A DNA stretch of 64,000 nucleotides from Kiloniellales bacterium (GTDB lineage Bacteria > Pseudomonadota > Alphaproteobacteria > Kiloniellales > J153). Location: the NCBI GenBank assembly GCA_036397065.1, contig DASWJP010000109.1:32538-96537 (forward strand), in the 5' to 3' direction. Below are positions 1 to 64,000 of this stretch, piece after piece. Numbering within the stretch: the first letter of the stretch is position 1; each line of letters begins with the position of its first letter. Position numbers and translations under genes: made by a program. The notes under the pieces were generated by a model that saw nothing but the letters and a program-made list of their open reading frames with translations, was not told the origin of the DNA and did not search any database.

Positions 1-90
1 TCTCGGCGGGTTTGAGAAACAGCGGCTAGTAAGGGCGGCCGCCGGCCTTCGGCTCTCAATCGTCAACGCACTCGCAAATATCACCGAAAT

Positions 91-121
91 GTGCGATAAA
101 TCATCAAAAGTGCGATAAATC
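91..121. repeat. Two direct copies of GTGCGATAAATCA (91-103 and 109-121). A tandem AACACATTC x2 follows at 151-168. Candidate operator or promoter region for the downstream oxidoreductase gene.
   Basis: Read directly from the sequence. AT-rich island in a GC-rich background, 75-150 nt upstream of the ATG at 242. Confidence 0.55.
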
Positions 122-241
122 AACAAACATCTTATATTGTTGCACACCGCAACACATTCAACACATTCCCTCGTTGCTGGCACGACGGGGCCGCCATAAA
201 TTCTCCTCGGCTGTAAACGTCACCCGAGGAAAGGCTTGGCT

Positions 242-2431
242 ATGGATCAAGGTCTGCTGGCGTGCGATGTGGCGTCGTCTGCTGCGCACCACGAAGTGAT
301 CGCCAGCATGTGCGGTGTCTGTCCCGCCGGGTGCGGCGTGAACGTCCACCTGTTGGACGGAAAGATCGATCGCCTCGTCCCGTTGAAAGGGCACCCGCTG
401 GGCATGGTGTGCCCGCGCGGGTCACGAGCCCCGGAGATCGTCTATTCCGACGATCGACTCCTCTATCCGCAGCGGCGCGTCGGCGATCGCGGCAGGGGCA
501 CGTTCGAGCGCATCACCTGGGACGAGGCTTATGAGATCTGGACGAGTGCCCTCCAGAGAATCGCTAAGGAGCATGGACCGGAAGCGGCCTGCACCTATTC
601 CGGCCGCGGCAATTTCGAATTCGGCCTGAACGAAGCTTTCGCGCCCACCGACACATCGGAGTCGTCGGCCAACGCGGTTCTTTTCCCGTTCGGCTCTCCC
701 AACGCCACCGGCGTCGGATCGCTGTGCTATGCAGCGCACGGAATGATCGCGCCAACAGCCTGCTTCGGTAGCCATCTGCGCTCTCTCTACGAGGATATCG
801 ATAACGCGGATCTGATTCTCGTGTGGGGCGCCAACCCGGCGACGGATTCGCCGCCGATAAACCTGCGGCGGATTAAACGGGCGCAAAAGCGCGGCGCGCG
901 CGTCATCGTCATCGATCATCGCCGGAGCGAAATGGTCCGCGCCACCCAGGGGGAATGGATAGGTGTGCGGCCGGGGACCGACGGTGCCTTGGCGCTCGGC
1001 GCCCTTCATGTCCTGCTTGAGGAGAGTCTCTACGACCGCGACTTCGTCGAACACTGGACTCACGGGTTCGCGGAATTGCGCGACTATCTGCGCGGGTTCT
1101 CGCCGGAACGCGTGGAGCAGATTACCAGGGTCCCCGCCGCGACCATCCGCGACCTTGCCCGCGCGATCGCCGGTGCGCGCGGCTGTGCCTTCGTGATGTA
1201 CACGGGATTGGAGTATTCGAACAGCGGCGTCCAGGCCATTCGGGCCGCGTGGATCTTGCAAGCCCTGGCCGGCCATCTGGATGTTCCCGGGGGAAAGCTA
1301 TTCCGGACCGGCGAGCGGATGCAACTGCATCGAAATCTGACCAGCCCGCCGGAGAATGCGCGCAGACCAATCGGCGCCGAGGAGTATCCGGCCTACCACG
1401 AAACGCGCCGGGAGGCGCACGCCGCGCTCCTGCCCCGCGCGATTCTCGAAGGCCGCCCCTATGCCGTTCGCGCGCTGACCATCAGCGGCGCCTCGGTGAT
1501 CACGGCCTGGCCGAACCCCGATCTATGGCGCCGGGCCTTGGCGGCGTTGGATTTCCTTATCATCGTCAACCGATTTCCGACGGCGGATGCGCAATTCGCC
1601 GATCTGCTGCTGCCAGCCGCGACATTGTTCGAGACCGAGTCGTACATGGTCTATGATGGGTACATTCAGCTCCGATCACGGGTGATAGAGCCCCTCGGCG
1701 AAGCCCGCAGCGACTATGTGATATTCGCGGAATTGGCGCGCCGGCTCGGTTACGAGAGCCTTTGGCCGATGACCGAGGAAGGCATGATCGAACATGCGCT
1801 CGGCGACAGCGGCATCACCCTCGAGATGCTCCGCGCGCATCCGGAAGGAATCCCGGTCGCGAAGCCGGAGATGCACTATCGAAAGTACCGGACCGGCAAA
1901 CTGCGCGCGGACGGCAAACCGGGCTTTGAAACGCCGACCGGAAGGTTCGAGATTACGTCCGAATGGCTGCGCGGACACGGTTATGACGCCCTGCCCGTCT
2001 ACACCGAACCGAAGGAAGGACCGCTTGCAACGCCCGATATCGCGGCGCGCTATCCCCTCGTCTTCAACTCGGGCGCACGCACCCAGTCCGCCTTTCGCTC
2101 CCAGCACACCAATATTCCGTCTCTCCTCGCTCTCCAGCCCAGGCCTTTGGTCAGCATCCACACAGACGATGCTAAGGCACGAAACATCGAAGACGGCGAC
2201 GAAGTCTTGGTCGAATCACCGCGTGGACGCGTGCGATTCTGGGCCCATGTCACCGAAAACATCCTGCCGGGTGTCGTCGAGGTCAACATGGGCGGCGGCG
2301 GGCCGATTGGCGCCGAGGCTTGGCGGCAAGCGAATGTCAACGAGCTGACCGATCTGCACAACTGTGATCCCATCTCGGGGTTTCCGGTCTACAAGGCCCT
2401 TTTGTGTGATGTCGTGAAAGCGGTGGCCTAG
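242..2431 (+). CDS. Molybdopterin (bis-MGD) oxidoreductase, DMSO-reductase superfamily, with an N-terminal 4Fe-4S domain. No signal peptide, so likely cytoplasmic.
   Basis: ORF 236..2431 has TTG at 236 and ATG at 242 preceded by GAGGAAAGG. Cys motif CGVCPAGCGV...MVCPRG at the N-terminus. Typical family C-terminus NELTDLHNCDPISGFPVYKALLCDV. Confidence 0.85.
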   Translation: MDQGLLACDVASSAAHHEVIASMCGVCPAGCGVNVHLLDGKIDRLVPLKGHPLGMVCPRGSRAPEIVYSDDRLLYPQRRVGDRGRGTFERITWDEAYEIWTSALQRIAKEHGPEAACTYSGRGNFEFGLNEAFAPTDTSESSANAVLFPFGSPNATGVGSLCYAAHGMIAPTACFGSHLRSLYEDIDNADLILVWGANPATDSPPINLRRIKRAQKRGARVIVIDHRRSEMVRATQGEWIGVRPGTDGALALGALHVLLEESLYDRDFVEHWTHGFAELRDYLRGFSPERVEQITRVPAATIRDLARAIAGARGCAFVMYTGLEYSNSGVQAIRAAWILQALAGHLDVPGGKLFRTGERMQLHRNLTSPPENARRPIGAEEYPAYHETRREAHAALLPRAILEGRPYAVRALTISGASVITAWPNPDLWRRALAALDFLIIVNRFPTADAQFADLLLPAATLFETESYMVYDGYIQLRSRVIEPLGEARSDYVIFAELARRLGYESLWPMTEEGMIEHALGDSGITLEMLRAHPEGIPVAKPEMHYRKYRTGKLRADGKPGFETPTGRFEITSEWLRGHGYDALPVYTEPKEGPLATPDIAARYPLVFNSGARTQSAFRSQHTNIPSLLALQPRPLVSIHTDDAKARNIEDGDEVLVESPRGRVRFWAHVTENILPGVVEVNMGGGGPIGAEAWRQANVNELTDLHNCDPISGFPVYKALLCDVVKAVA

Positions 2432-2569
2432 CCCCGGCAAGACACATGCCTACGGAACAGCCCGGCCATAACGATAGCCGGATGCGTGGCTTGCGTGCCC
2501 CCTAACTCTCATTGTCGTTGAAGAGTGTGTCTTTGCGGGAGAGATGCTGGCGGCATTCCGGCTATCAGA

Positions 2570-3820
2570 TCAAGTGTCATTCGGAGGAGCGCCCAGTCGC
2601 GTGAAGCAATTCGGACTTTCGGGTGCCTCGATTCGATCGACCCGGCGCACGTAGAGCGCGGCCGCGAATCCCATCAGCGACGAAAACAGCATCATGCTCA
2701 AGAGCGGATAAACCCCGTACTCTTCGGACATGAGGGCGCCGGTCATCGAGGACATCACGGCGCCGCCCCCGACCGTGAGCGCCCCCGAAAGCCCGGCGGC
2801 ACTGCCCGCGAGCCTGGGCCGCAGCGACATGACGCCGGAATTGCTGCTGGGCATGGTGAGGCCGTTGCCGATGCCGACACACATGCACGCCCCAAAGAGC
2901 GTGAGGACATGCACAACGCCGCTCAGAAACAGCACCAGACCGACGACGAGCCCGGTGCAGGCCACGATCCGGCCGGCGATTATCATCGTGGTGAGCGGAT
3001 ACCGCCGCGAATAGCGGCCGGACAGAAAGCTGCCCAGAAAGAAGCCGGCCGTTATGGTTCCCATATAGAAACCGAGGGTGGCGGACGATAGTCCGAACAT
3101 CGTCGTGGCGACCAGGGGAACACCGCTCATGAAGACGTAGAAGGCGCCCACCGAAAACGCCATGCACAGCGCATAGCCCCAGAACCGGCGTGACTGGACA
3201 AGCTCCGGATAGCTCCGGAACTGCTCGGCAAATGTCGCGGACGGCGTTTTGTTCGTTTCGCCCAGATCGATCCAGCACAGGCAGAAAATCGCGGCGCCCA
3301 CGCCCGCAAAGGCAACGAAGCTCGCGCGCCAGCCAAACAGGTCATCCAAGATTCCGCCGAACATGGGCCCCAGCATCGGCGCGACCGACCAGGCCATGGC
3401 GAGATAGCCAAGCAGGCTTGCCGCATCCTGTGCGGGCACCATGTCCCGGACCACGGCATTCGAGATCACCCAGCCGGAAACGATCGCGCCTTGCAGAAGT
3501 CGAAAGAACAGGAACGTCCAGATATCGCTGGCCAGCATGCAGCCGAGCGATGCGAGAACGAAAATCACCAGCCCCGCCAGAATCACAGGCCGTCGTCCGA
3601 ACCGGTCCGACACGGGCCCCATGATGAGCTGCAACACCGCCGTCATGCCCGCATAGCCGGCAATCGACAGGTTTACGAGCGCGTAGTCGGCCTGAAACTC
3701 CGCCGCAATGTTTGCAAGCGAGGCCACAAACATATTGAGCGTCACCACGGAAAGCCCGGAGAGCAGGATCAGGGTGATCAATCTCGGCGGCGTCGTGGCG
3801 GAATTTAGCATGGATCCCAT
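2570..3820 (-). CDS. MFS transporter, Bcr/CflA drug-resistance subfamily.
   Basis: 12-TM-like hydrophobic profile. Motif GPVSDRFGRRPVILAGL is typical of MFS motif A. The start was trimmed to the ATG at 3820 (or 3811) because an intrinsic terminator lies inside the longer ORF extension. Confidence 0.8.
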   Translation of the reverse strand: MGSMLNSATTPPRLITLILLSGLSVVTLNMFVASLANIAAEFQADYALVNLSIAGYAGMTAVLQLIMGPVSDRFGRRPVILAGLVIFVLASLGCMLASDIWTFLFFRLLQGAIVSGWVISNAVVRDMVPAQDAASLLGYLAMAWSVAPMLGPMFGGILDDLFGWRASFVAFAGVGAAIFCLCWIDLGETNKTPSATFAEQFRSYPELVQSRRFWGYALCMAFSVGAFYVFMSGVPLVATTMFGLSSATLGFYMGTITAGFFLGSFLSGRYSRRYPLTTMIIAGRIVACTGLVVGLVLFLSGVVHVLTLFGACMCVGIGNGLTMPSSNSGVMSLRPRLAGSAAGLSGALTVGGGAVMSSMTGALMSEEYGVYPLLSMMLFSSLMGFAAALYVRRVDRIEAPESPNCFTRLGAPPNDT

Positions 3821-3858
3821 TCGGTGCGGGTACGCCCGGCAAAAACAACATTGAACAC

Positions 3859-3884
3859 AAAAAAACCCCCGAACATGTCGGGGG
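3859..3884 (-). terminator. Rho-independent terminator on the minus strand: CCCCCGA-ACATG-TCGGGGG followed by T7.
   Basis: 7-bp GC stem at 3866-3872/3878-3884. An A7 run at 3859-3865 on the plus strand reads as T7 on the minus strand. Confidence 0.75.
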
Positions 3885-4124
3885 CGCACGGGGGTATCGG
3901 TATGGTGTCCGTTACCGGCCCAAGCGCCATTCTCCCGCCACGATCATCGTCAATTTCATATCGAAATTCTCCTCAATGTGCCGATCACACGCTAAGTGCG
4001 ATGCCGGAAGGCGTCAATAGCCGTGTCGCCTGCCGAGGGTGAAACCGATTGTTCGGGGTGGTTAGGTATCTGCATTGGAGACACCGCCTCGGCTCAAACC
4101 CAGCCGTTTTCGTGCAGCATTAAC

Positions 4125-4868
4125 CTAGCGGGAAAAGATGCGGTCGACCCAGCGGGCGATGGCGCCGGCTTCGTCGGTCACCACCGGCTGCAGGGCGGCA
4201 CCGGCGATCTGGTCCATGCGGGTGCGCGGCCGTGGCGGCAGGTACTTGTTGACCGGGCGGCAGCCTTGTTCGGGCATCAGGTCGTAACCGCCGCGGGCGC
4301 GTACCAGGTGGCTGACATCGGAGTCCGGATCGCCCAGATCGCCGAAGCTTCGCGCGCCCGTGGGACAGGCGGAGACGCACGCCGGCACCCGGCTTTCCGG
4401 CGGCAGGTTCTCGTTATAGATCTTGTCGACGCACAGGGTGCATTTCTTCATCACCCCGGCATCCTCGTCGTATTCCCGGGCGCCGTAGGGACAGGCCCAC
4501 GAACACAGCTTGCAACCGATGCACATATCCGCATCCACCAGCACGATGCCGTCCTCGGCGCGTTTGTAGGAGGCGCCGGTCGGGCAGACGGTGACGCACG
4601 GCGCATCGTCGCAGTGCAGGCAGCTTTTCGGAAAATGCACGGTGCACGAGTCGCCACCACCATCCACAACTTCATAGCTGTGGATGCGGTTGAACCACAC
4701 GCCCGTTGGATTGGCGCCGTACGGGTCGTGGTCGGTCAGCGGCGCCGAATGACCGCCGGCATTCCATTCCTTGCAGTTGACCGCGCAGGCGTGACAGCCG
4801 ACGCAAATGTCCAGGTCGATGACCAGGCCCAGCTTCTTCTTCGGCGCGACGGCCGGCAGGGAGGTCAT
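4125..4868 (-). CDS. 4Fe-4S ferredoxin-type electron-transfer subunit (DmsB/PsrB/SoeB-like) of the adjacent molybdoenzyme.
   Basis: Four Cys clusters (CVGCHACAVNC, CLHCDDAPCVTVCP, CIGCKLCSWACP, CTLCVDK...CVSACP). The start MTSLPAV at 4868 overlaps the upstream stop in ATGA. The 956-aa track ORF is a false 5' extension. Confidence 0.9.
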   Translation of the reverse strand: MTSLPAVAPKKKLGLVIDLDICVGCHACAVNCKEWNAGGHSAPLTDHDPYGANPTGVWFNRIHSYEVVDGGGDSCTVHFPKSCLHCDDAPCVTVCPTGASYKRAEDGIVLVDADMCIGCKLCSWACPYGAREYDEDAGVMKKCTLCVDKIYNENLPPESRVPACVSACPTGARSFGDLGDPDSDVSHLVRARGGYDLMPEQGCRPVNKYLPPRPRTRMDQIAGAALQPVVTDEAGAIARWVDRIFSR

Positions 4869-7800
4869 GGGACCGGACCTTTTGCCGGTTTGCCGATGCG
4901 GTTGCCATGGCCCGGCCGCACGCCGCTCCCCGACGCGGCATGTTCGCGCCGGTTGCCCACCCATTCGAGATGCGTATCGGCGCCCCCGCCTGTTGGTCGG
5001 CGGTCGAATGCGGCACCATAGCGCAAGACCGCGGGTGCCGGCGGTTGTGCCGGTGCGGGCGGTATGGATGCGAACTGCGGTGCAGTTTCGCCCACCTCGG
5101 CGGGCAGGCATTTTTCCAGGCGCACCCGCAGGTCGTACCAGGCGGCTTGGCCGGTCACCGGATCGGCATTGGCATAGCGGTGGCCATCGGCGCGCGCCGG
5201 CAGCAACTCGGAGATGATGTGGTTCAGCAGGAAACCCTTGCTGGCTTCCGGTGCATCCGTATCCAGGCCCCAGGTGCCCCGGCGTTTGCCGATGGCATTC
5301 CAGGTCCACACCGTATCCGGATTGACCCCGTGCAGACGCTTGATCTGCGCCTTCACCCGGCCATGGGGCGAGATAATCCAGGCCCAATCGTCGTCGTTTA
5401 ACTCCAATCGCGCCGCCGTGCCGGCATGGACGAACAGGCGGTTGCGCGCGGTGATCTGGCGCAGCCAGGCGTTCTGCCCGCCCCAGCTGTGATACATGTG
5501 CATCGGCCGCTGGGTCACCGCGTGCAAGGGAAAGTCCTGGCCGGCGAAGGCTGCTTCCTCGAACGGCGGATACCAGATGGGTAGCGGATCGAAGGCGTGT
5601 TCGATGCGGGGCCGCAGGGCATCGGGCGGCTGCACCTCGCCATGGCCTTGCGCGGCCAGGCGGAATTTCTGCAAGGGCTCGGAATAGAGCTGCAGGACGA
5701 TGGGATCGGCATTCGGGATCCAGCCCATGCTCTGCGCATAGTCCAGATAGGCCCGGTTGGCGTGCTTGAAATAGATCTGCTCCGCCGGCAGGTGGTGCTG
5801 CCAGAAACCGCCGTTGCCGATGTAGCGTTGCAGTTGATCCGGATTCGGCGCGCCGCGCCCATGGCTGTCGCCATCGCCGCGCCAGCCGGCCAGGGGACCG
5901 ATGCTCGGCGCCCGCTCGTGATTGACCATGTAGTCGGCATAGCCGCCGGGGAACGATGCGGTGCCATCCTCCTTGGCAAAGCCCGGCAGGCCCAGGCGCG
6001 CGCCCAGGTCGATCAGCACATCCTGGAACGGCCGCACGTCCCGGTCCGGCTTGACCACCGGCTGGCGAATGGCATCCGCCGGCCCCTCGGCGCTGCAAAT
6101 CGGCCGGTCGAGCAGGGAGATGCAATCCCAGCGCTCCAGATAGGTGGTATCCGGCAGCACCAGATCGGCGTAGGCCACCGTCTCGGACGCATAGGCATCC
6201 GAATAGATGATCCTGGGAATCCGGTATGTGCCGTCCGCCCGCTTGCCGGTGAGGTAGCGCAACGTCTCGGGCACGTTCATGGCGCTGTTCCAGCCCATGT
6301 TGGCCATGTACAGGAACAGGACGTCGATGGGATAGGGATCGCCGGCCCAGGCATTGTGGATGACCATCTGCATCATGCCGTGGGCCGCCAGCGGGTATTC
6401 CCAACTGAACGCCTTGTCGATGCGCTTGGGCGTGCCGTCGGCGGCGACCAGCAGATCCTCCGGCCCGGTGGGAAAGCCCAGCGGCATACCGTCGAGCGGC
6501 GTATTCGGGGCAACCGTGTGCCCGGACGGCTTGGGCCCCGGCGGGCACGGGCGCGGGAACGGTGGCTTGAAGCGGAAGCCGCCGGGCACATCGATGGCGC
6601 CGAGCAGCATCTGCAACAAGTGAATCATGCGGCAGGTGTGAAAGCCATTGGAATGGGCCGAGATGCCGCGCATGGCGTGCATGGCCACCGGGCGGCCGGC
6701 CATGGTCTCGTGGCGCCGGCCGGCCGTATCGGTCCACGGCACCGGCAGATCCACCGTTTGGCGAAAGGCGGCATGGGCGATCTCGGCGGCGATGCGGCGA
6801 ATCTGCGCCGCCGGAATGCCGGTGACCGCCGCCGCCGTATCGGGCGCATAGTCGCTGGAGAGGAAACGCGCCGCCATCAACTGGAAGGCCGGCACCGCCC
6901 GGCGGCCGTTGGGCAGCTCGCAGGCACCCACCAGGCGCGGCGCCGCATCCGCATCGGAGGCGCGGCGCACCGCCTGCTTGGCGCCATCGAAGCACAAGGG
7001 CTCGCCCTCGGCGCTGCGGGCGATGCGCCCGTCCTGTGCCTCACCCGGCGCCTGAATCACCAGCCAGTGCGCATTGGTGTAGCGGGCCAGATAGTCCCAA
7101 TCGATCTGCTCGGCGCGCAGCAATTCGTGTATCAGCGCAGCAACGAACAGGCCGTCGGTGCCGGGGCGGATGCCGATCCACTCGTCGGCGATGGCGGAAT
7201 ATCCGGTGCGGGTCGGATTGATCGAGACCACCTTCGCGTTGCCGCGGGTCTTCAGGCGGCCCAAGCCCATCTTGATCGGATTCGAATCATGATCCTCGGC
7301 CACGCCGAAGAGCATCAGATACCGGGTATGCTCCCAATCCGGCTCGCCGAACTCCCAGAACGAGCCGCCGATGGTATAAAGGCCCGCGGCCGCCATGTTG
7401 ACCGAACAGAAGCCACCATGGGCGGCATAGTTCGGCGTGCCGAATTGCTTGGCCCACCAGCCGGTCAGGGATTGGGATTGATCGCGCCCGGTGAAGAAGG
7501 CCAGCTTTTTCGGATCGGTGCGGCGAACCTCGCCAAGCCAATCGGCGGCGGTTGCCAGGGCCTCGTCCCATTCGATTTCGCGAAATTGCCCGGCACCCCG
7601 CTCGCCGACCCGCAGCAACGGCTTGCGCAGCCGCGCCGGCGAGGTGTGCTGCATGATCCCGGCGGAACCCTTGGCGCACAGCACCCCGCGGTTGATTGGG
7701 TGATCAGGATTGCCCTCGATATAGCGGACCTGATCGCCCTGCAGGTGCACGCGGATGCCACACCGGCAGGCGCACATGTAGCAAGTGGTGCATTTCACCT

Positions 7801-7870
7801 GGTCCGCCACCTTGGGCGAAGTTTCGACCCGCCGCTTCTGGCTTGGCCGTGTGCCGCTGGATTGAGACAC
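4865..7870 (-). CDS. Large molybdopterin oxidoreductase catalytic subunit (about 1000 aa, PsrA/PhsA/SoeA-like). No TAT signal. Carries a Pro/Ala-rich C-terminal tail.
   Basis: GTG start at 7870. N-terminal FeS motif CTTCYMCACRCGIRV...LCAKG. The GGFCSVN segment is a candidate Cys Mo ligand. A C-terminal DPVTGQAAWYDLRVRLEK domain end is followed by about 70 extra residues. Confidence 0.85.
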   Translation of the reverse strand: MSQSSGTRPSQKRRVETSPKVADQVKCTTCYMCACRCGIRVHLQGDQVRYIEGNPDHPINRGVLCAKGSAGIMQHTSPARLRKPLLRVGERGAGQFREIEWDEALATAADWLGEVRRTDPKKLAFFTGRDQSQSLTGWWAKQFGTPNYAAHGGFCSVNMAAAGLYTIGGSFWEFGEPDWEHTRYLMLFGVAEDHDSNPIKMGLGRLKTRGNAKVVSINPTRTGYSAIADEWIGIRPGTDGLFVAALIHELLRAEQIDWDYLARYTNAHWLVIQAPGEAQDGRIARSAEGEPLCFDGAKQAVRRASDADAAPRLVGACELPNGRRAVPAFQLMAARFLSSDYAPDTAAAVTGIPAAQIRRIAAEIAHAAFRQTVDLPVPWTDTAGRRHETMAGRPVAMHAMRGISAHSNGFHTCRMIHLLQMLLGAIDVPGGFRFKPPFPRPCPPGPKPSGHTVAPNTPLDGMPLGFPTGPEDLLVAADGTPKRIDKAFSWEYPLAAHGMMQMVIHNAWAGDPYPIDVLFLYMANMGWNSAMNVPETLRYLTGKRADGTYRIPRIIYSDAYASETVAYADLVLPDTTYLERWDCISLLDRPICSAEGPADAIRQPVVKPDRDVRPFQDVLIDLGARLGLPGFAKEDGTASFPGGYADYMVNHERAPSIGPLAGWRGDGDSHGRGAPNPDQLQRYIGNGGFWQHHLPAEQIYFKHANRAYLDYAQSMGWIPNADPIVLQLYSEPLQKFRLAAQGHGEVQPPDALRPRIEHAFDPLPIWYPPFEEAAFAGQDFPLHAVTQRPMHMYHSWGGQNAWLRQITARNRLFVHAGTAARLELNDDDWAWIISPHGRVKAQIKRLHGVNPDTVWTWNAIGKRRGTWGLDTDAPEASKGFLLNHIISELLPARADGHRYANADPVTGQAAWYDLRVRLEKCLPAEVGETAPQFASIPPAPAQPPAPAVLRYGAAFDRRPTGGGADTHLEWVGNRREHAASGSGVRPGHGNRIGKPAKGPVP

Positions 7871-7910
7871 TCAGGGAGTCCCTGTTCTGCAAACGCGCGT
7901 CTGGGTGGAT

Positions 7911-8328
7911 TTATAGCTCGGTGGGCGGCTCATCATCCACTTCGACACGCGCCGCGGCAAGCGCCCGATCGATCAAGGCATCGGCAGAGCCAAGATGATG
8001 GGCCGGATCCTTGAGTTTCGCCCAATCGGACGTGGCCGCCGCCCGCCATGCGGATTTCGACCACGTCCGATTGGGCGAGCAGGATCAGATCCCCGGCCAT
8101 CTTGCCCAAACCATCGGTGAGCATGGCAATCCATCCGGCGATCTCGGCCAAGCCATCCCGTTGCGTATGCCAAGGCATCGGCGGTATGGGCAGATCGAGC
8201 AAGTCGGCCAGGGCCACCTCGACCGCCAGCATCGCCCGAATCTGCGCCTCGGCCGAAAACAGGCTGGCGACTTCCTCGTCGCCGAACAGACCGGAATGAA
8301 AGGGGTGTTCGAAGGGCGCGCCGCTCAT
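7911..8328 (-). pseudogene. pcaB: Relic of 3-carboxy-cis,cis-muconate cycloisomerase, made of three fragments with an internal in-frame deletion and a second deletion plus frameshift.
   Basis: N-terminal LFGDEEVASLFSAEAQIRAMLAVEVALA joins directly to mid-protein LPIPPMPWHTQRDGLAEIAG...LLAQSDVVE. A different frame then reads DWAKLKDPAHHLGSADALIDRALAAA, the family C-terminus. Only about 130 of roughly 450 codons remain. Confidence 0.8.
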
Positions 8329-8338
8329 GGGGCGCAGT

Positions 8339-9544
8339 CTAGACCGCTTCGAGGGCCACGGCGATCCCTTGTCCGACACCGATGCACATAGCGGCGATGG
8401 CCCGCGTGCCGCCGGTCTCCACCAACTGAAGCGCCGCCGTGCCGGTGATGCGGGCCCCGGACATGCCCAGGGGATGGCCCAGGGCGATGGCGCCACCGTT
8501 GGCGTTGACGTGGGCGGCATCGTCGGCGATGCCCAGTTCGCGCAAGGTGGCCAAAGCCTGGCTGGCAAAGGCCTCGTTCAACTCCATCACATCGAAATCC
8601 ACGGGCGAAAGCCTTAGCCGGGCGCACAGCTTCTGGCTCGCCGGGGCCGGGCCGATGCCCATGATCCGCGGTGCGACTCCCGCCGTGGCGCCGCCCAGAA
8701 TGCGGGCCATGGGGGTCAGGCCATGGCGCTTGGCTGCCGCCGCCGAAGCGACGATCAACGCCGCCGCCCCGTCATTGACGCCGGAGGCATTCCCCGCTGT
8801 GACGGTGCCGCCGTCACGGAATGGCGTCGGCAGCTTGGCCAGCGCCGCCACTGTGGCCGTCGGTCGCGGATGCTCGTCGCGGTCCACAACGATGGGATCG
8901 CCCTTGCGCTGGGCCACCGAGACCGGGGTGATTTCCTTGGCCAGGCGCCCGTTGTCCATGGCCTGGCCCGCCCGTTGTTGCGAGCGCACGGCGAAGGCGT
9001 CCTGATCCGGCCGGCTGATACGGAAGTCCTCGGCCACGTTCTCCGCCGTCTCGGGCATGGAGTCGACACCGTACATCTGCCGCATCACCGGATTGATGAG
9101 GCGCCAGCCGATGGTCGTATCCTCCATGATCGCTGCGCGCGAGAAGGCCGCCTCGGCCTTGGACACCACGAAGGGCGCCCGCGACATGCTCTCGACGCCG
9201 CCGGCGATCAGCAAATCCGCCTCGCCGGCGCGGATCGCCCGCGCCGCCGTAACCACCGCATCCATGCCGGAGCCGCACAGGCGATTGATGGTGCTCCCGG
9301 AGATGCTGTGCGGCAGGCCGGCGAGCAGCAGGCTCATGCGGGCGACGTTGCGGTTGTCCTCGCCCGCCTGATTGGCACAGCCCAGGATGACATCGTCCAC
9401 CGCCTCCCAATCGACGCGGCCGTTCCGCTGCATGAGCGCACGCAAGGGAATGGCGCCCAGATCGTCGGTGCGCACCGTAGACAGCGCACCGGCGAAGCGG
9501 CCGATCGGCGTGCGGATATAATCGCAGATGAAGGCTTCAGCCAT
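8339..9544 (-). CDS. pcaF: Beta-ketoadipyl-CoA thiolase (acetyl-CoA C-acyltransferase, PcaF/PaaJ type).
   Basis: Start MAEAFICDYIRTPIGRF. Thiolase motifs NRLCGSGMDA, NEAFA and GGAIALGHPLGMSGAR are present. Sits in pca context. Confidence 0.85.
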   Translation of the reverse strand: MAEAFICDYIRTPIGRFAGALSTVRTDDLGAIPLRALMQRNGRVDWEAVDDVILGCANQAGEDNRNVARMSLLLAGLPHSISGSTINRLCGSGMDAVVTAARAIRAGEADLLIAGGVESMSRAPFVVSKAEAAFSRAAIMEDTTIGWRLINPVMRQMYGVDSMPETAENVAEDFRISRPDQDAFAVRSQQRAGQAMDNGRLAKEITPVSVAQRKGDPIVVDRDEHPRPTATVAALAKLPTPFRDGGTVTAGNASGVNDGAAALIVASAAAAKRHGLTPMARILGGATAGVAPRIMGIGPAPASQKLCARLRLSPVDFDVMELNEAFASQALATLRELGIADDAAHVNANGGAIALGHPLGMSGARITGTAALQLVETGGTRAIAAMCIGVGQGIAVALEAV

Positions 9545-10340
9545 TCCCGGTCTCACCTTTGGTTTGCTTCGATTGACCCCGGTGCGCGACATCCGTGCGA
9601 GCCTGCAGATCGCGCAGCACCTTTAATTCCTGTTTGGCCGGCGGCGGCGTTTCGGCCACTCGACCGGCGAATTTTACCGGCCAGCCGACGGTCTCGCGCA
9701 CCTGATCCCGGGTGACGCCGGGGTGCAGGGAGACGACGGTAAATTCCTTGCTCTCCGCGTCCGGCTCCCACACGGCAAGATCGGTGATCAGCTTGGTCGG
9801 TCCCTTGGTGCGAACGCCGTGCCGGGCCCGGTCATCGCCGCCGCGGCCGTGGCCCATGGAGGTCACGAAATCGATCTTCTCGACGAACCCGCGATTGGTT
9901 TGCTTCATAGTGATGAAAATCTCGCCGCACGATGTGGCGATTTCCGGGGCGCCGCCGCCGCCGGGCAGACGCACCTTGGGTTTGGCATAGGGGCCGACAA
10001 CCGTGGTGTTGATGTTGCCGAACTTGTCGAGCTGTGCCGCGCCGAGAAAGCCAATGGTGATGCGCCCGCCTTGCAGCCAATAGCGAAACATTTCGGCCAC
10101 CGGCACGGTGGTGACAGCGGTATCGCACAGCTCGCCATCGCCGATCGACAGCGGCAGGATATCCGGCTTGGTGCCGATGGTCCCCGATTCATAGATGAGA
10201 GTGAGATCGGGCGCGTGCGTCAACCGGGCGAGGTTGCAGGCGGCGGACGGCGCGCCGATGCCGACGAAACATACATCGTCGTTCTTCAGCAGCCGCGCCG
10301 CGGCGACGATCATCATCTCGTTGGCGGTGTAGCCGCTCAT
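9537..10340 (-). CDS. pcaJ: 3-oxoadipate:succinyl-CoA transferase subunit B (CoA-transferase family I beta subunit).
   Basis: Start MSGYTANEMM at 10340 overlaps the subunit A stop in ATGA. Contains ESG and GGGGAPE motifs. The 489-aa track ORF is a false extension. Confidence 0.75.
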   Translation of the reverse strand: MSGYTANEMMIVAAARLLKNDDVCFVGIGAPSAACNLARLTHAPDLTLIYESGTIGTKPDILPLSIGDGELCDTAVTTVPVAEMFRYWLQGGRITIGFLGAAQLDKFGNINTTVVGPYAKPKVRLPGGGGAPEIATSCGEIFITMKQTNRGFVEKIDFVTSMGHGRGGDDRARHGVRTKGPTKLITDLAVWEPDAESKEFTVVSLHPGVTRDQVRETVGWPVKFAGRVAETPPPAKQELKVLRDLQARTDVAHRGQSKQTKGETGNG

Positions 10341-11197
10341 CGCTCGCCCCTGCCGCTGGCCGCGATCCGGCGGGCAAAGACCTCGGGGCCGGCCTTGATC
10401 ACGTGTTCGTCCATCCAGGCGAGAAAGCGATCGCGGTCCGCCGAAATCTCGTCCCATTCCAGGTACGCGGCATTGTCCCGCATGTAGTAGCCGTGCGCAT
10501 ACGAGGGATGCGCGCCGCCGGGCACGGCAACGATGGCGGAAACCGTCCAGTGCGGCAGGATGCAGGCATTCGTGTGCACGCCGGCGAAATCCTCGACAAC
10601 TTCTTCGACCGTAACGATCGACCGCTTGGCGGCCAAGACAACCTCCTTCTGTGCCCCGGTGATGCCCTCGATCAGCACGTCGCCGCGCTGGTTCGCCTTT
10701 TGCGCGTGAATGATGCCGACATCGGGAGTCAGGGCCGGAACCGCCGCCAGATGTTCCCCCGTGAACGGGCAGATGATGGATTTGATGTTCGGGTTCACGT
10801 CCTTCAGCTCGGCGCCGATGTAGCCGCGGAAAATCGCGCAAGGCAGCCCCGCGGCACCGGCTTCGTAGGCATTGGCCATGGCGGCGTGGGAATGCTCCTC
10901 GATCTCGAGGGGATGCGGCCAGTCGTTTTCGACCGCATCGCGCAACCGGCGCAGCAGCCCGACGCCGGGATTTCCGGCGAAGGAGAAGATCAGTTTCCGG
11001 GCGCAACCCATGCCGATCATCTGGTCGTAGATCAGATCCGGCGTCATGCGGATCAGGGTCAGGTCGCGGCGGCCCTGGCGGATGGTTTCGTGCGCCGCCG
11101 CATGGGGGATCAGATGGGTGAAGCCCTCCATGGCCACAGCATCGCCGTCATGGACGTAAGCCGCCACCGCCTCCCGAAGAGACATGAACGTCGCCAT
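10337..11197 (-). CDS. pcaI: 3-oxoadipate:succinyl-CoA transferase subunit A (CoA-transferase family I alpha subunit).
   Basis: Start MATFMSLREAV at 11197, 4 nt after the pcaG-relic stop. Sits between the pcaG relic and pcaJ/pcaF. Confidence 0.75.
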   Translation of the reverse strand: MATFMSLREAVAAYVHDGDAVAMEGFTHLIPHAAAHETIRQGRRDLTLIRMTPDLIYDQMIGMGCARKLIFSFAGNPGVGLLRRLRDAVENDWPHPLEIEEHSHAAMANAYEAGAAGLPCAIFRGYIGAELKDVNPNIKSIICPFTGEHLAAVPALTPDVGIIHAQKANQRGDVLIEGITGAQKEVVLAAKRSIVTVEEVVEDFAGVHTNACILPHWTVSAIVAVPGGAHPSYAHGYYMRDNAAYLEWDEISADRDRFLAWMDEHVIKAGPEVFARRIAASGRGER

Positions 11198-11201
11198 AGC
11201 C

Positions 11202-11450
11202 TTAGCCCCTGGGAACCCCTTGCGATCGGACGTCGAAGAATACGGTTTCCCGGTCGCCCTGCATATGAATATCAAAGCGATAGGCAACCCCGGTGGCGGT
11301 GTCCTCGCGCCTGGCGATCAGCGTCTCCCGCCGCGCCTTGGGCACCGCGTTCCACACTGGGTCGGCGGCGTTGGCCGCCGCCTCGTCGGAGAAATAGAGG
11401 CGTGTATAGGCATGGCTCAACAGGCCGCCGGTAGCATGCGTTCTAGGCGC
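11202..11450 (-). pseudogene. pcaG: 3' relic of the protocatechuate 3,4-dioxygenase alpha subunit. Only about the last 70 codons remain.
   Basis: HAYTRLYFSDEAAANAADPVWNAVPKARRETLIARREDTATGVAYRFDIHMQGDRETVFFDV matches the conserved PcaG C-terminus (..HTRLYFxDE..AN..DPVL....RRETLIA....YRFDIxxQGxxETVFFD). Homology begins right at the stop of the upstream ABC ATPase gene. No pcaH is present. Confidence 0.8.
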
Positions 11451-12510
11451 GCACCAGTGTGACGCCGCGCTGCGTGAGCTGGATGGCAACTGTATCGCCG
11501 GCCTTCGCCGGCCGGTCGATTCCCGGTTCGATGACGAATAGCTCACCGAGCGGGGTCGCCAGCGTATACTCCATGTGGCTGCCCAGGTATGTGGCCTTCA
11601 ACACAGTGGCCTCAAGCGCCCCGTCGCCAGCGGACTGCGCCAGCCGCACCGCCTCGGGCCGGATCGCCACTTTGACCGGCCCCGGACCTAGGCCGCGTGC
11701 TGGCAATGTCCGCTCGATGGGGCCCATGCGCACCAGCGCCTCGCCGTTGCTGACCGTCTCGATCTCGCCGTCGACTAGGTTGGCATCGCCGATGAAGTCG
11801 GCGACGAAGCGATCGGCGGGCGCTTCGTAGAGATCCCGCGGCGCACCTTCCTGGGCGATCTCGGCGTTCTTCATGACGATGATCTTGTCGGAAACTGCCA
11901 GCGCCTCCTGCTGATCGTGGGTCACATACACCGACGTCAGGCCCAGACGCTGCTGCAGCTCACGGATATCCTCGCGCACCTGGCGGCGCAACTTGGCATC
12001 GAGATTCGACAGGGGCTCGTCGAACAGCAGTACCGCCGGTTCCAGAACCAGGGCGCGGGCAACGGCCACCCGTTGCTGCTGCCCGCCCGATAGCTCGCTC
12101 GGCAGGCGCGCGCCATAGCCCGCCAGGCCGACCATCCGCAGCCCTTCCTCGGCCCGCTCGCGCACTTCGGCTTTCGGCAGCTTCGACATGATCAGGCCGT
12201 AGGACACATTCTCGATCACCGTCATGTGCGGAAACAATGCATAGGATTGAAACACCATCGACACGTCGCGGTCGGTGGCCGGCAGGGCGGTGACGTCCTG
12301 ATCGCCGATCAGTACGCGCCCGGCACTCGCCATCTCCAGACCGGCGATCATGCGCAACGTGGTGGTCTTGCCGCAGCCGGACGGGCCGAGCAACGTGACC
12401 AGCGTGCCCGGTTCGATCTCGAACGACACCTCGCGCACGGCGACCACCGAGCCATACGTCTTGGTGACATTCTCAAAGACCACACGGGCCGCCTTGCCGC
12501 CGATCTTCAT
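11443..12510 (-). CDS. ABC transporter ATP-binding protein (FbpC/PotA-like, with a C-terminal TOBE-type domain).
   Basis: Walker A GPSGCGKTT, signature LSGGQQQRVA and Walker B LLFDEPLS. ATGA overlap with the permease stop. Confidence 0.9.
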   Translation of the reverse strand: MKIGGKAARVVFENVTKTYGSVVAVREVSFEIEPGTLVTLLGPSGCGKTTTLRMIAGLEMASAGRVLIGDQDVTALPATDRDVSMVFQSYALFPHMTVIENVSYGLIMSKLPKAEVRERAEEGLRMVGLAGYGARLPSELSGGQQQRVAVARALVLEPAVLLFDEPLSNLDAKLRRQVREDIRELQQRLGLTSVYVTHDQQEALAVSDKIIVMKNAEIAQEGAPRDLYEAPADRFVADFIGDANLVDGEIETVSNGEALVRMGPIERTLPARGLGPGPVKVAIRPEAVRLAQSAGDGALEATVLKATYLGSHMEYTLATPLGELFVIEPGIDRPAKAGDTVAIQLTQRGVTLVRA

Positions 12511-14720
12511 CCCGCTGCCTCACCGACCAGTGCTGTTGTGCCAACGCCGCGCCGCCGCAGTTGCCGTTTACCGACCACCAGCTGCACAAGGAGAATCGCC
12601 GCCAGCATGACCAGTATCAGCACCGAGGAATAGGCAATCGCCAAGCCATAGTCGCCGTTCTCGACCCGGCCGATGATATAGGAAGTCGCCATGTCGTAGT
12701 TGGCGCTGACCAGGAATATGACGGCGCTGATCGCGGTCATGGCGCGCACGAAGGAAAAGACCAGGGCGGCGACGATGGCCGGGCGCAGCAGCGGCAGGAT
12801 GACGCGCCGCACGGTGGCAAAGGTGTTGGCGCCGAGCGTCAGCGAGGCTTCGTCGAGGCTTTGATCGAGCTGGCTCATGGACGCAACCCCCGCGCGCACG
12901 CCCACCGGCATGTTCCGGAATACGAAACAGATCACCAGGATAATACCCGTGCCGGTGATCTCGATCGGCGGCACGTTGAAGGCCAGGATATAGCTGATAC
13001 CGATCACCGTGCCGGGAATGGCGAAGCTCAGCATGGTGCCGAACTCGAAGGCTTCGCGCCCGGCAAAGCGCTGCCGCACCAGCAGATAGGCGGTCAATAG
13101 GCCAATCGCGGCGGTCAGCGGCGCCGAAACGGCGGCAATGGTGATGGTGGTCCAGAAGGAATTCCAGGCCGCGCCGCTCCACACCAGGCCGTACTCGCTT
13201 TGCGTAATCGAGAAGGCCTCGATGTAGTGGCGTAACGTGAAGCTGTGGTCGCGGCCCCAGGTCACCACGAAGCCGCCAAACATGATCATCCCGTAGATGA
13301 CCAGGGTCAGCCCGGCCCACGGCAGGGCCAGGCCGTAAGCGGCGCCGGTCACCACCTTGGGCAACGGCGCAAATTGACCGGCATCGCCCTTGCCCGTGAT
13401 CGTGGTGTAGGACTTGCGGCCCACCCAGCGGCGCTGGGCGTAGAAGGCGGTCAAGGTGAAGGCGAGCAAGATCAGGGCCAGCACCGCGGCGCGGCCCTGA
13501 TCGAACTGCGAACCGACAATGGCGAAGAATATCTCGGTCGACAGCACGCCAAACCGGCCGCCGAGCACCAACGGGTTGCCGAAATCGGCAAGGCTCTCGA
13601 TGAAGCCGAGCAGGAAGGCGTTGGCCAGCCCCGGGCGCATCAAGGGCAACGACACTGTCGTAAAGGCCTTCCAGGAATTGGCGCGCAGGGTCAGGGCGGC
13701 TTCTTCCATGGACGGGCTGACGCCCTCGACGACACCGATCATCACCAGGAACGAGATCGGCGCGAACGCCAGCGTCTGGGCGAACCACACACCGGGCAGA
13801 CCGTAAACCCATCGCGAGGCGGGAATGGCGAAGGTCTGCTCCAGGAATTGGGTGACCGCGCCGGAACGGCCGAACAACAGAATGACCGCCAGCCCGATGA
13901 CGAACGGCGGGGTGACGATCGGCAGCACGGTCAGGATGCGCAGCGGGCGCTTGAGCCGGAAATCGGTGCGGGTCGCGATCAGGGCGAACGCCAAACCCAG
14001 AACCGTGGTCGAGACGGCGGTCAAGATCGCCAGCAGCAGGGAATTCCAGGCCACACCGCAGGAATACGCACCGGTGAGACAACTCAGCCCCCAGATCTTC
14101 CGGTCGACGAAACGCTCGAGGAAGGCGCCGATCGCCAACGACCCCTCCTTGTCCTGGAGCGCCGAGACCAGGATGTTCAGGACCGGGAAAAACACGAAGG
14201 CGGCGACCAAGGCGATGATCAGGCCGATCGAGCCGACCACGAAAACATCACCCTTGACCGCGCCGCGTGCGGCCAGCCCCTGGGTGAAGAGAAACAGACA
14301 GGCACCGGCGGCCAGCAGCGCGCCATAGCCGAGGCCGAATTGACGGGTCTCGAGCGGGCCGAACAGCGCCTCGAGAACGGAAAACTCCCAGCCCCTGAGG
14401 CCGATGGCAAACGCCTGGAACAGCAGATAGGCGAGGCCGCCGCCACCGGCGAGCAACAGCACATTACGGAACAGCGGATCGCTCTTTGGCCGCTTCAGCA
14501 CCAGCAATGGTGCGAGAAGGGCGATCCCCACGGGGGCAAGCCATGGCTTGCCCCCGATGAAGACCTGAAGAATGGCCGGTGCCGACTCGCGGTCCAGCGG
14601 GTTGCCCTCGAGTACCCAGTCGAAGGCCCAGAAACCGTACTCGATGGCGTACCAGGGCAGAATCGCGAAACCAACCCAGCCCACGGCCAGCCACAGGCCG
14701 ACAGTTCTGTTCACCATCAC
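12507..14720 (-). CDS. Fused double-domain ABC permease (iron(III)/thiamine-type, FbpB-like, 737 aa).
   Basis: Two repeated permease halves, each with an EAA-like loop (EEAALTLRANSW / DEASLTLGANTF). Highly hydrophobic. Confidence 0.85.
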   Translation of the reverse strand: MMVNRTVGLWLAVGWVGFAILPWYAIEYGFWAFDWVLEGNPLDRESAPAILQVFIGGKPWLAPVGIALLAPLLVLKRPKSDPLFRNVLLLAGGGGLAYLLFQAFAIGLRGWEFSVLEALFGPLETRQFGLGYGALLAAGACLFLFTQGLAARGAVKGDVFVVGSIGLIIALVAAFVFFPVLNILVSALQDKEGSLAIGAFLERFVDRKIWGLSCLTGAYSCGVAWNSLLLAILTAVSTTVLGLAFALIATRTDFRLKRPLRILTVLPIVTPPFVIGLAVILLFGRSGAVTQFLEQTFAIPASRWVYGLPGVWFAQTLAFAPISFLVMIGVVEGVSPSMEEAALTLRANSWKAFTTVSLPLMRPGLANAFLLGFIESLADFGNPLVLGGRFGVLSTEIFFAIVGSQFDQGRAAVLALILLAFTLTAFYAQRRWVGRKSYTTITGKGDAGQFAPLPKVVTGAAYGLALPWAGLTLVIYGMIMFGGFVVTWGRDHSFTLRHYIEAFSITQSEYGLVWSGAAWNSFWTTITIAAVSAPLTAAIGLLTAYLLVRQRFAGREAFEFGTMLSFAIPGTVIGISYILAFNVPPIEITGTGIILVICFVFRNMPVGVRAGVASMSQLDQSLDEASLTLGANTFATVRRVILPLLRPAIVAALVFSFVRAMTAISAVIFLVSANYDMATSYIIGRVENGDYGLAIAYSSVLILVMLAAILLVQLVVGKRQLRRRGVGTTALVGEAAG

Positions 14721-14766
14721 CAGCCGCCCGACGTCTCCGGTTTCGCCGGCTTCGTCCGGCTGCGCC

Positions 14767-15804
14767 TTATTGCGGCAAGGCGCCGACCTCGTCGTCCCAC
14801 TTCTTCAGGAGACGGGTCCGCTCGTCGGACGAGCCGTATTTCTTGAAGTCGTAGTCGATCAACTTGATCTCATCGAGGTTGGGTGCACCCGGCGGCGGCG
14901 TGGACTGGGAATTCGACGGCACCTGATAGGCACCGACCTGGCCGGCCAGCATCTGCACGTCGGGCCGCAGGGCGAAATCGTAGAACTTCTTGGCGCTATC
15001 CAGATTCCGCGCCCCATTGATGATCGACATGGAGCCGATTTCGTAGCCGGTGCCTTCGCACGGAGCGACAACCTTGACCGGGAAGCCGGCGGCGACCTGG
15101 GTGACGATGTCGTGCATGAAGGTGATGCCGATCGTCGTTTCGCCGCGCGCCGCCGCCTTGATCGGCGCCGAGCCGGACTTGGTGTATTGGTTGACGTTCT
15201 TGTGCAGGCCCTTCAGCCATTCGAAGCCCTTATCCTCGCCGAGCAACTGCACCATCGTGGCCAGGGTCGTATAGGCGGTGCCCGACGAATTCGGATTGGC
15301 GATCTGCACCTCGCCCTTGTAGGCGGGGTTGACCAGATCCGCCCAGCACTTCGGCACGGGCAGATTCTTCGCCTTCAGCAACTCCTCATTGTAGCCGAAA
15401 CCCAGCGCTCCGGCGTAGATGCCGACCGTCTTGTACCCGGCGGACTTGGCCTGGCTCTGCGACCAGGGCAGCAGCTCCGCCAGCATGGGCGACTGGTACT
15501 CCTGGCTCAGCCCTTCTTCGGCCGCCTGCAAATGCGGATCGCCGGTGCCGCCCCACCAGACATCGCCCTTGGGATTGCCGGCCTCGGCCTTGATCTGGGC
15601 GAAGGTCTCGCCCGACGACTTGCGGGTCATGGCAACGTCGATCCCGGTCTCCTTGGTGAAGGCCTCGACCATGAGCTGGCACCATTCGATCTGTGGGCTG
15701 CAGTAAAGGGTCAGCCGCTCGGCCGCACTGGCCGAACCGAAGCCGGCGGCCAGCGTCAATGCCAAGGCGGCGAAGACCGTCTTGCCCAATGTCCGTATCA
15801 TCAT
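14767..15804 (-). CDS. Periplasmic substrate-binding protein of the Fe3+/thiamine-type ABC family.
   Basis: Signal peptide MMIRTLGKTVFAALALTLAAGFGSASA. GGGAGGA RBS upstream of tandem ATGs at 15804 and 15801. Confidence 0.8.
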   Translation of the reverse strand: MMIRTLGKTVFAALALTLAAGFGSASAAERLTLYCSPQIEWCQLMVEAFTKETGIDVAMTRKSSGETFAQIKAEAGNPKGDVWWGGTGDPHLQAAEEGLSQEYQSPMLAELLPWSQSQAKSAGYKTVGIYAGALGFGYNEELLKAKNLPVPKCWADLVNPAYKGEVQIANPNSSGTAYTTLATMVQLLGEDKGFEWLKGLHKNVNQYTKSGSAPIKAAARGETTIGITFMHDIVTQVAAGFPVKVVAPCEGTGYEIGSMSIINGARNLDSAKKFYDFALRPDVQMLAGQVGAYQVPSNSQSTPPPGAPNLDEIKLIDYDFKKYGSSDERTRLLKKWDDEVGALPQ

Positions 15805-15991
15805 GTTCCTCCCTGTTGCTGTTATTTTCATGGCATCGGTGACAGGCCACGGACGGCCGGATCGCCTTGTCCAGGGTCTCTTGTTACGGCGGCTGCGGAT
15901 CGTCGGTTGGCGGCAAAAGTGCGGCCGACCCCACGCGCCCCAGCGGCTGCTCGGACCCTATGAAATGAAAATATCATAGAACAGTTACGAT

Positions 15992-16005
15992 GGAACAGTT
16001 ATTTC
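15992..16005. promoter_or_regulatory. IolR-type operator candidate GGAA-CAGTTA-TTTC in the promoter region of the SDR-iolG operon. Embedded in TGGAACAGT repeats and an AAATGAAA/TTTCATTT dyad (15962-16031).
   Basis: Read from sequence. One mismatch to the GGAA-N6-TTCC motif reported for the RpiR-type IolR of Sinorhizobium meliloti. Confidence 0.45.
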
Positions 16006-16096
16006 ATTTCCTTCGGGGAATGGAACAGTCTATCGATATGGCAGCGGACCAGCCGACGCATTCAGCGGCCAAGAGATCAGGGAGCGAGTTCAAGCC

Positions 16097-16894
16097 ATGA
16101 CCGATACACCTGTGAAAGGGCGGGTCTTCGTGGTCACGGGCGGCACCCAGGGAATCGGCGAAGCCATCGCCCACCGGCTGGCCCGCGCCGGGGCCGGCGG
16201 CGTGGTGATCGCCGGACGCGATCAACGGCGGGGCCAGGCGGTTTGCGCCGAGATCTCCGGGTTGGGTGCCAAAGCCCACTTCGTGGGCGCCGATCTGGCA
16301 GCGGTGGCATCATGCCGGACAGTGGTGGCCGCCTGCGCACAGCATTTCGGCCGCCTCGACGGTCTGGTCAATGCCGCCGGGATCACCGACCGGGGCGGCA
16401 TCGACGACACCACCCCCGAGACCTGGGACCGCCTGTTCGCCGTGAACGTGCGCGCGCCCTTCTTTCTCGCCCAGGACGCCGTCAAGCTGATGCGCCGCAA
16501 CCCGATCGAGGGCTTGGCCCAGGCCGGCGCCATCGTCAACATCATCACCATGTCCAGCCATGGCGGGCAGCCGAAGCTGACGGCCTATGCCGCCTCCAAG
16601 GGCGCGCTTGTTACATTGACCCGCAATCTCGGCCATGCCCTGCGGCATCAGCGGATTCGGGTCAACGGATTGAACATCGGCTGGACCGATACCCCCAACG
16701 AGCACCAGGTTCAGCGCACCGAAGGGCAGCCGGACGATTGGCTGGTCCGCGCCGAGGCCAAGCAGCCCTTCGGGCGACTGATCAAACCGGCCGACGTCGC
16801 CGAAGCGGCCCTGTTCCTGCTGGGGCCCGCATCCGGTGTGATGACCGGCGCGGTGATCGACTACGACCAGATGGTCATCGGCGCCTACGAATAG
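16097..16894 (+). CDS. Short-chain dehydrogenase/reductase (SDR), first gene of an operon with iolG.
   Basis: TGGTQGIG cofactor motif and catalytic S...YAASK. AGGGAG RBS. Confidence 0.85.
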   Translation: MTDTPVKGRVFVVTGGTQGIGEAIAHRLARAGAGGVVIAGRDQRRGQAVCAEISGLGAKAHFVGADLAAVASCRTVVAACAQHFGRLDGLVNAAGITDRGGIDDTTPETWDRLFAVNVRAPFFLAQDAVKLMRRNPIEGLAQAGAIVNIITMSSHGGQPKLTAYAASKGALVTLTRNLGHALRHQRIRVNGLNIGWTDTPNEHQVQRTEGQPDDWLVRAEAKQPFGRLIKPADVAEAALFLLGPASGVMTGAVIDYDQMVIGAYE

Positions 16895-16935
16895 CCGCGC
16901 CTCAACACACGGGAATTTTGGGAGAAGAAACGACT

Positions 16936-17925
16936 ATGATCGCGGTGGCACAGTTCGGGGCGGGCCGGATCGGCCAAATCCACGCGCGCAACGTCGCGGC
17001 GGGCGGCGAGGCGCGGATCAAGTACATCATCGACGTCAACCGTCCGGCGGCTGAGGGCTTGGCCGCGGCGGTGGGCGCGCAGGTGACGGATGCCGACAGC
17101 GCGCTGGCCGATGCGGAGATCGGCGCGGTGGTCATCGCCACTTCGACGGATACCCATGCCGATCTGATCGAAGCCGCCGCCCGCGCCGGCAAGGCGATCT
17201 TTTGCGAAAAGCCGATCGACCTCGACCTTGCCCGCACCAAAGCCTGCCTCAAGGCCGTGGCGAAGGCGGCGGTGCCGCTGCTGATCGGCTTCAACCGGCG
17301 TTTCGATCCCTCCTTCGCCGCATTGAAGGAGTCCCTCGATGCCGGGCGTATCGGCAAGCTGGAGAATCTGTCCATCATCAGCCGCGATCCGGCGCCGCCG
17401 CCGGCCGGCTATGTCGCGCGCTCCGGCGGCCTGTTTCGCGACATGATGATCCACGACTTCGACATGAGCCGTTGGCTGCTGGGGGCCGAGCCGGTGCGCG
17501 TGTATGCCCGAGGCAGCGTGCTGGTCGATCCGGCCATCGGCAAGGCGGGCGATATCGACAGTGCCGTTGTGGTGCTGGAAACGGCGGCCGGCGTTCTCTG
17601 CCAGATCGTCAATTCACGCCGCGCCACGTTCGGCTATGACCAGCGCATCGAAGCCTTCGGCGAGAAGGGCATGCTTCTGGCCGGCAATCGCGATCCCCGC
17701 TCGCTGCACCTGTGGAACGACAGCGGCATGACCGGCGAGAAGCCGCATTACTCCTTCCTCGAACGCTACGCCGAGGCCTATCAGGTGGAGATGGCGCACT
17801 TCTTCGCCTTCGTGGCCGGCCGGGAAAAATCCCTGAGAGTCACCGCCTACGACGGCTTGCGGGCGCTGGAAGTGGCGGAAGCGGCCAACCAGTCCCTGAA
17901 AAGCGGCCAGGCGGTCGAGCTGTAA
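16936..17925 (+). CDS. iolG: myo-Inositol 2-dehydrogenase (Gfo/Idh/MocA family).
   Basis: Start MIAVAQFGAGRIGQIHA at the ATG at 16936 after a GGAGAAGAA RBS. EKP motif (FCEKPIDL). Sits in iol context. The track ORF 16243..17925 is a false extension. Confidence 0.8.
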   Translation: MIAVAQFGAGRIGQIHARNVAAGGEARIKYIIDVNRPAAEGLAAAVGAQVTDADSALADAEIGAVVIATSTDTHADLIEAAARAGKAIFCEKPIDLDLARTKACLKAVAKAAVPLLIGFNRRFDPSFAALKESLDAGRIGKLENLSIISRDPAPPPAGYVARSGGLFRDMMIHDFDMSRWLLGAEPVRVYARGSVLVDPAIGKAGDIDSAVVVLETAAGVLCQIVNSRRATFGYDQRIEAFGEKGMLLAGNRDPRSLHLWNDSGMTGEKPHYSFLERYAEAYQVEMAHFFAFVAGREKSLRVTAYDGLRALEVAEAANQSLKSGQAVEL

Positions 17926-17942
17926 CGCCCGGCGTTGCACGG

Positions 17943-18743
17943 TCAGGGACGCGAGGGCGCCGGCACGGTCTTGGCGATGAGCGCCTGCAGTTTTGCCGCC
18001 AGCCCCGGTGCCGCGGCGGCGCAATAGTTGCCGCGCCGCAGACCGTCATTGACCAAGAAATCGTTGGTCCAGCCGCCGGCTTCGCGCACCAGCAGCAGCC
18101 CGGCCAGGCTATCCCAGGAATTGATGTGCGGTTCGAAATAGCCGATGAGCCGCCCGGTCGCCACGTAGGCCAGCATCAAAGCACCCGAGCCGTTGCGCAG
18201 AAACATGCCGCCGTCGCGCAGCAGGGCATCCAGGAACGGCGTGAAGTCATCCACCGGAGAGCGATGGGAAAAGCCGGTGCCGAACAGGCCGTCGCGAAAC
18301 GCCGTGGCCGGCGGTATCGGCTGGCGCACGCCGTTCAAGTAGGTGCCGCCGCCCCGCCGGGCAGCATAGATCTCGTCGCTGTTGGGATCGTAGATCACGC
18401 CGATCTCGAGTTCGCCGTCGCGGGTCAGGGCAATGGAGACACACCACGTCGGCATGCCGTTCAGGAAACAGGCGGTGCCATCGATGGGATCGACGACCCA
18501 AACCGGTTGGCCCGCGGCCACGGTGCCGCTGGCGCCGCTTTCCTCGCCGAGAAAGGCGTCGTCCGGGAAGCGCGCGCCGAGGCGGGCGCGGATCAGCTCC
18601 TCCACCTTCTTGTCGGCGATCGAGACGACGTCCTGCAGGCCCTTGCGCTCGACGGCATACTCGGCACGGCGCCGGTAGTAGTCATAGGCCAGGCGCCCGG
18701 CTTCACGCGCCAAGTCCTGGGCGAAGATGTAGCGGTCTTGCAT
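17943..18743 (-). CDS. Inositol monophosphatase family protein (SuhB/IMPase-like), last gene of the iolCDEB operon.
   Basis: Motifs FLGEESG, WVVDPIDGT and the WD pair region. Confidence 0.8.
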   Translation of the reverse strand: MQDRYIFAQDLAREAGRLAYDYYRRRAEYAVERKGLQDVVSIADKKVEELIRARLGARFPDDAFLGEESGASGTVAAGQPVWVVDPIDGTACFLNGMPTWCVSIALTRDGELEIGVIYDPNSDEIYAARRGGGTYLNGVRQPIPPATAFRDGLFGTGFSHRSPVDDFTPFLDALLRDGGMFLRNGSGALMLAYVATGRLIGYFEPHINSWDSLAGLLLVREAGGWTNDFLVNDGLRRGNYCAAAAPGLAAKLQALIAKTVPAPSRP

Positions 18744-18767
18744 ATGGCTGTGCGTTCCCTTCCGGCT

Positions 18768-19583
18768 TCAGTCCTTCTTCGGCGCCCTGACGATCCATTC
18801 GTGCGCCGGATCGTTCTTGAAGCACCACTGCCGCTTCGGCCCGGCCATGACGTTGAGGTAATAGAGATCGTATCCGTGCGGCGCACCCACCGGATGATAA
18901 CCTCGCGGCACCATCACACAGTCGCCGTCCTCGACGGTCATCGTCTGGTCGATGGCCCGGTCGTCGGTATAGACCCGCTGGAAGGCGAAGCCCTGTTTCG
19001 GATTGAGCCGATGATAATAAGTTTCCTCAAGGGCCGATTCCTCGGGCAAGGAGTCGCTGTCATGCTTGTGTGGCGGATAGGAAGACCAGTTGCCGCCCGG
19101 CGTGATCACTTCAACCACCAGCAAATTATCCGCCGGCTCCGTTTCCGGCAGGATATTGGAAACCAGGCGCCGGTTGGTGCTCTGCCCGCGCTCCTCGAAA
19201 CCGATCTGTTCCGGGGCGATCAGCCGGGGCGCCCATTTACCCGCACGGCCCGGCGCGGTGCACAGGGCCACTTCCAGCGCCCCCTCGGCCTGCACGGCAA
19301 AGGGCGTATCGGCGGGAACATAGACCGCGTGAGGCCGGCCATCGAACGGCGAATGGCGGCCGCCGATCTTGGCGAAACGTTCGTCGCCAGCGGTGATGGT
19401 GGCGATGCCGGCCAGCAGGACCAGACAGGATTCCCGATCGGCCAGGCGTCGCGAGAGACGCTCGCCGCCTGCGAGGGTGAAAACCTCGAAGCCGACGTAC
19501 CGCCAGCCGGCGCTTTCCGGCGTGACCGAGAGGACGCAGCCCTCGCCGTCCCGCAGGTGCGGCTTGACCAGCAGGTCGTTCAT
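18768..19583 (-). CDS. iolB: 5-deoxy-glucuronate isomerase.
   Basis: Cupin-like IolB sequence (SVTPESAGWRYVGFEVFTL.., YYLNVMAGP). Start overlaps the iolE stop. Confidence 0.85.
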   Translation of the reverse strand: MNDLLVKPHLRDGEGCVLSVTPESAGWRYVGFEVFTLAGGERLSRRLADRESCLVLLAGIATITAGDERFAKIGGRHSPFDGRPHAVYVPADTPFAVQAEGALEVALCTAPGRAGKWAPRLIAPEQIGFEERGQSTNRRLVSNILPETEPADNLLVVEVITPGGNWSSYPPHKHDSDSLPEESALEETYYHRLNPKQGFAFQRVYTDDRAIDQTMTVEDGDCVMVPRGYHPVGAPHGYDLYYLNVMAGPKRQWCFKNDPAHEWIVRAPKKD

Positions 19584-20479
19584 CGGACCTCCTCTCCCAG
19601 AAGATGCGCCGCCTTGGCAATGGCGTGCAGGTTCTCGTAGCCCATCTTGGCATAGACCGCAGGGGGTGCCCGTTCCGGATCCTGCTCGGCCTCGACCACC
19701 AGCCAGCCGCTGTAGCCCGACAGCGCCGCCAACACCGCCGGGAAATCGACACAGCCATCGCCCGGCACGGTGAAGACACCGGCCACCACCGCATCGAGAA
19801 AACTCCAGTCCTCATCCCGCGCCTGTTGCAGGATGGGGCGGCGGATGTCTTTGCAGTGCACGTGGCCGACACGGCCGGCATATCGACGTGCCAACGCCAC
19901 CGGATCGATGCCGGCAAAGGTCGCATGGCCGGTGTCGAGGAGCAGCTTGACCGCCGGCCCCGTCGCCGCCATCAGCGCGTCGATCTCGTCCTCGCTCTCG
20001 ACCACCGTGCCCATGTGGTGATGATAGACAAGATCCAGGCCCCGGACAGCGACCGCCTCCCCCACCTCGGTCATCCGTTGCCCAAAGCGATCCCAATCCC
20101 CCGCGCACAGTGATGGCCGGGAGGACAGCGGCTTGGCCCGGTCGCCGTGGATGGCGCCGCCGGTCTCGGCGAAGACCAGCACCTTGGCATCGAGAGCTGC
20201 GAGCAAGGCCAGGTGCGGCTCGAGCGCTTGCAGTTCCGCATCGGCGGTGCGGGTCAGCAGCGCCGAGGAATACCAGCCGGACACCAGGGCCAGGCCGTGC
20301 GGCGCCAAGACCCGGCGCAAGGCCGCCGCCTCGCGCGGAAACTTGTGGCCCAGTTCCATGCCGGCGAAGCCCGCGGCGCGGGCCTCGGCCAGGCAGGTTT
20401 CCAGCGGAATATCCCCGCCCAATTCCCGCAGATCGTCGTTCGACCAGCCGATGGGATTGACGCCGATACGCACCGTCAT
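19580..20479 (-). CDS. iolE: myo-Inosose-2 dehydratase (xylose isomerase-like TIM barrel).
   Basis: N-terminus MTVRIGVNPIGWSNDDLRELGGD is typical of IolE. Sits in iol context. Confidence 0.85.
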   Translation of the reverse strand: MTVRIGVNPIGWSNDDLRELGGDIPLETCLAEARAAGFAGMELGHKFPREAAALRRVLAPHGLALVSGWYSSALLTRTADAELQALEPHLALLAALDAKVLVFAETGGAIHGDRAKPLSSRPSLCAGDWDRFGQRMTEVGEAVAVRGLDLVYHHHMGTVVESEDEIDALMAATGPAVKLLLDTGHATFAGIDPVALARRYAGRVGHVHCKDIRRPILQQARDEDWSFLDAVVAGVFTVPGDGCVDFPAVLAALSGYSGWLVVEAEQDPERAPPAVYAKMGYENLHAIAKAAHLLGEEVR

Positions 20480-20509
20480 GCCGTCTCTGTGCCTTTTCCT
20501 GCCTGGAGT

Positions 20510-22351
20510 TCAGTCGGACGGCCGCTGGGCGCCGCGGGATTTTTCGTAGGCCTTGCGCGCCCGGCGCACCGCGGCGCGTTCGGACACTTCCGGCACGGCC
20601 ACATCCCACCAATGGCCCCCCGCCGCCGTCGAGATTTCCGGATCGGTCTCGATGACGATGACGCTGGTCCGCTCCGCGTCCCGCGCCCGCTTCACCGCCG
20701 AGTCCAGCGCGGTGAGGCTGTCGACCTTTTCCGCCGCCGCGCCCAGGGATGCGGCATGGGCGGCGAAATCTATCGCCGGCAGCTCCGTGTGGCGGGTGTG
20801 GGCGAACAGATTGTTGAAGCTTTCCGCCCCGGTTGACCTTTGCAGACGGTCGATGCAGCCGAAGCCGCGGTTGTCGAGCAGGATGATAGTCAGTTTCAAT
20901 CCCAGCAGGATCGAGGTGGCGATCTCCGAATTCATCATCAGGTAGCTGCCGTCGCCGAGCAGGACGATCACCTCCCGGTCCGGATTGGCCAGCTTGACGC
21001 CGAGCCCGCCGGCAATCTCATAGCCCATGCACGAATAGCCGTACTCCAAGTGATAGCTGCCCGGCACCCCGGCCTGCCACAGCTTGTGCATCTCTCCCGG
21101 CAGCCCGCCGGCGGCACCGACCACCACCGCATCCGGGCCGGCCGCCCGCTGGACGGCACCGATCACCTGCGCATCGCTCGGCCGCGGCGCGTTGCCCGGG
21201 GCGGTCGCGGCGGCGGCCGCTTTGAGCCACGCGGCCTTGGCATTCCGTGCCGCCGTGCTCCAACCAGCCGGAGCCCGGTAGTCGCCCAGGGCCTGGTCGA
21301 GGGCGGCCAGGCCGACGGCCGCATCGGCCACCAGGGTAAGCGCATCGTGCTTGGCGGCGTCGTAGGGCTGGACGTTGAGCGAGATCAGACATCGGTCGGG
21401 ATGGGCGAACAGGGTCCAGGATCCGGTGGTGAAATCCTGCAGCCTGGTGCCGACCGCGAAGATCACATCGGCCTTGGCGGCGGCCTGGTTGGCGGCCGAC
21501 GTGCCGGTCACGCCGATGGCGCCGAGGTTCAGCGGGTGGTCGTGGCGCAGCGCCGATTTCCCGGCCTGGGTTTCGGCCACCGGGATGCCGCGCGATTCGG
21601 CGAAGGTGGCGAGCCAGGCGCAGGCATCGGCGTAGTGCACGCCGCCGCCGGCCACGATCAGCGGCTTTTTCGCCGCACCCAGGAGCGCGGCCGCTTCCTG
21701 CAACTCCCGTGGATCGGGGGCCGGCCGCCGGGAGGTCCAGGTGTGCGGCGTAAAAAAGCTTTCCGGATAGTCGAAGGCCTCCGCCTGCACGTCCTGGCAC
21801 AGGGCCAGGGTCGCCGGGCCGCAGCCCGCCGGATCGGTGAGCATCGCCAGGGCCCGCGGCAAGGCAGCCAGGATCTGCTCCGGCCGGGTGATGCGATCGA
21901 AGGTGCGCGAGACCGCGCGGAAGCAGTCGTTGGCGCTCACCGTGCCGTCGCCGAAGTCCTCCACCTGCTGCAACACCGGGTCCGGGGCGCGGCTGGCGAA
22001 GACATCGCCCGGCAGCAGCAGCACCGGCAGGCGGTTGACGTGCGCGAGGGCCGCGGCGGTGACCATGTTGGTGGCGCCGGGACCGATCGAAGTGGTACAG
22101 GCCATCATGCGCCGCCGGCGCGTGGCCTTGGCAAAGGCGATGGCGGCATGGGCCATGGCCTGCTCGTTGTGCGCCCGATAGGTCGGCAGCGCTTCGCGGG
22201 CGTGCCACAAGGCTTCCCCCAGCCCGGCGACATTGCCGTGGCCGAAGATCGCCCACACGCCGGCGAACAACGGCAGCTCCTTCCCATCCACCAGACAGCG
22301 CTGGGCCGCCAGATAGCGGACCAGCGCCTGGGCCATTGTCAGGCGCACCAT
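20510..22351 (-). CDS. iolD: 3D-(3,5/4)-trihydroxycyclohexane-1,2-dione acylhydrolase (ThDP enzyme).
   Basis: Start MVRLTMAQALVRYL at 22351. ThDP motif GDGSYLMMNSE. The track ORF 20510..22660 is a false extension. Confidence 0.85.
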   Translation of the reverse strand: MVRLTMAQALVRYLAAQRCLVDGKELPLFAGVWAIFGHGNVAGLGEALWHAREALPTYRAHNEQAMAHAAIAFAKATRRRRMMACTTSIGPGATNMVTAAALAHVNRLPVLLLPGDVFASRAPDPVLQQVEDFGDGTVSANDCFRAVSRTFDRITRPEQILAALPRALAMLTDPAGCGPATLALCQDVQAEAFDYPESFFTPHTWTSRRPAPDPRELQEAAALLGAAKKPLIVAGGGVHYADACAWLATFAESRGIPVAETQAGKSALRHDHPLNLGAIGVTGTSAANQAAAKADVIFAVGTRLQDFTTGSWTLFAHPDRCLISLNVQPYDAAKHDALTLVADAAVGLAALDQALGDYRAPAGWSTAARNAKAAWLKAAAAATAPGNAPRPSDAQVIGAVQRAAGPDAVVVGAAGGLPGEMHKLWQAGVPGSYHLEYGYSCMGYEIAGGLGVKLANPDREVIVLLGDGSYLMMNSEIATSILLGLKLTIILLDNRGFGCIDRLQRSTGAESFNNLFAHTRHTELPAIDFAAHAASLGAAAEKVDSLTALDSAVKRARDAERTSVIVIETDPEISTAAGGHWWDVAVPEVSERAAVRRARKAYEKSRGAQRPSD

Positions 22352-22356
22352 GGTTT

Positions 22357-24288
22357 TCACCGGCTCCTCCGCCGCGCGCCGGCCGTGTCGTCCCGGGCGT
22401 TCTCCCAATGGGCGACGAGACTGGCGAAGCGTTCGGCCATGTCGGCCACCGCTTCCTGGGCGCCGATCTCCGCCCGCAGCCAGCGCTCGGCCGGTTTGCC
22501 GAAGATGGTACGCCCGATGGCGAAGCCCCGCACCCAGCGACTGGCCTGGGCGGTGGAGAAATCCTGAACCAGCGTCGATTCCGGGGCTTCGAGGCCGAGC
22601 AGGACCACGCCACGGCACTGGGGATCGTGATCGGCGATCGCCGTGTCTATGGCCATCCATGCCTCGGTGCTCGGTTGCGGCTCAAGCTTCCACCAATCCG
22701 GCTTGATGCCCAGCCGATAGAAGGCGGACATCGCCTCGGCGACCGTCGTCGCGTCAAGCGCCCCGTGCTTGCCGGCGATCACCTCGATCATCAACTCGCG
22801 GCCAAGCCGGCGGCAGGCTTGATACAGGAGCAACAGTTGCGCTTCCTGCGCCCGCTTGAGATGTTCATCATCATCCGGGTGATAGAGAACCAGGCATTTC
22901 ACGGTGTGGGCCAGCGGCCATTCGATCAGCGCCGAGCCGACATCGCCGCCCTCGAAGCGCAGTGGCCGCGACCCGGGAACCTCGACCGGCCGGCCGAGCC
23001 AGAAGCCGTGATCGACGGCCTCGAACAGGGCCTGTTGGCCATAGGTGCCGTCGAGCAGCATGCCGAATCCAGGACGGCCACGGGCGACTTGGGCGGCCGC
23101 CTTGACCGCGAGACGCTTGAAGTCGGAAATCCGCGCATGCGGGGCGCCGCAGCGCGCGGCCAATTCCTCGAGCTGGATGCGATGATCGATGGCAAAAGCC
23201 ATGAGTTGCGGCCAGTCGCCCCGCCGGGTGGTCACCCAGTGCAGGTGGTTGAGCGCCGGATCGTGGCGCAGCGCCCGATGGGGGCTGCCGAATTCGAGAA
23301 AATGCTGCAATTCGGCCCAGGTCGGACTTTCCGGCGAGCACAGCAGGCGCGATACGGCAAAGGCGCCGCAGGCGTTGGCCCAGGTGCAGCAGACGTGTAG
23401 CGGCTCACCCCGCAGCCAGCCGCGTAAGAATCCGGCAATGAAGGCATCCCCGGCACCGAGCACATTGTAAATCTCGACGGGAAAACCGGGGCCGCTGATG
23501 CCGGTCTCGAGACGATCTGGAATCTCGTCCGGAAAGGCGGTGCAGCCCATGGGCCCGCGTTTGACGACCAGGGTCGCCCGGCTCAGCGCGCGCAGTTGGC
23601 GGAGCGCGTCCAAGGTGTCGCGGTGGCCGCCGGCGATTTGCATCTCCTCTTCCGTGCCGACGATCAGATCGCAATCCCCGGTCACGGCTTGCAGGACCGC
23701 CGTTACGTCCGCCGACTCGCGAAAACGCTCGGCGCCGCTGTCGTGTCCGCCGAGGCCCCAGAGGTTGGGGCGATAGTCAACGTCGAAGACGACCTTGCGG
23801 CCCGCGGCCTTGGCAGCGGCGACCGCCTTCAAGGTCGCGGCGCACACCTCGGGCCGGGTCATGTGCGTGCCGGCGATCAGCAATGCCGTGGCCGAGCCCA
23901 CATAGGCGGTATCGATATCGTCCTCGCACAACGCCATGTCGGCGCAATTCTCGCGGTAGAAAAGCAGCGGAAACTCGGCGTCGTTCTTAACCCCGACGAT
24001 CGCCAGGGCCGTCAGACGCCGAGGATCGACCACGACGCCGCGCGTATCGACGCCTTCCCGGGCAAGCTGCTCCAGAATGAATCGTCCGAAGGGTTCCTGG
24101 CCGACCCGGGTGATGAAGCCGGTCTTCAAACCGAGGCGCGCCGCGCCGATGGCGACGTTGGCCGGACAGCCGCCGACCGATTTGGCGAAGCTTGCCATAT
24201 CCTCCAGGCGGCCGCCGATCTGCTGGCCATAGAGGTCGACGGACGCACGGCCGAGGGTGATGACGTCGAGCAAATCGGAACCCGCCAT
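22357..24288 (-). CDS. iolC: Bifunctional 5-dehydro-2-deoxygluconokinase fused to a C-terminal DUF2090/aldolase-like domain, the long alphaproteobacterial IolC form.
   Basis: N-terminal PfkB ribokinase fold (GRASVDLYG.., GAGDAF) plus about 300 extra C-terminal residues. ATG at 24288; an alternative GTG lies at 24306. Confidence 0.8.
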   Translation of the reverse strand: MAGSDLLDVITLGRASVDLYGQQIGGRLEDMASFAKSVGGCPANVAIGAARLGLKTGFITRVGQEPFGRFILEQLAREGVDTRGVVVDPRRLTALAIVGVKNDAEFPLLFYRENCADMALCEDDIDTAYVGSATALLIAGTHMTRPEVCAATLKAVAAAKAAGRKVVFDVDYRPNLWGLGGHDSGAERFRESADVTAVLQAVTGDCDLIVGTEEEMQIAGGHRDTLDALRQLRALSRATLVVKRGPMGCTAFPDEIPDRLETGISGPGFPVEIYNVLGAGDAFIAGFLRGWLRGEPLHVCCTWANACGAFAVSRLLCSPESPTWAELQHFLEFGSPHRALRHDPALNHLHWVTTRRGDWPQLMAFAIDHRIQLEELAARCGAPHARISDFKRLAVKAAAQVARGRPGFGMLLDGTYGQQALFEAVDHGFWLGRPVEVPGSRPLRFEGGDVGSALIEWPLAHTVKCLVLYHPDDDEHLKRAQEAQLLLLYQACRRLGRELMIEVIAGKHGALDATTVAEAMSAFYRLGIKPDWWKLEPQPSTEAWMAIDTAIADHDPQCRGVVLLGLEAPESTLVQDFSTAQASRWVRGFAIGRTIFGKPAERWLRAEIGAQEAVADMAERFASLVAHWENARDDTAGARRRSR

Positions 24289-24342
24289 GGCTTTTGTGCC
24301 GCCCACACGGCCCTAGGCAACAGGGGCCGGTCTCACTTAAAT

Positions 24343-24356
24343 GAAACAAAAATTCC
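24343..24356. promoter_or_regulatory. IolR-type operator candidate GAAA-CAAAAA-TTCC upstream of iolC.
   Basis: Read from sequence. One mismatch to GGAA-N6-TTCC. Lies in the AT-rich 24307-24384 intergenic segment. Confidence 0.4.
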
Positions 24357-24384
24357 AAAATATTGTCAAACAAGAACGGGTTTT

Positions 24385-25281
24385 CTATCGCTGATCCTTG
24401 ACCTGCCACTCGTGGGCGGGGGTGGGGGCAGGGGCAGGGGCAGGGGCGCGCCGCTTCTCCGCCGCCGAAACGGCGATGGCGATGGCAACCGTCAGGGTCG
24501 CGCTCAACGACCGGAACGCGCCGTAATCGGATTCCACCACCTCGATCCAGGCTTGGGCGCTGCGGGTCAGCGGGCTGAAGGCCGAGTCCGTGATGGCCAC
24601 CACCGGCACGCCGCGCGCGGCGGCTTCGGCGGCGATTTCAATGGTTTCCGGCGTATAGGGCGTGAAACTGACGGCCAGCAGCGCATCCTCGCTGCCGAGA
24701 AAGCGGGCCTCCTCGGCCAGCAGGCCGCCGCGATTGTCCAGCAGCCGGGCCTCGATCCCCAGCTTGGCGCACGCATAGGCCAGATAGGCGACCACCGGAA
24801 AGACCCGGCGCTGACCGAGCAGGCCGATCTGCCGGGCGCCAGCCAGAAGGTTGGCGGCCTTGTCCAGGTCCGCGCCGCTGATCTCTTCCCGCAGACGGGC
24901 GAGGGAGTCGATCGCCGCATCCGCAAATCCATCGAGCAGGGCCAGGGTTCCCCCGCTCTGGGCGCGCGCTTCGAGGCGTTTCAGACGCTCGCCATAGTCG
25001 GGCCAGCGGTCGCGCAGGCGGGCGCGAAAGATCGCCTGCAAATCGGAAAAGCCTGAAAATCCGAAGGATTGCGCGAAACGCACCAGGGTGGACGGCTGCA
25101 CCCCGGCCAAATCGGCCAGCTCGGCCGCCGTGCCAAAGGCCACCTCGTCAGGGTGCTCGAGGGCGAATTCGGCAACCTGGGCCAGACGTCTGGGCAGATC
25201 GTCCCGGCGCAGGACGACCAGGGTTCGCAGCGATTCGAAATCCTTCGGTACCTTCAATGTCTCGGCCATCTTCCCGGTCAT
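24385..25281 (-). CDS. iolR: RpiR/MurR-family transcriptional regulator (HTH plus SIS domain), probable inositol repressor.
   Basis: Start MTGKMAETL at 25281 (alternative ATG at 25269). HTH segment AAELADLAGVQPSTLVRFAQSFGFSGF. Adjacent to iolC. The 406-aa track ORF is a false extension. Confidence 0.75.
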   Translation of the reverse strand: MTGKMAETLKVPKDFESLRTLVVLRRDDLPRRLAQVAEFALEHPDEVAFGTAAELADLAGVQPSTLVRFAQSFGFSGFSDLQAIFRARLRDRWPDYGERLKRLEARAQSGGTLALLDGFADAAIDSLARLREEISGADLDKAANLLAGARQIGLLGQRRVFPVVAYLAYACAKLGIEARLLDNRGGLLAEEARFLGSEDALLAVSFTPYTPETIEIAAEAAARGVPVVAITDSAFSPLTRSAQAWIEVVESDYGAFRSLSATLTVAIAIAVSAAEKRRAPAPAPAPTPAHEWQVKDQR

Positions 25282-25334
25282 GCACAGTCGTCGGTCACAC
25301 CGCCATCGGGCGCGTGCCCTAGGTGACAGCATTT

Positions 25335-25348
25335 GGAACAAAATTTCC
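25335..25348. promoter_or_regulatory. Perfect GGAA-CAAAAT-TTCC operator upstream of iolR (autoregulation candidate).
   Basis: Read from sequence, about 55 nt upstream of the iolR start. Confidence 0.55.
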
Positions 25349-25436
25349 ATCGGAAAGAATGTGTCGGCCACAATGGGAGGCCCAGTGAGGCGACCAGCCG
25401 GCGATCGCGGCTTGGGCGGCGCCGGGCCGGGAACGG

Positions 25437-25874
25437 CTAGGGCGCGCGCTGTACCGGCGCGGACCCGTTGTGCCCGGCACCGTCTTCGCCGGCCTTGGCC
25501 TCCTCGGCCAAGCGGGCATTGCGGAAATCGATGAAGCGCTGCGCCGCGGCCGTACCTACGGTGCGGCACCAGTTGCGGAATCCACCCAACCCGCGGTTGC
25601 CCCATTCCAGATCGGCATCGGTCCAGGCCCGCAGGCGGATCTTGCGCGCGGCCGCCTCGCTCATGTTCTCCCGCTCGATCAAGAGGGTGGTTTCACGGCG
25701 GAATCCGTCATGAACCGCGAAATTGACCAGGCCGCAATATTCGCACACCACGTATCCGTAGTTGGCCGCGTACAGCGCCTCGGCCGGGGGCACCGGCTCC
25801 TCCGCCCGGCCGTCGCCGCAGAGCGCCAGGATCGCCAGACCCCCGGCCAGAACACCCGCGAGGCGGAAAATCAT
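25437..25874 (-). CDS. Secreted hypothetical protein.
   Basis: Start MIFRLAGVLAGGLAILALCGDGRA reads as a signal peptide. Coding-like codon usage. No family recognised. Confidence 0.5.
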   Translation of the reverse strand: MIFRLAGVLAGGLAILALCGDGRAEEPVPPAEALYAANYGYVVCEYCGLVNFAVHDGFRRETTLLIERENMSEAAARKIRLRAWTDADLEWGNRGLGGFRNWCRTVGTAAAQRFIDFRNARLAEEAKAGEDGAGHNGSAPVQRAP

Positions 25875-26188
25875 CGGTCCTCCTGTTGCATCGTCCCGTG
25901 GCGGCAGCCCCCAACGCTCGCCTGGCCCTAAACAAACTCCCAGATTGGGCCTAGTCTGTGGCAAAGCCGCCGCCTATGCTACTCTGGGGACAGGAGATGC
26001 CAATCTGCCTCTCCGAAGCGGCAGCGCCTTCGAGCACGGTAGTCGACCGGAAGCCAAGCGTAAGCAGAGCCACCGCGACCAGCCATTCGAGGAAAGCCGC
26101 CCCGCAAAATTAGGTTTGCCTCGGGCATCGGCCGGGAGCCATGCCCAAGGCGAACACACACGAGCTTTCAACGCACTGGGAGGCGTAC

Positions 26189-27349
26189 ATGAGCAAGACC
26201 AAGATTAGCCGCCAAAAGATGCAGAAGACGGCGGGGTCGGTTTCCCGCCGCACTTTGCTGAAGACCGCCGCAGTGGCGGGGAGTGCCGCAGCCATCGGAC
26301 CATGGTTCATCAAGGACGCCCGTTCGTCGTCGGGCACCCTCGACATCATGATGTGGTCCGACTATCTGCCGGAGGCCTTCACGTCGAAGTTCACCAAGGA
26401 AACCGGCATCACCATCAATCACACGCCCTTCGGCTCGAACGAGGAGCTGATCCAGAAGATGCGCGCGACCAAGGGCCGCGGCTTCGATCTGATCAGCCCG
26501 ACCAACGACCGCACCGGCCAGTGGAAGGATCTCGATCTGCTGCAGACCTTCGACATGAGCCGCGTGCCTACGGATGCCATCCTGCCGTCCATGCTGAAGA
26601 TCTCGGAAGGGTTCTCCTGGGACGGTCAGCCGCGGCACCTGCCATTCCTGTGGGGCACCGAGGCGCTGGCCTGGCGCACCGACAAGTGGCAAAGGGATTA
26701 CAAGGACCTGAGCTATGGCGACCTGTGGGCCGACGACATGAAGGGCAAGGTCATGGGCCGCGCCCATTCCATGATGTCGGGCATCGGGCTCCATCTCGAC
26801 GCCTCGGGCAAGGTACCGTCGAACCGTCTGCATGACGCCTACAAGGACGAAGAGAACATGCGGCGGATCTGGACGGAGATCACCAAGTTCGCCGTCGAGC
26901 ACAAGCCCTGGGTGAAACAGTTCTGGAATGACGCGGACGCACAGATCAACGGCTTCATGCAGAACGACGTCGTCCTCGGCCAGACCTGGGACGGCCCGCC
27001 GCTTCGCTTGAAGACCGACGGCAAGCCGATCGCTTTCATGGCACCGCAGGAAGGCGCCTTCACCTGGCTCGACGGGCTGGCGATTCCGATCGGGGCCAAG
27101 AACATCGATCAGATCTACGAGTTCATCAAGTTCATCTCCACACCGGAAACCGGCGGCTTGCTGGCCAACGAAACCGGCTACAACGCCACCGCGAAGGGCG
27201 CGGACGAGTTCCTCACGGAAAACTCCAAGAAGAACTTCCAGGAAGCTTATCCGGGCGATGCGCTCGATCGTCTGTGGCCGTGGCCGCCGACGCCGTCATG
27301 GTACGCGGAAATCCGCAACGAATACGTCGACAAGTTCGTCGCCGCGTAA
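26189..27349 (+). CDS. Polyamine-type (PotD/PotF family) periplasmic binding protein with a twin-arginine signal.
   Basis: GGGAGG RBS. TAT motif SRRTLLKTAAVAGSAAA. PotF-like body. Confidence 0.8.
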   Translation: MSKTKISRQKMQKTAGSVSRRTLLKTAAVAGSAAAIGPWFIKDARSSSGTLDIMMWSDYLPEAFTSKFTKETGITINHTPFGSNEELIQKMRATKGRGFDLISPTNDRTGQWKDLDLLQTFDMSRVPTDAILPSMLKISEGFSWDGQPRHLPFLWGTEALAWRTDKWQRDYKDLSYGDLWADDMKGKVMGRAHSMMSGIGLHLDASGKVPSNRLHDAYKDEENMRRIWTEITKFAVEHKPWVKQFWNDADAQINGFMQNDVVLGQTWDGPPLRLKTDGKPIAFMAPQEGAFTWLDGLAIPIGAKNIDQIYEFIKFISTPETGGLLANETGYNATAKGADEFLTENSKKNFQEAYPGDALDRLWPWPPTPSWYAEIRNEYVDKFVAA

Positions 27350-27371
27350 GCAGAGCGAGATCAAACAACAT

Positions 27372-27403
27372 GACCCCGGCACACCGTGCCGGGGTCTTTT
27401 TTT
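27372..27403 (+). terminator. Rho-independent terminator: GACCCCGGCA-CACCG-TGCCGGGGTC followed by T7.
   Basis: 10-bp perfect stem at 27372-27381/27387-27396. T-run at 27397-27403. Confidence 0.85.
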
Positions 27404-27446
27404 ATTCGCCGTTCCGCCGTCTATGCTTGGCCGGGCGCGGCCGGTT

Positions 27447-28793
27447 TCAGTACGCGCCCAACACCTGCCGCAGGGTCGTGCACATCTCGTCGATATGCGC
27501 CTTCTCGGCGACCAGTGCCGGGGCGAAGATCCCGGAATCGCCGGTGAATTTGATGTGCAGGCCGGCGGCGAATAGCCGTTTCTGGGCATCGTATCCGCGC
27601 GCCCCGGGCTTGCCCGCGGGCGCCAGGTCGAAGCCGGCGAGCATGCCATAGCCCCGGATATCGGTGATGACCGGCAAGTCACTCAGCGCGAACACCGATT
27701 CAAGCATATAGGACGACAGCGCCGCGGCGCGCTCGAACAGCCCCTCCCGCTCATAGATCTCCAGGGCCGCCAGGCCCGCAGCGCAAGCGGCCGGATGGGC
27801 CGAATAGGTGTAGCCATGAAAGAACTCGACCGCACCCTCGGGCGCGCCATTGACGATGGTTTCGTAGATCTTGTCGCTGACCGCCACGGCGCCCATAGGC
27901 TGCGCGCCATTGGTCAGCGCCTTGGCCATGGTCATGATATCCGGCGTCACGCCGAAGCTTTGCGCCGCGAAGGCCTTGCCGGTGCGGCCGAAGCCGCAGA
28001 TCACCTCGTCGAACACCAGCAGGATACCGTGGCGGTCGCAAATGTCCCGCACCCGTTCGAGATAGCCCGTGGGCGGCACCAGGACGCCGGTCGAGCCGGC
28101 GATCGGCTCGATGAAGCAGGCGGCGATGGTGCTGGTACCGTACAGATCGACAAAGCGCTGCAGATCGTCGGCCAGTTCCGCGCCGGCCGCCGGTTGCCCC
28201 TTGGTGAACCGGTTTTCCGCCAACCAGGTGTGGCGCATATGGGCGATCCCCGGCATCACCGCGCCGAAGGTCTCCCGGTTCGGCCGCATGCCGCTCAGCG
28301 ACAGGCCGCCGATATTGACGCCGTGATAGGCACGCTCACGGGAGACGAAGCGAACCCGCTGGCCCTCGCCGCGCGCCCGATGATAGGCCAAGGCGATCTT
28401 GATCGCCGTATCCACGGATTCGGAACCCGAATTGGTGAAGAAGACATAGTTGAGATCGTCGGGGGCCAGGGCGGCCACGCGGCGGGCGAGCTCGAACGCG
28501 GCCGGGTGGCCGAGCTGGAAGGGTGGCGCGTAGTCGAGCTCCCGCAGCTGCTTGGCAACCGCATCCGCGATCTCGGGCCGGCCGTGACCGGCCGCGCAGC
28601 AGAACAGGCCGGAGCTGGCATCGATGATCTTGTTGCCCCGTTCATTCCAATAGTAGACGCCTTCGCCCTTGGCCAGCAGCCGGGGCGCCGCCTTGAAATC
28701 ACGGTTGCTCGTGAAAGGCATCCAGTGTTGTTCGAGACTGTTCGCTGCATACCGCACGGGAAATTCTCCATTGGCCTGGCACCGGCGCGACAC
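27447..28793 (-). CDS. Class III (omega-amino acid:pyruvate / beta-alanine-pyruvate type) aminotransferase.
   Basis: HWMPFTSNRDFK N-terminal motif, and a PLP-lysine region DIMTMAKALTNG. GTG start at 28793. Confidence 0.85.
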   Translation of the reverse strand: MSRRCQANGEFPVRYAANSLEQHWMPFTSNRDFKAAPRLLAKGEGVYYWNERGNKIIDASSGLFCCAAGHGRPEIADAVAKQLRELDYAPPFQLGHPAAFELARRVAALAPDDLNYVFFTNSGSESVDTAIKIALAYHRARGEGQRVRFVSRERAYHGVNIGGLSLSGMRPNRETFGAVMPGIAHMRHTWLAENRFTKGQPAAGAELADDLQRFVDLYGTSTIAACFIEPIAGSTGVLVPPTGYLERVRDICDRHGILLVFDEVICGFGRTGKAFAAQSFGVTPDIMTMAKALTNGAQPMGAVAVSDKIYETIVNGAPEGAVEFFHGYTYSAHPAACAAGLAALEIYEREGLFERAAALSSYMLESVFALSDLPVITDIRGYGMLAGFDLAPAGKPGARGYDAQKRLFAAGLHIKFTGDSGIFAPALVAEKAHIDEMCTTLRQVLGAY

Positions 28794-28914
28794 CGCGCCG
28801 GATGATCGATTTCCCTAAGGCTACGCGGGAACAGCCGAGTGAAATAGGGCCAGTTCGTGTTTTCTTACGGGCCAGGCGGGAGGCAAGGCCCGGGACAACG
28901 GGCCGGTTACCGTT

Positions 28915-29814
28915 CTAAGCCTGGGGCGCCGAGGCGGCAGCTTGCGGCTGGCGGCCGTGGCTCTCGAGCTTGGCCGCGTCCGCGCCGGGCGCCTGCCGGG
29001 CGTTCTCGCGGCGGCGCAGAAGCTCGTAAGAGACCGCGCCGATCAGGGTGATGCCGATGATGATGACCGCCAGGGCGCTCAACTCCGGCGTCGTGCCCAT
29101 GCGGACCCGGCCCGCCAGCACGGTGGTCAGGGTGCTCTCGGCCTGGATCGTGAACACGGTGGTGTTGTAGTTCTCGAACGAGGTTAGGAAGGCGAGGACG
29201 GCGGCGGAGAAGATCGCCGGCCGCAGGAACGGCAGCAGGATCTGCCGGAACACCTGCCCATGGGTGGCCCCCAGATCGAGCGCCGCCTCTTCCTGCGAAT
29301 AGTCGAAACGTTGCAGCCGCGCCAGAAAGACCAGCATGCAATAGGCAGCGATAAAGTTGGACTGGCCGACGATGGTCAGGAAGATGCCGTCATAGAAGAG
29401 GGTTTCGTAGTCGGCGTTCAGGGCCGTTCCCATGCGGTCCCAAAAGACCAAGGTCGAGATGCCCAGGATCACCCCCGGGGTCAGCACCGGCGAGACCACG
29501 ATGGTGTAGTAGATCGACCGGGCGCGGCGATGAATCTGCGTCATGACGATGGCCCCGGCCAGACCGATCGGCACCGAGAGGCAGATGACGCCCAGACCGA
29601 TCCACAGGCTGTTGCCGATGCCTTGCAGCAACAGATCGTCCCTGGCCAGCTCGGTGAACCAGCGCAGGGTGAAGCCCTCCCACGGGTTCACCTGCGGGTA
29701 GGAGGTGGCGTTGAAGGCGGTGATTCCCATCAGCACCAGGGGACCGAACAGATAGGAAAAAAACAGCACAATGTATAAGCCGATCACCATCCTGAGCACT
29801 GTCTGCGAGGTCAT
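28915..29814 (-). CDS. ABC permease, PotC/PotI-like.
   Basis: Start MTSQTVLRMV at 29814 overlaps the upstream stop in ATGA. EAA loop QEEAALDLGATHGQVFRQILLP. The 502-aa track ORF is a false extension. Confidence 0.85.
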   Translation of the reverse strand: MTSQTVLRMVIGLYIVLFFSYLFGPLVLMGITAFNATSYPQVNPWEGFTLRWFTELARDDLLLQGIGNSLWIGLGVICLSVPIGLAGAIVMTQIHRRARSIYYTIVVSPVLTPGVILGISTLVFWDRMGTALNADYETLFYDGIFLTIVGQSNFIAAYCMLVFLARLQRFDYSQEEAALDLGATHGQVFRQILLPFLRPAIFSAAVLAFLTSFENYNTTVFTIQAESTLTTVLAGRVRMGTTPELSALAVIIIGITLIGAVSYELLRRRENARQAPGADAAKLESHGRQPQAAASAPQA

Positions 29815-30719
29815 CGGGCGATCTCCCCCAGCCCGACCTTGAACAAGCGCATGACGAGCAGAACGAAGAGGATGCAGGCAATGAGCAGAACGAAGGCATA
29901 GGCCGACCCCTGGGGCCAGTTGCCGCCCTGGTAGAACCAGTCGTAGATGATCTGCGTGAACCACAGGCTGCTGGGCCCGCCGAGAATCTGCGGCACGGCC
30001 AAAGCGCCCGCCGACAGCATGAACACCATGGTGCAGCCGGCGGCGATGCCCGGCTTCGCATAGGGCATGACAACGAAGAGATGAATGTGCCACCAGGGCG
30101 CGCCGAGATCGCGCGCCGCCTCGATCTGATTGTGATCCAGGCTCTCGACCGCGTTGTAGATCGGAAACATCATCAGCAGGAGGTAGGCATAGCTCAGGCC
30201 GGTATAGAGCGCGACGTCGGCGCGCAGGAAGTCGATCGGCTGGTCGATCAGGCCCAGCCCGATCAAGACCGTGTTGATCATGCCGCCCGAGGCGAACAGC
30301 AGGCGGAAGGCAAAGGCCCGCAGGATTTCGTTGACCCAGAACGGCAGGATCAGGACCAGCAGGAGCAGCCGCGTGCGGCCGCCATGAGCCACCTGGGCCA
30401 TGTAGTAGGCGAGCGGATAGCACAGGCAGAAGGCCAGCAAGGTGACGCAGATGCTGGCGACGATCGTCTTGAAGAAAACCCCAAGATGCAGCCAGTTCAG
30501 CAACGCATCGTCGGTCGATCGGCCGAAGATCAGGTAGCGATAATTCTGCAGCGTATAGATATCCTTCGGCCCGCCGACTTCGTTCAGCGGCAGGTTCAGC
30601 CGGAAGGAAAAATCGACCATGTAGAGCTGCGGCAGCACGATCATGAACACCACCCAGACCGTCACCGCCAGCACCAGGTAGGCTGAAACGAAAACGCCGT
30701 TGCGCCGAACGAACTTCAT
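29811..30719 (-). CDS. ABC permease, PotB/PotH-like.
   Basis: 6-TM profile. EAA loop IEAARDLGAPWWHIHLFVVMP. Confidence 0.85.
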   Translation of the reverse strand: MKFVRRNGVFVSAYLVLAVTVWVVFMIVLPQLYMVDFSFRLNLPLNEVGGPKDIYTLQNYRYLIFGRSTDDALLNWLHLGVFFKTIVASICVTLLAFCLCYPLAYYMAQVAHGGRTRLLLLVLILPFWVNEILRAFAFRLLFASGGMINTVLIGLGLIDQPIDFLRADVALYTGLSYAYLLLMMFPIYNAVESLDHNQIEAARDLGAPWWHIHLFVVMPYAKPGIAAGCTMVFMLSAGALAVPQILGGPSSLWFTQIIYDWFYQGGNWPQGSAYAFVLLIACILFVLLVMRLFKVGLGEIAR

Positions 30720-30776
30720 TCGGGGCGGCCTCCCCCGCCGGTGCCGGCGCGCCCGGAGATCAACGGCCGGCCTTCC

Positions 30777-31868
30777 TCACTCACCGGCCAGCGCCCCTTC
30801 CGGCAACACCACGGCCCGCTGCCGGTCGAAGCAGACCTCGGCCGCAGCACCTATGGCCAGCGGCAGGGCGCCACCGCTATGGGGCATCAGCAGCGTCACC
30901 TCCCGGTCGCCTTCGACGCGCAGAAACAGATTGACCGTCGGCCCCTCGAATTCCGCATTGGCCACCGTGCCGCGGATGACATTGGCCTCTCCATTGCCCC
31001 CCTTGCCGAGAACCAGCGCCTCGGGCCGGACGAAGACGATGGCCTTGTCGCCCGCCTTCAGCCCGTGCGAATTGCGCCCGATCAGGGGACCGACAGCCGT
31101 GTCGGTGACGGCGTATTCGCCTTCGATGCGGCTGACCCGGCCATAGAAGGGATTGTTCTCGCCCACGAAGGAGGCGACGAAGCTGGTCGCCGGATTGTCG
31201 TAAACCGTGGCGCCCTTGTCGATCTGCTGCACGACACCGTCGCTCATCACGGCAATGCGGTCCGACATGGTTAGCGCCTCGCCCTGATCGTGGGTGATGT
31301 AGATGAAGGTGATGCCGACACGTTGCTGAATGGCCCGCAGCTCGGTGCGCATGTGCTGCCGCAGCTTCAGATCCAGGGCCGACAGCGGCTCGTCCAGGAG
31401 AAGGACATCGGGTTCGACGGCCAAGGCGCGGGCAATGGCCACGCGCTGCAGCTGACCGCCAGAAAGCTCGCGGACCTTTTTGCCGCCATGGCCGCGCAGG
31501 GCAATCAACTCGAGCAGTTCATCCGCCTTGCGCCGCCGCTCAGCGGTGGAAACGCCCCGGACCCGCAGGCCATAGGTGATGTTTTCGGCGACCGTCATCA
31601 GGGGGAAGAGGGCCAGGTTCTGGAAAATCAGCGCCGTGGGCCGCTTGTTCGGCCCGGTCCCCTTCATGCTGCGGCCGCCGATCCGGACATCGCCCTCGGA
31701 CGGCTCCAGGAAACCCGAGATGGTCCGCAAAATGGTCGTCTTGCCGCATCCGGAGGGGCCGAGGAAGCTGAAGAACTCCCCTTCCTCGACCCGCAGGTGG
31801 GCGTCGCTGACCGCGACGAAGCTGCCGAATCGGACCGTGATGTGCTCAAGCTCGACGTCGGCGCTCAT
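30777..31868 (-). CDS. ABC ATPase, PotA/PotG-like.
   Basis: Start MSADVELEH at 31868 after a GGGAGGGGG RBS. Walker A GPSGCGKTT and signature LSGGQLQRVA. Confidence 0.9.
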   Translation of the reverse strand: MSADVELEHITVRFGSFVAVSDAHLRVEEGEFFSFLGPSGCGKTTILRTISGFLEPSEGDVRIGGRSMKGTGPNKRPTALIFQNLALFPLMTVAENITYGLRVRGVSTAERRRKADELLELIALRGHGGKKVRELSGGQLQRVAIARALAVEPDVLLLDEPLSALDLKLRQHMRTELRAIQQRVGITFIYITHDQGEALTMSDRIAVMSDGVVQQIDKGATVYDNPATSFVASFVGENNPFYGRVSRIEGEYAVTDTAVGPLIGRNSHGLKAGDKAIVFVRPEALVLGKGGNGEANVIRGTVANAEFEGPTVNLFLRVEGDREVTLLMPHSGGALPLAIGAAAEVCFDRQRAVVLPEGALAGE

Positions 31869-32036
31869 CGCGACATGTCCCCCTCCCTTCCCGGCCGGCC
31901 CGGGTTCGACGCCGGGCTCTTGCTTGGACGGCACCGACAGAGATGTCTGCGCGGCACCCGCTTATGGCCAACCTATTTACCATAAAGGCAGAAAGCCGTC
32001 ATCACGGGCGCGATCTCTCGCGGCCCGGTCATTTCG

Positions 32037-33569
32037 ATGCTAGACTTGGCGATTGCCGGGGAAGTAGTGCCAGTTCGGGAGATTTGGGTGGGCCACCGGA
32101 TGCGCGACGATTTTTTCCACCTGCGCCATGACGGCGAGGCCACCCTGCAGTCGCAGCTGCGCCAGATGCTGGTTTCAGCGATTCTTCAGGGCCAGCTGCC
32201 GAAGGGTGAGCCGCTGCCGTCGTGCCGGCGGCTGGCGCAGAACCTGTCGGTGGCGCGCAACACGGTGACGCTCGCCTACCAGGACCTGGCGGCGGATGGG
32301 TTCCTGATCGCGCGCGAACGGCGCGGCTACTTCGTCAACGAGCAGATCCTGGAGGGCCGGGCCAAGCGCATCGCGGCCGCGCCGGCGGCGGACCACCGCG
32401 CGCCGGATTGGGCCGCGCGGTTCCAGGTCCGGCCGTCGCAACAGCACAACATCGTCAAGCCGCAGAACTGGCAGCTCTATCCCTACCCGTTCATCTACGG
32501 ACAGTTCGATCCCGCCCTGTTCCCGATCGCGGATTGGCGGCAATGCTCGCGCCAGGCGCTCAGCGTCGATGCGGTGCGGGAGTGGGCCAGCGACAGCTTC
32601 ACCGAGGACGATCCGCTTCTGGTCGAACAGATCCGCACCCGCCTGCTGCCACGGCGCGGCATCCGGGTGACGGCGGACGAGATCCTGGTGACCGTAGGCG
32701 CACAGCACGCGTTGTACCTGCTGTCCAACCTGTTGCTGGCCGCCGGGACTACGGTCGGCTTCGAGGACCCCGGCTATGTCGATGCGCGAAACATCTTTTC
32801 CCTGACGACCCAGCGCATCCGCCCGCTCGCCATGGACGAACAGGGGCTGATCGTCGATGAACAGTTGAGTGGCTGCGATTACGTCTACGTCACGCCGAGT
32901 CATCAGTTCCCGACGACGGCGACCCTGTCCCTCGACCGGCGCACACGATTGCTGGAACGTGCCCGGCGTGACGACTTCATCGTCATCGAGGACGACTACG
33001 ACAGCGAGATCAACCATGGCGGCTCGCCCACCGCGGCGCTCAAGTCGATCGATGAAAGCGGCCGCATCATTTTCCTGGCCAGCCTGTCGAAGACCTTGGC
33101 GCCGGGCTTGCGCCTTGGCTACATGGTCGGGCCGAAGGCGCTGATCGCCGAGGCCCGGGCCCTGCGGCGCCTGATGCTGCGCCATCCGCCGACGAACAAC
33201 CAGCGGACATTGGCGACGTTTCTGGCCCTGGGGCACCATGACGCACTGTGCCGCCGCCTGCGCCATGCCTACCGGGACCGCTGGGAGGTAATGGGAGGGG
33301 CGCTGCAACGGCACCTGCCGACGTGCACGTTCCACCGGACCACCGGCGGCACCGCCTATTGGGTGGCCGGTCCGCCGGATTTGGATACCGCCGTGGTGGC
33401 ACAGGCCGCGGCGAAACGGGGCGTGCTGATCGAACCCGGCGCGGTGCACTTCATGGCCAAGGCCCCGTCGCACTATTTCCGGCTGGGCTTCTCCTCGATC
33501 CCGGTGAAACGGATCGAGCCCGGAATCCGCATTCTGGGCGAGATCATCGACGCGTGTTCCCGGCGGTGA
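32037..33569 (+). CDS. MocR/PdxR-subfamily GntR regulator (winged HTH fused to an aminotransferase-like domain).
   Basis: HTH segment LPSCRRLAQNLSVARNTVTLAYQDLAADGF plus a fold-type I AT domain with SLSKTLAPGLRLGY. Divergent from the transporter/aminotransferase operon. Alternative start at 32100. Confidence 0.85.
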   Translation: MLDLAIAGEVVPVREIWVGHRMRDDFFHLRHDGEATLQSQLRQMLVSAILQGQLPKGEPLPSCRRLAQNLSVARNTVTLAYQDLAADGFLIARERRGYFVNEQILEGRAKRIAAAPAADHRAPDWAARFQVRPSQQHNIVKPQNWQLYPYPFIYGQFDPALFPIADWRQCSRQALSVDAVREWASDSFTEDDPLLVEQIRTRLLPRRGIRVTADEILVTVGAQHALYLLSNLLLAAGTTVGFEDPGYVDARNIFSLTTQRIRPLAMDEQGLIVDEQLSGCDYVYVTPSHQFPTTATLSLDRRTRLLERARRDDFIVIEDDYDSEINHGGSPTAALKSIDESGRIIFLASLSKTLAPGLRLGYMVGPKALIAEARALRRLMLRHPPTNNQRTLATFLALGHHDALCRRLRHAYRDRWEVMGGALQRHLPTCTFHRTTGGTAYWVAGPPDLDTAVVAQAAAKRGVLIEPGAVHFMAKAPSHYFRLGFSSIPVKRIEPGIRILGEIIDACSRR

Positions 33570-33612
33570 GCGACGCAGGTGCCGAGCGGGAGCTAAAGCG
33601 ATAGCCGGTCCT

Positions 33613-34785
33613 TTGCTGATTCTGAATGCGGGTTCCTCCAGCCTGAAATTCGCCCTCTTTGCGCCGCCTCTAGGCGATGCCGATCCGCGGCTGATGCTTC
33701 GCGGGCAGATCGCCGGCATTGGTGTTGCGCCGAGTTTCGCGGCCACCGACCGCGACAGCATCCCGCTGCCCGCCGCGCGGGTGGACGGTGCCGTTCGAAA
33801 TCACACTGATGCTCTGGCGTTGTTGTTCGCGTGGCTGGCGCAGAATGGCCACGGCAGCGATTTTTCCGCTGCCGGTCACCGGGTGGTGCACGGCGGCACG
33901 CACTTTGCCGCACCGGCCCGGATCACACCACAGGTGATCGAGCAACTGGCAGCGCTCGAACCCCTGGCGCCACACCATCAGCCGCACAATGTCGCGGCGA
34001 TCCGGGCGCTCGCCGAGCGCCTACCTAACCTGCCGCAGGTCGCCTGTTTCGACACCGCGTTCCACACCACCCAGCCGGCGGAAGCCAAGAGCCTCGGCCT
34101 GCCGCCCGGTTTTGCCGAGCGCGGCCTGCAGCGCTATGGGTTCCATGGACTGTCGTACGAATCCATCGTCTTCGGCCTGCCCCGGCTGACGGGCGCGCCG
34201 CTGCCGCGCCGCCTGGTCATTGCCCATCTCGGCAACGGCGCCAGCATGTGCGCCGTCGAGAACGGCCGCAGCATCGCCACCACCATGGGGTTCTCCACCC
34301 TCGACGGCCTGGTCATGGGAACGCGCAGCGGCAGCGTCGATCCCGGCGCCCTCATCCACCTGATGCGCGCCGAATGCATGGACCACGCCGCCATCGAGGA
34401 TCTTCTCTACAACCGCTCCGGCCTGCTCGGGCTTTCGGGCGGGTTGAGCTCCGACATGAAAACATTGTTGGCCAGCGGCGATCCGGCGGCGCGGGTGGCG
34501 GTGGCACAGTATTGCTATCAAATCCGCCGCCATCTGGGCTCCCTCGCCGCGGCGCTGCAGGGATTGGACGCGCTCGTCTTCACCGGCGGCATCGGCGAGA
34601 ACGCCACCGCTGTCCGCGTCGCCGTCTGCCGCGAGGCGGACTGGCTCGGTATCGCCCTCGATGCGACGGCAAACGAGAGCGGCGGCCCGTTGATCACCGC
34701 GCCCGAAAGCCGCGTTCCGGTCTGGGTCATGGCGACCGATGAAGAGCTGACTATTGCCCGCCACTGCCGCAACCACGGCGGCTAA
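33613..34785 (+). CDS. ackA: Acetate (propionate) kinase.
   Basis: LILNAGSSSLKF N-terminus (TTG start). HRVVHGG and GFHGLS motifs. Confidence 0.85.
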   Translation: MLILNAGSSSLKFALFAPPLGDADPRLMLRGQIAGIGVAPSFAATDRDSIPLPAARVDGAVRNHTDALALLFAWLAQNGHGSDFSAAGHRVVHGGTHFAAPARITPQVIEQLAALEPLAPHHQPHNVAAIRALAERLPNLPQVACFDTAFHTTQPAEAKSLGLPPGFAERGLQRYGFHGLSYESIVFGLPRLTGAPLPRRLVIAHLGNGASMCAVENGRSIATTMGFSTLDGLVMGTRSGSVDPGALIHLMRAECMDHAAIEDLLYNRSGLLGLSGGLSSDMKTLLASGDPAARVAVAQYCYQIRRHLGSLAAALQGLDALVFTGGIGENATAVRVAVCREADWLGIALDATANESGGPLITAPESRVPVWVMATDEELTIARHCRNHGG

Positions 34786-34824
34786 ACAGCAGAGATCATC
34801 ACGGCCAAAGAGACACGGCGTTTG

Positions 34825-34840
34825 ACTTGTATAGACATGT
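34825..34840. promoter_or_regulatory. HutC/GntR-type operator candidate ACTTGTATAGACATGT (imperfect dyad), overlapping a TTGACT -35-like hexamer.
   Basis: Read from sequence. 12 of 16 positions are self-complementary. Has the TGTA..ACA core typical of HutC-subfamily sites. Lies about 60 nt upstream of hutC. Confidence 0.55.
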
Positions 34841-34898
34841 AATGATTAGATATCGGGAGGGAGCGCGGCCCGGTCACAGGCGGGCTTGAATCGCGGTC

Positions 34899-35717
34899 TT
34901 GCAACGCGGGAGCGACAGACTCTTGAGGCTCAAGGAAGACATATTCACCGGACCGCAACCGCTGTTTCAGCAGTTCAAGGACTACATTTTGGCCCGCATC
35001 CGGTCGGGCGAATGGCCCCCGGGCACGAAGATCCCCTCGGAGAATACGCTGGTCCGCGAACTTGGCGTCAGCCGCATGACCCTCAACCGGGGCCTGCGCG
35101 AGCTGATGCACGAGGGCTTCATCGCCCGCGTCCATGGCGTTGGCACGTATGTGCGCGACCTGCCGCACCAGACCAGCCTGATCGAGCTGCGCAACATTGC
35201 CGACGAAATTCGCGCCCTCGGCCATGAGCATAGCGCCGACATTATCAAGGCCGGGGATGCCGTGGCGACACGGGATCTGTCCGAGCGGTTCGGCGTGGCG
35301 GCGGGCAGCAACCTGTTCCACGTCGTCCTGGTTCACAACCAGGACGGCGTTCCCGTGCAGATCGAGAACCGCTTCGTCAACCCGGAGATCGTGCCGGATT
35401 TCCTGGACCAGGATTTCACCAAGCTAACCCCCACCGGCTATCTGGTATCCGTTGCCCCGGTCGGGGAGCTGGAGCATGTGGTCAAGGCCCGCATGCCGAC
35501 GTCCGAGGAACAGGATCTGCTGGACATCGAGCCGGCGGAGCCGTGCCTGGTCTTGCACCGGCGGAGCTGGTCGTGGGGCATGGTCGTTTCGGTTGTCACC
35601 TTCACCTATCCGGCGGGCCGCTATGAGTTGCGCGGCCGCTACCGCACGACGGCGATGGGCACCCTGGCGGAAAGCCACTCTCACCGCCCCGTCCTCGGCG
35701 AGATACCGAAACCATAG
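34899..35717 (+). CDS. hutC: GntR-family regulator of the HutC subfamily (wHTH plus UTRA domain).
   Basis: KIPSENTLVRELGVSRMTLNRGLRELMHEGFIARVHGVGTYV, plus a UTRA-like C-terminal half. The start is uncertain (TTG at 34899). Confidence 0.75.
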   Translation: MQRGSDRLLRLKEDIFTGPQPLFQQFKDYILARIRSGEWPPGTKIPSENTLVRELGVSRMTLNRGLRELMHEGFIARVHGVGTYVRDLPHQTSLIELRNIADEIRALGHEHSADIIKAGDAVATRDLSERFGVAAGSNLFHVVLVHNQDGVPVQIENRFVNPEIVPDFLDQDFTKLTPTGYLVSVAPVGELEHVVKARMPTSEEQDLLDIEPAEPCLVLHRRSWSWGMVVSVVTFTYPAGRYELRGRYRTTAMGTLAESHSHRPVLGEIPKP

Positions 35718-35790
35718 GAATGATGACATGGGAGTTGAACACTCCCGATTGGACAACACTGACCATCTATCGAAAACGAGGGAGGCAAGA

Positions 35791-36936
35791 ATGAAACTGC
35801 GTTCAATTCTGCACGGCTTGGCTGGCTGCCTGGCCCTGAGCGTTTCACCGGCGATTGCGGAAACGGTTCATATCGGCTTCAACGCTCCCTTGACCGGGTT
35901 TGCCGCCGCCGATGGCAAATCCGCTCTGGGCGGTGCCGAGCTGGCGGTTGAGCAAACCAACGCCGCCGGCGGCATCAATGGGGTCAACGTCGAACTGATC
36001 GTCTATGACGATCAGGCCTCGCCCGATGAGGCGGTGCCGATTGCCCAGAAACTGATCGAGAAGGATCAGGTGGTCGCCGCGGTCTCCGGCAGCTATTCAG
36101 GCTCGACGCGGGCCGCCGCCGGTATCTTCCAGGAGGCGGGTGTGCCTTACATTTCCGCCTATGCCATTCACCCGGATATCACCCGGGCCGGCAACTTTGT
36201 CTTCCGCACATCCTTTGTGGGCGAGGTGCAGGGCCGCGCCGGTGCCAAGTTGATCGGCGAAATGCTGGGCAAGAAGAAGGTGACCCTGATCACCCTGCAG
36301 AACGATTTCGGCAAATCCCTTACCGCGGGCTTCAAGGAAGCCGCCGGCAAGTATGGCATAGACATCATTTCGGAATATGAATACGGCATCAAAGACCGGC
36401 AGTTCGGCCCCATCGTCTCCAAATTGAAGAGCGATAACCCGGAGGCGATCTACGCATCCGGTTACTTCTTCACCGCCGGGCCGCTGGTCAATCAGCTTCG
36501 CGCAGCCGGGATAGAGGTTCCGGTCATCGGGCAGGAAGGATACGATTCGCAGAAGTTCATCGAGATCGCCGGCGCCGCCTCGGAGGGCACGATCATTACC
36601 ACGTCATTGGACCGCGATTCGAACACCATGGAAGCCAAGGACTTCATCGCCGCCTTCGAGAAAAGCGGCGACCGGAAGGTCGACATGGTGGCGGCCTCGG
36701 CCCATACCGCGGTGAAAGTGCTGGTGGAAGCCATGCGCAAGGCCGGCACCAGCGACCGAAAGGCGCTGCGCGATGCGATCGCGGCCACGAAGCTGACCGC
36801 ATCGACGGGCGAGATCTCGTTCAACGAGCTGGGCGAGGTCCGCAAGGATGTTCAGGTGCAAGTCGTCAAGGATGGCAACTGGCATCATTACGCGGTGATC
36901 AGCGATCCGGACTTGCTGGCGCCCCCGACCGAGTAG
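35791..36936 (+). CDS. Liv/HAAT-family periplasmic binding protein (set 1).
   Basis: GGGAGG RBS. Signal peptide MKLRSILHGLAGCLALSVSPAIA. PBP type I body. The track ORF 35452..36936 is a false extension. Confidence 0.85.
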   Translation: MKLRSILHGLAGCLALSVSPAIAETVHIGFNAPLTGFAAADGKSALGGAELAVEQTNAAGGINGVNVELIVYDDQASPDEAVPIAQKLIEKDQVVAAVSGSYSGSTRAAAGIFQEAGVPYISAYAIHPDITRAGNFVFRTSFVGEVQGRAGAKLIGEMLGKKKVTLITLQNDFGKSLTAGFKEAAGKYGIDIISEYEYGIKDRQFGPIVSKLKSDNPEAIYASGYFFTAGPLVNQLRAAGIEVPVIGQEGYDSQKFIEIAGAASEGTIITTSLDRDSNTMEAKDFIAAFEKSGDRKVDMVAASAHTAVKVLVEAMRKAGTSDRKALRDAIAATKLTASTGEISFNELGEVRKDVQVQVVKDGNWHHYAVISDPDLLAPPTE

Positions 36937-36947
36937 TCCTATCCTGA

Positions 36948-36982
36948 CCGGGACGCCGCGTCCGTTTGAGGCGGCGTCCCGG
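36948..36982 (+). terminator. 12-bp GC-rich stem-loop (CCGGGACGCCGC / GCGGCGTCCCGG) just after the binding-protein gene. A T5 run follows 10 nt later. Probably an intra-operon attenuator or mRNA stabiliser.
   Basis: Read from sequence. Confidence 0.45.
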
Positions 36983-37050
36983 CAGCAGGGGTTTTTCGGC
37001 GCTGCCGCCAGCCCCGCCCGCGTTTCACCTTACGTCCGGCAAGCGATCTC

Positions 37051-37914
37051 ATGCTCTATATCGAACTGGTCGTACAGGGGATCGTTCAGGGCAGCATCTA
37101 CGCGTTGATCGCGCTGGGTCTGGCGCTGGTCTACGGGCTGTTGCGCATACTGCACGTGGCGCACGCGGCGCTCTTCACGCTGGGTGGTTACATCGGTGTC
37201 TTGGTGACCAACGCCACCGGCAGCTTCGCCCTGGCGCTGGTGATTGCCATGATCGCGGTCGGCTGCATCGGCATGGCCGTGTACAAGATGGCCTACGAGC
37301 CGCTGTTATCCCACCCGCCTTACATTGCATTGATCGCCTCGATCGCCCTGTTCATCGCCGCCGAGGAGATTTATCGGATCGTTTTCGGACCTTACGGCCT
37401 CTCCTATGACAAACCGCCGCTGCAGGGACAGATCGAGCTGTTCGCCGGTTTTTTCCTGAAATACGGCGAGGCCCTCGTCATCGTTCTGTCGGTCACCATG
37501 CTTTCGGCGCTCGCCTGGCTTTCCTTAAACACGCGCGTCGGCGTGTCGTGGCGGGCAACGGTGACCGATCCGCAGATGGCCCGCGCCTTTGGGGTCAGCA
37601 CCCAGAACGTGCGCTATCTAAATTTTTTCGTCGGATCGGCCCTGGCTGCGGCCGCCGGCGTTTTGGTGGCACTCCTCAACAATCTGGTCGAACCGACCAT
37701 GGGCAGCGTCCCATCGTACAAGGCGCTGGCCATCATCGTGCTCGGCGGGTTGGGCAGCATTCGCGGAACCCTGCTGGCCTCGATGCTTCTGGGAATCATC
37801 GAAACCTTCGGCACGATCTATATAGGCCATCTGCTCGACCGGGATGCCTTGGCGTTTGCCTTCCTGATCCTGGTGCTCATGGTCCGCCCCCGCGGATTGT
37901 TGGGAAGCCGCTAG
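37051..37914 (+). CDS. HAAT-family ABC permease, LivH-like (set 1).
   Basis: Typical LivH N-terminus LVQGIVQGSIYALIALGLALVYG. Confidence 0.9.
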   Translation: MLYIELVVQGIVQGSIYALIALGLALVYGLLRILHVAHAALFTLGGYIGVLVTNATGSFALALVIAMIAVGCIGMAVYKMAYEPLLSHPPYIALIASIALFIAAEEIYRIVFGPYGLSYDKPPLQGQIELFAGFFLKYGEALVIVLSVTMLSALAWLSLNTRVGVSWRATVTDPQMARAFGVSTQNVRYLNFFVGSALAAAAGVLVALLNNLVEPTMGSVPSYKALAIIVLGGLGSIRGTLLASMLLGIIETFGTIYIGHLLDRDALAFAFLILVLMVRPRGLLGSR

Positions 37915-37917
37915 GCG

Positions 37918-38769
37918 ATGGCGTATGAGATCACCCTGCTCACCACCATGGCGATCAGCGTTCTTTTTGCGCTCAGCCTGAATTTCATCTCCGGATTCTG
38001 CGGCCAGATCAGCCTGGGGCACGCCGCATTCATCGGCGCCGGTGCTTATGCATCCGCCCTATTGGCGAAGTCATCGGTGCCCTTTCTTCTGACCTTGCCG
38101 GCCGCAGCCCTGACGGCCGGTGTCATTGGGCTGGTGATCGGCCTGACCAGCCTTCGCGTGCGCCATGACTTTCTGGCGATCACCACCATGGGCGTCGGAT
38201 TTCTCTTTGTCGGCATCGTCCGGCAACAGGATTTCCTCGGCGGCGAGATCGGCATCTCGGGCATTCCATCGTCGGGCCTGAGCCGGGTCGGTTTCATGGC
38301 CTTCTGCATCGGCCTGGCGTTGGCCTTTGCCGCGTTCTCCCTGTTCATCCGCCGGTCGTGGATGGGGTTCGTCTTCGATTCGATCGCCGATAATGAGGAC
38401 GTCACGCGCATCCTTGGCATCGATGCTTCCCGGTATAAATTGATTGCCTTCGTCATAGGCACCGCCGTCGCCGGGATCGCTGGCGCATTGTATGCCCATC
38501 ACTTCCGCTTCGTCGGCCCGGACAGTTTCGGCTTCGTGGAATCCGTGAGCATCCTGGCCATGGTGATTGTCGGCGGCATCGGATCGGTCTGGGGTGTTGC
38601 GTTTTCGGCCGCCGTATTGAGCGTCCTGCCGCTGCTTGTGCAATTCGTCGACGACTACAAGCTGCTCGTCTACAGCGGCCTGTTGTTCGCCGTCATGCGG
38701 TTTGCCCCCGATGGGCTGGCCGGCATGATCCGGCGGCTGCGCAATCGCGTTCGCAAGGCGCCGCCATGA
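37918..38769 (+). CDS. HAAT-family ABC permease, LivM-like (set 1).
   Basis: GQISLGHAAFIGAGAY motif. Hydrophobic profile. Confidence 0.9.
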   Translation: MAYEITLLTTMAISVLFALSLNFISGFCGQISLGHAAFIGAGAYASALLAKSSVPFLLTLPAAALTAGVIGLVIGLTSLRVRHDFLAITTMGVGFLFVGIVRQQDFLGGEIGISGIPSSGLSRVGFMAFCIGLALAFAAFSLFIRRSWMGFVFDSIADNEDVTRILGIDASRYKLIAFVIGTAVAGIAGALYAHHFRFVGPDSFGFVESVSILAMVIVGGIGSVWGVAFSAAVLSVLPLLVQFVDDYKLLVYSGLLFAVMRFAPDGLAGMIRRLRNRVRKAPP

Positions 38770-39515
38770 CCGAGGTTCTGAACGTTCAAGACGTGACCGT
38801 CCGCTTCGGCGGCGTGGTTGCGGTCGCCGATGTGTCCCTGATCATACGCGACGGGGAGATGGTCGGCTTTATCGGCCCAAATGGCGCCGGCAAGACCACG
38901 TTGATGCGGGTCATCACCGGAATCGTCCAGCCGCAGGAAGGCCGCGTCCTTCTGAACGGCCGGGATCTGGCGGGCCTGACGGTCAACGCCCGGGTCCGCG
39001 CCGGCCTGGCCCTGGCGCAGCAGATCGTTCAGCCCCTGCGGGCTTTGTCCTTGCTCGATAATGTGGCGTTGGCATGCGGGCGCGTTAAAACGAACCATGT
39101 CCTCGCCGCAATGGTCCGCACCGATCGGTCACGGGAGCGGCGCAGGGCCATGGACCTGCTGGGTCTGGTCGGCCTGGCCGATGCCGCCCACGAGCTGCCC
39201 GCAACGCTGCCACTGGGCTTTCTGAAACGGATGGAGGTGGCCCGGGCCATGGCGCTTGAGCCCGAGCTGCTGCTGCTCGACGAGCCCCTGGCCGGCCTCA
39301 ACCATGCGGAAGCGGCCGCTCTGGCCAACCTGATCGCCGATCTCAACCGGCAGGGTCAGACGATCCTCTTGATCGAGCACAACATTCGTGAGGTCACGCG
39401 GATCTGCAAGACGCTCTACGTTCAGGACAACGGGCGCCCCCTCGCCTACGGAGACACGGCCTCTGTGATGGCCAATCCAGAGGTGCGGCGGGCCTATCTT
39501 GGAGCCAACGCCTGA
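38766..39515 (+). CDS. HAAT-family ABC ATPase, LivG-like (set 1).
   Basis: Walker A GPNGAGKTT. Overlapping stop/start with neighbours. Confidence 0.9.
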   Translation: MTEVLNVQDVTVRFGGVVAVADVSLIIRDGEMVGFIGPNGAGKTTLMRVITGIVQPQEGRVLLNGRDLAGLTVNARVRAGLALAQQIVQPLRALSLLDNVALACGRVKTNHVLAAMVRTDRSRERRRAMDLLGLVGLADAAHELPATLPLGFLKRMEVARAMALEPELLLLDEPLAGLNHAEAAALANLIADLNRQGQTILLIEHNIREVTRICKTLYVQDNGRPLAYGDTASVMANPEVRRAYLGANA

Positions 39516-40219
39516 TGCTCGATGTCTCCGGCTTGACGTGCGGCTATGGCGATATCGTCGCTGTCCGGGATGTGTCGATGAGCGTGCAGGCTGGCTCGAT
39601 CCTGGCCCTGCTCGGCGCCAATGGCGCCGGCAAGACCTCGACCCTGATGACCCTGGTCGGCCTGTGCGAGTTGAAGGCGGGCACCATCCGCCTGCACGGC
39701 GAAGATATCTCTGCCTTGCCCGCGGAACGGCGTATCCGCAAGGGCCTGTCGATCGTCCCGGAAGGTCGCCGTATCTTTCCCGATTTGTCGGTCGAGGAGA
39801 ATCTGATGATCGGCGGCCACGTGATGCCAACGGCGGCGATGCGGCGGAACATCGACGCCGCTCTGACCCACTTCCCGCGCCTCAAGGACCGCAGGCGCCA
39901 GACTGCCGGGTCGCTCTCCGGTGGCGAGCAACAGATGCTGGCCATGGGCCGGGCGCTTATTTCCGAACCGCGCTTGCTGCTTGTCGACGAGCTGTCGTTG
40001 GGCTTGATGCCCGCGGTGGTCGACGAATGTTACCGTGTCCTGCGCGCGTTGCGGGACGATGGCCTGGCGATCGTCCTGGTCGACCAGAACACCGAGAAGG
40101 CCCTCGATGCCGCCGACACCGTTTGTATTCTCGAGGCGGGAAACCTGACTTGGACCGGAACGTCGGCGGAGGCCCGCCGCGACGATGCCCTGGCGGAGGC
40201 CTTTCTCGGGCAAAGCTAG
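39515..40219 (+). CDS. HAAT-family ABC ATPase, LivF-like (set 1).
   Basis: Walker A GANGAGKTS and signature LSGGEQQMLA. Confidence 0.9.
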   Translation: MLDVSGLTCGYGDIVAVRDVSMSVQAGSILALLGANGAGKTSTLMTLVGLCELKAGTIRLHGEDISALPAERRIRKGLSIVPEGRRIFPDLSVEENLMIGGHVMPTAAMRRNIDAALTHFPRLKDRRRQTAGSLSGGEQQMLAMGRALISEPRLLLVDELSLGLMPAVVDECYRVLRALRDDGLAIVLVDQNTEKALDAADTVCILEAGNLTWTGTSAEARRDDALAEAFLGQS

Positions 40220-40231
40220 CCTACGCGCCGG

Positions 40232-42679
40232 TTAAGACCGCACCCGCGTCTTGTCCGGATCGTAGAAGGGGAAACGGACCACCGTGGCCGGGATGCGTTT
40301 CTGATGGCCGTCCAGCTTGCCCACCTGCACCTCCGTGCCGAGGGCACCATGCTCGACGGCAACCCGGGCGAGCGCGATGTTCTTGCGCAACACCGGCGAC
40401 CGGCAGCCGCTGGTGACGACGCCGACCGTCTGGCGGCCGATGTGAATGCAGTCGCCGTGGGCGCCCGGCTCCTCCCCCGCCAGATCCAGGCCGACCAGCA
40501 TTCGTTGCGGATGCGCCTTGCGCCGGATGAGGGCCTCCTTGCCGACGAAGTCGTCCTCCTTGCTCTGCAACGGCACGGTGAAACCGATGCCGGCTTCGAA
40601 CGGATCGGTTTGATCGTCGAACTCGGTGCCGGCAAAGATCAGGCCGGCTTCGATGCGCAAAATATCCAGGCCCTTGAGCCCCAGGGGCATCAGGCCGTGC
40701 GGTTCCCCGGCCTGCCAGATCGCATCCCAAACGGTGACGGCGTCCTTCGGGTGGCACCACACCTCGTAACCCAATTCGCCGGTGTAGCCGGTGCGCGAAA
40801 CGATCACCGCGGTGCCGTCGGCATGGCCGATGCGGCCGATGGCGAACCGGAACCATCCCAACTCGGCGAGTGCCGGTTGCGCCGGCGGCGTCCAGATGAT
40901 TTCGCTCAGGATCTCGCGGCTGCGCGGTCCCTGGACCGCCAGGTTGTGCAACTGGTCGCTGGAGCTCTTGACCCAGGCATTCAGGCCCAGCGTCTTGGCC
41001 TGCTCGCGCAGCCAGATGCCGCCGTAGTCGTCGCCCCCGATCCAGCGGAAATTCTGGCCGCCCAGCCGGAACAAGGTGCCGTCGTCGATCATCCCGCCGG
41101 TGTCGTAGCACATGGCCGAATAGACGACCTGGCCGACCGCCAACCGGCGCACGTTCCGGGTCAGGGTTTGCTGCAACAGCACTTCGGCATCCGGCCCAAC
41201 AACCTCGACCTTGCGCAAGGGCGACAGGTCCATGACCGTCGCCTTCTCCCGGCACGCCCAATACTCGGCCAGCTCGCCATGATTGGTAAAGCTGTCGGGC
41301 AGCCAATAGCCGCGATATTCGGAAAAGTTGCGCGTCAAGGCCGAGGTGCGCGGGTGGAAGCCGGTTTCCTTGGTCATCTGCGCCTCCGACTCCGTGGTCT
41401 TTCTGTAACCGATCGATTTTGCGAATGCCTTTTCCGGGCCATAGACGCGCAGATGAATCTCCGTCGGGTTCCACGCGTTGGCGGCGTCGATATCGTCTGG
41501 GCACGCCGACGACACGCACACCAGATCGGTCAGGGCCCGCAGCAGCACATGGTCCCCCGGCCGCGACCAAGGATCATCCGTAAGCAGCTGGTTGTGCGCG
41601 TCGATGCTGGAGTTGAAGAAAAAATTCATCGCCATCCAGCCGCGGCGCGGCGCGATGCCGTACGGCGCCAGGGCCTGGTTGAAATTTTCCGAGCAATTGA
41701 CGTGACCCGGGTACCCTTGGTCCTCGTAGTACTTGGCGGTGCAGGCCAAGCCGAACGCATCGTGACGTCCGCACGTGTCCTGCACCACCTCGACGAGGGC
41801 CAGCATGTCCTGGTCGAAATATTTCGACAACAGGCCGGGGCCGGGATAGGCGGCGCCGACCAACGAGCGCGTGGTGGTCACATCGAGACAGCGTTCGATG
41901 CCCCGATCCAGGGACGCCTGCCGAAACGACTGAAAGTCGGAACACTGCCGCCCCTCGACGTCGATCACTTGAATATATTCGCCGGCGCGGACCAGATACG
42001 ATTCCGCCGTCGCCCGGTTGATCCGGAAATCCAGCCGCGGCGTGGCCAGCGGCGCGGGCAAACGCGCAACGGCCTCGGCCGGCGGATTGGCCCGCTCGAC
42101 AAACACCTCGATTTCGGTGGGCGCATCCTGGGCATCGACCCGCATCGGCGCCCCCGGCGCCGCCACGATCACGATGCAGTCCTGTTGCGCCTGCAAGCTT
42201 TCTTGCTGACCGGCCGCCGCCTCCGGCCCGAACAGATCGACCGAACGGGCATTATCCAACGCGATGCCGTGCCGGGCCAAAGCCGCCTGCAACGTGCCGT
42301 CGCCGGTGGAAACGAGATCCTTCACGCCGGCACCCGATCCGTTGACCCGGCCTCCCAAGGAGTCCGATACATTCCGCCCGCCGTTGGCGAAGGCCAATAC
42401 CTCGCACGGTTGGCGCCCTTCGCGGTCGATCAGTATGAGCCGGTCGCCGCTGCCGGCGGCCAGGAACAGGGTGCCGCGTCCGGCCACGACATAGCGCTCG
42501 GTCCGCGGCGGTAGCGCGCGAAGTCCCGGCGTCAGCACGCGCGGCCTTTGCCCCATGAGCGGGGGCTCGTGACCGGCCACAGGCTGTGGTTTGACCAATT
42601 CGCTCACCCGTCCGAGTAGCCATTGCGGAATGCCCTTATTCATACCATTCAATGGACTAACCGCATAGTCGAGAATCAT
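40232..42679 (-). CDS. tdm: Trimethylamine N-oxide demethylase-type protein: N-terminal DUF1989 domain fused to a C-terminal GcvT-like tetrahydrofolate-binding aminomethyltransferase domain.
   Basis: About 815 aa. The DUF1989-like Cys-rich half has TCGRHDAFGLACTAKYYEDQGYPGHVNCSENF. The GcvT half has VSRTGYTGELGYEVW and LRIEAGL. tmm lies 6 kb away. The start is uncertain (ATG at 42679 or 42643). The first 90 aa of the track ORF overlap the divergent gene and are rejected. Confidence 0.8.
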   Translation of the reverse strand: MILDYAVSPLNGMNKGIPQWLLGRVSELVKPQPVAGHEPPLMGQRPRVLTPGLRALPPRTERYVVAGRGTLFLAAGSGDRLILIDREGRQPCEVLAFANGGRNVSDSLGGRVNGSGAGVKDLVSTGDGTLQAALARHGIALDNARSVDLFGPEAAAGQQESLQAQQDCIVIVAAPGAPMRVDAQDAPTEIEVFVERANPPAEAVARLPAPLATPRLDFRINRATAESYLVRAGEYIQVIDVEGRQCSDFQSFRQASLDRGIERCLDVTTTRSLVGAAYPGPGLLSKYFDQDMLALVEVVQDTCGRHDAFGLACTAKYYEDQGYPGHVNCSENFNQALAPYGIAPRRGWMAMNFFFNSSIDAHNQLLTDDPWSRPGDHVLLRALTDLVCVSSACPDDIDAANAWNPTEIHLRVYGPEKAFAKSIGYRKTTESEAQMTKETGFHPRTSALTRNFSEYRGYWLPDSFTNHGELAEYWACREKATVMDLSPLRKVEVVGPDAEVLLQQTLTRNVRRLAVGQVVYSAMCYDTGGMIDDGTLFRLGGQNFRWIGGDDYGGIWLREQAKTLGLNAWVKSSSDQLHNLAVQGPRSREILSEIIWTPPAQPALAELGWFRFAIGRIGHADGTAVIVSRTGYTGELGYEVWCHPKDAVTVWDAIWQAGEPHGLMPLGLKGLDILRIEAGLIFAGTEFDDQTDPFEAGIGFTVPLQSKEDDFVGKEALIRRKAHPQRMLVGLDLAGEEPGAHGDCIHIGRQTVGVVTSGCRSPVLRKNIALARVAVEHGALGTEVQVGKLDGHQKRIPATVVRFPFYDPDKTRVRS

Positions 42680-42757
42680 TCGAGGCGTGACAACAGCCCG
42701 TAATCGGCTAGGATATTCGCGCCTGTGAATCCCTGATCCACGACCCGGAGACCCAAT

Positions 42758-43540
42758 ATGTCCGTGCCTGAAAAGCCTATCCTGGAGGTGCGCAATCTGG
42801 TGCGGCGCTTCGGCGGCCTGACGGCCATCGGCGGCTTGAGCTTCGAGGTTTATCCAGCCACCATCCACGGCTTGATCGGCCCGAACGGTGCCGGCAAGAC
42901 GACCACGTTCAATGTCATCTCCGGATACTATCCGCCAACCAGCGGCCAAGTGGTGTATCAGGGTCAGGACGTCTCCGGACGGCGGACCAGCGCTCTGGCC
43001 GAAATCGGTTTGATCCGGACGTTTCAGGGCACGACCCTATTCCATGAAATGTCCGTCCGCGACAATGTCCGCATCGGTTGCCACTGGCACGCGCGGTCGG
43101 GTTTTCTCAGCCGTCTGACCGGCGCCGATTGGAAAAGCGAGGCAGCGGCGGATCGCCAGGCCGACGAAATCCTCGAATTCTTCAACTTGCAGGGGCACGC
43201 AGGGGAGCTGGCGGGCAACCTACCGCATGGCTTTCAGCGGGCACTGGGCATGGCGGTGGCGCTGGCCGCCAAGCCCAAGGTCATGCTCCTGGATGAACCG
43301 TTCACCGGCATGAACGCGGAAGAGACGCGGCAGATGATGGAGCATGTCCGGCAGCTGCGCGCCGTGCACGAGATGACCATCATGTTGGTGGAACATGACA
43401 TGCAAGCGGTGATGGGCCTGTGCGACACCATCACCGTGATGAATTTCGGCAGCCTGCTGGCCGAGGGAACGCCGGACGTGATTCGCGCCAACCCCGCCGT
43501 GGTCGAGGCCTATCTGGGGAGCGCCGACTATGCTGCTTGA
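42758..43540 (+). CDS. HAAT-family ABC ATPase, LivG-like (set 2).
   Basis: Walker A GPNGAGKTT and Walker B MLLDEPFTGMN. Confidence 0.9.
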   Translation: MSVPEKPILEVRNLVRRFGGLTAIGGLSFEVYPATIHGLIGPNGAGKTTTFNVISGYYPPTSGQVVYQGQDVSGRRTSALAEIGLIRTFQGTTLFHEMSVRDNVRIGCHWHARSGFLSRLTGADWKSEAAADRQADEILEFFNLQGHAGELAGNLPHGFQRALGMAVALAAKPKVMLLDEPFTGMNAEETRQMMEHVRQLRAVHEMTIMLVEHDMQAVMGLCDTITVMNFGSLLAEGTPDVIRANPAVVEAYLGSADYAA

Positions 43541-44237
43541 GGTGCGCAACATCCGCGTCCACTACAAGAAAGTCGAAGCCCTCAAGGGTGTGAGCATCGA
43601 CGTGCCCGAGGGCAGCATCGTCACCATCATCGGCGCCAACGGGGCCGGCAAGACCACCACCCTGCGCACCATTTCAGGCCTCGAGCGGGTGACCGAAGGC
43701 GAGATTTGGTTTGCCGGCGAGCGTATCGACCACCTCTTGCCCGAGGAGATCGTCGCCCGCGGCATCGCCCATGTGCCGGAAGGCCGACGGGTCTTTCCCG
43801 ATTTGACCGTCGAGGAGAATCTGCGCACCGGCGCCTTTCTGCGCCGGAACAAGGCCGATGTTGAGAGCGATCTGGAGGACATCTTCAGGCATTTTCCCCG
43901 GCTCAAGGAGCGGCGCCGGCAATGGGCAAAGACCCTGTCCGGTGGCGAGCAGCAGATGCTGGCCATCGGCCGCGCCCTGATGTCGAAACCGAAGCTTCTG
44001 CTGCTCGACGAGCCGTCCGTCGGCTTGTCGCCGGTGATGGTTCAGGAAATCGCCGGCATCATCGTCACCATCGCGGCGCAAGGGGTACCGGTCGTGCTGG
44101 TCGAACAGAACGCGGCGCTGGCCTTGCGCCTGGCCCAGTTCGCCTATGTGCTGGAGACCGGGTCCCTCGCCCTGCAAGGGCCGGCCGGCGAGCTGCGCAC
44201 CAACGATCACGTCCGCCAGGCCTATCTCGGTGGCTGA
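43530..44237 (+). CDS. HAAT-family ABC ATPase, LivF-like (set 2).
   Basis: Walker A GANGAGKTT and signature LSGGEQQMLA. Confidence 0.9.
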   Translation: MLLEVRNIRVHYKKVEALKGVSIDVPEGSIVTIIGANGAGKTTTLRTISGLERVTEGEIWFAGERIDHLLPEEIVARGIAHVPEGRRVFPDLTVEENLRTGAFLRRNKADVESDLEDIFRHFPRLKERRRQWAKTLSGGEQQMLAIGRALMSKPKLLLLDEPSVGLSPVMVQEIAGIIVTIAAQGVPVVLVEQNAALALRLAQFAYVLETGSLALQGPAGELRTNDHVRQAYLGG

Positions 44238-44838
44238 GACGGCGTGGACCGTCGCCGAGCTGCTGCAGGCCGGCTGGTCCGAAACCGATCTGGAGTGGGA
44301 ACGGCTGGCGGTGACGACGCTGCAAGCGTTGGTCCATGGCGAGTCCGCAGCGGTGCAGCGCCATGCCGGCGCGGCCGTTAGCCTGGCGCGGGAGCACTTT
44401 GCCGCCGACGACCCGCGCCTGGCCGCCTCTCTGGCCAACTTCGCCATCGCTCTCGGACCCGGCGGCACGCACGGGGCCGATCTGCTGGCGGAGGCCGGAC
44501 GGATCTGGGCTTCCTGCACCCCTTGGCTCGAGGCCATGACCGCCCCGCGCAGCGCCAGGTCGTCGCTGTTTCACCTGCGCATGGAAGCGCGCCACCGCGA
44601 TACCTATCGGGAACGTTGGGTGGTCAAGTGGCGCGAGCTGGCCGATGAGGGCCGCCGCAGCGTGGACCGCCTGGTCAACGGGAACCAAGCACCCGGCGGT
44701 CAGCCCGCGGCCTCCGAAGAACGGTTGCAACGGTGGCGGCGCGAGTGCCCGGCCATGCTCAATGATACCCGCAAACTTCTAGCGGCGGTGATCCTGACCG
44801 CCGCACCGGGGGATTCAACCGGTCACTTGGCCGACTGA
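44230..44838 (+). CDS. Hypothetical cytoplasmic protein (about 202 aa), translationally coupled to the LivF-like gene.
   Basis: GTG at 44230 overlaps the upstream stop by 8 nt. High third-position GC along the whole frame. No TM segment or signal peptide. No family recognised. Confidence 0.5.
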   Translation: MAETAWTVAELLQAGWSETDLEWERLAVTTLQALVHGESAAVQRHAGAAVSLAREHFAADDPRLAASLANFAIALGPGGTHGADLLAEAGRIWASCTPWLEAMTAPRSARSSLFHLRMEARHRDTYRERWVVKWRELADEGRRSVDRLVNGNQAPGGQPAASEERLQRWRRECPAMLNDTRKLLAAVILTAAPGDSTGHLAD

Positions 44839-45842
44839 TCGACCGCTCCCGGGGCTTCGCCACGGCGGCGGCGAAACCATTCGAGGCCCTTCGTGATCAG
44901 ACTTTCCAGGCCATTGGGCAGGAACAGGATGGAGGCGATCAGGATCGCCCCGTAGAACATCGGGCGCATCTCATCGACGCCAAGCTCGCGCAACAAAACC
45001 TCGTTGATGATGGTCAGCACGGTAACCCCCAGGATCGGGCCATAGAATGTCGCCGTGCCGCCGACGATGGCCCAGATCAGCACGTAAACCATCTCCGCCA
45101 CATCGAAGCGGGTCGGGTTGACCGAACCGACATAGTGCGCATACAGCGCCCCCGCGAGGCCGGCAAAGAACGAGGCGATCACGAAGGCCATCGTGCGGTA
45201 CCGGGTGGTATTGATCGCCACGGATTCCGCCAGCTTGTCCTGCCAGTGAATGGCATGAAAGGTCAGGCCCAACCGCGACCGCTCGATCCGGTAGAGAATG
45301 AAGAGCGATGCCGCGACGACGAGGCCGGCGAGATAGTAGTAGTGGACCGGCTCATAGAAATCCCAGTGCAGCCCGCCAAGTTCGAAACTGGGAAACTCAG
45401 GAATCAGTTTCAGGCCCTTGGGCCCGCCAAACGGATCCGTGAACCGCTTCCAGATCAGGCGGATGATCTCCCCGGCGGCAAATGAGCCGATGAGAAAGTA
45501 GAACCCCTTCATGCGCAGGAGCGGGAAGCTGAGCCCATAGGCGACGGCCGCGGCGGTGACAGCACCCAGCAGCATGGAGATGGGAACCGGAATGCCAAGT
45601 CCCTTGGCGAACAGGGCGCTGGCATAGCCGCCCACACCCATGATGACCACGTGGCCGAGGGACCATTCGCCGGTCAGGGTCTGCATCCGGTAGCTGACCA
45701 CCAGCAGAACATTGATGACCAGCAGGACCAGGATCTCTTGCTGGGAGTAACTCAGCACGTGGGGCAGCGCGATGAACATCGCCAGTCCGGCCACGACGGC
45801 AATCGCCCACCTCATCTGCACGGCACCGGCACGCTCAGGCAC
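44823..45842 (-). CDS. HAAT-family ABC permease, LivM-like (set 2).
   Basis: Hydrophobic LivM-like profile. GTG at 45842 overlaps the upstream stop; an alternative ATG lies at 45815. Confidence 0.85.
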   Translation of the reverse strand: MPERAGAVQMRWAIAVVAGLAMFIALPHVLSYSQQEILVLLVINVLLVVSYRMQTLTGEWSLGHVVIMGVGGYASALFAKGLGIPVPISMLLGAVTAAAVAYGLSFPLLRMKGFYFLIGSFAAGEIIRLIWKRFTDPFGGPKGLKLIPEFPSFELGGLHWDFYEPVHYYYLAGLVVAASLFILYRIERSRLGLTFHAIHWQDKLAESVAINTTRYRTMAFVIASFFAGLAGALYAHYVGSVNPTRFDVAEMVYVLIWAIVGGTATFYGPILGVTVLTIINEVLLRELGVDEMRPMFYGAILIASILFLPNGLESLITKGLEWFRRRRGEAPGAVDQSAK

Positions 45843-46704
45843 GTTCCTTGGCCCCGAACAACCCGGTCGGCTTGACCACCAGAACGGTGAGCATCAGGGC
45901 CAGACCGACGATATTGGCGATCACCCCATCGAAGAGCGTGGTGACGAAGGTATGGACGAAGGCATAGAGGATCGCGGCGACCACCGCCCCTTCCAGATGC
46001 CCGATGCCGCCGACGATGATGATGATAAAGGCCGTGACAATCACCGAATGCCCCATGAGCGGCGTCGGGCTGACCAGGGGCGCCGTCAGCGCCCCGGCCA
46101 CACCGGCCAGGGCGGCGCCGATGAACATGGCCAACTGCGCCGTGCGGTTCAGGGATATGCCCTGGAGCCGGGCCGCCTCCGGATCCTGGGCGCAGGCCCG
46201 CAAGGCCCAGCCGAAGCGCGACTTGCGCAGGAATACCCATAGCCCGCTCAGCAGGATAATGGCGGCGACGATGACATAGAGGCGCTGATAGGTCAGCACG
46301 ATCGCGTCGCCGAGAATGAGCTTCTCCTGGGTGGACGGCGGAATGTGTTCCATGCGCACGCCGAAGCCGAGCACCGCGAGGGTCTGCAGGATCAGCAGGA
46401 AGCCGATGGAGGCGATCAATCCGCCCAGCGGATTGCTGCGCAGGGGCCGGAACAGGCCCCGCTCCATCACCAATCCCAGCAGGCCGACAAAGACCAGCCC
46501 GACGGCCACCGCCACGAAAAACGGAAAATCCTGTTTGGCGTACAGAAAGACGACCGTATAGGCCCCGGCCATGTAGAGCTCGCCATGGGCGAAATTGATC
46601 ACCCCCATGACGCCGAAAATCATCACCAGGCCGACCGCGATCAAGGCCATGTAGCTGGCCGCGTAGGTGGCATTGACCAAGGTCTGCAACAGCAAGTCGG
46701 CCAC
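45835..46704 (-). CDS. HAAT-family ABC permease, LivH-like (set 2).
   Basis: N-terminus LLQTLVNATYAASYMALIAVGLVMIFG. Confidence 0.9.
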   Translation of the reverse strand: MADLLLQTLVNATYAASYMALIAVGLVMIFGVMGVINFAHGELYMAGAYTVVFLYAKQDFPFFVAVAVGLVFVGLLGLVMERGLFRPLRSNPLGGLIASIGFLLILQTLAVLGFGVRMEHIPPSTQEKLILGDAIVLTYQRLYVIVAAIILLSGLWVFLRKSRFGWALRACAQDPEAARLQGISLNRTAQLAMFIGAALAGVAGALTAPLVSPTPLMGHSVIVTAFIIIIVGGIGHLEGAVVAAILYAFVHTFVTTLFDGVIANIVGLALMLTVLVVKPTGLFGAKERA

Positions 46705-46720
46705 GGCCAGGCGCCCCCAT

Positions 46721-46754
46721 CAAAACCGGGACCGGAAGTACGCTCCGGTCCCGG
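46721..46754 (-). terminator. 11-bp stem-loop (CCGGGACCGGA / TCCGGTCCCGG) followed by TTTT on the minus strand, between the binding-protein and permease genes. Probable partial terminator or attenuator.
   Basis: Read from sequence. Confidence 0.5.
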
Positions 46755-46807
46755 ATCCTAGCATGACTCAGATGCGCCGGGCGGTCGGCCCGGCACCCGC
46801 GGTCAGT

Positions 46808-48130
46808 TTAACCGCGCTGATTCCACATCTGGCCCAGCGCCGTCATGTGCTTGACCAGGAGAGCGCCGTTCTTGTCCCACCAATCGGGAATCGACCGGAA
46901 CTCCTTGATCACCGCCTTGCCATCCTCAATGGCCACGACCGGCCAGTTGCCGACCAAGGCATTGTCGATGCCGAACAGCTCCTTGCCCCACCATTTGGCG
47001 TCGCCAAAGGCATGCTTGCCCTTGCCATCGGCCTTCATGGCGACGAGGACATCGGCGGGCTCGACACTGCCGGCCTTGATCGCCGCATCGGCCCACAGGT
47101 CCATGATCGAAGCGTACTCCCAGGACACCGCGCCCCACTCGCTTTCGCCGTACCGCTTGGCGTATTCGGCGTAGAAGTCGTTCGGTTTCTGGAAATTGAC
47201 GCCATTGCCGTTGAGGGCCGGATCGTCGAAATCCGGGAACTGGAAGATGAAGCCTTCCATGAATTCCTTCGACGTCTTCTCGATGATCTTCGGATAGAAA
47301 TCCGCGGTGCAGGAGATGATCTGGCCTTTGAAGCCCTGCTGATACGCCTGCTCGCACAGCGGGTGGACGTAGTCGGCATAGGCCGTATCGAGGCACAGGA
47401 TATCCGGCTTGTTGGCCAGCAGCTTGGTCATCACCGGCGCGAAGTCGGTGGTGGCCGGATCGAAGAATGTCGGATCTTCCACCACCTTGATGCCGGCCGC
47501 ATCGAAGGCCGCCAGGTAGGTCGCCACCGACGGCTTGCCCAGGGCATCGTCCTGGGCGCAGATGACCGCGGTCTTCAGCTCAGGCTTGTTTTGCGCCAGC
47601 CAGTCGACGCCGGTCACGTTATAGATCGGATGCACCTCGCACGGAGCCACCAGGGTCTTGGTGTCCGGGGTCAGATCGCTGGGCAGCAGCGTTGAGAAGA
47701 GCATGCCCTCCTTCTCGGCGATCTTCTGCACGCCCGGCCATGGATCGCCGCCGAGCATCATGATGAACTTGACGCCGTCTTCCTTGATCAGCTTGGTGGC
47801 GCCGGTGCGCGCCTTGCCGGCATCGTATTCTTCGTCATAGGCGACGAATTCCACCTTGTAGGTATCGCCGCCGATCTGCAGTCCGCCCGCGGCGTTGACC
47901 CAGTCGCCCCAAATCCGGCAGCCATCCAGCCCGGGCTTGCCCCAGGCGGCCACGTCGCCGGTCAACGGCGCGAGGAAGCCGATTTTCACCACCTTCTCCG
48001 CCGCGAAGGCGAATCGCGGCATGGCGGTTTGCGCCATGATGGCGACCGCGCCGGTCGCCGCCGTCGTGCTCAAAAATTGCCGTCTTGATACGCTCGTCGA
48101 GAGTCGATGCTTGCGGGTTTTGGATGTCAT
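46808..48130 (-). CDS. HAAT/amide-type (PBP type I) periplasmic binding protein with a twin-arginine signal (set 2).
   Basis: Start MTSKTRKHRLSTSVSRRQFLSTTAATGAVAIMA at 48130 after a GGGAGGA RBS. The track ORF 46808..48376 is a false extension. Confidence 0.85.
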   Translation of the reverse strand: MTSKTRKHRLSTSVSRRQFLSTTAATGAVAIMAQTAMPRFAFAAEKVVKIGFLAPLTGDVAAWGKPGLDGCRIWGDWVNAAGGLQIGGDTYKVEFVAYDEEYDAGKARTGATKLIKEDGVKFIMMLGGDPWPGVQKIAEKEGMLFSTLLPSDLTPDTKTLVAPCEVHPIYNVTGVDWLAQNKPELKTAVICAQDDALGKPSVATYLAAFDAAGIKVVEDPTFFDPATTDFAPVMTKLLANKPDILCLDTAYADYVHPLCEQAYQQGFKGQIISCTADFYPKIIEKTSKEFMEGFIFQFPDFDDPALNGNGVNFQKPNDFYAEYAKRYGESEWGAVSWEYASIMDLWADAAIKAGSVEPADVLVAMKADGKGKHAFGDAKWWGKELFGIDNALVGNWPVVAIEDGKAVIKEFRSIPDWWDKNGALLVKHMTALGQMWNQRG

Positions 48131-48663
48131 TTTGTCCTCCCATGATGACCGTCGAGCCGCAGCGACATGCGGCCCCGGTCCATCTCGTTGCTTTGTTCGT
48201 TTGCCTGACGGTCCGCGTTGGTCACATTCCCCGTCCGTCACCGTCGCCCCTGCACACCCCCTAAACCACTTTGGACCAAATAGTGCCAGCACATTGCTTG
48301 CATCCTGTGATATATACGCCCCATCTTGTGGTGAGATCAAGGAATGACGGAAAATTGGTTGTAATTGGGTAGACACTGGTCACCGTTCAGCATAACTTTG
48401 CATGAAGCAAATCAATGGGGTCGGGCCGCCGCCCGCGGCGAACCCGGCCACCGCCGATCTGCCGAACGCCGCCCCGTTTGCGCCGGCTGGCGGGCGGAAG
48501 ATCGGCATAGGGAGGGTATAAACGAGAGAGCCGCGCTCACTGCGCCGCGGCCGACGGTTTCCATCAATTCGCATCCGGCGGCGGGTCGAAACCATCTGTT
48601 CGGCCAAGCCCGCCGGGGTGACCGGAGACGGATCGGATCACTGACTTTCGGAGGGAAGTAGGT

Positions 48664-50010
48664 ATGACTCAACGTGTTGCAATTATTGGTGCTGGTCCAT
48701 CCGGCCTTGCTCAGCTCCGGGCCTTTCAATCGGCCGCCGCCAAGGGCGCCGATGTCCCCGAGGTCGTCTGCTTCGAGCGGCAGGAAGATTGGGGCGGCAT
48801 CTGGAACTATACCTGGCGCACCGGCACCGACGAGCTGGGCGAACCCGTCCATTGCAGCATGTACCGCTACCTCTGGTCGAACGGACCGAAGGAATGCCTG
48901 GAGTTCGCCGACTATACCTTCGAGGAGCATTTCGGCCGGCCGATCGCCTCATACCCGCCCCGCGAGGTGTTGTGGGATTACATCAAGGGGCGCGTCGAAA
49001 AAGCCGGCGTGCGCGACAAATGCCGGTTCCGGACACCGGTGCGCCATGTCGAATACTCCGAGAAAACCGGCAAGTTCACCGTCACGGCTCATGATCTGAA
49101 TAAGGATCACGTCTACGCGGAACAGTTTGACTACGTGGTGGTCGCCTCCGGGCATTTTTCCACACCCAACGTGCCGTACTTCAAGGGCTTCGATACCTTT
49201 GGCGGGCGGGTCATGCATGCGCACGATTTCCGCGATGCGCTGGAATTCAAGGGCAAGGACATCATCATCGTCGGCACCAGCTATTCCGCCGAAGACATCG
49301 CATCGCAGTGCCACAAGTACGGCTGCAAGTCCGTGACCATCAGCTACCGGACCAATCCGACCGGCTTCCACTGGCCGGATAGTTTCAAGCAGGTTCCGTT
49401 GATCACAAAAGTCGAGGGCAACACCGTCCATTTCAAGGATGGCTCGTCAACGTATGCGGATGCCATCATCCTATGCACCGGGTATCTGCACCACTTCCCG
49501 TTCCTGCCGGACGATCTGCGGCTGAAGACCGGCAACCGCCTGTGGCCGCTGGATCTCTACAAGGGCGTCGTCTGGGAGAAGAATCCGAAGCTGATGTACC
49601 TCGGCATGCAGGACCAATTCTACACGTTCAACATGTTCGACGCCCAGGCGTGGTATGCCCGGGACGTCATCCTCGGGCGCATCGATTTGCCGTCAAAAGC
49701 CGAGATGACGAAGCACAGCAAGGCCTGGCGGGCGCGCGAGGAAAAACTGAGCACGGACGAGGAAAAGATCTATTTCCAGGGCGATTACACCCAGGAGCTC
49801 ATCGACGCGACCGATTATCCCAGCTTCGATGTCACCGGCGTCAACAAGACGTTCATGGAGTGGGAACACCATAAGCACGAAAACATCATGGGGTTCCGCG
49901 ACAACTCCTATCGTTCCCTGATGACCGGAACCATGTCGCCCAAGCACCATACGCCCTGGATCAAGGCGATGGACGACTCGATGAAGTCCTATCTGGGGAA
50001 AAAGGGTTGA
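48664..50010 (+). CDS. tmm: Trimethylamine monooxygenase (bacterial flavin-containing monooxygenase).
   Basis: FAD motif [12 protein letters not shown] signature FxGxxxHxxxF appears as [16 protein letters not shown] motif VGTSYSAED. About 447 aa, typical of bacterial Tmm. GGAGGG RBS. Confidence 0.85.
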
Positions 50011-50058
50011 GGGAGCCTTATAGGACGTGATCCGCGCGCCAGCGCCGCCGGTGCGGCG

Positions 50059-50463
50059 CTAGTCCAGCATCTTGTGCAGGCGGGCATCCTTGGTCTTGAA
50101 ATGCCGGGTGAACCATTCCTGCAAATGCGCCGCCAGGGCTTCGTCCGTGTCGCGGTAGGTGCCGCGGTCGAAGTTGTCCATGATATCTCGGATGCCATCG
50201 AGCAGGCGTTCGTGATCCTCCTTGTGGTCGGCGAACTGATCGTAACCATGTTCGCGCATGATCTTTTCCTCCAGCGCGAAGTGCGCCGAGATCTTGGCGT
50301 CGATCTCGCCCAGAAAACCGGCGACCGCCTGTTTATCGATCTTGCCCGACAGTTGGGCATGAAGATCGTTGATCGCCAGAATCAGCTCTTCATGCTCATG
50401 GTCGACCGACGGAATGCCGGTTCGAAATTCATCGCGCCATTCCACAAGGGCCATCGTATTCAT
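50059..50463 (-). CDS. Bacteriohemerythrin-like protein (single-domain hemerythrin).
   Basis: WRDEFRTGIPSVDHEHEELI N-terminus. His/Glu/Asp ligand pattern (H..HE, H..E, H...H....D). Confidence 0.85.
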   Translation of the reverse strand: MNTMALVEWRDEFRTGIPSVDHEHEELILAINDLHAQLSGKIDKQAVAGFLGEIDAKISAHFALEEKIMREHGYDQFADHKEDHERLLDGIRDIMDNFDRGTYRDTDEALAAHLQEWFTRHFKTKDARLHKMLD

Positions 50464-51011
50464 CCCTGATTTGGCTGGCCGTTCCGCGATACGGCGGGGA
50501 CGTCGGGGGTGGCGAAAATGAATCCGCCGGCTTCGGCCTGGAACCCGATCACGAACCTCTGGCGCGGGGCGATCACGACATGGGCTTCCCGCTGATAGTC
50601 GAAGCCTTCGGCCCGGGGACTTTCGCGCATCCGCACGATAAGTGTATAGGAGCCGCTTGGGATGACGAAATTCTTATAGATCTGCGAGGGCCCGTCGCCG
50701 AAAAGGCCGGACGGAGACACGGATTCGCTGACGATGATCTGCCCGTCCAGCTCAACCTCAACCAGCACCGGCGTGCGTTCCCGCGTACAGTCGAGCGGCT
50801 TGCGCATGTTCGCCGGCAGGGCCGCAAGCTCTTCGGCGGTCCGGCGCCGGCATTCCTGGAGATGCTTGCCACTGTGCGCCAGGCTCAAGGTAAGCTGCGC
50901 CTTGTCGTCGTCGAAATGCCGATAGGCCGGGGTATCCGCGAAGAAGCCGAGCACCACCGCGATCAGCGCATAGACGACACCTTGTCCCATATAGCGGAAG
51001 ACATTACCCAT
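50460..51011 (-). CDS. Hypothetical protein with an N-terminal membrane anchor (183 aa).
   Basis: One N-terminal TM (GVVYALIAVVLGFFA) followed by a beta-rich soluble domain. Both ends overlap neighbouring genes (8 nt and 4 nt). No family recognised. Confidence 0.6.
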   Translation of the reverse strand: MGNVFRYMGQGVVYALIAVVLGFFADTPAYRHFDDDKAQLTLSLAHSGKHLQECRRRTAEELAALPANMRKPLDCTRERTPVLVEVELDGQIIVSESVSPSGLFGDGPSQIYKNFVIPSGSYTLIVRMRESPRAEGFDYQREAHVVIAPRQRFVIGFQAEAGGFIFATPDVPAVSRNGQPNQG

Positions 51012-52713
51012 TCGAGTCGTCTCCTCCGGCCACGGCGGGTTGCAGGTGCGGGGCAGCGGGCTTCGGCACGGCCGGCAAACCGGCGCGAAATAACTCTATC
51101 TTGCTGGCCAGCATGGTGCGATCCGCGGCGGCCGCCCAGCAGGTGAGGAGGCGCGCGCGTGGCACCCGTTTGCGCAGGTAGGGATCGCGTTCGCTGGCCA
51201 GCCGGGCGGTCATCCAATCCACCCCATAGCGGTTGAAGCATTCCCCGTCGCGGCAACCGGTAATGACCACGCCATCCGCCAAATCGCGGCTGAGCACGTA
51301 ATCGATGAACGACGGCGGCAGGGCGGCGATGCAGGGCAGGCTGAGCGTGCCGATGCCGTCGCCCGCCAGACGATCGAGCGGAGCGGCGTGATCGCAGCCG
51401 AAGACAATCACCCGGCGATCGCCGGAAAGAATGGCCGACGCGGCTTCCACCCGGTCGCGCAACTCGGGCAGCGAACGGTCGGGCAGGTCGATTCCTGGAA
51501 CCAGCGCGCTGGCCCGGCGGAACGGTGTCGACGTCGGGCACGATCCGGCGCAGATGCCGCAGGCGACGCACACGGACGCATCAACCGTGGCTTCATTCTC
51601 GAACGGCAATCCGTCGCTGCGTGGCCGCATGACGATGGCATTATAGGGACAATCGTTGGCGCACCGTTCGCACCCATTGCAGTTGTCCAGGTTCACCGTG
51701 GCTGCGGCCGGGCGCCGCACCGGCGGCAGCCAGGGCAAGGCGAAAAGCATGAACGTCAGCACCCCGGCAAATCCCCAGACGGCCCCATACGACGTGGCAT
51801 CCATCAAGGGATAGGCCGGGAGGTAAAACCAGTCGAGATTGAGGACACCGGGCACGACCGTCAGATCGGCCGGCGGATGGCTGACCGCCGGCTTGACGAA
51901 GGAGAGCGCCACCAGCATGAGGAACGTACCAACGGCCAGACCCCGTTTGGGGTTGATCCTGGGCTTGGTCACCCGTTGCAGATGAATCCACAAGACCAGC
52001 AGGAGCAACAATGGTGCCACGATATGAATGAACGTCAGCAGGGTGAAAAAGCGGTCGTCCAGCGAGTTTGGCGACAAAAAATTCCGTGCGATCGCCTCGC
52101 CGAAGATGCCGAGCCAATCGAGCCATTCTGTACTGGCAATGGCGATGTATTGCGCCAGCTCGTCCCACACCATCCAATACCCGGTGATACCGGCGACAAA
52201 AACCAGCCACAGGATAGGCGTGCCCGTGACCCATGTGAACCAGCGCGCCCCCCGATACCGGTCGAGCGCAAACTCGCGCAACATATGGACGGCCATCATG
52301 AGGATCATGCCGTCGGAGGCATAGCGATGCAGGCTGCGCATGACGCCGCCCAGGTACCACTGGTCCACGGTCAAATATTCTACCGACTCGTAGGCCTCGG
52401 TCGTGCCGGTATCGAAGAAGATGTAAACGTAGATGCCGCTGACCGCGACCACCCAATAGTAAAAGAAGCCAAGCGCGCCCAGCTGATAGAGCGGGTTCCA
52501 GGCCGCCCCGAAGATGCGGTCCAGGACCGCTTCGACGCGTTCGAATCCCCACCGCAATCCGCGTTGCACGAGCGCCACCGGCTCGCCATTCAGGCTGGCA
52601 CGGCGGCTTTGATCGCCGAGGGATTCGCTGCGGGTGGGCGCGCGCAAAGCCGGCTCAGACACTATGCGCGTTCGGCCGCGTCCGAAGCCAGGCGCGGACC
52701 AGGATCGTGCCAA
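51004..52713 (-). CDS. Fusion protein: di-heme cytochrome b (bc1/b6 N-terminal type), extra TM helices, a 2x[4Fe-4S] ferredoxin domain, and an MvhD-like (methyl-viologen-reducing hydrogenase delta subunit) domain.
   Basis: Two H-x13-H pairs (HRYASDGMILMMAVH and HIVAPLLLLLVLWIH). CNGCERCANDCP and CVACGICAGSCP motifs. MvhD-like VIVFGCDHAA...LPCIAALPPSFIDYVL...ITGCRDGECFNRYG. The start is uncertain (TTG at 52713 or GTG at 52662). Confidence 0.75.
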   Translation of the reverse strand: MARSWSAPGFGRGRTRIVSEPALRAPTRSESLGDQSRRASLNGEPVALVQRGLRWGFERVEAVLDRIFGAAWNPLYQLGALGFFYYWVVAVSGIYVYIFFDTGTTEAYESVEYLTVDQWYLGGVMRSLHRYASDGMILMMAVHMLREFALDRYRGARWFTWVTGTPILWLVFVAGITGYWMVWDELAQYIAIASTEWLDWLGIFGEAIARNFLSPNSLDDRFFTLLTFIHIVAPLLLLLVLWIHLQRVTKPRINPKRGLAVGTFLMLVALSFVKPAVSHPPADLTVVPGVLNLDWFYLPAYPLMDATSYGAVWGFAGVLTFMLFALPWLPPVRRPAAATVNLDNCNGCERCANDCPYNAIVMRPRSDGLPFENEATVDASVCVACGICAGSCPTSTPFRRASALVPGIDLPDRSLPELRDRVEAASAILSGDRRVIVFGCDHAAPLDRLAGDGIGTLSLPCIAALPPSFIDYVLSRDLADGVVITGCRDGECFNRYGVDWMTARLASERDPYLRKRVPRARLLTCWAAAADRTMLASKIELFRAGLPAVPKPAAPHLQPAVAGGDDSNG

Positions 52714-53503
52714 TGCCGATCAAACTGCTGGCGCCGACGATGAGGCCGATAAAGATGGCGTAGTCGAAACGATACCGGTCGCGGTTCGGATCGTAATACG
52801 TGCAGAACAGACGCAGCCGATTGGTCAAATATTCGAGCGTGTTCGACGACGACGAGGCGCGGCCGAAGATCAATTCGATCAAGGGTTCTGTCAAGGCCGG
52901 CGCGGTGAACTGCGACCCGTAGACCTGGCGATAGATGATCCCCTCGGCGTCGATGACCGTGGTTTGCGCCAGATGATCGTAACCGCGCGGCGACGGGAAA
53001 TAAATGAATCCCAAATTCTCCACCAAGCCCTCGATGGCGGCGGCTTCGCCACTCAGAAAATCCCAGTTCGGCAGATCGACCCCTTGGCCGCGGGCGAAGG
53101 CGCGCATCCGTTCTGGCGTATCGTCGCCCGCGTCGAAGCCGATGGTCACGACCGAGAAGGCATCCTTGCCCACCGCATCCTGCGCCACGTCGACGGCATT
53201 GCGCAGGGTCTGTACGACAATCGGGCACGAGTCGCTGCACGCTGTAAAGACCAGATTTACAACCAAGGGTTTGCCCCGGTAGTCGGACAGGCGGATCGGG
53301 CGGCGCTGCGTATCGAGAAAACCGCGATCATCCAGAGGGCGGCCGATAGCCGCCTGGCTGTAAGCGATGGCGGCGCCTTGATCGAAAGGCTCCGGCGCCG
53401 GCGCTCTGGTCTCCGCGGCCGCCTGCATGGAACCGGCGATCAACAGGATCGCGCCCAGAAACGGAAACAGGCGGGACATGTGGCGGATTTGAGGGCCGGA
53501 CAT
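52655..53503 (-). CDS. SCO1/SenC-family copper chaperone-like protein with an N-terminal signal and an extra C-terminal TM anchor.
   Basis: CxxxC appears as FTACSDSCP, with a downstream His (YDHLAQTTVID). C-terminal segment YDPNRDRYRFDYAIFIGLIVGASSLIGIG. Confidence 0.75.
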   Translation of the reverse strand: MSGPQIRHMSRLFPFLGAILLIAGSMQAAAETRAPAPEPFDQGAAIAYSQAAIGRPLDDRGFLDTQRRPIRLSDYRGKPLVVNLVFTACSDSCPIVVQTLRNAVDVAQDAVGKDAFSVVTIGFDAGDDTPERMRAFARGQGVDLPNWDFLSGEAAAIEGLVENLGFIYFPSPRGYDHLAQTTVIDAEGIIYRQVYGSQFTAPALTEPLIELIFGRASSSSNTLEYLTNRLRLFCTYYDPNRDRYRFDYAIFIGLIVGASSLIGIGTILVRAWLRTRPNAHSV

Positions 53504-53519
53504 GGGACCGCTTCGCCCC

Positions 53520-54386
53520 CTATCCCAAAATCACGCGGTCAAGTATCGCCGCGAACAGGAGCAGGCCGAGTTGAACGAGCGACGCGAAAAAATTCACCAT
53601 CGCCGCCTTGGGTCCGGGGTTCTTGGCCAGGCGGACCGAATTCAGGACGAAATATCCGCCACCGGCCACCGCCCCGGCCAGATAGATCCATCCCATGCCG
53701 AGTGCGGCCGGCACCAAGGACAGCAAGACCAAGGCCACCGTGTGCGCCAGAATGACCTTGGCAGCCACGGCATCGCCGACCACGACCGGCAGCATCGGTA
53801 CGCCGGCGGCCGCGTATTCCTTGTGCAGGGCGGTCGCCAGGCTCCAGAAATGCGGCGGTGTCCAGAGAAAGAGCACAACCGCGAGCACGATGGGCGCGGC
53901 GGACAGCGCCGGGTCCACGGCGGAGGCACCGGCCAGCACCGCGAAGCTGCCGGCCAGGCCGCCGAGCACGATGTTCAGCCACGTCCGGTTCTTGAGCCAG
54001 ATGGTGTAGACGACGCCGTAGGTGAAGGCACCGAGAAAGACATGCAGCGCCACGGCGAAGTTGAACGTCCAGGCCGCCATGGCCACCGCCAAGGCCAGAA
54101 TGCCCAGGATCGCCCCCAGCCATAGCGGCCCGGCCGTGAACGCGCCGGTGACGAACGGACGGTTGCGGGTGCGCGCCATGCGCGCGTCCAGGTCTCGCTC
54201 AACGTACTGGTTGAACGCCCCGGCGCTGGCCGCCGACAGCAGCACGGCCACGGCGAGCACGGCAATCTTCCAGCCCGCCACCGCCGGCCCCGGCGTCACC
54301 GCCAGCCCGCCCAGGGCGCACAGCATGATCGCCAAGCCGATACGAAGCTTGAAGACGGACCAGAACTGTCCAATGGTGCTCGCCAT
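53520..54386 (-). CDS. ctaB: Protoheme IX farnesyltransferase (heme O synthase).
   Basis: Start MASTIGQFWSV at 54386. UbiA-family motifs NQYVERDLDARMARTRNRP and WTPPHFWSLA. The track ORF 53520..54857 is a false extension. Confidence 0.85.
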   Translation of the reverse strand: MASTIGQFWSVFKLRIGLAIMLCALGGLAVTPGPAVAGWKIAVLAVAVLLSAASAGAFNQYVERDLDARMARTRNRPFVTGAFTAGPLWLGAILGILALAVAMAAWTFNFAVALHVFLGAFTYGVVYTIWLKNRTWLNIVLGGLAGSFAVLAGASAVDPALSAAPIVLAVVLFLWTPPHFWSLATALHKEYAAAGVPMLPVVVGDAVAAKVILAHTVALVLLSLVPAALGMGWIYLAGAVAGGGYFVLNSVRLAKNPGPKAAMVNFFASLVQLGLLLFAAILDRVILG

Positions 54387-54427
54387 GGTTTCCTCGCGAA
54401 CGGTCAAGCCGCCAGCCGTGCGGCCGG

Positions 54428-56149
54428 TCAGCTCAACGGCCAGACCTCTGACAGGAACTTCCAGTTGATGAAGTAGTACAGGACGAAGGCCAGGAAGAAG
54501 ACGCAGACCAGGACGATGGTTCCCGGCAGCTTCAATGTGCCTTCGCTGCCATAGGTCGACACCGCCCCGCCCGGAGCCACGATCGGATTGGCCTTGACCG
54601 CGGCCTCGTCGCGCACCTTGCCGAACAGGATCGAACCGACCACGACGACCACATACATCAGCCCGCCAAGCGCCGCCAATATCGCGCTGATACCGTTCAG
54701 TCCCATCATCAGGAACGCGGTTCCCGGATAATCGAAGGTAAAGATGGAATCGCTGAAGGTGATGTCCCAATGCCGGCGCGAAACGCCCAGCGTCCCGGCG
54801 CCCATCATGAACAACGAGATGCCGGAAGCCCCGATGGCGAAGATATAAGGCTGCCACCGGGCCACCCCGGGCAGGATCAACTCGCGGCGGAAGATCAGGG
54901 GGATCACCAGATAGGTGATGGCCATGAACGCCAGGGTCGTGCCCGTCACCACAGTCGCATGGAAGTGCCCGGGCACATAGAGCGTGTTATGCATCAACAA
55001 GTTGATTTGCTCGGTGCCGAGCACGACACCGGAAATGCCGCCCAGGAAGCCGAAGAGCACCAGGGACATGAACATGCCGGAGAACGCCGGATTGGCCCAC
55101 GGCGCCTGGCGCAGCCAGCCGAAAATACCCTTGTTGAAACCGCGCCGCCGCTGCGCCGCCTCGACCGCGCCGGGCAGGCTCATGCCGTGGATCATGCTGC
55201 CCAGAACGGCCAGATAGATGGCATAGCTGGTATTGAAGATCTTCCATTCGGAACTGATGCCCGGCTCGGCCAGCAAGTGATGGGCGCTGGCCAGTTGCAG
55301 GAACAGGATATAGAGCAGGAACGCCGAGCGGCTGACTTTCTCCGACAAGGGCTTGGCGCCGAGGACCAGGGCGGCGATGGCATACCAGACCGCGACTTGG
55401 GCCGAGACGTTGATCTGCTGCGACGAATGGCCCATGGCCCACCACACGATCTTGTACATCACCGTATCGATGTGGCTGATGTAGCCGACCGACCACAGGA
55501 AAGTCGGAATCAGAATGATGGCGCCGGAGGCGACGGTGAAGACCGCGATGATCGCCGCCGTGATCGCTCCGAAGGTGACCAGCGGCACCGAACCCTCGTA
55601 GGTCTTTTCCTCTTTGGCGATGACCAGCGTGCCGAAAAAAACGATACAACCGACCAGAGCGCCGACCGCGAAGAGAATCAAACCGAGATAGAAATGCGGG
55701 GCCGCCTTCATCGGCACATAAGACGTAAACATGACACTGGATTCACCCTGCAGCACGGCGACAGTCGCCATGAGCGATCCGATGACCATGAGGATGAACC
55801 CGAACCAGGCGAACTTCGGCGTCGCCAGGCGGCAATTCAACAGGATTGCCGAGGCGAAATAGAGGATCGCCATCTCGAAAAAGATGATCCAGAACAAGAG
55901 CACCGCGGCGCCGTGCGCGGTCAAAGCGGTGTAGAACCACTCCGCCGGCAGCAAATGCACCGCTGGCCAGCGGGTCAAGGCCACCAGCAGGCCGAACAGC
56001 CCGCCAACCGCCAGGAACACGACGGCAACCACGGCGTTGGCCTTGATCAAGGTTTCGGCCTTGGCATACACGCGCAAGCCGGTATCGGGGCAAACCCGAT
56101 ATTTCTCCTCTGGCCACGCCAGAGCGCCTTCCAATGCGCCTACGCTCAT
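54428..56149 (-). CDS. Heme-copper oxidoreductase subunit I, B-family (ba3)-like, lacking the canonical cross-linked tyrosine.
   Basis: All six His ligands are present (TAHG; WWAMGH; SAHH; GHFH). Helix VI reads GHSSQQ where B-family oxidases read GHPxVY. Confidence 0.85.
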   Translation of the reverse strand: MSVGALEGALAWPEEKYRVCPDTGLRVYAKAETLIKANAVVAVVFLAVGGLFGLLVALTRWPAVHLLPAEWFYTALTAHGAAVLLFWIIFFEMAILYFASAILLNCRLATPKFAWFGFILMVIGSLMATVAVLQGESSVMFTSYVPMKAAPHFYLGLILFAVGALVGCIVFFGTLVIAKEEKTYEGSVPLVTFGAITAAIIAVFTVASGAIILIPTFLWSVGYISHIDTVMYKIVWWAMGHSSQQINVSAQVAVWYAIAALVLGAKPLSEKVSRSAFLLYILFLQLASAHHLLAEPGISSEWKIFNTSYAIYLAVLGSMIHGMSLPGAVEAAQRRRGFNKGIFGWLRQAPWANPAFSGMFMSLVLFGFLGGISGVVLGTEQINLLMHNTLYVPGHFHATVVTGTTLAFMAITYLVIPLIFRRELILPGVARWQPYIFAIGASGISLFMMGAGTLGVSRRHWDITFSDSIFTFDYPGTAFLMMGLNGISAILAALGGLMYVVVVVGSILFGKVRDEAAVKANPIVAPGGAVSTYGSEGTLKLPGTIVLVCVFFLAFVLYYFINWKFLSEVWPLS

Positions 56150-56157
56150 GATCGCCT

Positions 56158-56700
56158 CTACTGTTTGTCGACGACGCGGATTTTACCGACCATGGTGTGA
56201 TGGCCGATACCGCAGAATTCATTGCACACGACAAAGAACTCGCCCGCTTCGTTGGGCGTGATGGTCAACACCAACTCATAGTTCGGGTGAACCTGGATGT
56301 TGATGTTGGTCGGTTGCAGGGAGAAGCCATGCTGCCAGTCCAGGGAGGACAGGTGCAGCCGATAGCTCTGGTCCTTTTCAAATTCCAGAACAGGCCACCA
56401 CTCCCATAGGCGGGCGATCAGGTAGACCTCGCTGCCCGGCGGCGGATGCACCACGGGTACGCCGGTATCGCCCTCCTCGCCGATCGTGTATTGATCGGCC
56501 ATGGCCTCGGCCTTGGCCGCGAAGACATCGGGATCGATGCGATAAGCCTCGTTGGAGAGATTCTGCTGACCGGCGATGTGCCAATAGATCATCGCCGAGA
56601 ACATCAATACGCCCCACAGGAACGCAATCGTGATCCAGATGATCTCCATGCGATGCAGGGGTTCGTTCCACCAGAGACCCTTGACAGGTTGTATTGCCAT
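56158..56700 (-). CDS. Heme-copper oxidoreductase subunit II, ba3-like, single TM, with an intact CuA site.
   Basis: QHGFSLQPTNINIQV and CNEFCGIGHHTM give the CuA pattern H...C-x-E-x-C-G-x-x-H-x-x-M. Confidence 0.85.
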   Translation of the reverse strand: MAIQPVKGLWWNEPLHRMEIIWITIAFLWGVLMFSAMIYWHIAGQQNLSNEAYRIDPDVFAAKAEAMADQYTIGEEGDTGVPVVHPPPGSEVYLIARLWEWWPVLEFEKDQSYRLHLSSLDWQHGFSLQPTNINIQVHPNYELVLTITPNEAGEFFVVCNEFCGIGHHTMVGKIRVVDKQ

Positions 56701-56712
56701 GGTTTGCCCCTG

Positions 56713-56901
56713 TTATTTGGCGATGGGAATTTGGGTGACTTCCATGATCCCCCAGATCAGATAGAAGACCGTCGGCATCACCACGCCGAGGAAGAGCAGC
56801 AGAAATGGATTGTCGAGCAGACGCTGCATCATCGGCACGCGTACCGCCCTGCCGCCGCTCGCCGCTTGAGCTTCACCGGATTGCGCGTTTTCAGCCGCCA
56901 T
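56713..56901 (-). CDS. Small single-TM protein (62 aa), possible oxidase subunit IIa-like component.
   Basis: ATG at 56901 after a GGAGGGGGG RBS. TM segment FLLLFLGVVMPTVFYLIWGIM. Its position directly upstream of subunit II matches ba3-type operons. Confidence 0.55.
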   Translation of the reverse strand: MAAENAQSGEAQAASGGRAVRVPMMQRLLDNPFLLLFLGVVMPTVFYLIWGIMEVTQIPIAK

Positions 56902-57005
56902 GAACGTCCCCCCTCCGTTGCGAAACAACCATGCCCCCTCGCCTGCGGACTTGGCCGCGGCACATGCATTCCGCACCAATCTCACGGACCCGGCCGGATC
57001 TGTCT

Positions 57006-57019
57006 TTGACCTAAATCAA
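57006..57019. promoter_or_regulatory. FNR/FixK-type box TTGA-CCTAAA-TCAA upstream of the oxidase operon.
   Basis: Read from sequence. Lies in the 132-nt gap between 57034 and 56901. Confidence 0.6.
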
Positions 57020-57033
57020 TCGCCGGATCGGCC

Positions 57034-57216
57034 CTATTCGGGAGCAAATTGGCGGATCAGTGTGAAGGCAATGAGGGCAGAAGCCAACAGTATACCGAAA
57101 AAGATCACGGATCGCTGCTCGAATCGGCGGCCGGCAAAGGATTCCGCCTGGCGCAGGGCAAAATCCGCGAAGAAGTACAAGGCGATGGCGACAAGGCCGA
57201 GCGTGATCAGTTCCAT
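57034..57216 (-). CDS. Small two-TM membrane protein (60 aa).
   Basis: The ATG at 57216 overlaps the SCO1 stop by 10 nt. Two hydrophobic helices. No family recognised. Confidence 0.4.
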   Translation of the reverse strand: MELITLGLVAIALYFFADFALRQAESFAGRRFEQRSVIFFGILLASALIAFTLIRQFAPE

Positions 57217-57845
57217 TGAGACCCGAACGAGGTTTGCTGCGTCATCAGGCGCTCAAGGGCCTTGGCCATGGCCTCGGGCGTCGCATCGTGCTTCAGGTAG
57301 GTCAGCACCCGGCCATCCGGGCCGATCAGGTAGACAAAGGCACTGTGATCGACGGTGTAGGCATCGCCGCCGCCGTCACCCTTGGCAACATAGACACGAT
57401 AGTCCTGGGCCACCTGACGGATCTGTTCCGGGCTGCCGCTCAGGCCGATCATGCGCGAATCGAACGAGGCCACGTACTGGGCCAACACCGCCGGGGTATC
57501 GCGGTCCGGATCCACGGTGACGAACAGGGGTTGCACGGCATCGGCCTTGGTGCCCAGAAGCGCCATCGCGGCGACGACGGTATTCAACGTGGTCGGGCAA
57601 ACGTCGGGGCAAAACGTATAGCCGAACACCATCACTAGGTACTTGCCGCGATACGATTGGTCGGTGACCGGCTCGCCGAAATGGTTGACCAGCGAAAACG
57701 GGCCGCCCGGCGCCGCCGCATCAGTCGTGACCACCGGCAAGCCATCGACGGCCGCCTGTTCCCGCTCGCCTCTCAGCCACAACCATTCGCCAACGAGAAT
57801 CGCGACGAACACGACGATAACCGCGGCAACCCGCCCATATCTCAT
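57207..57845 (-). CDS. SCO1/SenC copper chaperone (membrane-anchored thioredoxin fold).
   Basis: Start MRYGRVAAVIVVFVAILV at 57845 after an AAGGAAAA RBS. CxxxC appears as FCPDVCP, and the conserved His as TVDHSAFVYL. Confidence 0.85.
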   Translation of the reverse strand: MRYGRVAAVIVVFVAILVGEWLWLRGEREQAAVDGLPVVTTDAAAPGGPFSLVNHFGEPVTDQSYRGKYLVMVFGYTFCPDVCPTTLNTVVAAMALLGTKADAVQPLFVTVDPDRDTPAVLAQYVASFDSRMIGLSGSPEQIRQVAQDYRVYVAKGDGGGDAYTVDHSAFVYLIGPDGRVLTYLKHDATPEAMAKALERLMTQQTSFGSQWN

Positions 57846-57909
57846 CGACGTTTTCCTTATGGACCATCGGCACTGGCGCGATGATACGACGGACCGGCCG
57901 GAATGGGTA

Positions 57910-57923
57910 TTGACATCGATCAA
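57910..57923. promoter_or_regulatory. FNR/FixK-type box TTGAC-ATCG-ATCAA in the divergent SCO1 / DUF2189 intergenic region.
   Basis: Read from sequence, 9 of 10 matches to TTGAT-N4-ATCAA. -10-like hexamers sit about 32 nt from the box centre on both strands (TATCAT on minus, TATGCT on plus). Confidence 0.65.
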
Positions 57924-58035
57924 GTGAGGTTTGCCCGGCACCGTGGTATGCTATGAATTCAGGGACAGGGTGACGGTGGGATCGGCCTCGTTTCCGTTCC
58001 GCCAAGGCAAGTCATCGCGAAGGACTCCACGGGAC

Positions 58036-58806
58036 ATGGCGCACATCGATACCGCTGCCGGGCCTCCGATCCGGCGAATCACCTTGGAACAACCTTGGTC
58101 GTGGCTGGCCGCCGGCTGGCGCGACATGTGGCAAGCGCCGCACATCAGTCTGTCTTATGGCGGGGCCTTTACGGTCATCAGCCTGGCCCTGACGGCGGGC
58201 CTGTTCGCCACCGGCTTCGAATATCTGCTGCCGCCGCTGGCGGCCGGGTTCATGTTCCTCGGGCCTTTGCTCGCGGTCGGCCTCTACGAAACCAGCCGCC
58301 GGCTGCAGGCGGGCGAGCCGGTGAGCCTGCGCCACGCCCTCTTCGTCACCACCCGGGCCCCGGCGCAACTGGCCTTCGTGGGCATTCTGCTGGCCCTGTT
58401 CCTGCTCGCCTGGATGCGTATCGCCACCCTGCTGTTCGCCCTATTCATCGGCACCCAGGCGATGCCGCCGCTGGCCGAGATCCTGCCGTGGCTGTTCTTT
58501 ACCCGGGATGGTTTGGGATTGTTGATCGTTGGCGGCGCCGTCGGTGCAGTCCTGGCTGTCACTGCCTTCGCCATCAGCGTGGTCTCGGTGCCCATGCTGA
58601 TGGTCCGCGACATCGATGCGGTGACCGCCATGATCCTGAGTGTGCGCACAGCACGGCGCAATGCCGTGGTCCTGGCCCTGTGGGCCTGGTTGATCGCGAT
58701 CCTGACCGGGGTCGGCCTGGCGACCCTGTTTATCGGTTTGACCCTGATCTTCCCTCTGGTCGGTCATGCAAGCTGGCATGCCTATCGGGATCTGAGCGGG
58801 GAGTAG
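58036..58806 (+). CDS. Polytopic integral membrane protein, DUF2189-like.
   Basis: Start MAHIDTAAGPPIRRITLEQPWSWLAAGWRDMW. 5-6 TM helices. Family assignment is from memory and tentative. Confidence 0.6.
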   Translation: MAHIDTAAGPPIRRITLEQPWSWLAAGWRDMWQAPHISLSYGGAFTVISLALTAGLFATGFEYLLPPLAAGFMFLGPLLAVGLYETSRRLQAGEPVSLRHALFVTTRAPAQLAFVGILLALFLLAWMRIATLLFALFIGTQAMPPLAEILPWLFFTRDGLGLLIVGGAVGAVLAVTAFAISVVSVPMLMVRDIDAVTAMILSVRTARRNAVVLALWAWLIAILTGVGLATLFIGLTLIFPLVGHASWHAYRDLSGE

Positions 58807-58954
58807 GCGGCGCCTCGTCATCGTCGAACAGGATGCGGTGGGCGGCGCCATCCAAATCCTCGAACTGGCCCGACTTCAATGCCCAGAGAAATGCCGCCAG
58901 ACCGAGAAGCCCCAGGAACAGGGCCACCGGGATCAGGTAAGCCAGCGCGCTCAT
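58730..58954 (-). CDS. ccoS: cbb3 oxidase maturation protein CcoS/FixS, with an unusually long C-terminal tail.
   Basis: MSALAYLIPVALFLGLLGLAAFLWALKSGQFEDLDGAAHRILFDDDE. The ATG at 58954 overlaps the ccoI stop in ATGA. Confidence 0.8.
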   Translation of the reverse strand: MSALAYLIPVALFLGLLGLAAFLWALKSGQFEDLDGAAHRILFDDDEAPPTPRSDPDRHASLHDRPEGRSGSNR

Positions 58955-61173
58955 GGCCACTCGCCCCGGCGCAACAGGTTCAGCCGCAGGGCATTCAAGG
59001 TCACCGCGATGGACGAGGCGGACATGGCCGCGGCAGCGATCAACGGCGTGACATGGCCGGCCACCGCCAGGGGCACGGCGATGGCGTTATAGCCGAACGC
59101 CAGGGCGAAGTTTTGCAGCACCAGGCGGCGGGCCAGGCGGGCGACGCGGATCGCCTCGGCCAAAGGCGCCAGGCCGTCGCCCTGCAAGATCACATCCGCC
59201 GCCGTCTGGCTGATATCCGCCGCCTCGGCGGGCGACGCCGACACGTGGGCGGCGGCCAGGGCCGGCGCGTCGTTCAAGCCATCGCCGACCATCAGCACCC
59301 GTTGGCCCGCCCGCGCCATGTCGGCCAGGCGGGCGGTCTTCTCGGCCGGCCGGCACTCGGCCTGCCAATCGGCAATACCCAGGCCCTCGGCCAGGGCACG
59401 CACCGCAGCGGGCCGGTCGCCGGAGAGTAACATGAGGGAAAATCCCTGCCGGCGCAGCCAGCCGATCAAGGCGCCCGCATCGGTCCGCGGGGCATCGCGG
59501 AAGGCGAAGCGCACCGGCGCGCGGCCTTCGACGGCCAGCCACATCTCCATCTCCGAAGCCGCCGCCCCGGTGTCGGCCACGCCGCACCAGGACCTGTGGC
59601 CCAGGCGCACCGGGCGCCCGCCGGCCGCGGCCTCCAGGCCCATCCCCGGTTCCTCGCGCACGTCCGGCGCCGCTGCCACGGGTCCGGCCGCCCGGCACAA
59701 GGCCCGCGCCAGCGGGTGCCGGCTGACGCACGCCAGGGACGCGGCCAGGCGCAGATCATCGAGCGAAACATCGCCGCCGTTCACCAGTTCCGGCCGGCCC
59801 AGGGTCAAGGTTCCGGTCTTGTCGAACACCACCGCGTCCACCTGGGCCAGACGCTCCAGCCCGTCCGCCGATTTCACCAGCACACCCCGGCGCAACAGGC
59901 GGGCAACGGCGGTCACCTGCACCGCCGGCACGGCCAGACCCAAGGCGCACGGACAGGTGATGATCAGCACCGCCACGGCGGTCATCAGGGCGCTTTGCCA
60001 CGGGGCGCCGGCAATCAGCAGCCAGCCGAGGAAGGTGGCCGCTGCCAGTCCGTGAACGGTCGGCGCATAGATCCGCGCCGCCCGGTCGGCCAAGCGCACA
60101 TAGCGGGCCCGGCCTTGTTCCGCCGCCGTCATCAGGCGCCCGATTTCGGCCAGCAGGGTGCCCTCGCCGGTGGCGGTCACCTGGATCTCCAGGGGCGCGC
60201 CCAGATTGACGGTGCCGGCGAAGACCTCGTCGCCAAGGCCGACGAGGCGCGGCAGGCTTTCGCCGGTGACCAGGCTGGTATCGATGTCGCTGCGCCCGGC
60301 GACGATGCGGCCATCGGCGGGAATGCGTTCGCCGGCTGCTACGGCGACCCGGGCACCGGTCGCCAGCGAAGCAGTGGCGACCGAGCGGCGGCGCCCATCC
60401 GCCTCGATCAAGGTCGCCGACCGGGCCCGTAAGGCCAGCAGGTTCTCGGCCGCCGAGCGCACCCGGCCGCGCACGCCCAGATCCAGGGTGCGGCCAATCA
60501 GCAGGAAGAACAGCAGCATCACCGCGGCGTCGAAATAGACCAGCGGTCCGCCGCGCACGGTTTCGAACAGGCTCATGGCGGTGGTCAGCAGAACGGCCAA
60601 CGAAATCGGCACGTCCATGTTCAACCGGCCGCCCCGGAGCGCCGTCACCGCTGAGGCAAAGAACGGCCGGCCGGCATAGGCCACGGCCGGCAGGGCGATC
60701 AGGGCCGAGACCCAGTGCAGCAGGCTGCGCGTCGCCGCGCCCATGTCGGCGGCCAGGCCGCTCCACACCGAAACCGACAGCAGCATCACATTGCCGGCGG
60801 CAAACCCGGCCACCGCCAAGGCGCGCAACAAGGCGCGGCGCTCGGTTTCGCCCGCCGCGGCGATCGCGTCCGCATCGAAGGGGGCCAAGCGGTAGCCCAG
60901 GGCCAGCACCGGCGCCAGCAGGTCCGCGGCCGGCGCCTCGCCCCGCCAGCGCAGGCGCAACCGGCGGCTGGTCAAGTTGACGCGTGCTTCCAGAACGCCG
61001 GGTTGCCCGCGCAAGGCGCCCTCGATGCGCGGAATGCAGCCGGGGCAGTGCAGGTTCTCGACTGCCAGATTCAGCTCGGCGGCGCCATCGGCGCCGGTGC
61101 GCACGTAGAGGCTGGGATCGGCCATGGCCGCCGTGTCCGCGGTCAGCGTATCCGCGTCCGTTACGGCAACCAT
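58951..61173 (-). CDS. ccoI: Copper-translocating P1B-type ATPase CcoI/FixI.
   Basis: ATG at 61173 after a GGAGGA RBS. N-terminal CPGC metal-binding domain, CPC TM motif (ITCPCALGLA), DKTGTLT and GDGLNDAP. Confidence 0.9.
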   Translation of the reverse strand: MVAVTDADTLTADTAAMADPSLYVRTGADGAAELNLAVENLHCPGCIPRIEGALRGQPGVLEARVNLTSRRLRLRWRGEAPAADLLAPVLALGYRLAPFDADAIAAAGETERRALLRALAVAGFAAGNVMLLSVSVWSGLAADMGAATRSLLHWVSALIALPAVAYAGRPFFASAVTALRGGRLNMDVPISLAVLLTTAMSLFETVRGGPLVYFDAAVMLLFFLLIGRTLDLGVRGRVRSAAENLLALRARSATLIEADGRRRSVATASLATGARVAVAAGERIPADGRIVAGRSDIDTSLVTGESLPRLVGLGDEVFAGTVNLGAPLEIQVTATGEGTLLAEIGRLMTAAEQGRARYVRLADRAARIYAPTVHGLAAATFLGWLLIAGAPWQSALMTAVAVLIITCPCALGLAVPAVQVTAVARLLRRGVLVKSADGLERLAQVDAVVFDKTGTLTLGRPELVNGGDVSLDDLRLAASLACVSRHPLARALCRAAGPVAAAPDVREEPGMGLEAAAGGRPVRLGHRSWCGVADTGAAASEMEMWLAVEGRAPVRFAFRDAPRTDAGALIGWLRRQGFSLMLLSGDRPAAVRALAEGLGIADWQAECRPAEKTARLADMARAGQRVLMVGDGLNDAPALAAAHVSASPAEAADISQTAADVILQGDGLAPLAEAIRVARLARRLVLQNFALAFGYNAIAVPLAVAGHVTPLIAAAAMSASSIAVTLNALRLNLLRRGEWP

Positions 61174-61655
61174 AGGCGATCCTCCAGAACGAAGATCGCG
61201 CCGTCCGGCGAGGTGGCGCGCAAACGCACGTCCCACTGGCCGGCGGCGAGTTGATCCACATCGGCACCGTATCGGCCCGGACCGTCCCGGACGAGATCAA
61301 TGGCCCGATCGAGATCGTCGCGCACCGGCCGGCGCAGATCACCGGAGACCGCCAAGCCTTCCACCGGCGCCCCGCTGCGGTCGGTGAAGGCGACGGTGAG
61401 GCGGGCCCCGCCGCCGGCCATCGGCTCAAGCACCGCCTTGGCCTGCCAATTCAAGGCCCGCTGCGCCTCGGCCCCGGCCAAAGTCTGGTTGTAGGCCAGG
61501 CCGCGCTGGTAGGCATCCTCGGTGCTCAGGCCGCTCCAACTCCACATGGCCAGGGCGATGTAGATCCCGTTCACGGCGATCACAAAGGCAAAGAAGGCAA
61601 GCACGGCGATCAACACGTGCTTCCCTTTCAAGGTGCGTATACCGGATCTGTTCAT
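61161..61655 (-). CDS. ccoH: CcoH/FixH cbb3 assembly protein.
   Basis: One N-terminal TM followed by a FixH-like domain. ATGA overlap with the ccoG stop. Confidence 0.8.
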   Translation of the reverse strand: MNRSGIRTLKGKHVLIAVLAFFAFVIAVNGIYIALAMWSWSGLSTEDAYQRGLAYNQTLAGAEAQRALNWQAKAVLEPMAGGGARLTVAFTDRSGAPVEGLAVSGDLRRPVRDDLDRAIDLVRDGPGRYGADVDQLAAGQWDVRLRATSPDGAIFVLEDRLWLP

Positions 61656-63151
61656 TTGCTTGGCCCGCGAAAAACGCTGTCATAGACGGCCTGATCGCCG
61701 CTGGCCGTATCGCTGACGACGAAGGTGACCTGGGCCGACTCGCCGCGCACGTCCGCCGCCGGGACGGTCAGGAACACCCGGAAGCTGGCCAGTCGGTCCG
61801 GCCCTACAGTGACCGTCGCGGTCTCGTCGGCGGCGGCCAGTATGCTCAATTGGGCCGGCACGGATCCGGAGACCGTCAGCCTGAAATCCCGCCCCTGATG
61901 CCGCTTGTTGATGATCTTGATCGTATACCCGTTGCGCACGCTGCCGTCGGACAAGGTAACGAACAGGGGATTGCGGTCGCGCAAGACGCTCAGCTCGACC
62001 GAGCCCCGGCTGCTGAAGGCGGCCAGCATGACCGCGCCGACCACGGCGATGAGCACCGCATAGACCACCGGCCGCAGCCGCGCCAGCCGGAAGCGGGGCG
62101 GCTGCCCTGTGGTGCGCCGCTGCAGGTTGGTCAGGGTGTCGTACGCAATCAAGCCGCGCGGCCGCCCGACCCGATCCATGACCCCGTTGCAAGCATCGAT
62201 GCACAAGGCACAGGTGATGCATTCGAGCTGTTGTCCGTCGCGGATGTCGATGCCCATGGGACAGACCGCGACGCATTGATTGCAGTCGACGCAATCGCCG
62301 CGTCCCTCCCAGCTGTCGCCCTTGCGGTGCGCGCCGCGCGGCTCGCCGCGAAACTCCCGATAGGTGACGACCAGGGATTCGTCATCCAGCATGGCCGCCT
62401 GGATGCGCGGCCACGGGCACATGTAGGTACACACCTGTTCGCGCGCATGACCGCCCAGCATGTAGGTGGTGAAGGTCAGCCCGCCGATCGCCATGTAGGC
62501 AATCGCCGGCGCCTGAAACCGGACCAGATCGGCCAGCAGGCCGGGCGCATCGGCGAAATAGAACACCCAGGCACCGCCGGTGAGCACGGCTATCACCAGC
62601 CAGGCCGCATGCTTGACAGCCTTGCGCGCGATCTTTCCCACCGTCCAGGGCATGGCGTCGCCGCGAATGCGCGCCGCCCGGTCGCCTTCCAGCAGCCGCT
62701 CGACGGCGATGAACAAATCCGTCCACACCGTCTGCGGGCACATATAGCCGCACCAGACGCGGCCGAACAGAGACGTGGCGAGAAACAGCGCCAGGGCGGC
62801 GATGATCAGCAGGCCGGTCAGGTAGTAGACCTCCTGCGGCCAGATCTCGATGAAGAAGAAGTAGAAACGCCGCGCCGGAAAATCGATCAATACCGCCTGA
62901 TCCGGCGCGTTCGGCCCCCGGTCCCAGCGGATCCACGGGGTCAGATAATAGATGGCCAGAGTCACGGCCATGATCGCCCACTTCAGGCGGCGAAAGACGC
63001 CGTGCGCAGCCTTGGGATGAATCCGCAGCCGCTTGGCATAGAGCGAGCGCGCCGCCGATTTGTTGACCGGCTCGGCGGTTGAACGCTCCACCCCCGCCGC
63101 CGCTGCGGCGCGGTTCATCGACGCGCCGGTGATGTCCGCCATCGTATCCAT
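61652..63151 (-). CDS. ccoG: CcoG/FixG polyferredoxin-like membrane protein.
   Basis: CGYMCPQ, CTYMCPW and CVDCNQCVAVCPMGIDIR...CITCALCIDAC motifs. Confidence 0.9.
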   Translation of the reverse strand: MDTMADITGASMNRAAAAAGVERSTAEPVNKSAARSLYAKRLRIHPKAAHGVFRRLKWAIMAVTLAIYYLTPWIRWDRGPNAPDQAVLIDFPARRFYFFFIEIWPQEVYYLTGLLIIAALALFLATSLFGRVWCGYMCPQTVWTDLFIAVERLLEGDRAARIRGDAMPWTVGKIARKAVKHAAWLVIAVLTGGAWVFYFADAPGLLADLVRFQAPAIAYMAIGGLTFTTYMLGGHAREQVCTYMCPWPRIQAAMLDDESLVVTYREFRGEPRGAHRKGDSWEGRGDCVDCNQCVAVCPMGIDIRDGQQLECITCALCIDACNGVMDRVGRPRGLIAYDTLTNLQRRTTGQPPRFRLARLRPVVYAVLIAVVGAVMLAAFSSRGSVELSVLRDRNPLFVTLSDGSVRNGYTIKIINKRHQGRDFRLTVSGSVPAQLSILAAADETATVTVGPDRLASFRVFLTVPAADVRGESAQVTFVVSDTASGDQAVYDSVFRGPSK

Positions 63152-63190
63152 CTGGTGCTACCCGATCCGGCCTACGAAGGCCGGTGCTGG

Positions 63191-64000
63191 CTACTCGCCG
63201 CCGCCGAGCGCATGGACATAGACGGCCAACTGCTTGATGGCCGCCGCATCCAGCCGGCCGATCCACGCGGGCATGGCGCCGGCGCGGCCGCCGGCGACGG
63301 TCTGGATCAGCGTATCGCGATCGCCGCCATAGAGCCAGATGCCATCGATCAGGTTGGGCGCGCCCAATTCGTGCGAGCCAACCCCGTCTTCCTGATGACA
63401 GGCCGTGCATTGTTCGGCAAAAACGTCGGCGCCACGGGCGATAGCTTCCGCGTCCCCGGCTTCGCCGGACAAGGACAGCATGTAGGTCACCACATCCTCC
63501 ACCTGTGCCTGATCGAGGATGCCGTCGCGCAGGAACGCGGGCATGTCGCCGACGCGCGCCTCGTCGTGTCCGGAGCGGATACCGAAGCGGATGGTCTGGG
63601 CGATGTCGTCCAGAGTGCCGCCCCACAACCAGTCGTCGTCATTGAGGTTGGCATAGCCCGGCCCGCCCTGGGCGCCCAGGCCGTGGCATTGCGAGCAGTT
63701 CACGGCAAACGCCGAACGGCCGCCCGCCAAGGCGAATTCGAGCAGCGCCGGGTCAGCCTCGATCTCCGCCAAACTGGCATCGACAATGCGGCTGGTATAA
63801 CCGATTTGCGCCTGCTTGGCCTCGGCCAGACTCTGGGCCACCACGGCGCGTTGCGAATGACCGAGCAGGCCCGTGGTATAGCTGCTCACCAACGGCCACG
63901 CCGGCATCAGGATCCAATAGCCAACCGCCCAGAGAATGGTGGCATACCAAGTCCACAGCCACCAACGGGGCAGCGGCGTGTTCAGTTCCTTGATGCCGTC
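63191..64000 (-). CDS. ccoP: cbb3-type cytochrome c oxidase subunit III (di-heme cytochrome c). Partial: the 5' end lies beyond the window.
   Basis: Two CxxCH motifs (CSQCH, CTACH). The frame stays open to the window edge and reads ..DGIKELNTPLPRWWLWTWYATILWAVGYWILMPAWP. Confidence 0.9.
   Translation of the reverse strand, partial: DGIKELNTPLPRWWLWTWYATILWAVGYWILMPAWPLVSSYTTGLLGHSQRAVVAQSLAEAKQAQIGYTSRIVDASLAEIEADPALLEFALAGGRSAFAVNCSQCHGLGAQGGPGYANLNDDDWLWGGTLDDIAQTIRFGIRSGHDEARVGDMPAFLRDGILDQAQVEDVVTYMLSLSGEAGDAEAIARGADVFAEQCTACHQEDGVGSHELGAPNLIDGIWLYGGDRDTLIQTVAGGRAGAMPAWIGRLDAAAIKQLAVYVHALGGGE

Follow-up and report, generated by a model that had tools for sequence, protein, structure and literature searches.

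In a Kiloniellales genome, the genes for trimethylamine (TMA) monooxygenase, tmm, and TMA N-oxide (TMAO) demethylase, tdm, enclose one complete HAAT (Liv-type) ABC importer, which is split into two convergent units. One unit encodes two permeases and a binding protein (SBP) with a Tat signal; the second encodes two ATPases and a 202-aa protein. The locus lies in a stretch of 64,000 nucleotides, the window, and has the following features:

40232–42556, minus strand: tdm, TMAO demethylase (DUF1989 + GcvT); NF053776 1228 bits; DUF1989, GCV_T, GCV_T_C (Pfam)
42557–42757, no strand: divergent control region between tdm and the ATPase unit; one sigma-70-like site, plus strand, 42687–42714
42758–43540, plus strand: LivG-type ABC ATPase; ABC_tran + BCA_ABC_TP_C (PF00005, PF12399); LivG model 245 bits, under the cut-off
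43530–44237, plus strand: LivF-type ABC ATPase; ABC_tran (PF00005); LivF model 250 bits, under the cut-off
44230–44838, plus strand: gene of the 202-aa putative accessory protein; no match in Pfam or NCBIfam; homologues conserved after livF
44823–45842, minus strand: LivM-type permease; BPD_transp_2 (PF02653) 131.7 bits
45835–46704, minus strand: LivH/UrtB-type permease; BPD_transp_2 (PF02653) 134.5 bits; UrtB model 192 bits (cut-off 250)
46726–46754, minus strand: GC-rich hairpin with T-tract between the SBP gene and the permease genes; 12-bp stem with 9 GC pairs, then TTTTGATGGG
46808–48130, minus strand: Tat-exported SBP, 440 aa; Peripla_BP_6 (PF13458) 160.8 bits + TAT_signal
48131–48663, no strand: divergent control region between the SBP gene and tmm, 533 nt, read from sequence
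48664–50010, plus strand: tmm, trimethylamine monooxygenase; NF058570 838 bits; FMO-like

Profile searches with Pfam and NCBIfam recovered every gene named in a preliminary description of this DNA, with positions unchanged, and identified all five parts of the importer that it had seen wrapped by tdm and tmm. Both enzymes score above their equivalog cut-offs (1100 for NF053776, 675 for NF058570), and the tdm product has the expected architecture (PF09347 + PF01571 + PF08669). The open frame of tdm spans 40232–42949 on the minus strand and the NF053776 alignment begins at residue 144 of this long ORF; the true start is likely the ATG at 42556, for a product of 774 aa. Two PF02653 permeases, two PF00005 ATPases and PF12399 on the LivG-like protein place the transporter in the HAAT family (TC 3.A.1.4). 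The start of the 202-aa gene overlaps the livF stop by 8 nt, and the two units converge with a 16-nt overlap (44823–44838). From its sequence, the hairpin may act as a partial terminator and so increase the SBP:permease ratio. Sigma-70-like sites in 42557–42757 are no more numerous than in shuffled sequence, so the site at 42687–42714 has a weak basis, and no regulator gene adjoins the 48131–48663 region in this genome. In line with the preliminary description, no genes for dmm or the gamma-glutamylmethylamide pathway were found among the large ORFs in the remainder of the window. In searches for Dmm, neither PF22290 nor PF11927 matched in the source genome; for PF11927, the control genomes were likewise without a match.

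A second HAAT set (35791–40219) is real, ends 12 nt before the tdm stop, as noted earlier, and sits behind a GntR/UTRA regulator. We rejected it as part of the TMA system, given that its binding protein, SBP2, is an ordinary LivJ-like protein and that it shows no synteny with tmm or tdm elsewhere, the single match in 80 loci being 30% identical.

The arrangement of the importer between tmm and tdm is not due to chance, given that, of 80 loci examined in other species, most have the same SBP gene next to tmm. Among 41 related genomes, 10 have an SBP orthologue (67–85% identity) beside tmm, adjoining in 9 and 2 kb off in G026. A survey of HAAT genes next to tmm and tdm in other genomes, proposed in the preliminary description, found the synteny to be widespread: of the 80 loci, 54 are well flanked (5 kb or more upstream and 8 kb or more downstream), and in 43 of these 54 (45 if two fragmented tmm copies are included) the SBP orthologue and tmm are no more than 10 kb apart, in 30 no more than 1 kb, and tdm is present in 36. 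The SBP loci span Hyphomicrobiales, Paracoccaceae, Kiloniellales/Thalassobaculaceae and others. Orthologues of the LivG-type ATPase (57–73% identity) travel with the SBP gene; those of the LivF-type ATPase and the LivM-type permease are 68–80% and 62–78% identical. Ten loci are without a nearby tmm: in seven of the genomes concerned, a tmm gene scoring above the cut-off lies elsewhere, an eighth has a partial copy where a contig ends, and the last two have only enzymes of the trimethylamine dehydrogenase (TMADH) family. Only a few loci are without any TMA enzyme within 10 kb.

The same transporter is also linked to TMADH, which acts on TMA and never yields TMAO. In a 99% complete genome of the same genus as the source (G001), neither tmm nor tdm turned up at E ≤ 1e-100, and the orthologous operon comprises the SBP gene (product 71–72% identical), livHMGF and the accessory gene, running into a TMADH gene. 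The encoded enzyme (732 aa) scores 1301 bits against Methylophilus TMADH over the full length and is approximately 75% identical to the characterised enzyme. For the GntR/FCD regulator of this operon (TmoR-like by position), the best homologue in our genome is 38% identical and on another contig. Three metagenome contigs (L103–L105) have the same arrangement, with this operon ahead of TMADH. In the reverse test on 80 metagenome TMADH loci, the transporter was found only in these three and in L117 (divergent livHMGF 7 kb away); it is absent at about 70 of the 80 (TMADH 71–75% identical), with flanks of at most 10 kb per side and often less. The TMADH association is thus real and confined to few lineages, given that most metagenome TMADH loci are without the transporter in their flanking DNA. 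Some transporter-bearing genomes encode two TMADH-family enzymes, possibly TMADH plus DMADH. Downstream of the genes of distant SBP-family members (47% and 42% identity) lie genes for a corrinoid protein and an MttB-family methyltransferase; both contigs (L187 and L190) stop short of the diagnostic pyrrolysine codon, and MttB-family enzymes without pyrrolysine act on quaternary amines. The SBP family thus has TMA-type enzymes of three unrelated kinds as neighbours: Tmm, TMADH and corrinoid/MttB.

The SBP, mature from about residue 45, is the part that sets the specificity of the importer. Its AF2 model (pLDDT 92.5) has the type-I Peripla_BP_6/LivJ fold, with LivK, UrtA and AmiC structures as top Foldseek matches (E 1e-21 to 1e-16), and the best PDB relatives are 15–22% identical. 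We rejected assigning a ligand from homology: the nearest structure is only 22% identical and the top matches bind leucine, urea, aromatic acids and amides alike, so the fold alone does not reveal the ligand. No specific NCBIfam model exists for the SBP and no cut-off was reached (LivJ, NF011933, 37 bits against a cut-off of 477). A UrtA-type assignment fails, with no match to TIGR03407 or TIGR03669 at E ≤ 1e-5 and the permease below the UrtB cut-off. The claimed distinction from the ProU-type TmoXWV held, given that the SBP belongs to Peripla_BP_6 and the permeases to BPD_transp_2, with only a generic ATPase score on the ProV model; no BCCT domain (TmaT type) was found among the genes at 40232–50010. 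The SBP family is small and distinct, with only 112 clusters (50% identity) at E ≤ 1e-30 among 1.84 billion representatives.

In LivK, Ser79, Thr102, Tyr202 and Glu226 anchor the alpha-carboxylate and alpha-amino groups of the ligand, with Ser79 and Tyr202 holding the carboxylate. In a profile alignment at about 20% identity, in which positions could shift by 1–2 residues, they align with Gly128, Ser151, Ala250 and Thr275 of the SBP, and the LivJ/LivK ligand anchors are not retained. Asp129, Asp152 and Asp277, invariant in the family alignment, flank the replaced positions, and Trp63 aligns with the LivK lid residue Trp18. SBP2, a control from the same locus, retains the Tyr202 and Glu226 equivalents. 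By alignment, the SBP is hence without the amino-acid carboxylate anchors and has invariant Asp and Trp in their stead.

A related protein occurs beside a known regulator. In Roseobacter TMA clusters, the gene between tmm and tmoR (SPO1552 type) has been called a ‘gene of unknown function’, and genetic evidence from Ruegeria pomeroyi suggests dimethylamine (DMA) as the major and TMAO as a minor effector of TmoR, rather than TMA (PMC13390433). One such paralogue (P0003) shares 48% identity with the window SBP; its gene has tmm on one side and a GntR/FCD regulator gene on the other. These paralogues share the SBP family and identical candidate pocket residues with it but, unlike it, have no Tat or Sec signal and no permease genes. 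They are probably cytoplasmic, which makes them sensor candidates; the window genome has no signal-less paralogue. If the paralogue beside TmoR is the sensor, DMA may be a ligand of the whole SBP family.

Homologues of the 202-aa protein follow livF in 51 of the 80 loci and likewise in G001, and they have 18 invariant columns, including an ARSSLFHLRME..H motif. The AF2 model (pLDDT 89.9) is all-helical and had no significant match in a fold search against the PDB. The protein is thus helical and TPR-like, and it is a putative cytoplasmic accessory of the transporter. A role as Tat chaperone for the SBP was considered, given that TorD types are small helical proteins, and was rejected as the leading idea, given that no TorD/DmsD fold match was obtained and that 29 loci have a Tat-signal SBP but no accessory gene.

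We predict from these data, with a probability of roughly 0.65, that the system is a TMA importer, most likely of high affinity, that may also take DMA. TMA is favoured over TMAO because it is the shared substrate of the Tmm, TMADH and MttB-type neighbours. The earlier proposal of a HAAT system for TMA, TMAO or a related amine thus stands as regards a dedicated methylated-amine HAAT importer, for which the conserved synteny is very strong; its TMAO branch is less favoured, given the TMADH-fused operon in G001 without tmm or tdm and the MttB-type neighbours. With its pKa of about 9.8, TMA is cationic at neutral pH and therefore requires a carrier if it is to be taken up at low concentration. 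In the proposed mechanism, the Tat-exported SBP would capture TMA (trimethylammonium at physiological pH), and perhaps DMA, and the LivH/LivM-type permease pair, powered by the LivG/LivF-type ATPases, would pass TMA into the cytoplasm, where Tmm would convert it to TMAO and Tdm would cleave TMAO to DMA and formaldehyde. The two importer halves would be read from promoters shared with tdm and tmm, and this sharing probably places uptake under common control with the first two steps of catabolism.

That the main substrate is instead another pathway member, DMA (or MMA) or TMAO, is rather unlikely. It would fit the position of tdm next to the transporter, seen in the window and in 36 of 54 loci, the response of TmoR, the repressor of tmm, to DMA and TMAO rather than TMA in R. 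pomeroyi (PMC13390433), the candidate pocket residues shared with the TmoR-adjacent paralogue and the genomes whose two TMADH-family enzymes could be TMADH plus DMADH. However, tmm is the tightest partner of the SBP gene (30 of 54 loci have the two no more than 1 kb apart, in most cases with a common promoter region), and DMA and TMAO are both made intracellularly by the pathway. For TMAO, dedicated importers from other families are known (TmoXWV and TmoP), and the G001 operon, fused to TMADH in a genome with no tdm found at E ≤ 1e-100, would leave no Tdm route.

We regard import of a quaternary amine that is a precursor or analogue of TMA (choline, glycine betaine or carnitine) as improbable. 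The MttB-family neighbours of distant members could be non-pyrrolysine enzymes acting on such compounds, and the Trp- and acid-rich candidate pocket would suit quaternary ammonium too; however, TMA and not a quaternary amine is the substrate of Tmm and TMADH, no choline, betaine or carnitine catabolic genes lie next to the transporter in the surveyed loci and, to our knowledge, aerobic breakdown of these compounds bypasses TMA except for carnitine oxygenase. About as improbable is a HAAT transporter of the ordinary kind, for amino acids, urea or short amides, that just happens to sit in the island, for example for nitrogen scavenging. Synteny kept across several orders argues against it, as do the 37 bits on LivJ, the absent UrtA match, the anchor positions not conserved by alignment yet kept in adjacent SBP2 and the presence of tmm or a TMADH-family enzyme in every tested exception genome; these points outweigh the architecture and fold shared with LivJ, UrtA and AmiC relatives, the 192 bits on the UrtB model and the few loci without a TMA enzyme within 10 kb.

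In sea and soil, methylated amines serve as a significant source of nitrogen and carbon; they are also precursors of climate-active gases, and TMA is medically relevant. The catabolic enzymes Tmm, Tdm, Dmm and TMADH are well studied. For TMA capture at environmental (nM) levels by aerobic degraders, the only transporters reported are a Bacteroidetes BCCT carrier and, putatively, an archaeal permease (PMC11708041). If the TMA reading is correct, an SBP-dependent importer beside tmm in hundreds of alphaproteobacterial species would fill this gap, correct the ‘branched-chain amino acid transporter’ label expected for such genes and offer metagenome and metaproteome studies a marker gene for TMA scavenging, and the soluble SBP could be a TMA biosensor scaffold. 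A joint reading is possible, though doubtful: the first ABC-type, high-affinity uptake system for TMA (probably also DMA), widespread in Alphaproteobacteria and independently recruited to Tmm, TMADH and corrinoid/MttB, with the signal-less paralogue as the missing intracellular methylamine sensor and the TPR-like protein as a new cytoplasmic accessory.

The LivJ/LivK-LivHMGF system of Escherichia coli and UrtABCDE/FmdDEF (TC 3.A.1.4) have the same five-part architecture and a type-I (cluster B) Peripla_BP_6 SBP. In contrast to their solved members, to which it is 15–22% identical, the window SBP has a Tat signal and, relative to LivK, replaced Ser79, Tyr202 and Glu226 equivalents with the three invariant Asp residues nearby; the importer is encoded beside tmm or TMADH in family loci rather than amino-acid or urea genes and has the extra conserved 202-aa cytoplasmic gene. 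The statement that no dedicated TMA importer had been established no longer holds: TmaT of Myroides profundi D25, a BCCT-family Na+/TMA symporter with a Kd for TMA of about 49 µM, has been characterised biochemically and by cryo-EM (PMC7997507, PMC11708041), and MttP, an archaeal permease, is a putative TMA importer (PMC11708041). TmaT has the same predicted substrate and role (feeding Tmm) but is unrelated in family and mechanism, being a secondary carrier without a binding protein; an ABC system with an SBP would be expected to work at much lower concentrations. A full-text literature search with incomplete coverage returned no description of a HAAT/Liv-type transporter linked to tmm or TMADH, and an ABC-type importer with TMA as predicted ligand is most likely undescribed. 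TmoXWV of R. pomeroyi and SAR11, a ProU/glycine-betaine-type ABC system, and TmoP of Methylocella silvestris, a single permease, both import TMAO. Like the window importer, they lie in methylated-amine islands next to tmm and tdm; the window importer differs in being Liv-type and in that its family is also linked to TMADH, which bypasses TMAO. In one related genome (G025), tdm is followed by a gene for an SSF-family symporter, which may be TmoP.

Every gene that the preliminary description had named at this locus (tdm, tmm, five transporter parts and a hypothetical gene) proved to be real. The window comes from contig C109 of an assembly of 3.39 Mb (completeness 95.8%), has a GC content of about 64% and carries the following features.

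34899-40219, plus strand: GntR/UTRA (HutC-like) regulator, then a complete LivJ-type HAAT importer (second HAAT set) that keeps the amino-acid-anchoring Tyr and Glu
40232 (end of the open frame) to 42556 (proposed ATG start), minus strand: tdm, trimethylamine N-oxide (TMAO) demethylase; DUF1989, GCV_T and GCV_T_C; NF053776 (equivalog) at 1228 bits (cut-off 1100)
42758-43540, plus strand: LivG-type ATPase
43530-44237, plus strand: LivF-type ATPase
44230-44838, plus strand: 202-aa protein without Pfam or NCBIfam match
44823-45842, minus strand: LivM-type permease
45835-46704, minus strand: LivH/UrtB-type permease
46726-46754, minus strand: GC-rich hairpin of 12 bp (9 GC pairs) with T-tract, between the binding-protein gene and livH
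46808-48130, minus strand: binding protein (SBP); Peripla_BP_6 and TAT_signal matches
48664-50010, plus strand: tmm, trimethylamine (TMA) monooxygenase; NF058570 (equivalog) at 838 bits (cut-off 675)

We place the tdm start at the ATG at 42556, which would give a protein of 774 aa; the NF053776 match starts at residue 144 of the longest open frame. Between tdm and tmm lie two convergent transporter units, their 3' ends overlapping by 16 nt. In ABC operons, hairpins such as the one at 46726-46754 can raise the yield of binding protein over that of the permeases, and this one is probably an intra-operon attenuator setting the SBP:permease ratio.

By sequence, the SBP differs from an ordinary LivJ or UrtA. 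It scores 37 bits against the NCBIfam LivJ subfamily (cut-off 477), reaches no specific NCBIfam model, gives no UrtA hit, and its closest PDB sequence match has an E value of 8e-9. Among 1.84 billion cluster representatives searched exhaustively with HMMER, only 112 clusters reached E ≤ 1e-30, pointing to a compact family. The AlphaFold2 model, built from 60 relatives (pLDDT 92.5), has a generic type-I SBP fold whose top Foldseek matches have leucine, urea, aromatic acids or amides as ligands, all at 15-22% identity; as modelled, the fold is uninformative on the ligand.

The family profile aligns with Escherichia coli LivK (2LBP) at E=1e-42, and we take the LivJ/LivK ligand contacts, as seen in the published structures, to be Tyr/Trp18, Ser79, Ala/Gly100, Thr102, Tyr202 and Glu226. 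Lid residue 18 aligns with Trp63 of the SBP, which is invariant in one family alignment (A1) and at least 90% conserved in the other (A2). Ser79 corresponds to invariant Gly128, followed by the nearly invariant Asp129, and Thr102 to Ser151, followed by the invariant Asp152. Tyr202 is matched by Ala250 and Glu226 by Thr275, with an invariant Asp277 two residues on. The two side chains that hold the amino-acid carboxylate in LivK are thus both absent from the SBP by alignment, whereas the LivJ-like SBP of the second HAAT set, taken as a control, keeps the Tyr202 and Glu226 equivalents. Three acidic and several invariant Trp, Tyr and Phe residues lie at or near contact positions, a makeup as would be expected for a small organic cation, although suggestive only.

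The association with TMA metabolism recurs widely. SBP orthologues (67-85% identity) occur in 15 of 41 related genomes, and in 10 of these tmm lies beside the SBP (G012, G013, G016, G018, G026, G027, G032, G033, G037 and G040), immediately adjoining it in nine and at a gap of 2 kb in G026; the recurring order is tmm, SBP-livH-livM, (hyp-livF-livG), tdm. When one genome from each GTDB species was scanned by pattern, at least 573 species had a relative, and the best 80 loci of the scan (72-83% identity) were surveyed by tblastn. These came from Methyloceanibacter, Methyloligella, Mesorhizobium, Pseudaminobacter, Aquamicrobium, Hyphomicrobium, Paracoccaceae, Kiloniellales, Thalassobaculaceae, Defluviicoccus and others, and the counts below use the 54 that had 5 kb or more upstream and 8 kb or more downstream. 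The preliminary description had suggested such a survey of HAAT genes near tmm and tdm, and the synteny does recur: with tmm called at ≥55% identity and ≥50% coverage, it lay within 10 kb of the SBP in 43/54 loci and within 1 kb in 30/54, and tdm was present in 36/54, counts that are not independent events since the genomes are mutually related. Two further loci (L038 and L053) hold a fragmented tmm. When 10 loci without a nearby tmm were checked at genome level, seven genomes had tmm elsewhere above the cut-off (three of them on the same contig, 25-36 kb off), one had an incomplete tmm where a contig ends, and G127 and G129 had no tmm but did have TMA dehydrogenase (TMADH)-family enzymes. All transporter-carrying genomes tested encode an enzyme that oxidises TMA, or one closely related to such an enzyme, and the association spans several orders.

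Loci of a Paracoccaceae/Silicimonas type carry an SBP that is not beside tmm (L090:8057-9376 and, by tblastn, L092, L094, L095 and L101). Three genomes of this type have tmm on the contig of the transporter, at a distance of 25-36 kb, and in L090 the SBP gene is immediately preceded, on its own strand, by a DAO-family FAD oxidoreductase gene.

Evidence for TMA over TMAO comes from G001, a 99% complete genome of the same genus, in which neither tmm nor tdm was found at E ≤ 1e-100. Its transporter operon comprises an SBP 71-72% identical to that of the window, livH, livM, livG and livF, plus a gene homologous to the 202-aa one (37% identity), and is directly followed by a gene for a 732-aa Oxidored_FMN/OYE-like/Pyr_redox_2 protein that matches the TMADH of Methylophilus methylotrophus (PDB 1DJN/2TMD) from end to end at 1301 bits. 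The same operon is found on three metagenome contigs, their TMADH being 90-93% identical, and a further surveyed locus (L040) has a TMADH-family gene (58% identical) after livF. TMADH converts TMA directly to dimethylamine (DMA) and formaldehyde, bypassing TMAO. The same transporter is thus kept by two close organisms alongside non-homologous enzymes that have TMA as their sole shared substrate. Downstream of two distant SBP-family members, P0009 (47% identity) and P0014 (42%), come genes for a corrinoid protein and a methyltransferase of the MttB family, a third unrelated enzyme type for trimethylammonium-type substrates, on contigs that both stop short of the position separating TMA-specific (pyrrolysine) from quaternary-amine enzymes. 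The TMADH link is limited to a few lineages, and the transporter was absent from about 70 of the 80 TMADH loci taken from metagenomes (TMADH 71-75% identical) over at most 10 kb, often less, on each side.

Our preferred reading, with a probability of roughly 0.65, is that the transporter is an undescribed ABC importer of HAAT architecture for TMA, possibly also for DMA. The preliminary description had it import TMA, TMAO or a related amine; synteny upholds the methylated-amine link, but TMAO is less favoured given the G001 operon with TMADH. Most likely it is the TMA specificity that would be new, the HAAT kind of transporter being already known. TMAO uptake is served by TmoXWV (ProU type) and TmoP. 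The earlier statement that, to its author's knowledge, no dedicated TMA importer had been established is out of date, as TmaT (BCCT; Myroides profundi) is on record, along with the putative MttP of methanogens (PMC11708041). The model drawn in a 2026 paper on Aminobacter sp. NyZ550 shows unspecified 'MA transporters' (PMC13199381), and in a literature coverage that is incomplete we found no paper in which tmm or TMADH is tied to a Liv-type transporter.

Directly upstream of the G001 transporter-TMADH operon are apparent serine-cycle genes (L013:1301-9516), named from Pfam domains: a class-V aminotransferase (serine-glyoxylate type), malate thiokinase-like CoA ligase subunits, a hydroxypyruvate-reductase-like dehydrogenase and PEP carboxylase. 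These neighbours are consistent with a TMA-assimilating methylotroph. Elsewhere, in an organism of about 50% GC, a divergent livF-livG-livM-livH set (L117:19310-22184; 49-59% identical to that of the window) lies 7 kb from a TMADH gene, on a locus that ends before any SBP gene could appear.

At many loci a second, paralogous SBP is encoded alongside tmm and a GntR/FCD (TmoR-like) regulator. Its identity is 54-62% in the genomes that were looked at closely, and in other loci it reaches 89% against the G001 paralogue; in G025 and G031 it stands alone, without permeases. The twin-arginine motif is present in the transporter SBPs of 78/80 loci, but the paralogues (L013:9838-11115, L011:2929-4134, L018:13260-14507, L017:9299-10528 and L183:10001-11308) have neither RR motif nor hydrophobic core, and are candidate cytoplasmic methylamine sensors. 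The Roseobacter version (P0003, 48% identity) lies between tmm and the GntR/FCD gene, with amt and dmmDABC near; in Ruegeria pomeroyi the gene between tmm and tmoR was described in 2026 as 'a gene of unknown function', and genetics there pointed to DMA as the major effector of TmoR, TMAO as a minor one and TMA as none (PMC13390433). DMA is kept as a possible co-ligand mainly because the paralogues share the candidate pocket residues of the transporter SBP. The window genome has no signal-less paralogue and no close homologue of the G001-operon GntR/FCD regulator, the best being 38% identical and on another contig.

The second HAAT set is, as first described, complete and 12 nt from the tdm stop. 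It shows no synteny with tmm or tdm in other genomes, and we reject it as part of the TMA system in favour of an unrelated LivJ-type system. For the DMA step, DmmA-like and HODM (Dmm) domains (PF11927 and PF22290) had no match in the window genome, the PF11927 profile matching no control genome either and so being uninformative. Outside the window, the same genome has two TMADH-family homologues of 43-45% identity (G000:C210:5941-7980 and G000:C173:27356-29383), one with an in-frame TAA.

The 202-aa gene is real: homologues follow livF in 51/80 loci and in G001, with 18 invariant columns that include an ARSSLFHLRME..H block and a C-terminal W..E...D.RK block. Its AF2 model (pLDDT 89.9) is all-helical and TPR-like, with no significant PDB fold match. 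A role as Tat chaperone is not supported by the fold search, which gave no TorD or DmsD match, or by the 29 loci that lack the gene while their SBPs keep Tat signals. The protein, with no signal peptide or membrane helix, appears to be cytoplasmic and translationally coupled to livF.

Follow-up and report, generated by a model that had tools for sequence, protein, structure and literature searches.

The 64-kb window analyzed here (the whole stretch of 64,000 nucleotides from a Kiloniellales bacterium) encodes a heme-copper enzyme related to the ba3-type O2 reductases. Those oxidases carry a cross-link tyrosine in the helix VI motif GHPxVY, and this residue is missing from the subunit I encoded here. 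The locus raises the question of whether such an enzyme reduces O2 or NO, and to which of the described families it belongs. Since the eNOR family of heme-copper oxidoreductases has already been described (Hemp & Gennis 2008; Murali et al. 2024) and one of its members characterized, the residue exchange in the active site does not by itself constitute a discovery. The features of the gene cluster and its upstream region are collected in Table 1.

Table 1. Features of the predicted eNOR gene cluster and its upstream region (positions in the window)
Feature	Position	Strand	Evidence or remark
FNR/FixK/NnrR-type palindromic box TTGACCTAAATCAA	57006..57019	.	~175 nt ahead of the operon's first gene
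Canonical SCO1/SenC copper chaperone	57207..57941	-	Pfam SCO1-SenC E = 1e-51; own TTGA-N6-TCAA box at 57910-57923
60-aa predicted two-helix membrane protein	57034..57216	-	Between SCO1 and the operon; homologs in place
39-aa single-transmembrane peptide MMQRLLDNPFLLLFLGVVMPTVFYLIWGIMEVTQIPIAK	56713..56832	-	Directly upstream of subunit II
Predicted eNOR subunit II, one transmembrane helix and CuA cupredoxin domain	56158..56700	-	Conserved CuA ligands
Predicted eNOR subunit I, catalytic, 573 aa	54428..56149	-	Pfam COX1, ba3 homology, QQ clade
Helix VI motif GHSSQQIN	55409..55432	-	Direct translation; H241 metal ligand, Q245 in place of the cross-link tyrosine
Helix VII segment AFLLYILFLQLASAHH	55277..55324	-	Direct translation; H290 and H291 metal ligands, Y280 and Q285 invariant
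Heme O synthase CyoE/CtaB	53520..54386	-	NCBIfam TIGR01473, 248 bits, above cut-off; syntenic in most loci
SCO1/SenC-like thioredoxin-fold copper chaperone, C-terminal transmembrane segment	52655..53503	-	Pfam SCO1-SenC E = 7e-13
Membrane fusion protein	51004..52713	-	Cytochrome b6-like N-terminus, two [4Fe-4S] motifs, MvhD/FlpD-like domain
183-aa protein, N-terminal transmembrane helix	50460..51011	-	Syntenic in ~55 loci
Bacteriohemerythrin, final gene of the cluster	50059..50463	-	NCBIfam NF033749, 99 bits, above cut-off

The active site of subunit I

The translation of subunit I directly gives the motifs TAHG (residues 77-80), GHSSQQ (240-245), SAHH (288-291) and PGHFH (393-397), and the protein matches the Pfam family COX1 with an E-value of 2e-64. 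All six histidine ligands that an earlier note had ascribed to the protein are present, both by motif position and by alignment to ba3 (H79, H241, H290, H291, H395 and H397). The best solved homolog by sequence is the ba3 oxidase of T. thermophilus (1EHK, 1XME, 3S8F), with which the locus shares a 13-helix subunit I, a CuA subunit II, a small extra peptide gene and channel residues of the Y248/S309 type. In the HMMER alignment to this oxidase (1ehk/1xme, E ~1e-41) the ba3 segment 'WWTGHPIVYFWL' stands opposite 'WWAMGHSSQQINV', so that H233 pairs with H241 and Y237 with Q245. The glutamine claimed by the same note at the position of the cross-link tyrosine was thereby confirmed. The locus protein also differs from ba3 in the replacement of Y244 by valine and of T312 by histidine, and the residues E92 (helix II), Q244, N247, Y280 and Q285 mark its clade.

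The motif GHxxQQ(I/V)N was found without exception in 314 non-identical relatives (63-100% identity). Q244, Q245 and N247 were invariant across this set, as were Y256, Y280, Q285 and the helix II glutamate E92, and 190 positions were at least 98% conserved. This invariance shows the motif to be neither a chance nor a degenerate feature. A set of 120 relatives of the Thermus copy, with members from Thermus, Anaerolineae, Caldilineales and Armatimonadota, carried the same motif in nearly every full-length sequence. A GHFK variant was seen in 21 of these 120 relatives, in keeping with a published remark that histidine and lysine are the low-spin heme ligands in some eNORs. By alignment to ba3, S318 corresponds to S309, Y256 to Y248 and S269 to S261, all of them invariant or nearly so. 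Judged from these alignments, subunit I keeps candidate K-channel-like residues that resemble those of the B family, including the equivalent of ba3 S309.

In C-family oxidases the tyrosine is supplied from helix VII, six residues before the HH pair. A helix VII tyrosine ten residues ahead of this pair had been pointed out previously, together with the caveat that the tyrosine might have been relocated. The spacing was given correctly, the residue being Y280 (before H290), but the caveat does not hold. The position six residues before the HH pair is occupied by L284, so a tyrosine of the C-family kind is absent, and Y280 is also conserved in those closest relatives in which the helix VI tyrosine persists (GHxxQY). 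As it is retained in these relatives, Y280 is a feature of the clade and not a relocated cofactor.

Structural prediction, phylogeny and family assignment

An AF2 model of subunit I (pLDDT 81, pTM 0.85) was matched best by ba3-type structures (TM scores of 0.76-0.80), with T. thermophilus ba3 ranking just behind the Aquifex aeolicus oxidase 7DEG, in line with the B-family-like fold that had been proposed. Clade membership was observed directly in a tree of heme-copper oxidoreductases, for which bootstrap values were computed as bipartitions. Subunit I falls into a tyrosine-less 'QQ' clade (95.5% neighbor-joining bootstrap) together with Thermus, Thermomicrobium and haloarchaeal sequences. The canonical ba3/B clade is separate, with 100% bootstrap, and excludes the protein. 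The earlier note had envisaged a tyrosine-less lineage of the NO reductase type and not a canonical oxidase, a view that a position among the ba3 oxidases would have contradicted; the placement outside the ba3 clade upholds it and allows it to be sharpened to eNOR.

The residue at the tyrosine position is diagnostic, being glutamine in eNOR, asparagine in sNOR and CuANOR, and glutamate in cNOR and qNOR (PMC8756737 Table A4). As glutamine is the published diagnostic of eNOR, Q245 points to this family among the NO reductase families named by the earlier note, and it is also the family for which biochemical work has shown NO reduction (PMC11214002). The assignment is based on this residue, on published operon descriptions and on taxon overlap, with a tree that does not contain the R. 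marinus and M. magnetotacticum type sequences. Homolog searches with the locus protein, a betaproteobacterial copy and the Thermus copy, as well as a genome scan, gave neither these two types nor Nitrosomonas NorY among their top matches. The eNORs of these two types have in common with the locus protein glutamine for tyrosine, six histidines, a CuA subunit II and K-channel-like residues, as well as heme O synthase and SCO genes in the operon and a clade with His/Lys variants at the low-spin heme. The family ranges over Alpha-, Beta- and Gammaproteobacteria, Thermus, Chloroflexi and haloarchaea, and the ba3-a1/eNOR subtype has been reported as widespread in marine Alphaproteobacteria. The locus is most probably an eNOR-family NO reductase operon of a Kiloniellales-type alphaproteobacterium, in the lineage also named the 'ba3-a1' subtype. 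Its subunit I is an ordinary member of a routinely mis-annotated family, and public relatives of this subunit are labeled 'cytochrome c oxidase subunit I' or even 'cbb3-type'.

Only one member of the eNOR family has been shown to act as an NO reductase, and its turnover is low. The purified enzyme of Rhodothermus marinus reduced NO with formation of N2O (kcat 0.68 per s) and did not reduce O2 with a range of donors; it carries heme As in both heme sites (PMC11214002). The cytochrome a1-like protein of M. magnetotacticum belongs to the same family, and eNOR requires a CuA cupredoxin subunit II that is encoded beside subunit I (PMC11214002). From the literature we infer NO reductase activity, metal identity, heme type and proton uptake for the enzyme of the present locus. 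The M. magnetotacticum homolog, studied by Tanimura and Fukumori in 2000, reportedly had no cytochrome c oxidase activity.

Other tyrosine-less enzymes differ from the locus protein in ligands and electron entry. The cNOR and qNOR enzymes (NorB) share the superfamily, the reaction and the lack of the cross-link tyrosine, but four residues after the histidine they have a glutamate that ligates FeB where the locus protein has glutamine. Their electrons arrive via heme c (NorC) or quinol and not via CuA, and they have no cytoplasmic proton channel. In gNOR one metal-binding histidine is changed to aspartate and subunit II has no CuA ligands, whereas the present locus has all three histidines and CuA.

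Organization of the operon

The genes of the cluster are arranged in the order small peptide, CuA subunit II, subunit I, heme O synthase, SCO, cytochrome b/Fe-S protein, 183-aa protein and hemerythrin, and this order was directly observed to be syntenic in ~70 loci. The Magnetospirillum counterpart has the order mcaII-mcaI-hosA. The operon of the window matches the published Ferrigenium eNOR operon, which comprises subunits II and I, heme o synthase, sco1, a scaffold protein and cytochrome b/Fe-S proteins (preprint).

Subunit II had been credited with an intact CuA site, and the full ligand set (H124, C159, E161, C163, H167 and M170) is indeed invariant or at least 95% conserved among 77 homologs. 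It matches Pfam COX2 and NCBIfam CoxB only weakly, which is to be expected of a divergent subunit II, and E20, located before the transmembrane helix, aligns with E15 of ba3 subunit II. Of the 82 loci searched, 80 encode the 39-aa peptide directly ahead of subunit II, among them the Thermus plasmid with 56% identity, and the peptide is probably a small third subunit. It resembles ba3 subunit IIa. By its position it is also similar to a small peptide co-purified with Bacillus qCuANOR (PMC3475470).

The heme O synthase likely starts with the ATG at position 54386, which is preceded by a GAGGA ribosome-binding site; the longer open reading frame overlaps subunit I. An SCO gene directly downstream of cyoE or subunit I is conserved in the homologous loci. 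No COX15/CtaA domain was detected among the genes of the cluster. In this lack of a heme A synthase gene the locus is unlike many eNOR operons, which contain CtaA (PMC11214002), although this feature is not strictly defining.

The membrane fusion protein matches Pfam Cytochrome_B, Fer4 and FlpD and, in the PDB, cytochrome b6 and the ferredoxin domains of HdrA/FwdF, and it is syntenic in ~60 loci. Since its open reading frame runs into the SCO gene, the position of its start codon is uncertain. The 183-aa protein has no match in Pfam, NCBIfam or the PDB and may correspond to what the Ferrigenium preprint calls the 'eNOR scaffold protein of unknown function'. A hemerythrin gene stands in the corresponding place in most alphaproteobacterial loci. 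The membrane fusion protein, the 183-aa protein and the hemerythrin form, together with the 39-aa peptide, a proteobacterial accessory set that the characterized R. marinus eNOR does not have.

Upstream region and genomic context

The 60-aa membrane protein has homologs in the same place in ~15 alphaproteobacterial loci (40-74% identity), and the upstream SCO1 gene is likewise found upstream in some close relatives. Only two TTGA-N6-TCAA sites occur in the 64-kb window and both lie in the eNOR cluster. The regulatory box was observed directly at most 300 nt upstream of the small open reading frame, in its exact form, in 55 of 79 homologous loci. Its density in this upstream region was 2.57 per kb, as compared to 0.079 per kb elsewhere in the 79 loci, which amounts to a 33-fold enrichment, and boxes of the FNR/FixK type repeatedly precede the operon in three proteobacterial classes. 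The loose pattern TTG-N8-CAA was not enriched in the window (8 sites found, 9.8 expected); the strict form alone is informative for FNR-type sites. Such a box does not discriminate NO reduction from O2 reduction.

Linkage to nirS was directly observed in 12 proteobacterial loci, in which this gene lies at most 8 kb from the operon and which include a Kiloniellaceae MAG with 93% identity in subunit I. The copies examined on Thermus plasmids adjoin genes for a multicopper oxidase, a radical-SAM protein, cytochrome c and an Rrf2 regulator, and one of them also adjoins nirS. In the present 64-kb window no nir, nos or other nor gene was detected, and the operon adjoins ccoGHIS and ccoP. With these cco neighbors, a role in microoxic respiration fits equally well.

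Alternative explanations

A first reading, drawn from the SenC gene and the CuA subunit, had placed the locus in the sNOR family, a different tyrosine-less B-family offshoot known from norSY-senC-orf1 of ammonia oxidizers and from Bacillus qCuANOR type I. NO reduction is proven for bNOR and has been proposed for sNOR. Like sNOR and qCuANOR/bNOR, the locus has a CuA subunit II in a two-subunit arrangement and an adjacent SenC/SCO gene, followed here by more open reading frames; a gene for a small peptide precedes subunit II, which is also the case in the Bacillus cluster. The invariant N247 lies two residues past the tyrosine position, and the invariant membrane glutamate E92 might equal the 'unique glutamate' reported for sNOR. 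However, in sNOR/qCuANOR the tyrosine itself is replaced by asparagine, four residues after the histidine (PMC3475470; PMC8756737 Table A4), whereas here this position is glutamine in all relatives and the nearest asparagine stands at H+6. After senC the sNOR cluster has a six-helix membrane protein (cbaD/orf1), in place of which heme O synthase and the cytochrome b/Fe-S fusion are found here. An equivalent of ba3 S309 is retained in bNOR and eNOR and lacking in sNOR, which has a uniquely placed glutamate instead, and the invariant S318 of the locus protein aligns with ba3 S309. Nitrifier sequences were absent (0) among 240 close relatives and the best 80 genome loci. Membership in sNOR was dropped on the diagnostic residues and the composition of the sNOR cluster and is regarded as extremely unlikely. 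Plasmid matches from Geobacillus and Deinococcus, examined as possible sNORs, turned out to be ordinary ba3 oxidases with GHPLVY and GHAIVY.

It is very unlikely that the enzyme acts as a terminal O2 reductase or O2 scavenger without the canonical tyrosine, perhaps with Y280 or Y256 as electron and proton donor. In favor of this role, both tyrosines are invariant, the fold is that of the B family with CuA intact, the operon adjoins the cbb3 assembly genes and has an FNR/FixK box as is typical of microoxic oxidases, the hemerythrin of the cluster is O2-binding, and a high-affinity oxidase role has been argued for the tyrosine-less sNOR of N. europaea (PMC6967387). This role is at odds with the behavior of R. 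marinus eNOR toward O2 (PMC11214002). Y280 and Y256 also occur in relatives that keep the helix VI tyrosine, and Y256 in ba3 as well; being common to the tyrosine-keeping relatives, neither can be a replacement. Y280 is separated from the HH pair by ten residues, or ~15 A of helix rise, as opposed to six residues for the C-family tyrosine, and Murali et al. saw no sign that the tyrosine had migrated in the tyrosine-less families. Some other role, such as NO detoxification only, a reaction with another N-oxide or peroxide, sensing, or service as a module of a larger quinol-linked complex, is unlikely. The cytochrome b6-like/Fe-S/MvhD-like protein, the 183-aa protein and the hemerythrin, conserved in ~55-60 loci, would suit such a role, as would the low turnover of the only purified eNOR and the absence of denitrification genes from the window. 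On the other side, the linkage to nirS in many loci and the denitrification-island context in Thermus argue for NO as the substrate, and N2O formation by the purified enzyme has been published (PMC11214002).

Proposed mechanism and implications

According to the preferred eNOR reading, electrons from a periplasmic carrier would enter at CuA of subunit II, move to the low-spin heme (H79 and H397) and reach a binuclear center made up of the high-spin heme (H395) and a non-heme metal on H241, H290 and H291. At this center two molecules of NO would be converted to N2O and water, a two-electron reaction that would proceed without need of the His-Tyr radical cofactor, with Gln245 filling the site. 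Proton uptake would probably take place from the cytoplasmic side by a K-channel-like path, and the reaction would then be electrogenic; E20 of subunit II, S318, H321, S269/E270, Y256 and perhaps Y280 are candidates for this path. The heme O synthase would provide the farnesylated heme precursor, the SCO proteins would load CuA, and a regulator of the CRP/FNR type would turn the operon on under low oxygen or NO.

A tentative and on balance doubtful extension of this scheme is that the proteobacterial eNOR core forms part of a larger membrane complex with the 39-aa subunit, the cytochrome b6-like/2x[4Fe-4S]/MvhD-like protein, the 183-aa protein and the hemerythrin. If this were true, the complex could connect the quinol pool, or a cytoplasmic redox partner at the Fe-S/NAD(P)H level, with NO reduction, and its energy-converting electron path would be unlike that of any characterized NO reductase.

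Enzymes of the eNOR type are a large and under-counted source of N2O; annotation pipelines label them as oxidases. With the eNOR assignment, NO reduction would join the metabolism predicted for this marine Kiloniellales-type alphaproteobacterium, for which the window shows no canonical nor gene.

The active site of subunit I

The open reading frame of subunit I encodes 573 amino acids and matches the Pfam COX1 family (E = 2e-64). The motifs named in the earlier note were all found in its translation, namely TAHG (residues 77-80), GHSSQQ (240-245), SAHH (288-291) and PGHFH (393-397). The top solved homologue by sequence is the Thermus thermophilus cytochrome ba3 (E ~1e-41), and HMMER aligned its GHPIVY sequence on GHSSQQ, so that the CuB ligand H233 equals H241 and the cross-linked Y237 equals Q245, which verified the proposed glutamine in place of the cross-link tyrosine. 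The pattern GH-x-x-Q-Q-(I/V)-N was detected in 82 of 82 subunit I sequences from the fetched homologous loci. When 314 non-identical relatives (63-100% identity) were aligned, 190 positions showed at least 98% conservation, and the six histidines, Q244, Q245, N247, E92 (helix II), W255, Y256, S269, E270, Y280, Q285, S318 and H321 were invariant or nearly so. Judged from these sequences, subunit I is under strong purifying selection and is no decaying oxidase.

Family assignment and phylogeny

The initial reading, taken from the adjacent SenC gene, was an sNOR (norSY-senC-orf1 of ammonia oxidizers), but it is contradicted by the literature, in which sNOR carries Asn and not Gln. The tyrosine is replaced by N in sNOR and CuANOR/bNOR, by Q in eNOR and by E in cNOR and qNOR (PMC8756737 Table A4, after Hemp & Gennis 2008); gNOR is listed with D in the same table, and according to Murali et al. 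(PMC11214002) this D replaces an active-site histidine. Asn is found at the tyrosine position of the Bacillus qCuANOR and, by homology, of the Nitrosomonas sNOR, and their gene cluster comprises a small peptide, subunits II and I, senC, and a membrane protein with 6 helices (Heylen & Keltjens, PMC3475470). Gln at this position is diagnostic of eNOR. In addition, eNOR retains B-family-like K-channel residues including the equivalent of ba3 S309, which sNOR is without (Murali et al. 2024, PMC11214002); S318 of the query aligns with S309 and is invariant, as in eNOR and unlike in sNOR. The query very likely belongs to eNOR.

The closest genomes to the window are Kiloniellaceae/Kiloniellales MAGs at 93% identity, and a Kiloniellales MAG sequence falls in the identical protein's 90%-identity cluster. 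The annotation of relatives is misleading ('cytochrome c oxidase subunit I', even 'cbb3-type'), and subunit II often carries no name beyond 'hypothetical protein'. Tanimura and Fukumori reportedly described in 2000 the Magnetospirillum genes mcaII-mcaI-hosA, encoding subunit II, subunit I and heme O synthase, and the same order is found in the window. The Magnetospirillum 'cytochrome a1-like hemoprotein' counts among the eNORs, and in some eNORs His and Lys serve as ligands to the low-spin heme (PMC11214002). GHFK replaces GHFH in a Thermus copy and in 21 of its 120 relatives, all in the same clade; this puts a Lys where the second low-spin heme histidine sits, and the Thermus genes are plasmid-borne. 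The subtype 'ba3-a1, renamed eNOR' is widespread in marine Alphaproteobacteria (Degli Esposti et al., PMC8879329).

A neighbour-joining tree was built from 35 sequences, type eNOR sequences not among them (529 columns; 200 bootstraps, with support taken over bipartitions). The Gln-type sequences, including those from Proteobacteria, Thermus and Thermomicrobium megaplasmids and one haloarchaeon, all clustered with 95.5% support, while the canonical ba3-type clade stood apart with 100%. The query is thus placed outside the clade of proven oxidases, and the interpretation in the earlier note of a tyrosine-less, NO-reductase-type enzyme rather than a canonical oxidase holds. The nearest neighbours of the Gln clade were four mostly archaeal, Tyr-retaining sequences (GHxxQY; named sources Hodarchaeales and Thermoproteota), with 72% for the joint clade. 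This topology agrees with the published view that NORs evolved from O2-reducing ancestors.

The closest Tyr-retaining homologues (GHxxQYxN, 35-43% identity) are P0130 (Hodarchaeales), P0134 (Thermoproteota), P0132 and P0150, which are mostly from Archaea, including one Asgard lineage, and have E92, Y280 and the N six residues after the helix VI histidine in common with eNOR. Five further, more distant homologues (P0185, P0195, P0206, P0265 and P0267; 29-34% identity) keep the helix VI Tyr. In helix VII a Tyr takes the place of one His (LYH), and in helix X a Tyr takes that of the proximal His (PGYFH / PAYxH). They fit the 'J family', for which tyrosines are mentioned as heme ligands (bioRxiv 10.1101/592808).

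Tyr280 and the predicted structure

A tyrosine relocated to helix VII, a caveat of the earlier note, would provide an alternative cofactor. However, Y280 lies 10 residues before H290, whereas the C-family cofactor Tyr precedes the HH pair by 6 residues, a position at which the query has L284. Y280 is invariant and equally present in the GHxxQY relatives alongside the helix VI Tyr; it is therefore older than the loss of that Tyr and no relocated replacement. Murali et al. (PMC11214002) likewise saw no sign of tyrosine migration in these families. It seems more plausible that Y280 takes part in a K-like proton path, since the query has Val at the position of ba3 Y244. The AF2 model of subunit I (pLDDT 81, pTM 0.85) adopts the B-family fold, with the Aquifex oxidase 7DEG and T. 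thermophilus ba3 as best PDB matches (TM 0.76-0.80); no eNOR structure was present in the PDB copy searched.

Operon organization and accessory genes

Approximately 70 loci of Alpha-, Beta- and Gammaproteobacteria, as well as a Defluviimonas plasmid, keep the order 39-aa peptide, subunit II, subunit I, (heme O synthase), SCO, cytochrome b6-like/Fe-S/MvhD-like fusion, 183-aa protein, (hemerythrin). The eNOR operon of Ferrigenium straubiae, which a 2026 preprint lists as eNOR II, eNOR I, heme o synthase, sco1, an unknown-function scaffold protein and, in addition, cytochrome b/Fe-S proteins, has the gene order of the window and of the fetched betaproteobacterial loci.

Features of the probable eNOR operon, its surroundings and homologous loci
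Feature	Sequence	Position	Strand	Remark
Molybdopterin oxidoreductases (731 aa, 1001 aa)	window	236-7870		either side of an MFS transporter gene
FMO-like flavin-containing monooxygenase-like gene (448 aa)	window	48664-50010	+	convergent with eNOR cluster end
183-aa protein, then bacteriohemerythrin	window	50059-51011	-	operon end
Cytochrome b6-like four-helix domain, further TM helices, two [4Fe-4S] motifs, MvhD/FlpD-like domain (fusion)	window	51004-52713	-	
Subunit I	window	54428-56149	-	
Cupredoxin subunit II	window	56158-56700	-	directly upstream of subunit I
39-aa single-helix ORF	window	56713-56832	-	directly upstream of subunit II
TTGA-N6-TCAA box	window	57006-57019		~175 nt upstream of first operon gene
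Second TTGA-N6-TCAA box	window	57910-57923		SCO1/DUF2189 divergent region
cbb3 maturation cluster: ccoS (FixS), P-type ATPase (ccoI/FixI), FixH, FixG, dihaem cytochrome c (ccoP)	window	58730-63907	-	
COX1-family paralogue	L080	6160-7557		also L055, L064, L065, L066, L068, L073, L074
Thermus copy with GHFK	L081	9001-10686		T. thermophilus NAR1 plasmid; relatives P0421-P0540

The CuA site of subunit II is intact, as had been claimed, with the complete ligand set H124/C159/E161/C163/H167/M170 kept across 77 homologues. The 39-aa ORF recurs in 80 of 82 loci that were searched, the Thermus plasmid among them, and was masked in the ORF list by a 90-aa GTG-extended ORF. It probably encodes an unannotated third subunit, analogous to subunit IIa of ba3 or to the CbaC peptide of Bacillus.

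The fusion protein is conserved in proteobacterial eNOR operons, and some betaproteobacterial loci (L049, L050, L057, L065) contain two copies, the first being longer, as described for Ferrigenium. The 183-aa protein, for which no family or solved homologue was detected, and the bacteriohemerythrin are kept at the operon end in most alphaproteobacterial loci; the latter could bind O2 or NO. A second COX1-family paralogue (~450 aa, 24-26% identity), absent from the window, ends some beta- and gammaproteobacterial eNOR operons. Its heme ligands are retained, as is the His of helix VI, and the HH pair of helix VII is lost (aligned AY), so that the usual B-site metal binding is impossible.

Genomic context and regulation

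In 12 proteobacterial loci nirS is located within 8 kb (46-56% identical to Thermus NirS), including a Kiloniellaceae MAG with a subunit I 93% identical to the query. Multicopper-oxidase and Rrf2 regulator genes adjoin all three examined T. thermophilus plasmid copies, with radical-SAM and cytochrome c genes near two and nirS at one of the three. The strict TTGA-N6-TCAA pattern (FNR/FixK/NnrR-type) occurs just twice in the 64 kb of the window, one of the two being the perfect box upstream of the operon, and 55 of 79 loci contain an exact box within 300 nt upstream, a 33-fold enrichment over the remainder of those loci. The nirS linkage, the Thermus plasmid neighbours and the upstream box point to an NO-linked or low-oxygen use.

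In the window, the operon adjoins ccoS, ccoI, ccoH, ccoG and ccoP, with ccoNOQ presumably just past the window end. No nir, nor or nos genes were found among the window ORFs scanned. The molybdopterin oxidoreductases could be nitrate- or formate-related.

Proposed reaction and implications

The enzyme is likely an eNOR-type NO reductase. It would receive electrons through CuA, hold two hemes and a non-heme metal with three His ligands, and convert 2 NO to N2O, Gln245 occupying the former cofactor site and protons being taken up from the cytoplasm via a K-like channel. A purified eNOR homologue showed a kcat of 0.68 per s with NO and no O2 reduction (PMC11214002), and an in vivo NO reductase function is suggested because of this one homologue and the context. 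Electrogenicity, the type of heme and the identity of the metal (Fe or Cu) are inferred; the operon encodes a heme O synthase and no heme A synthase. The family, its diagnostic substitution, activity and presence in marine Alphaproteobacteria are already published. Less explored than these are the accessory genes, together with the conserved FNR-type regulation, and the GHxxQYxN relatives provide a natural comparison set for the loss of the tyrosine.
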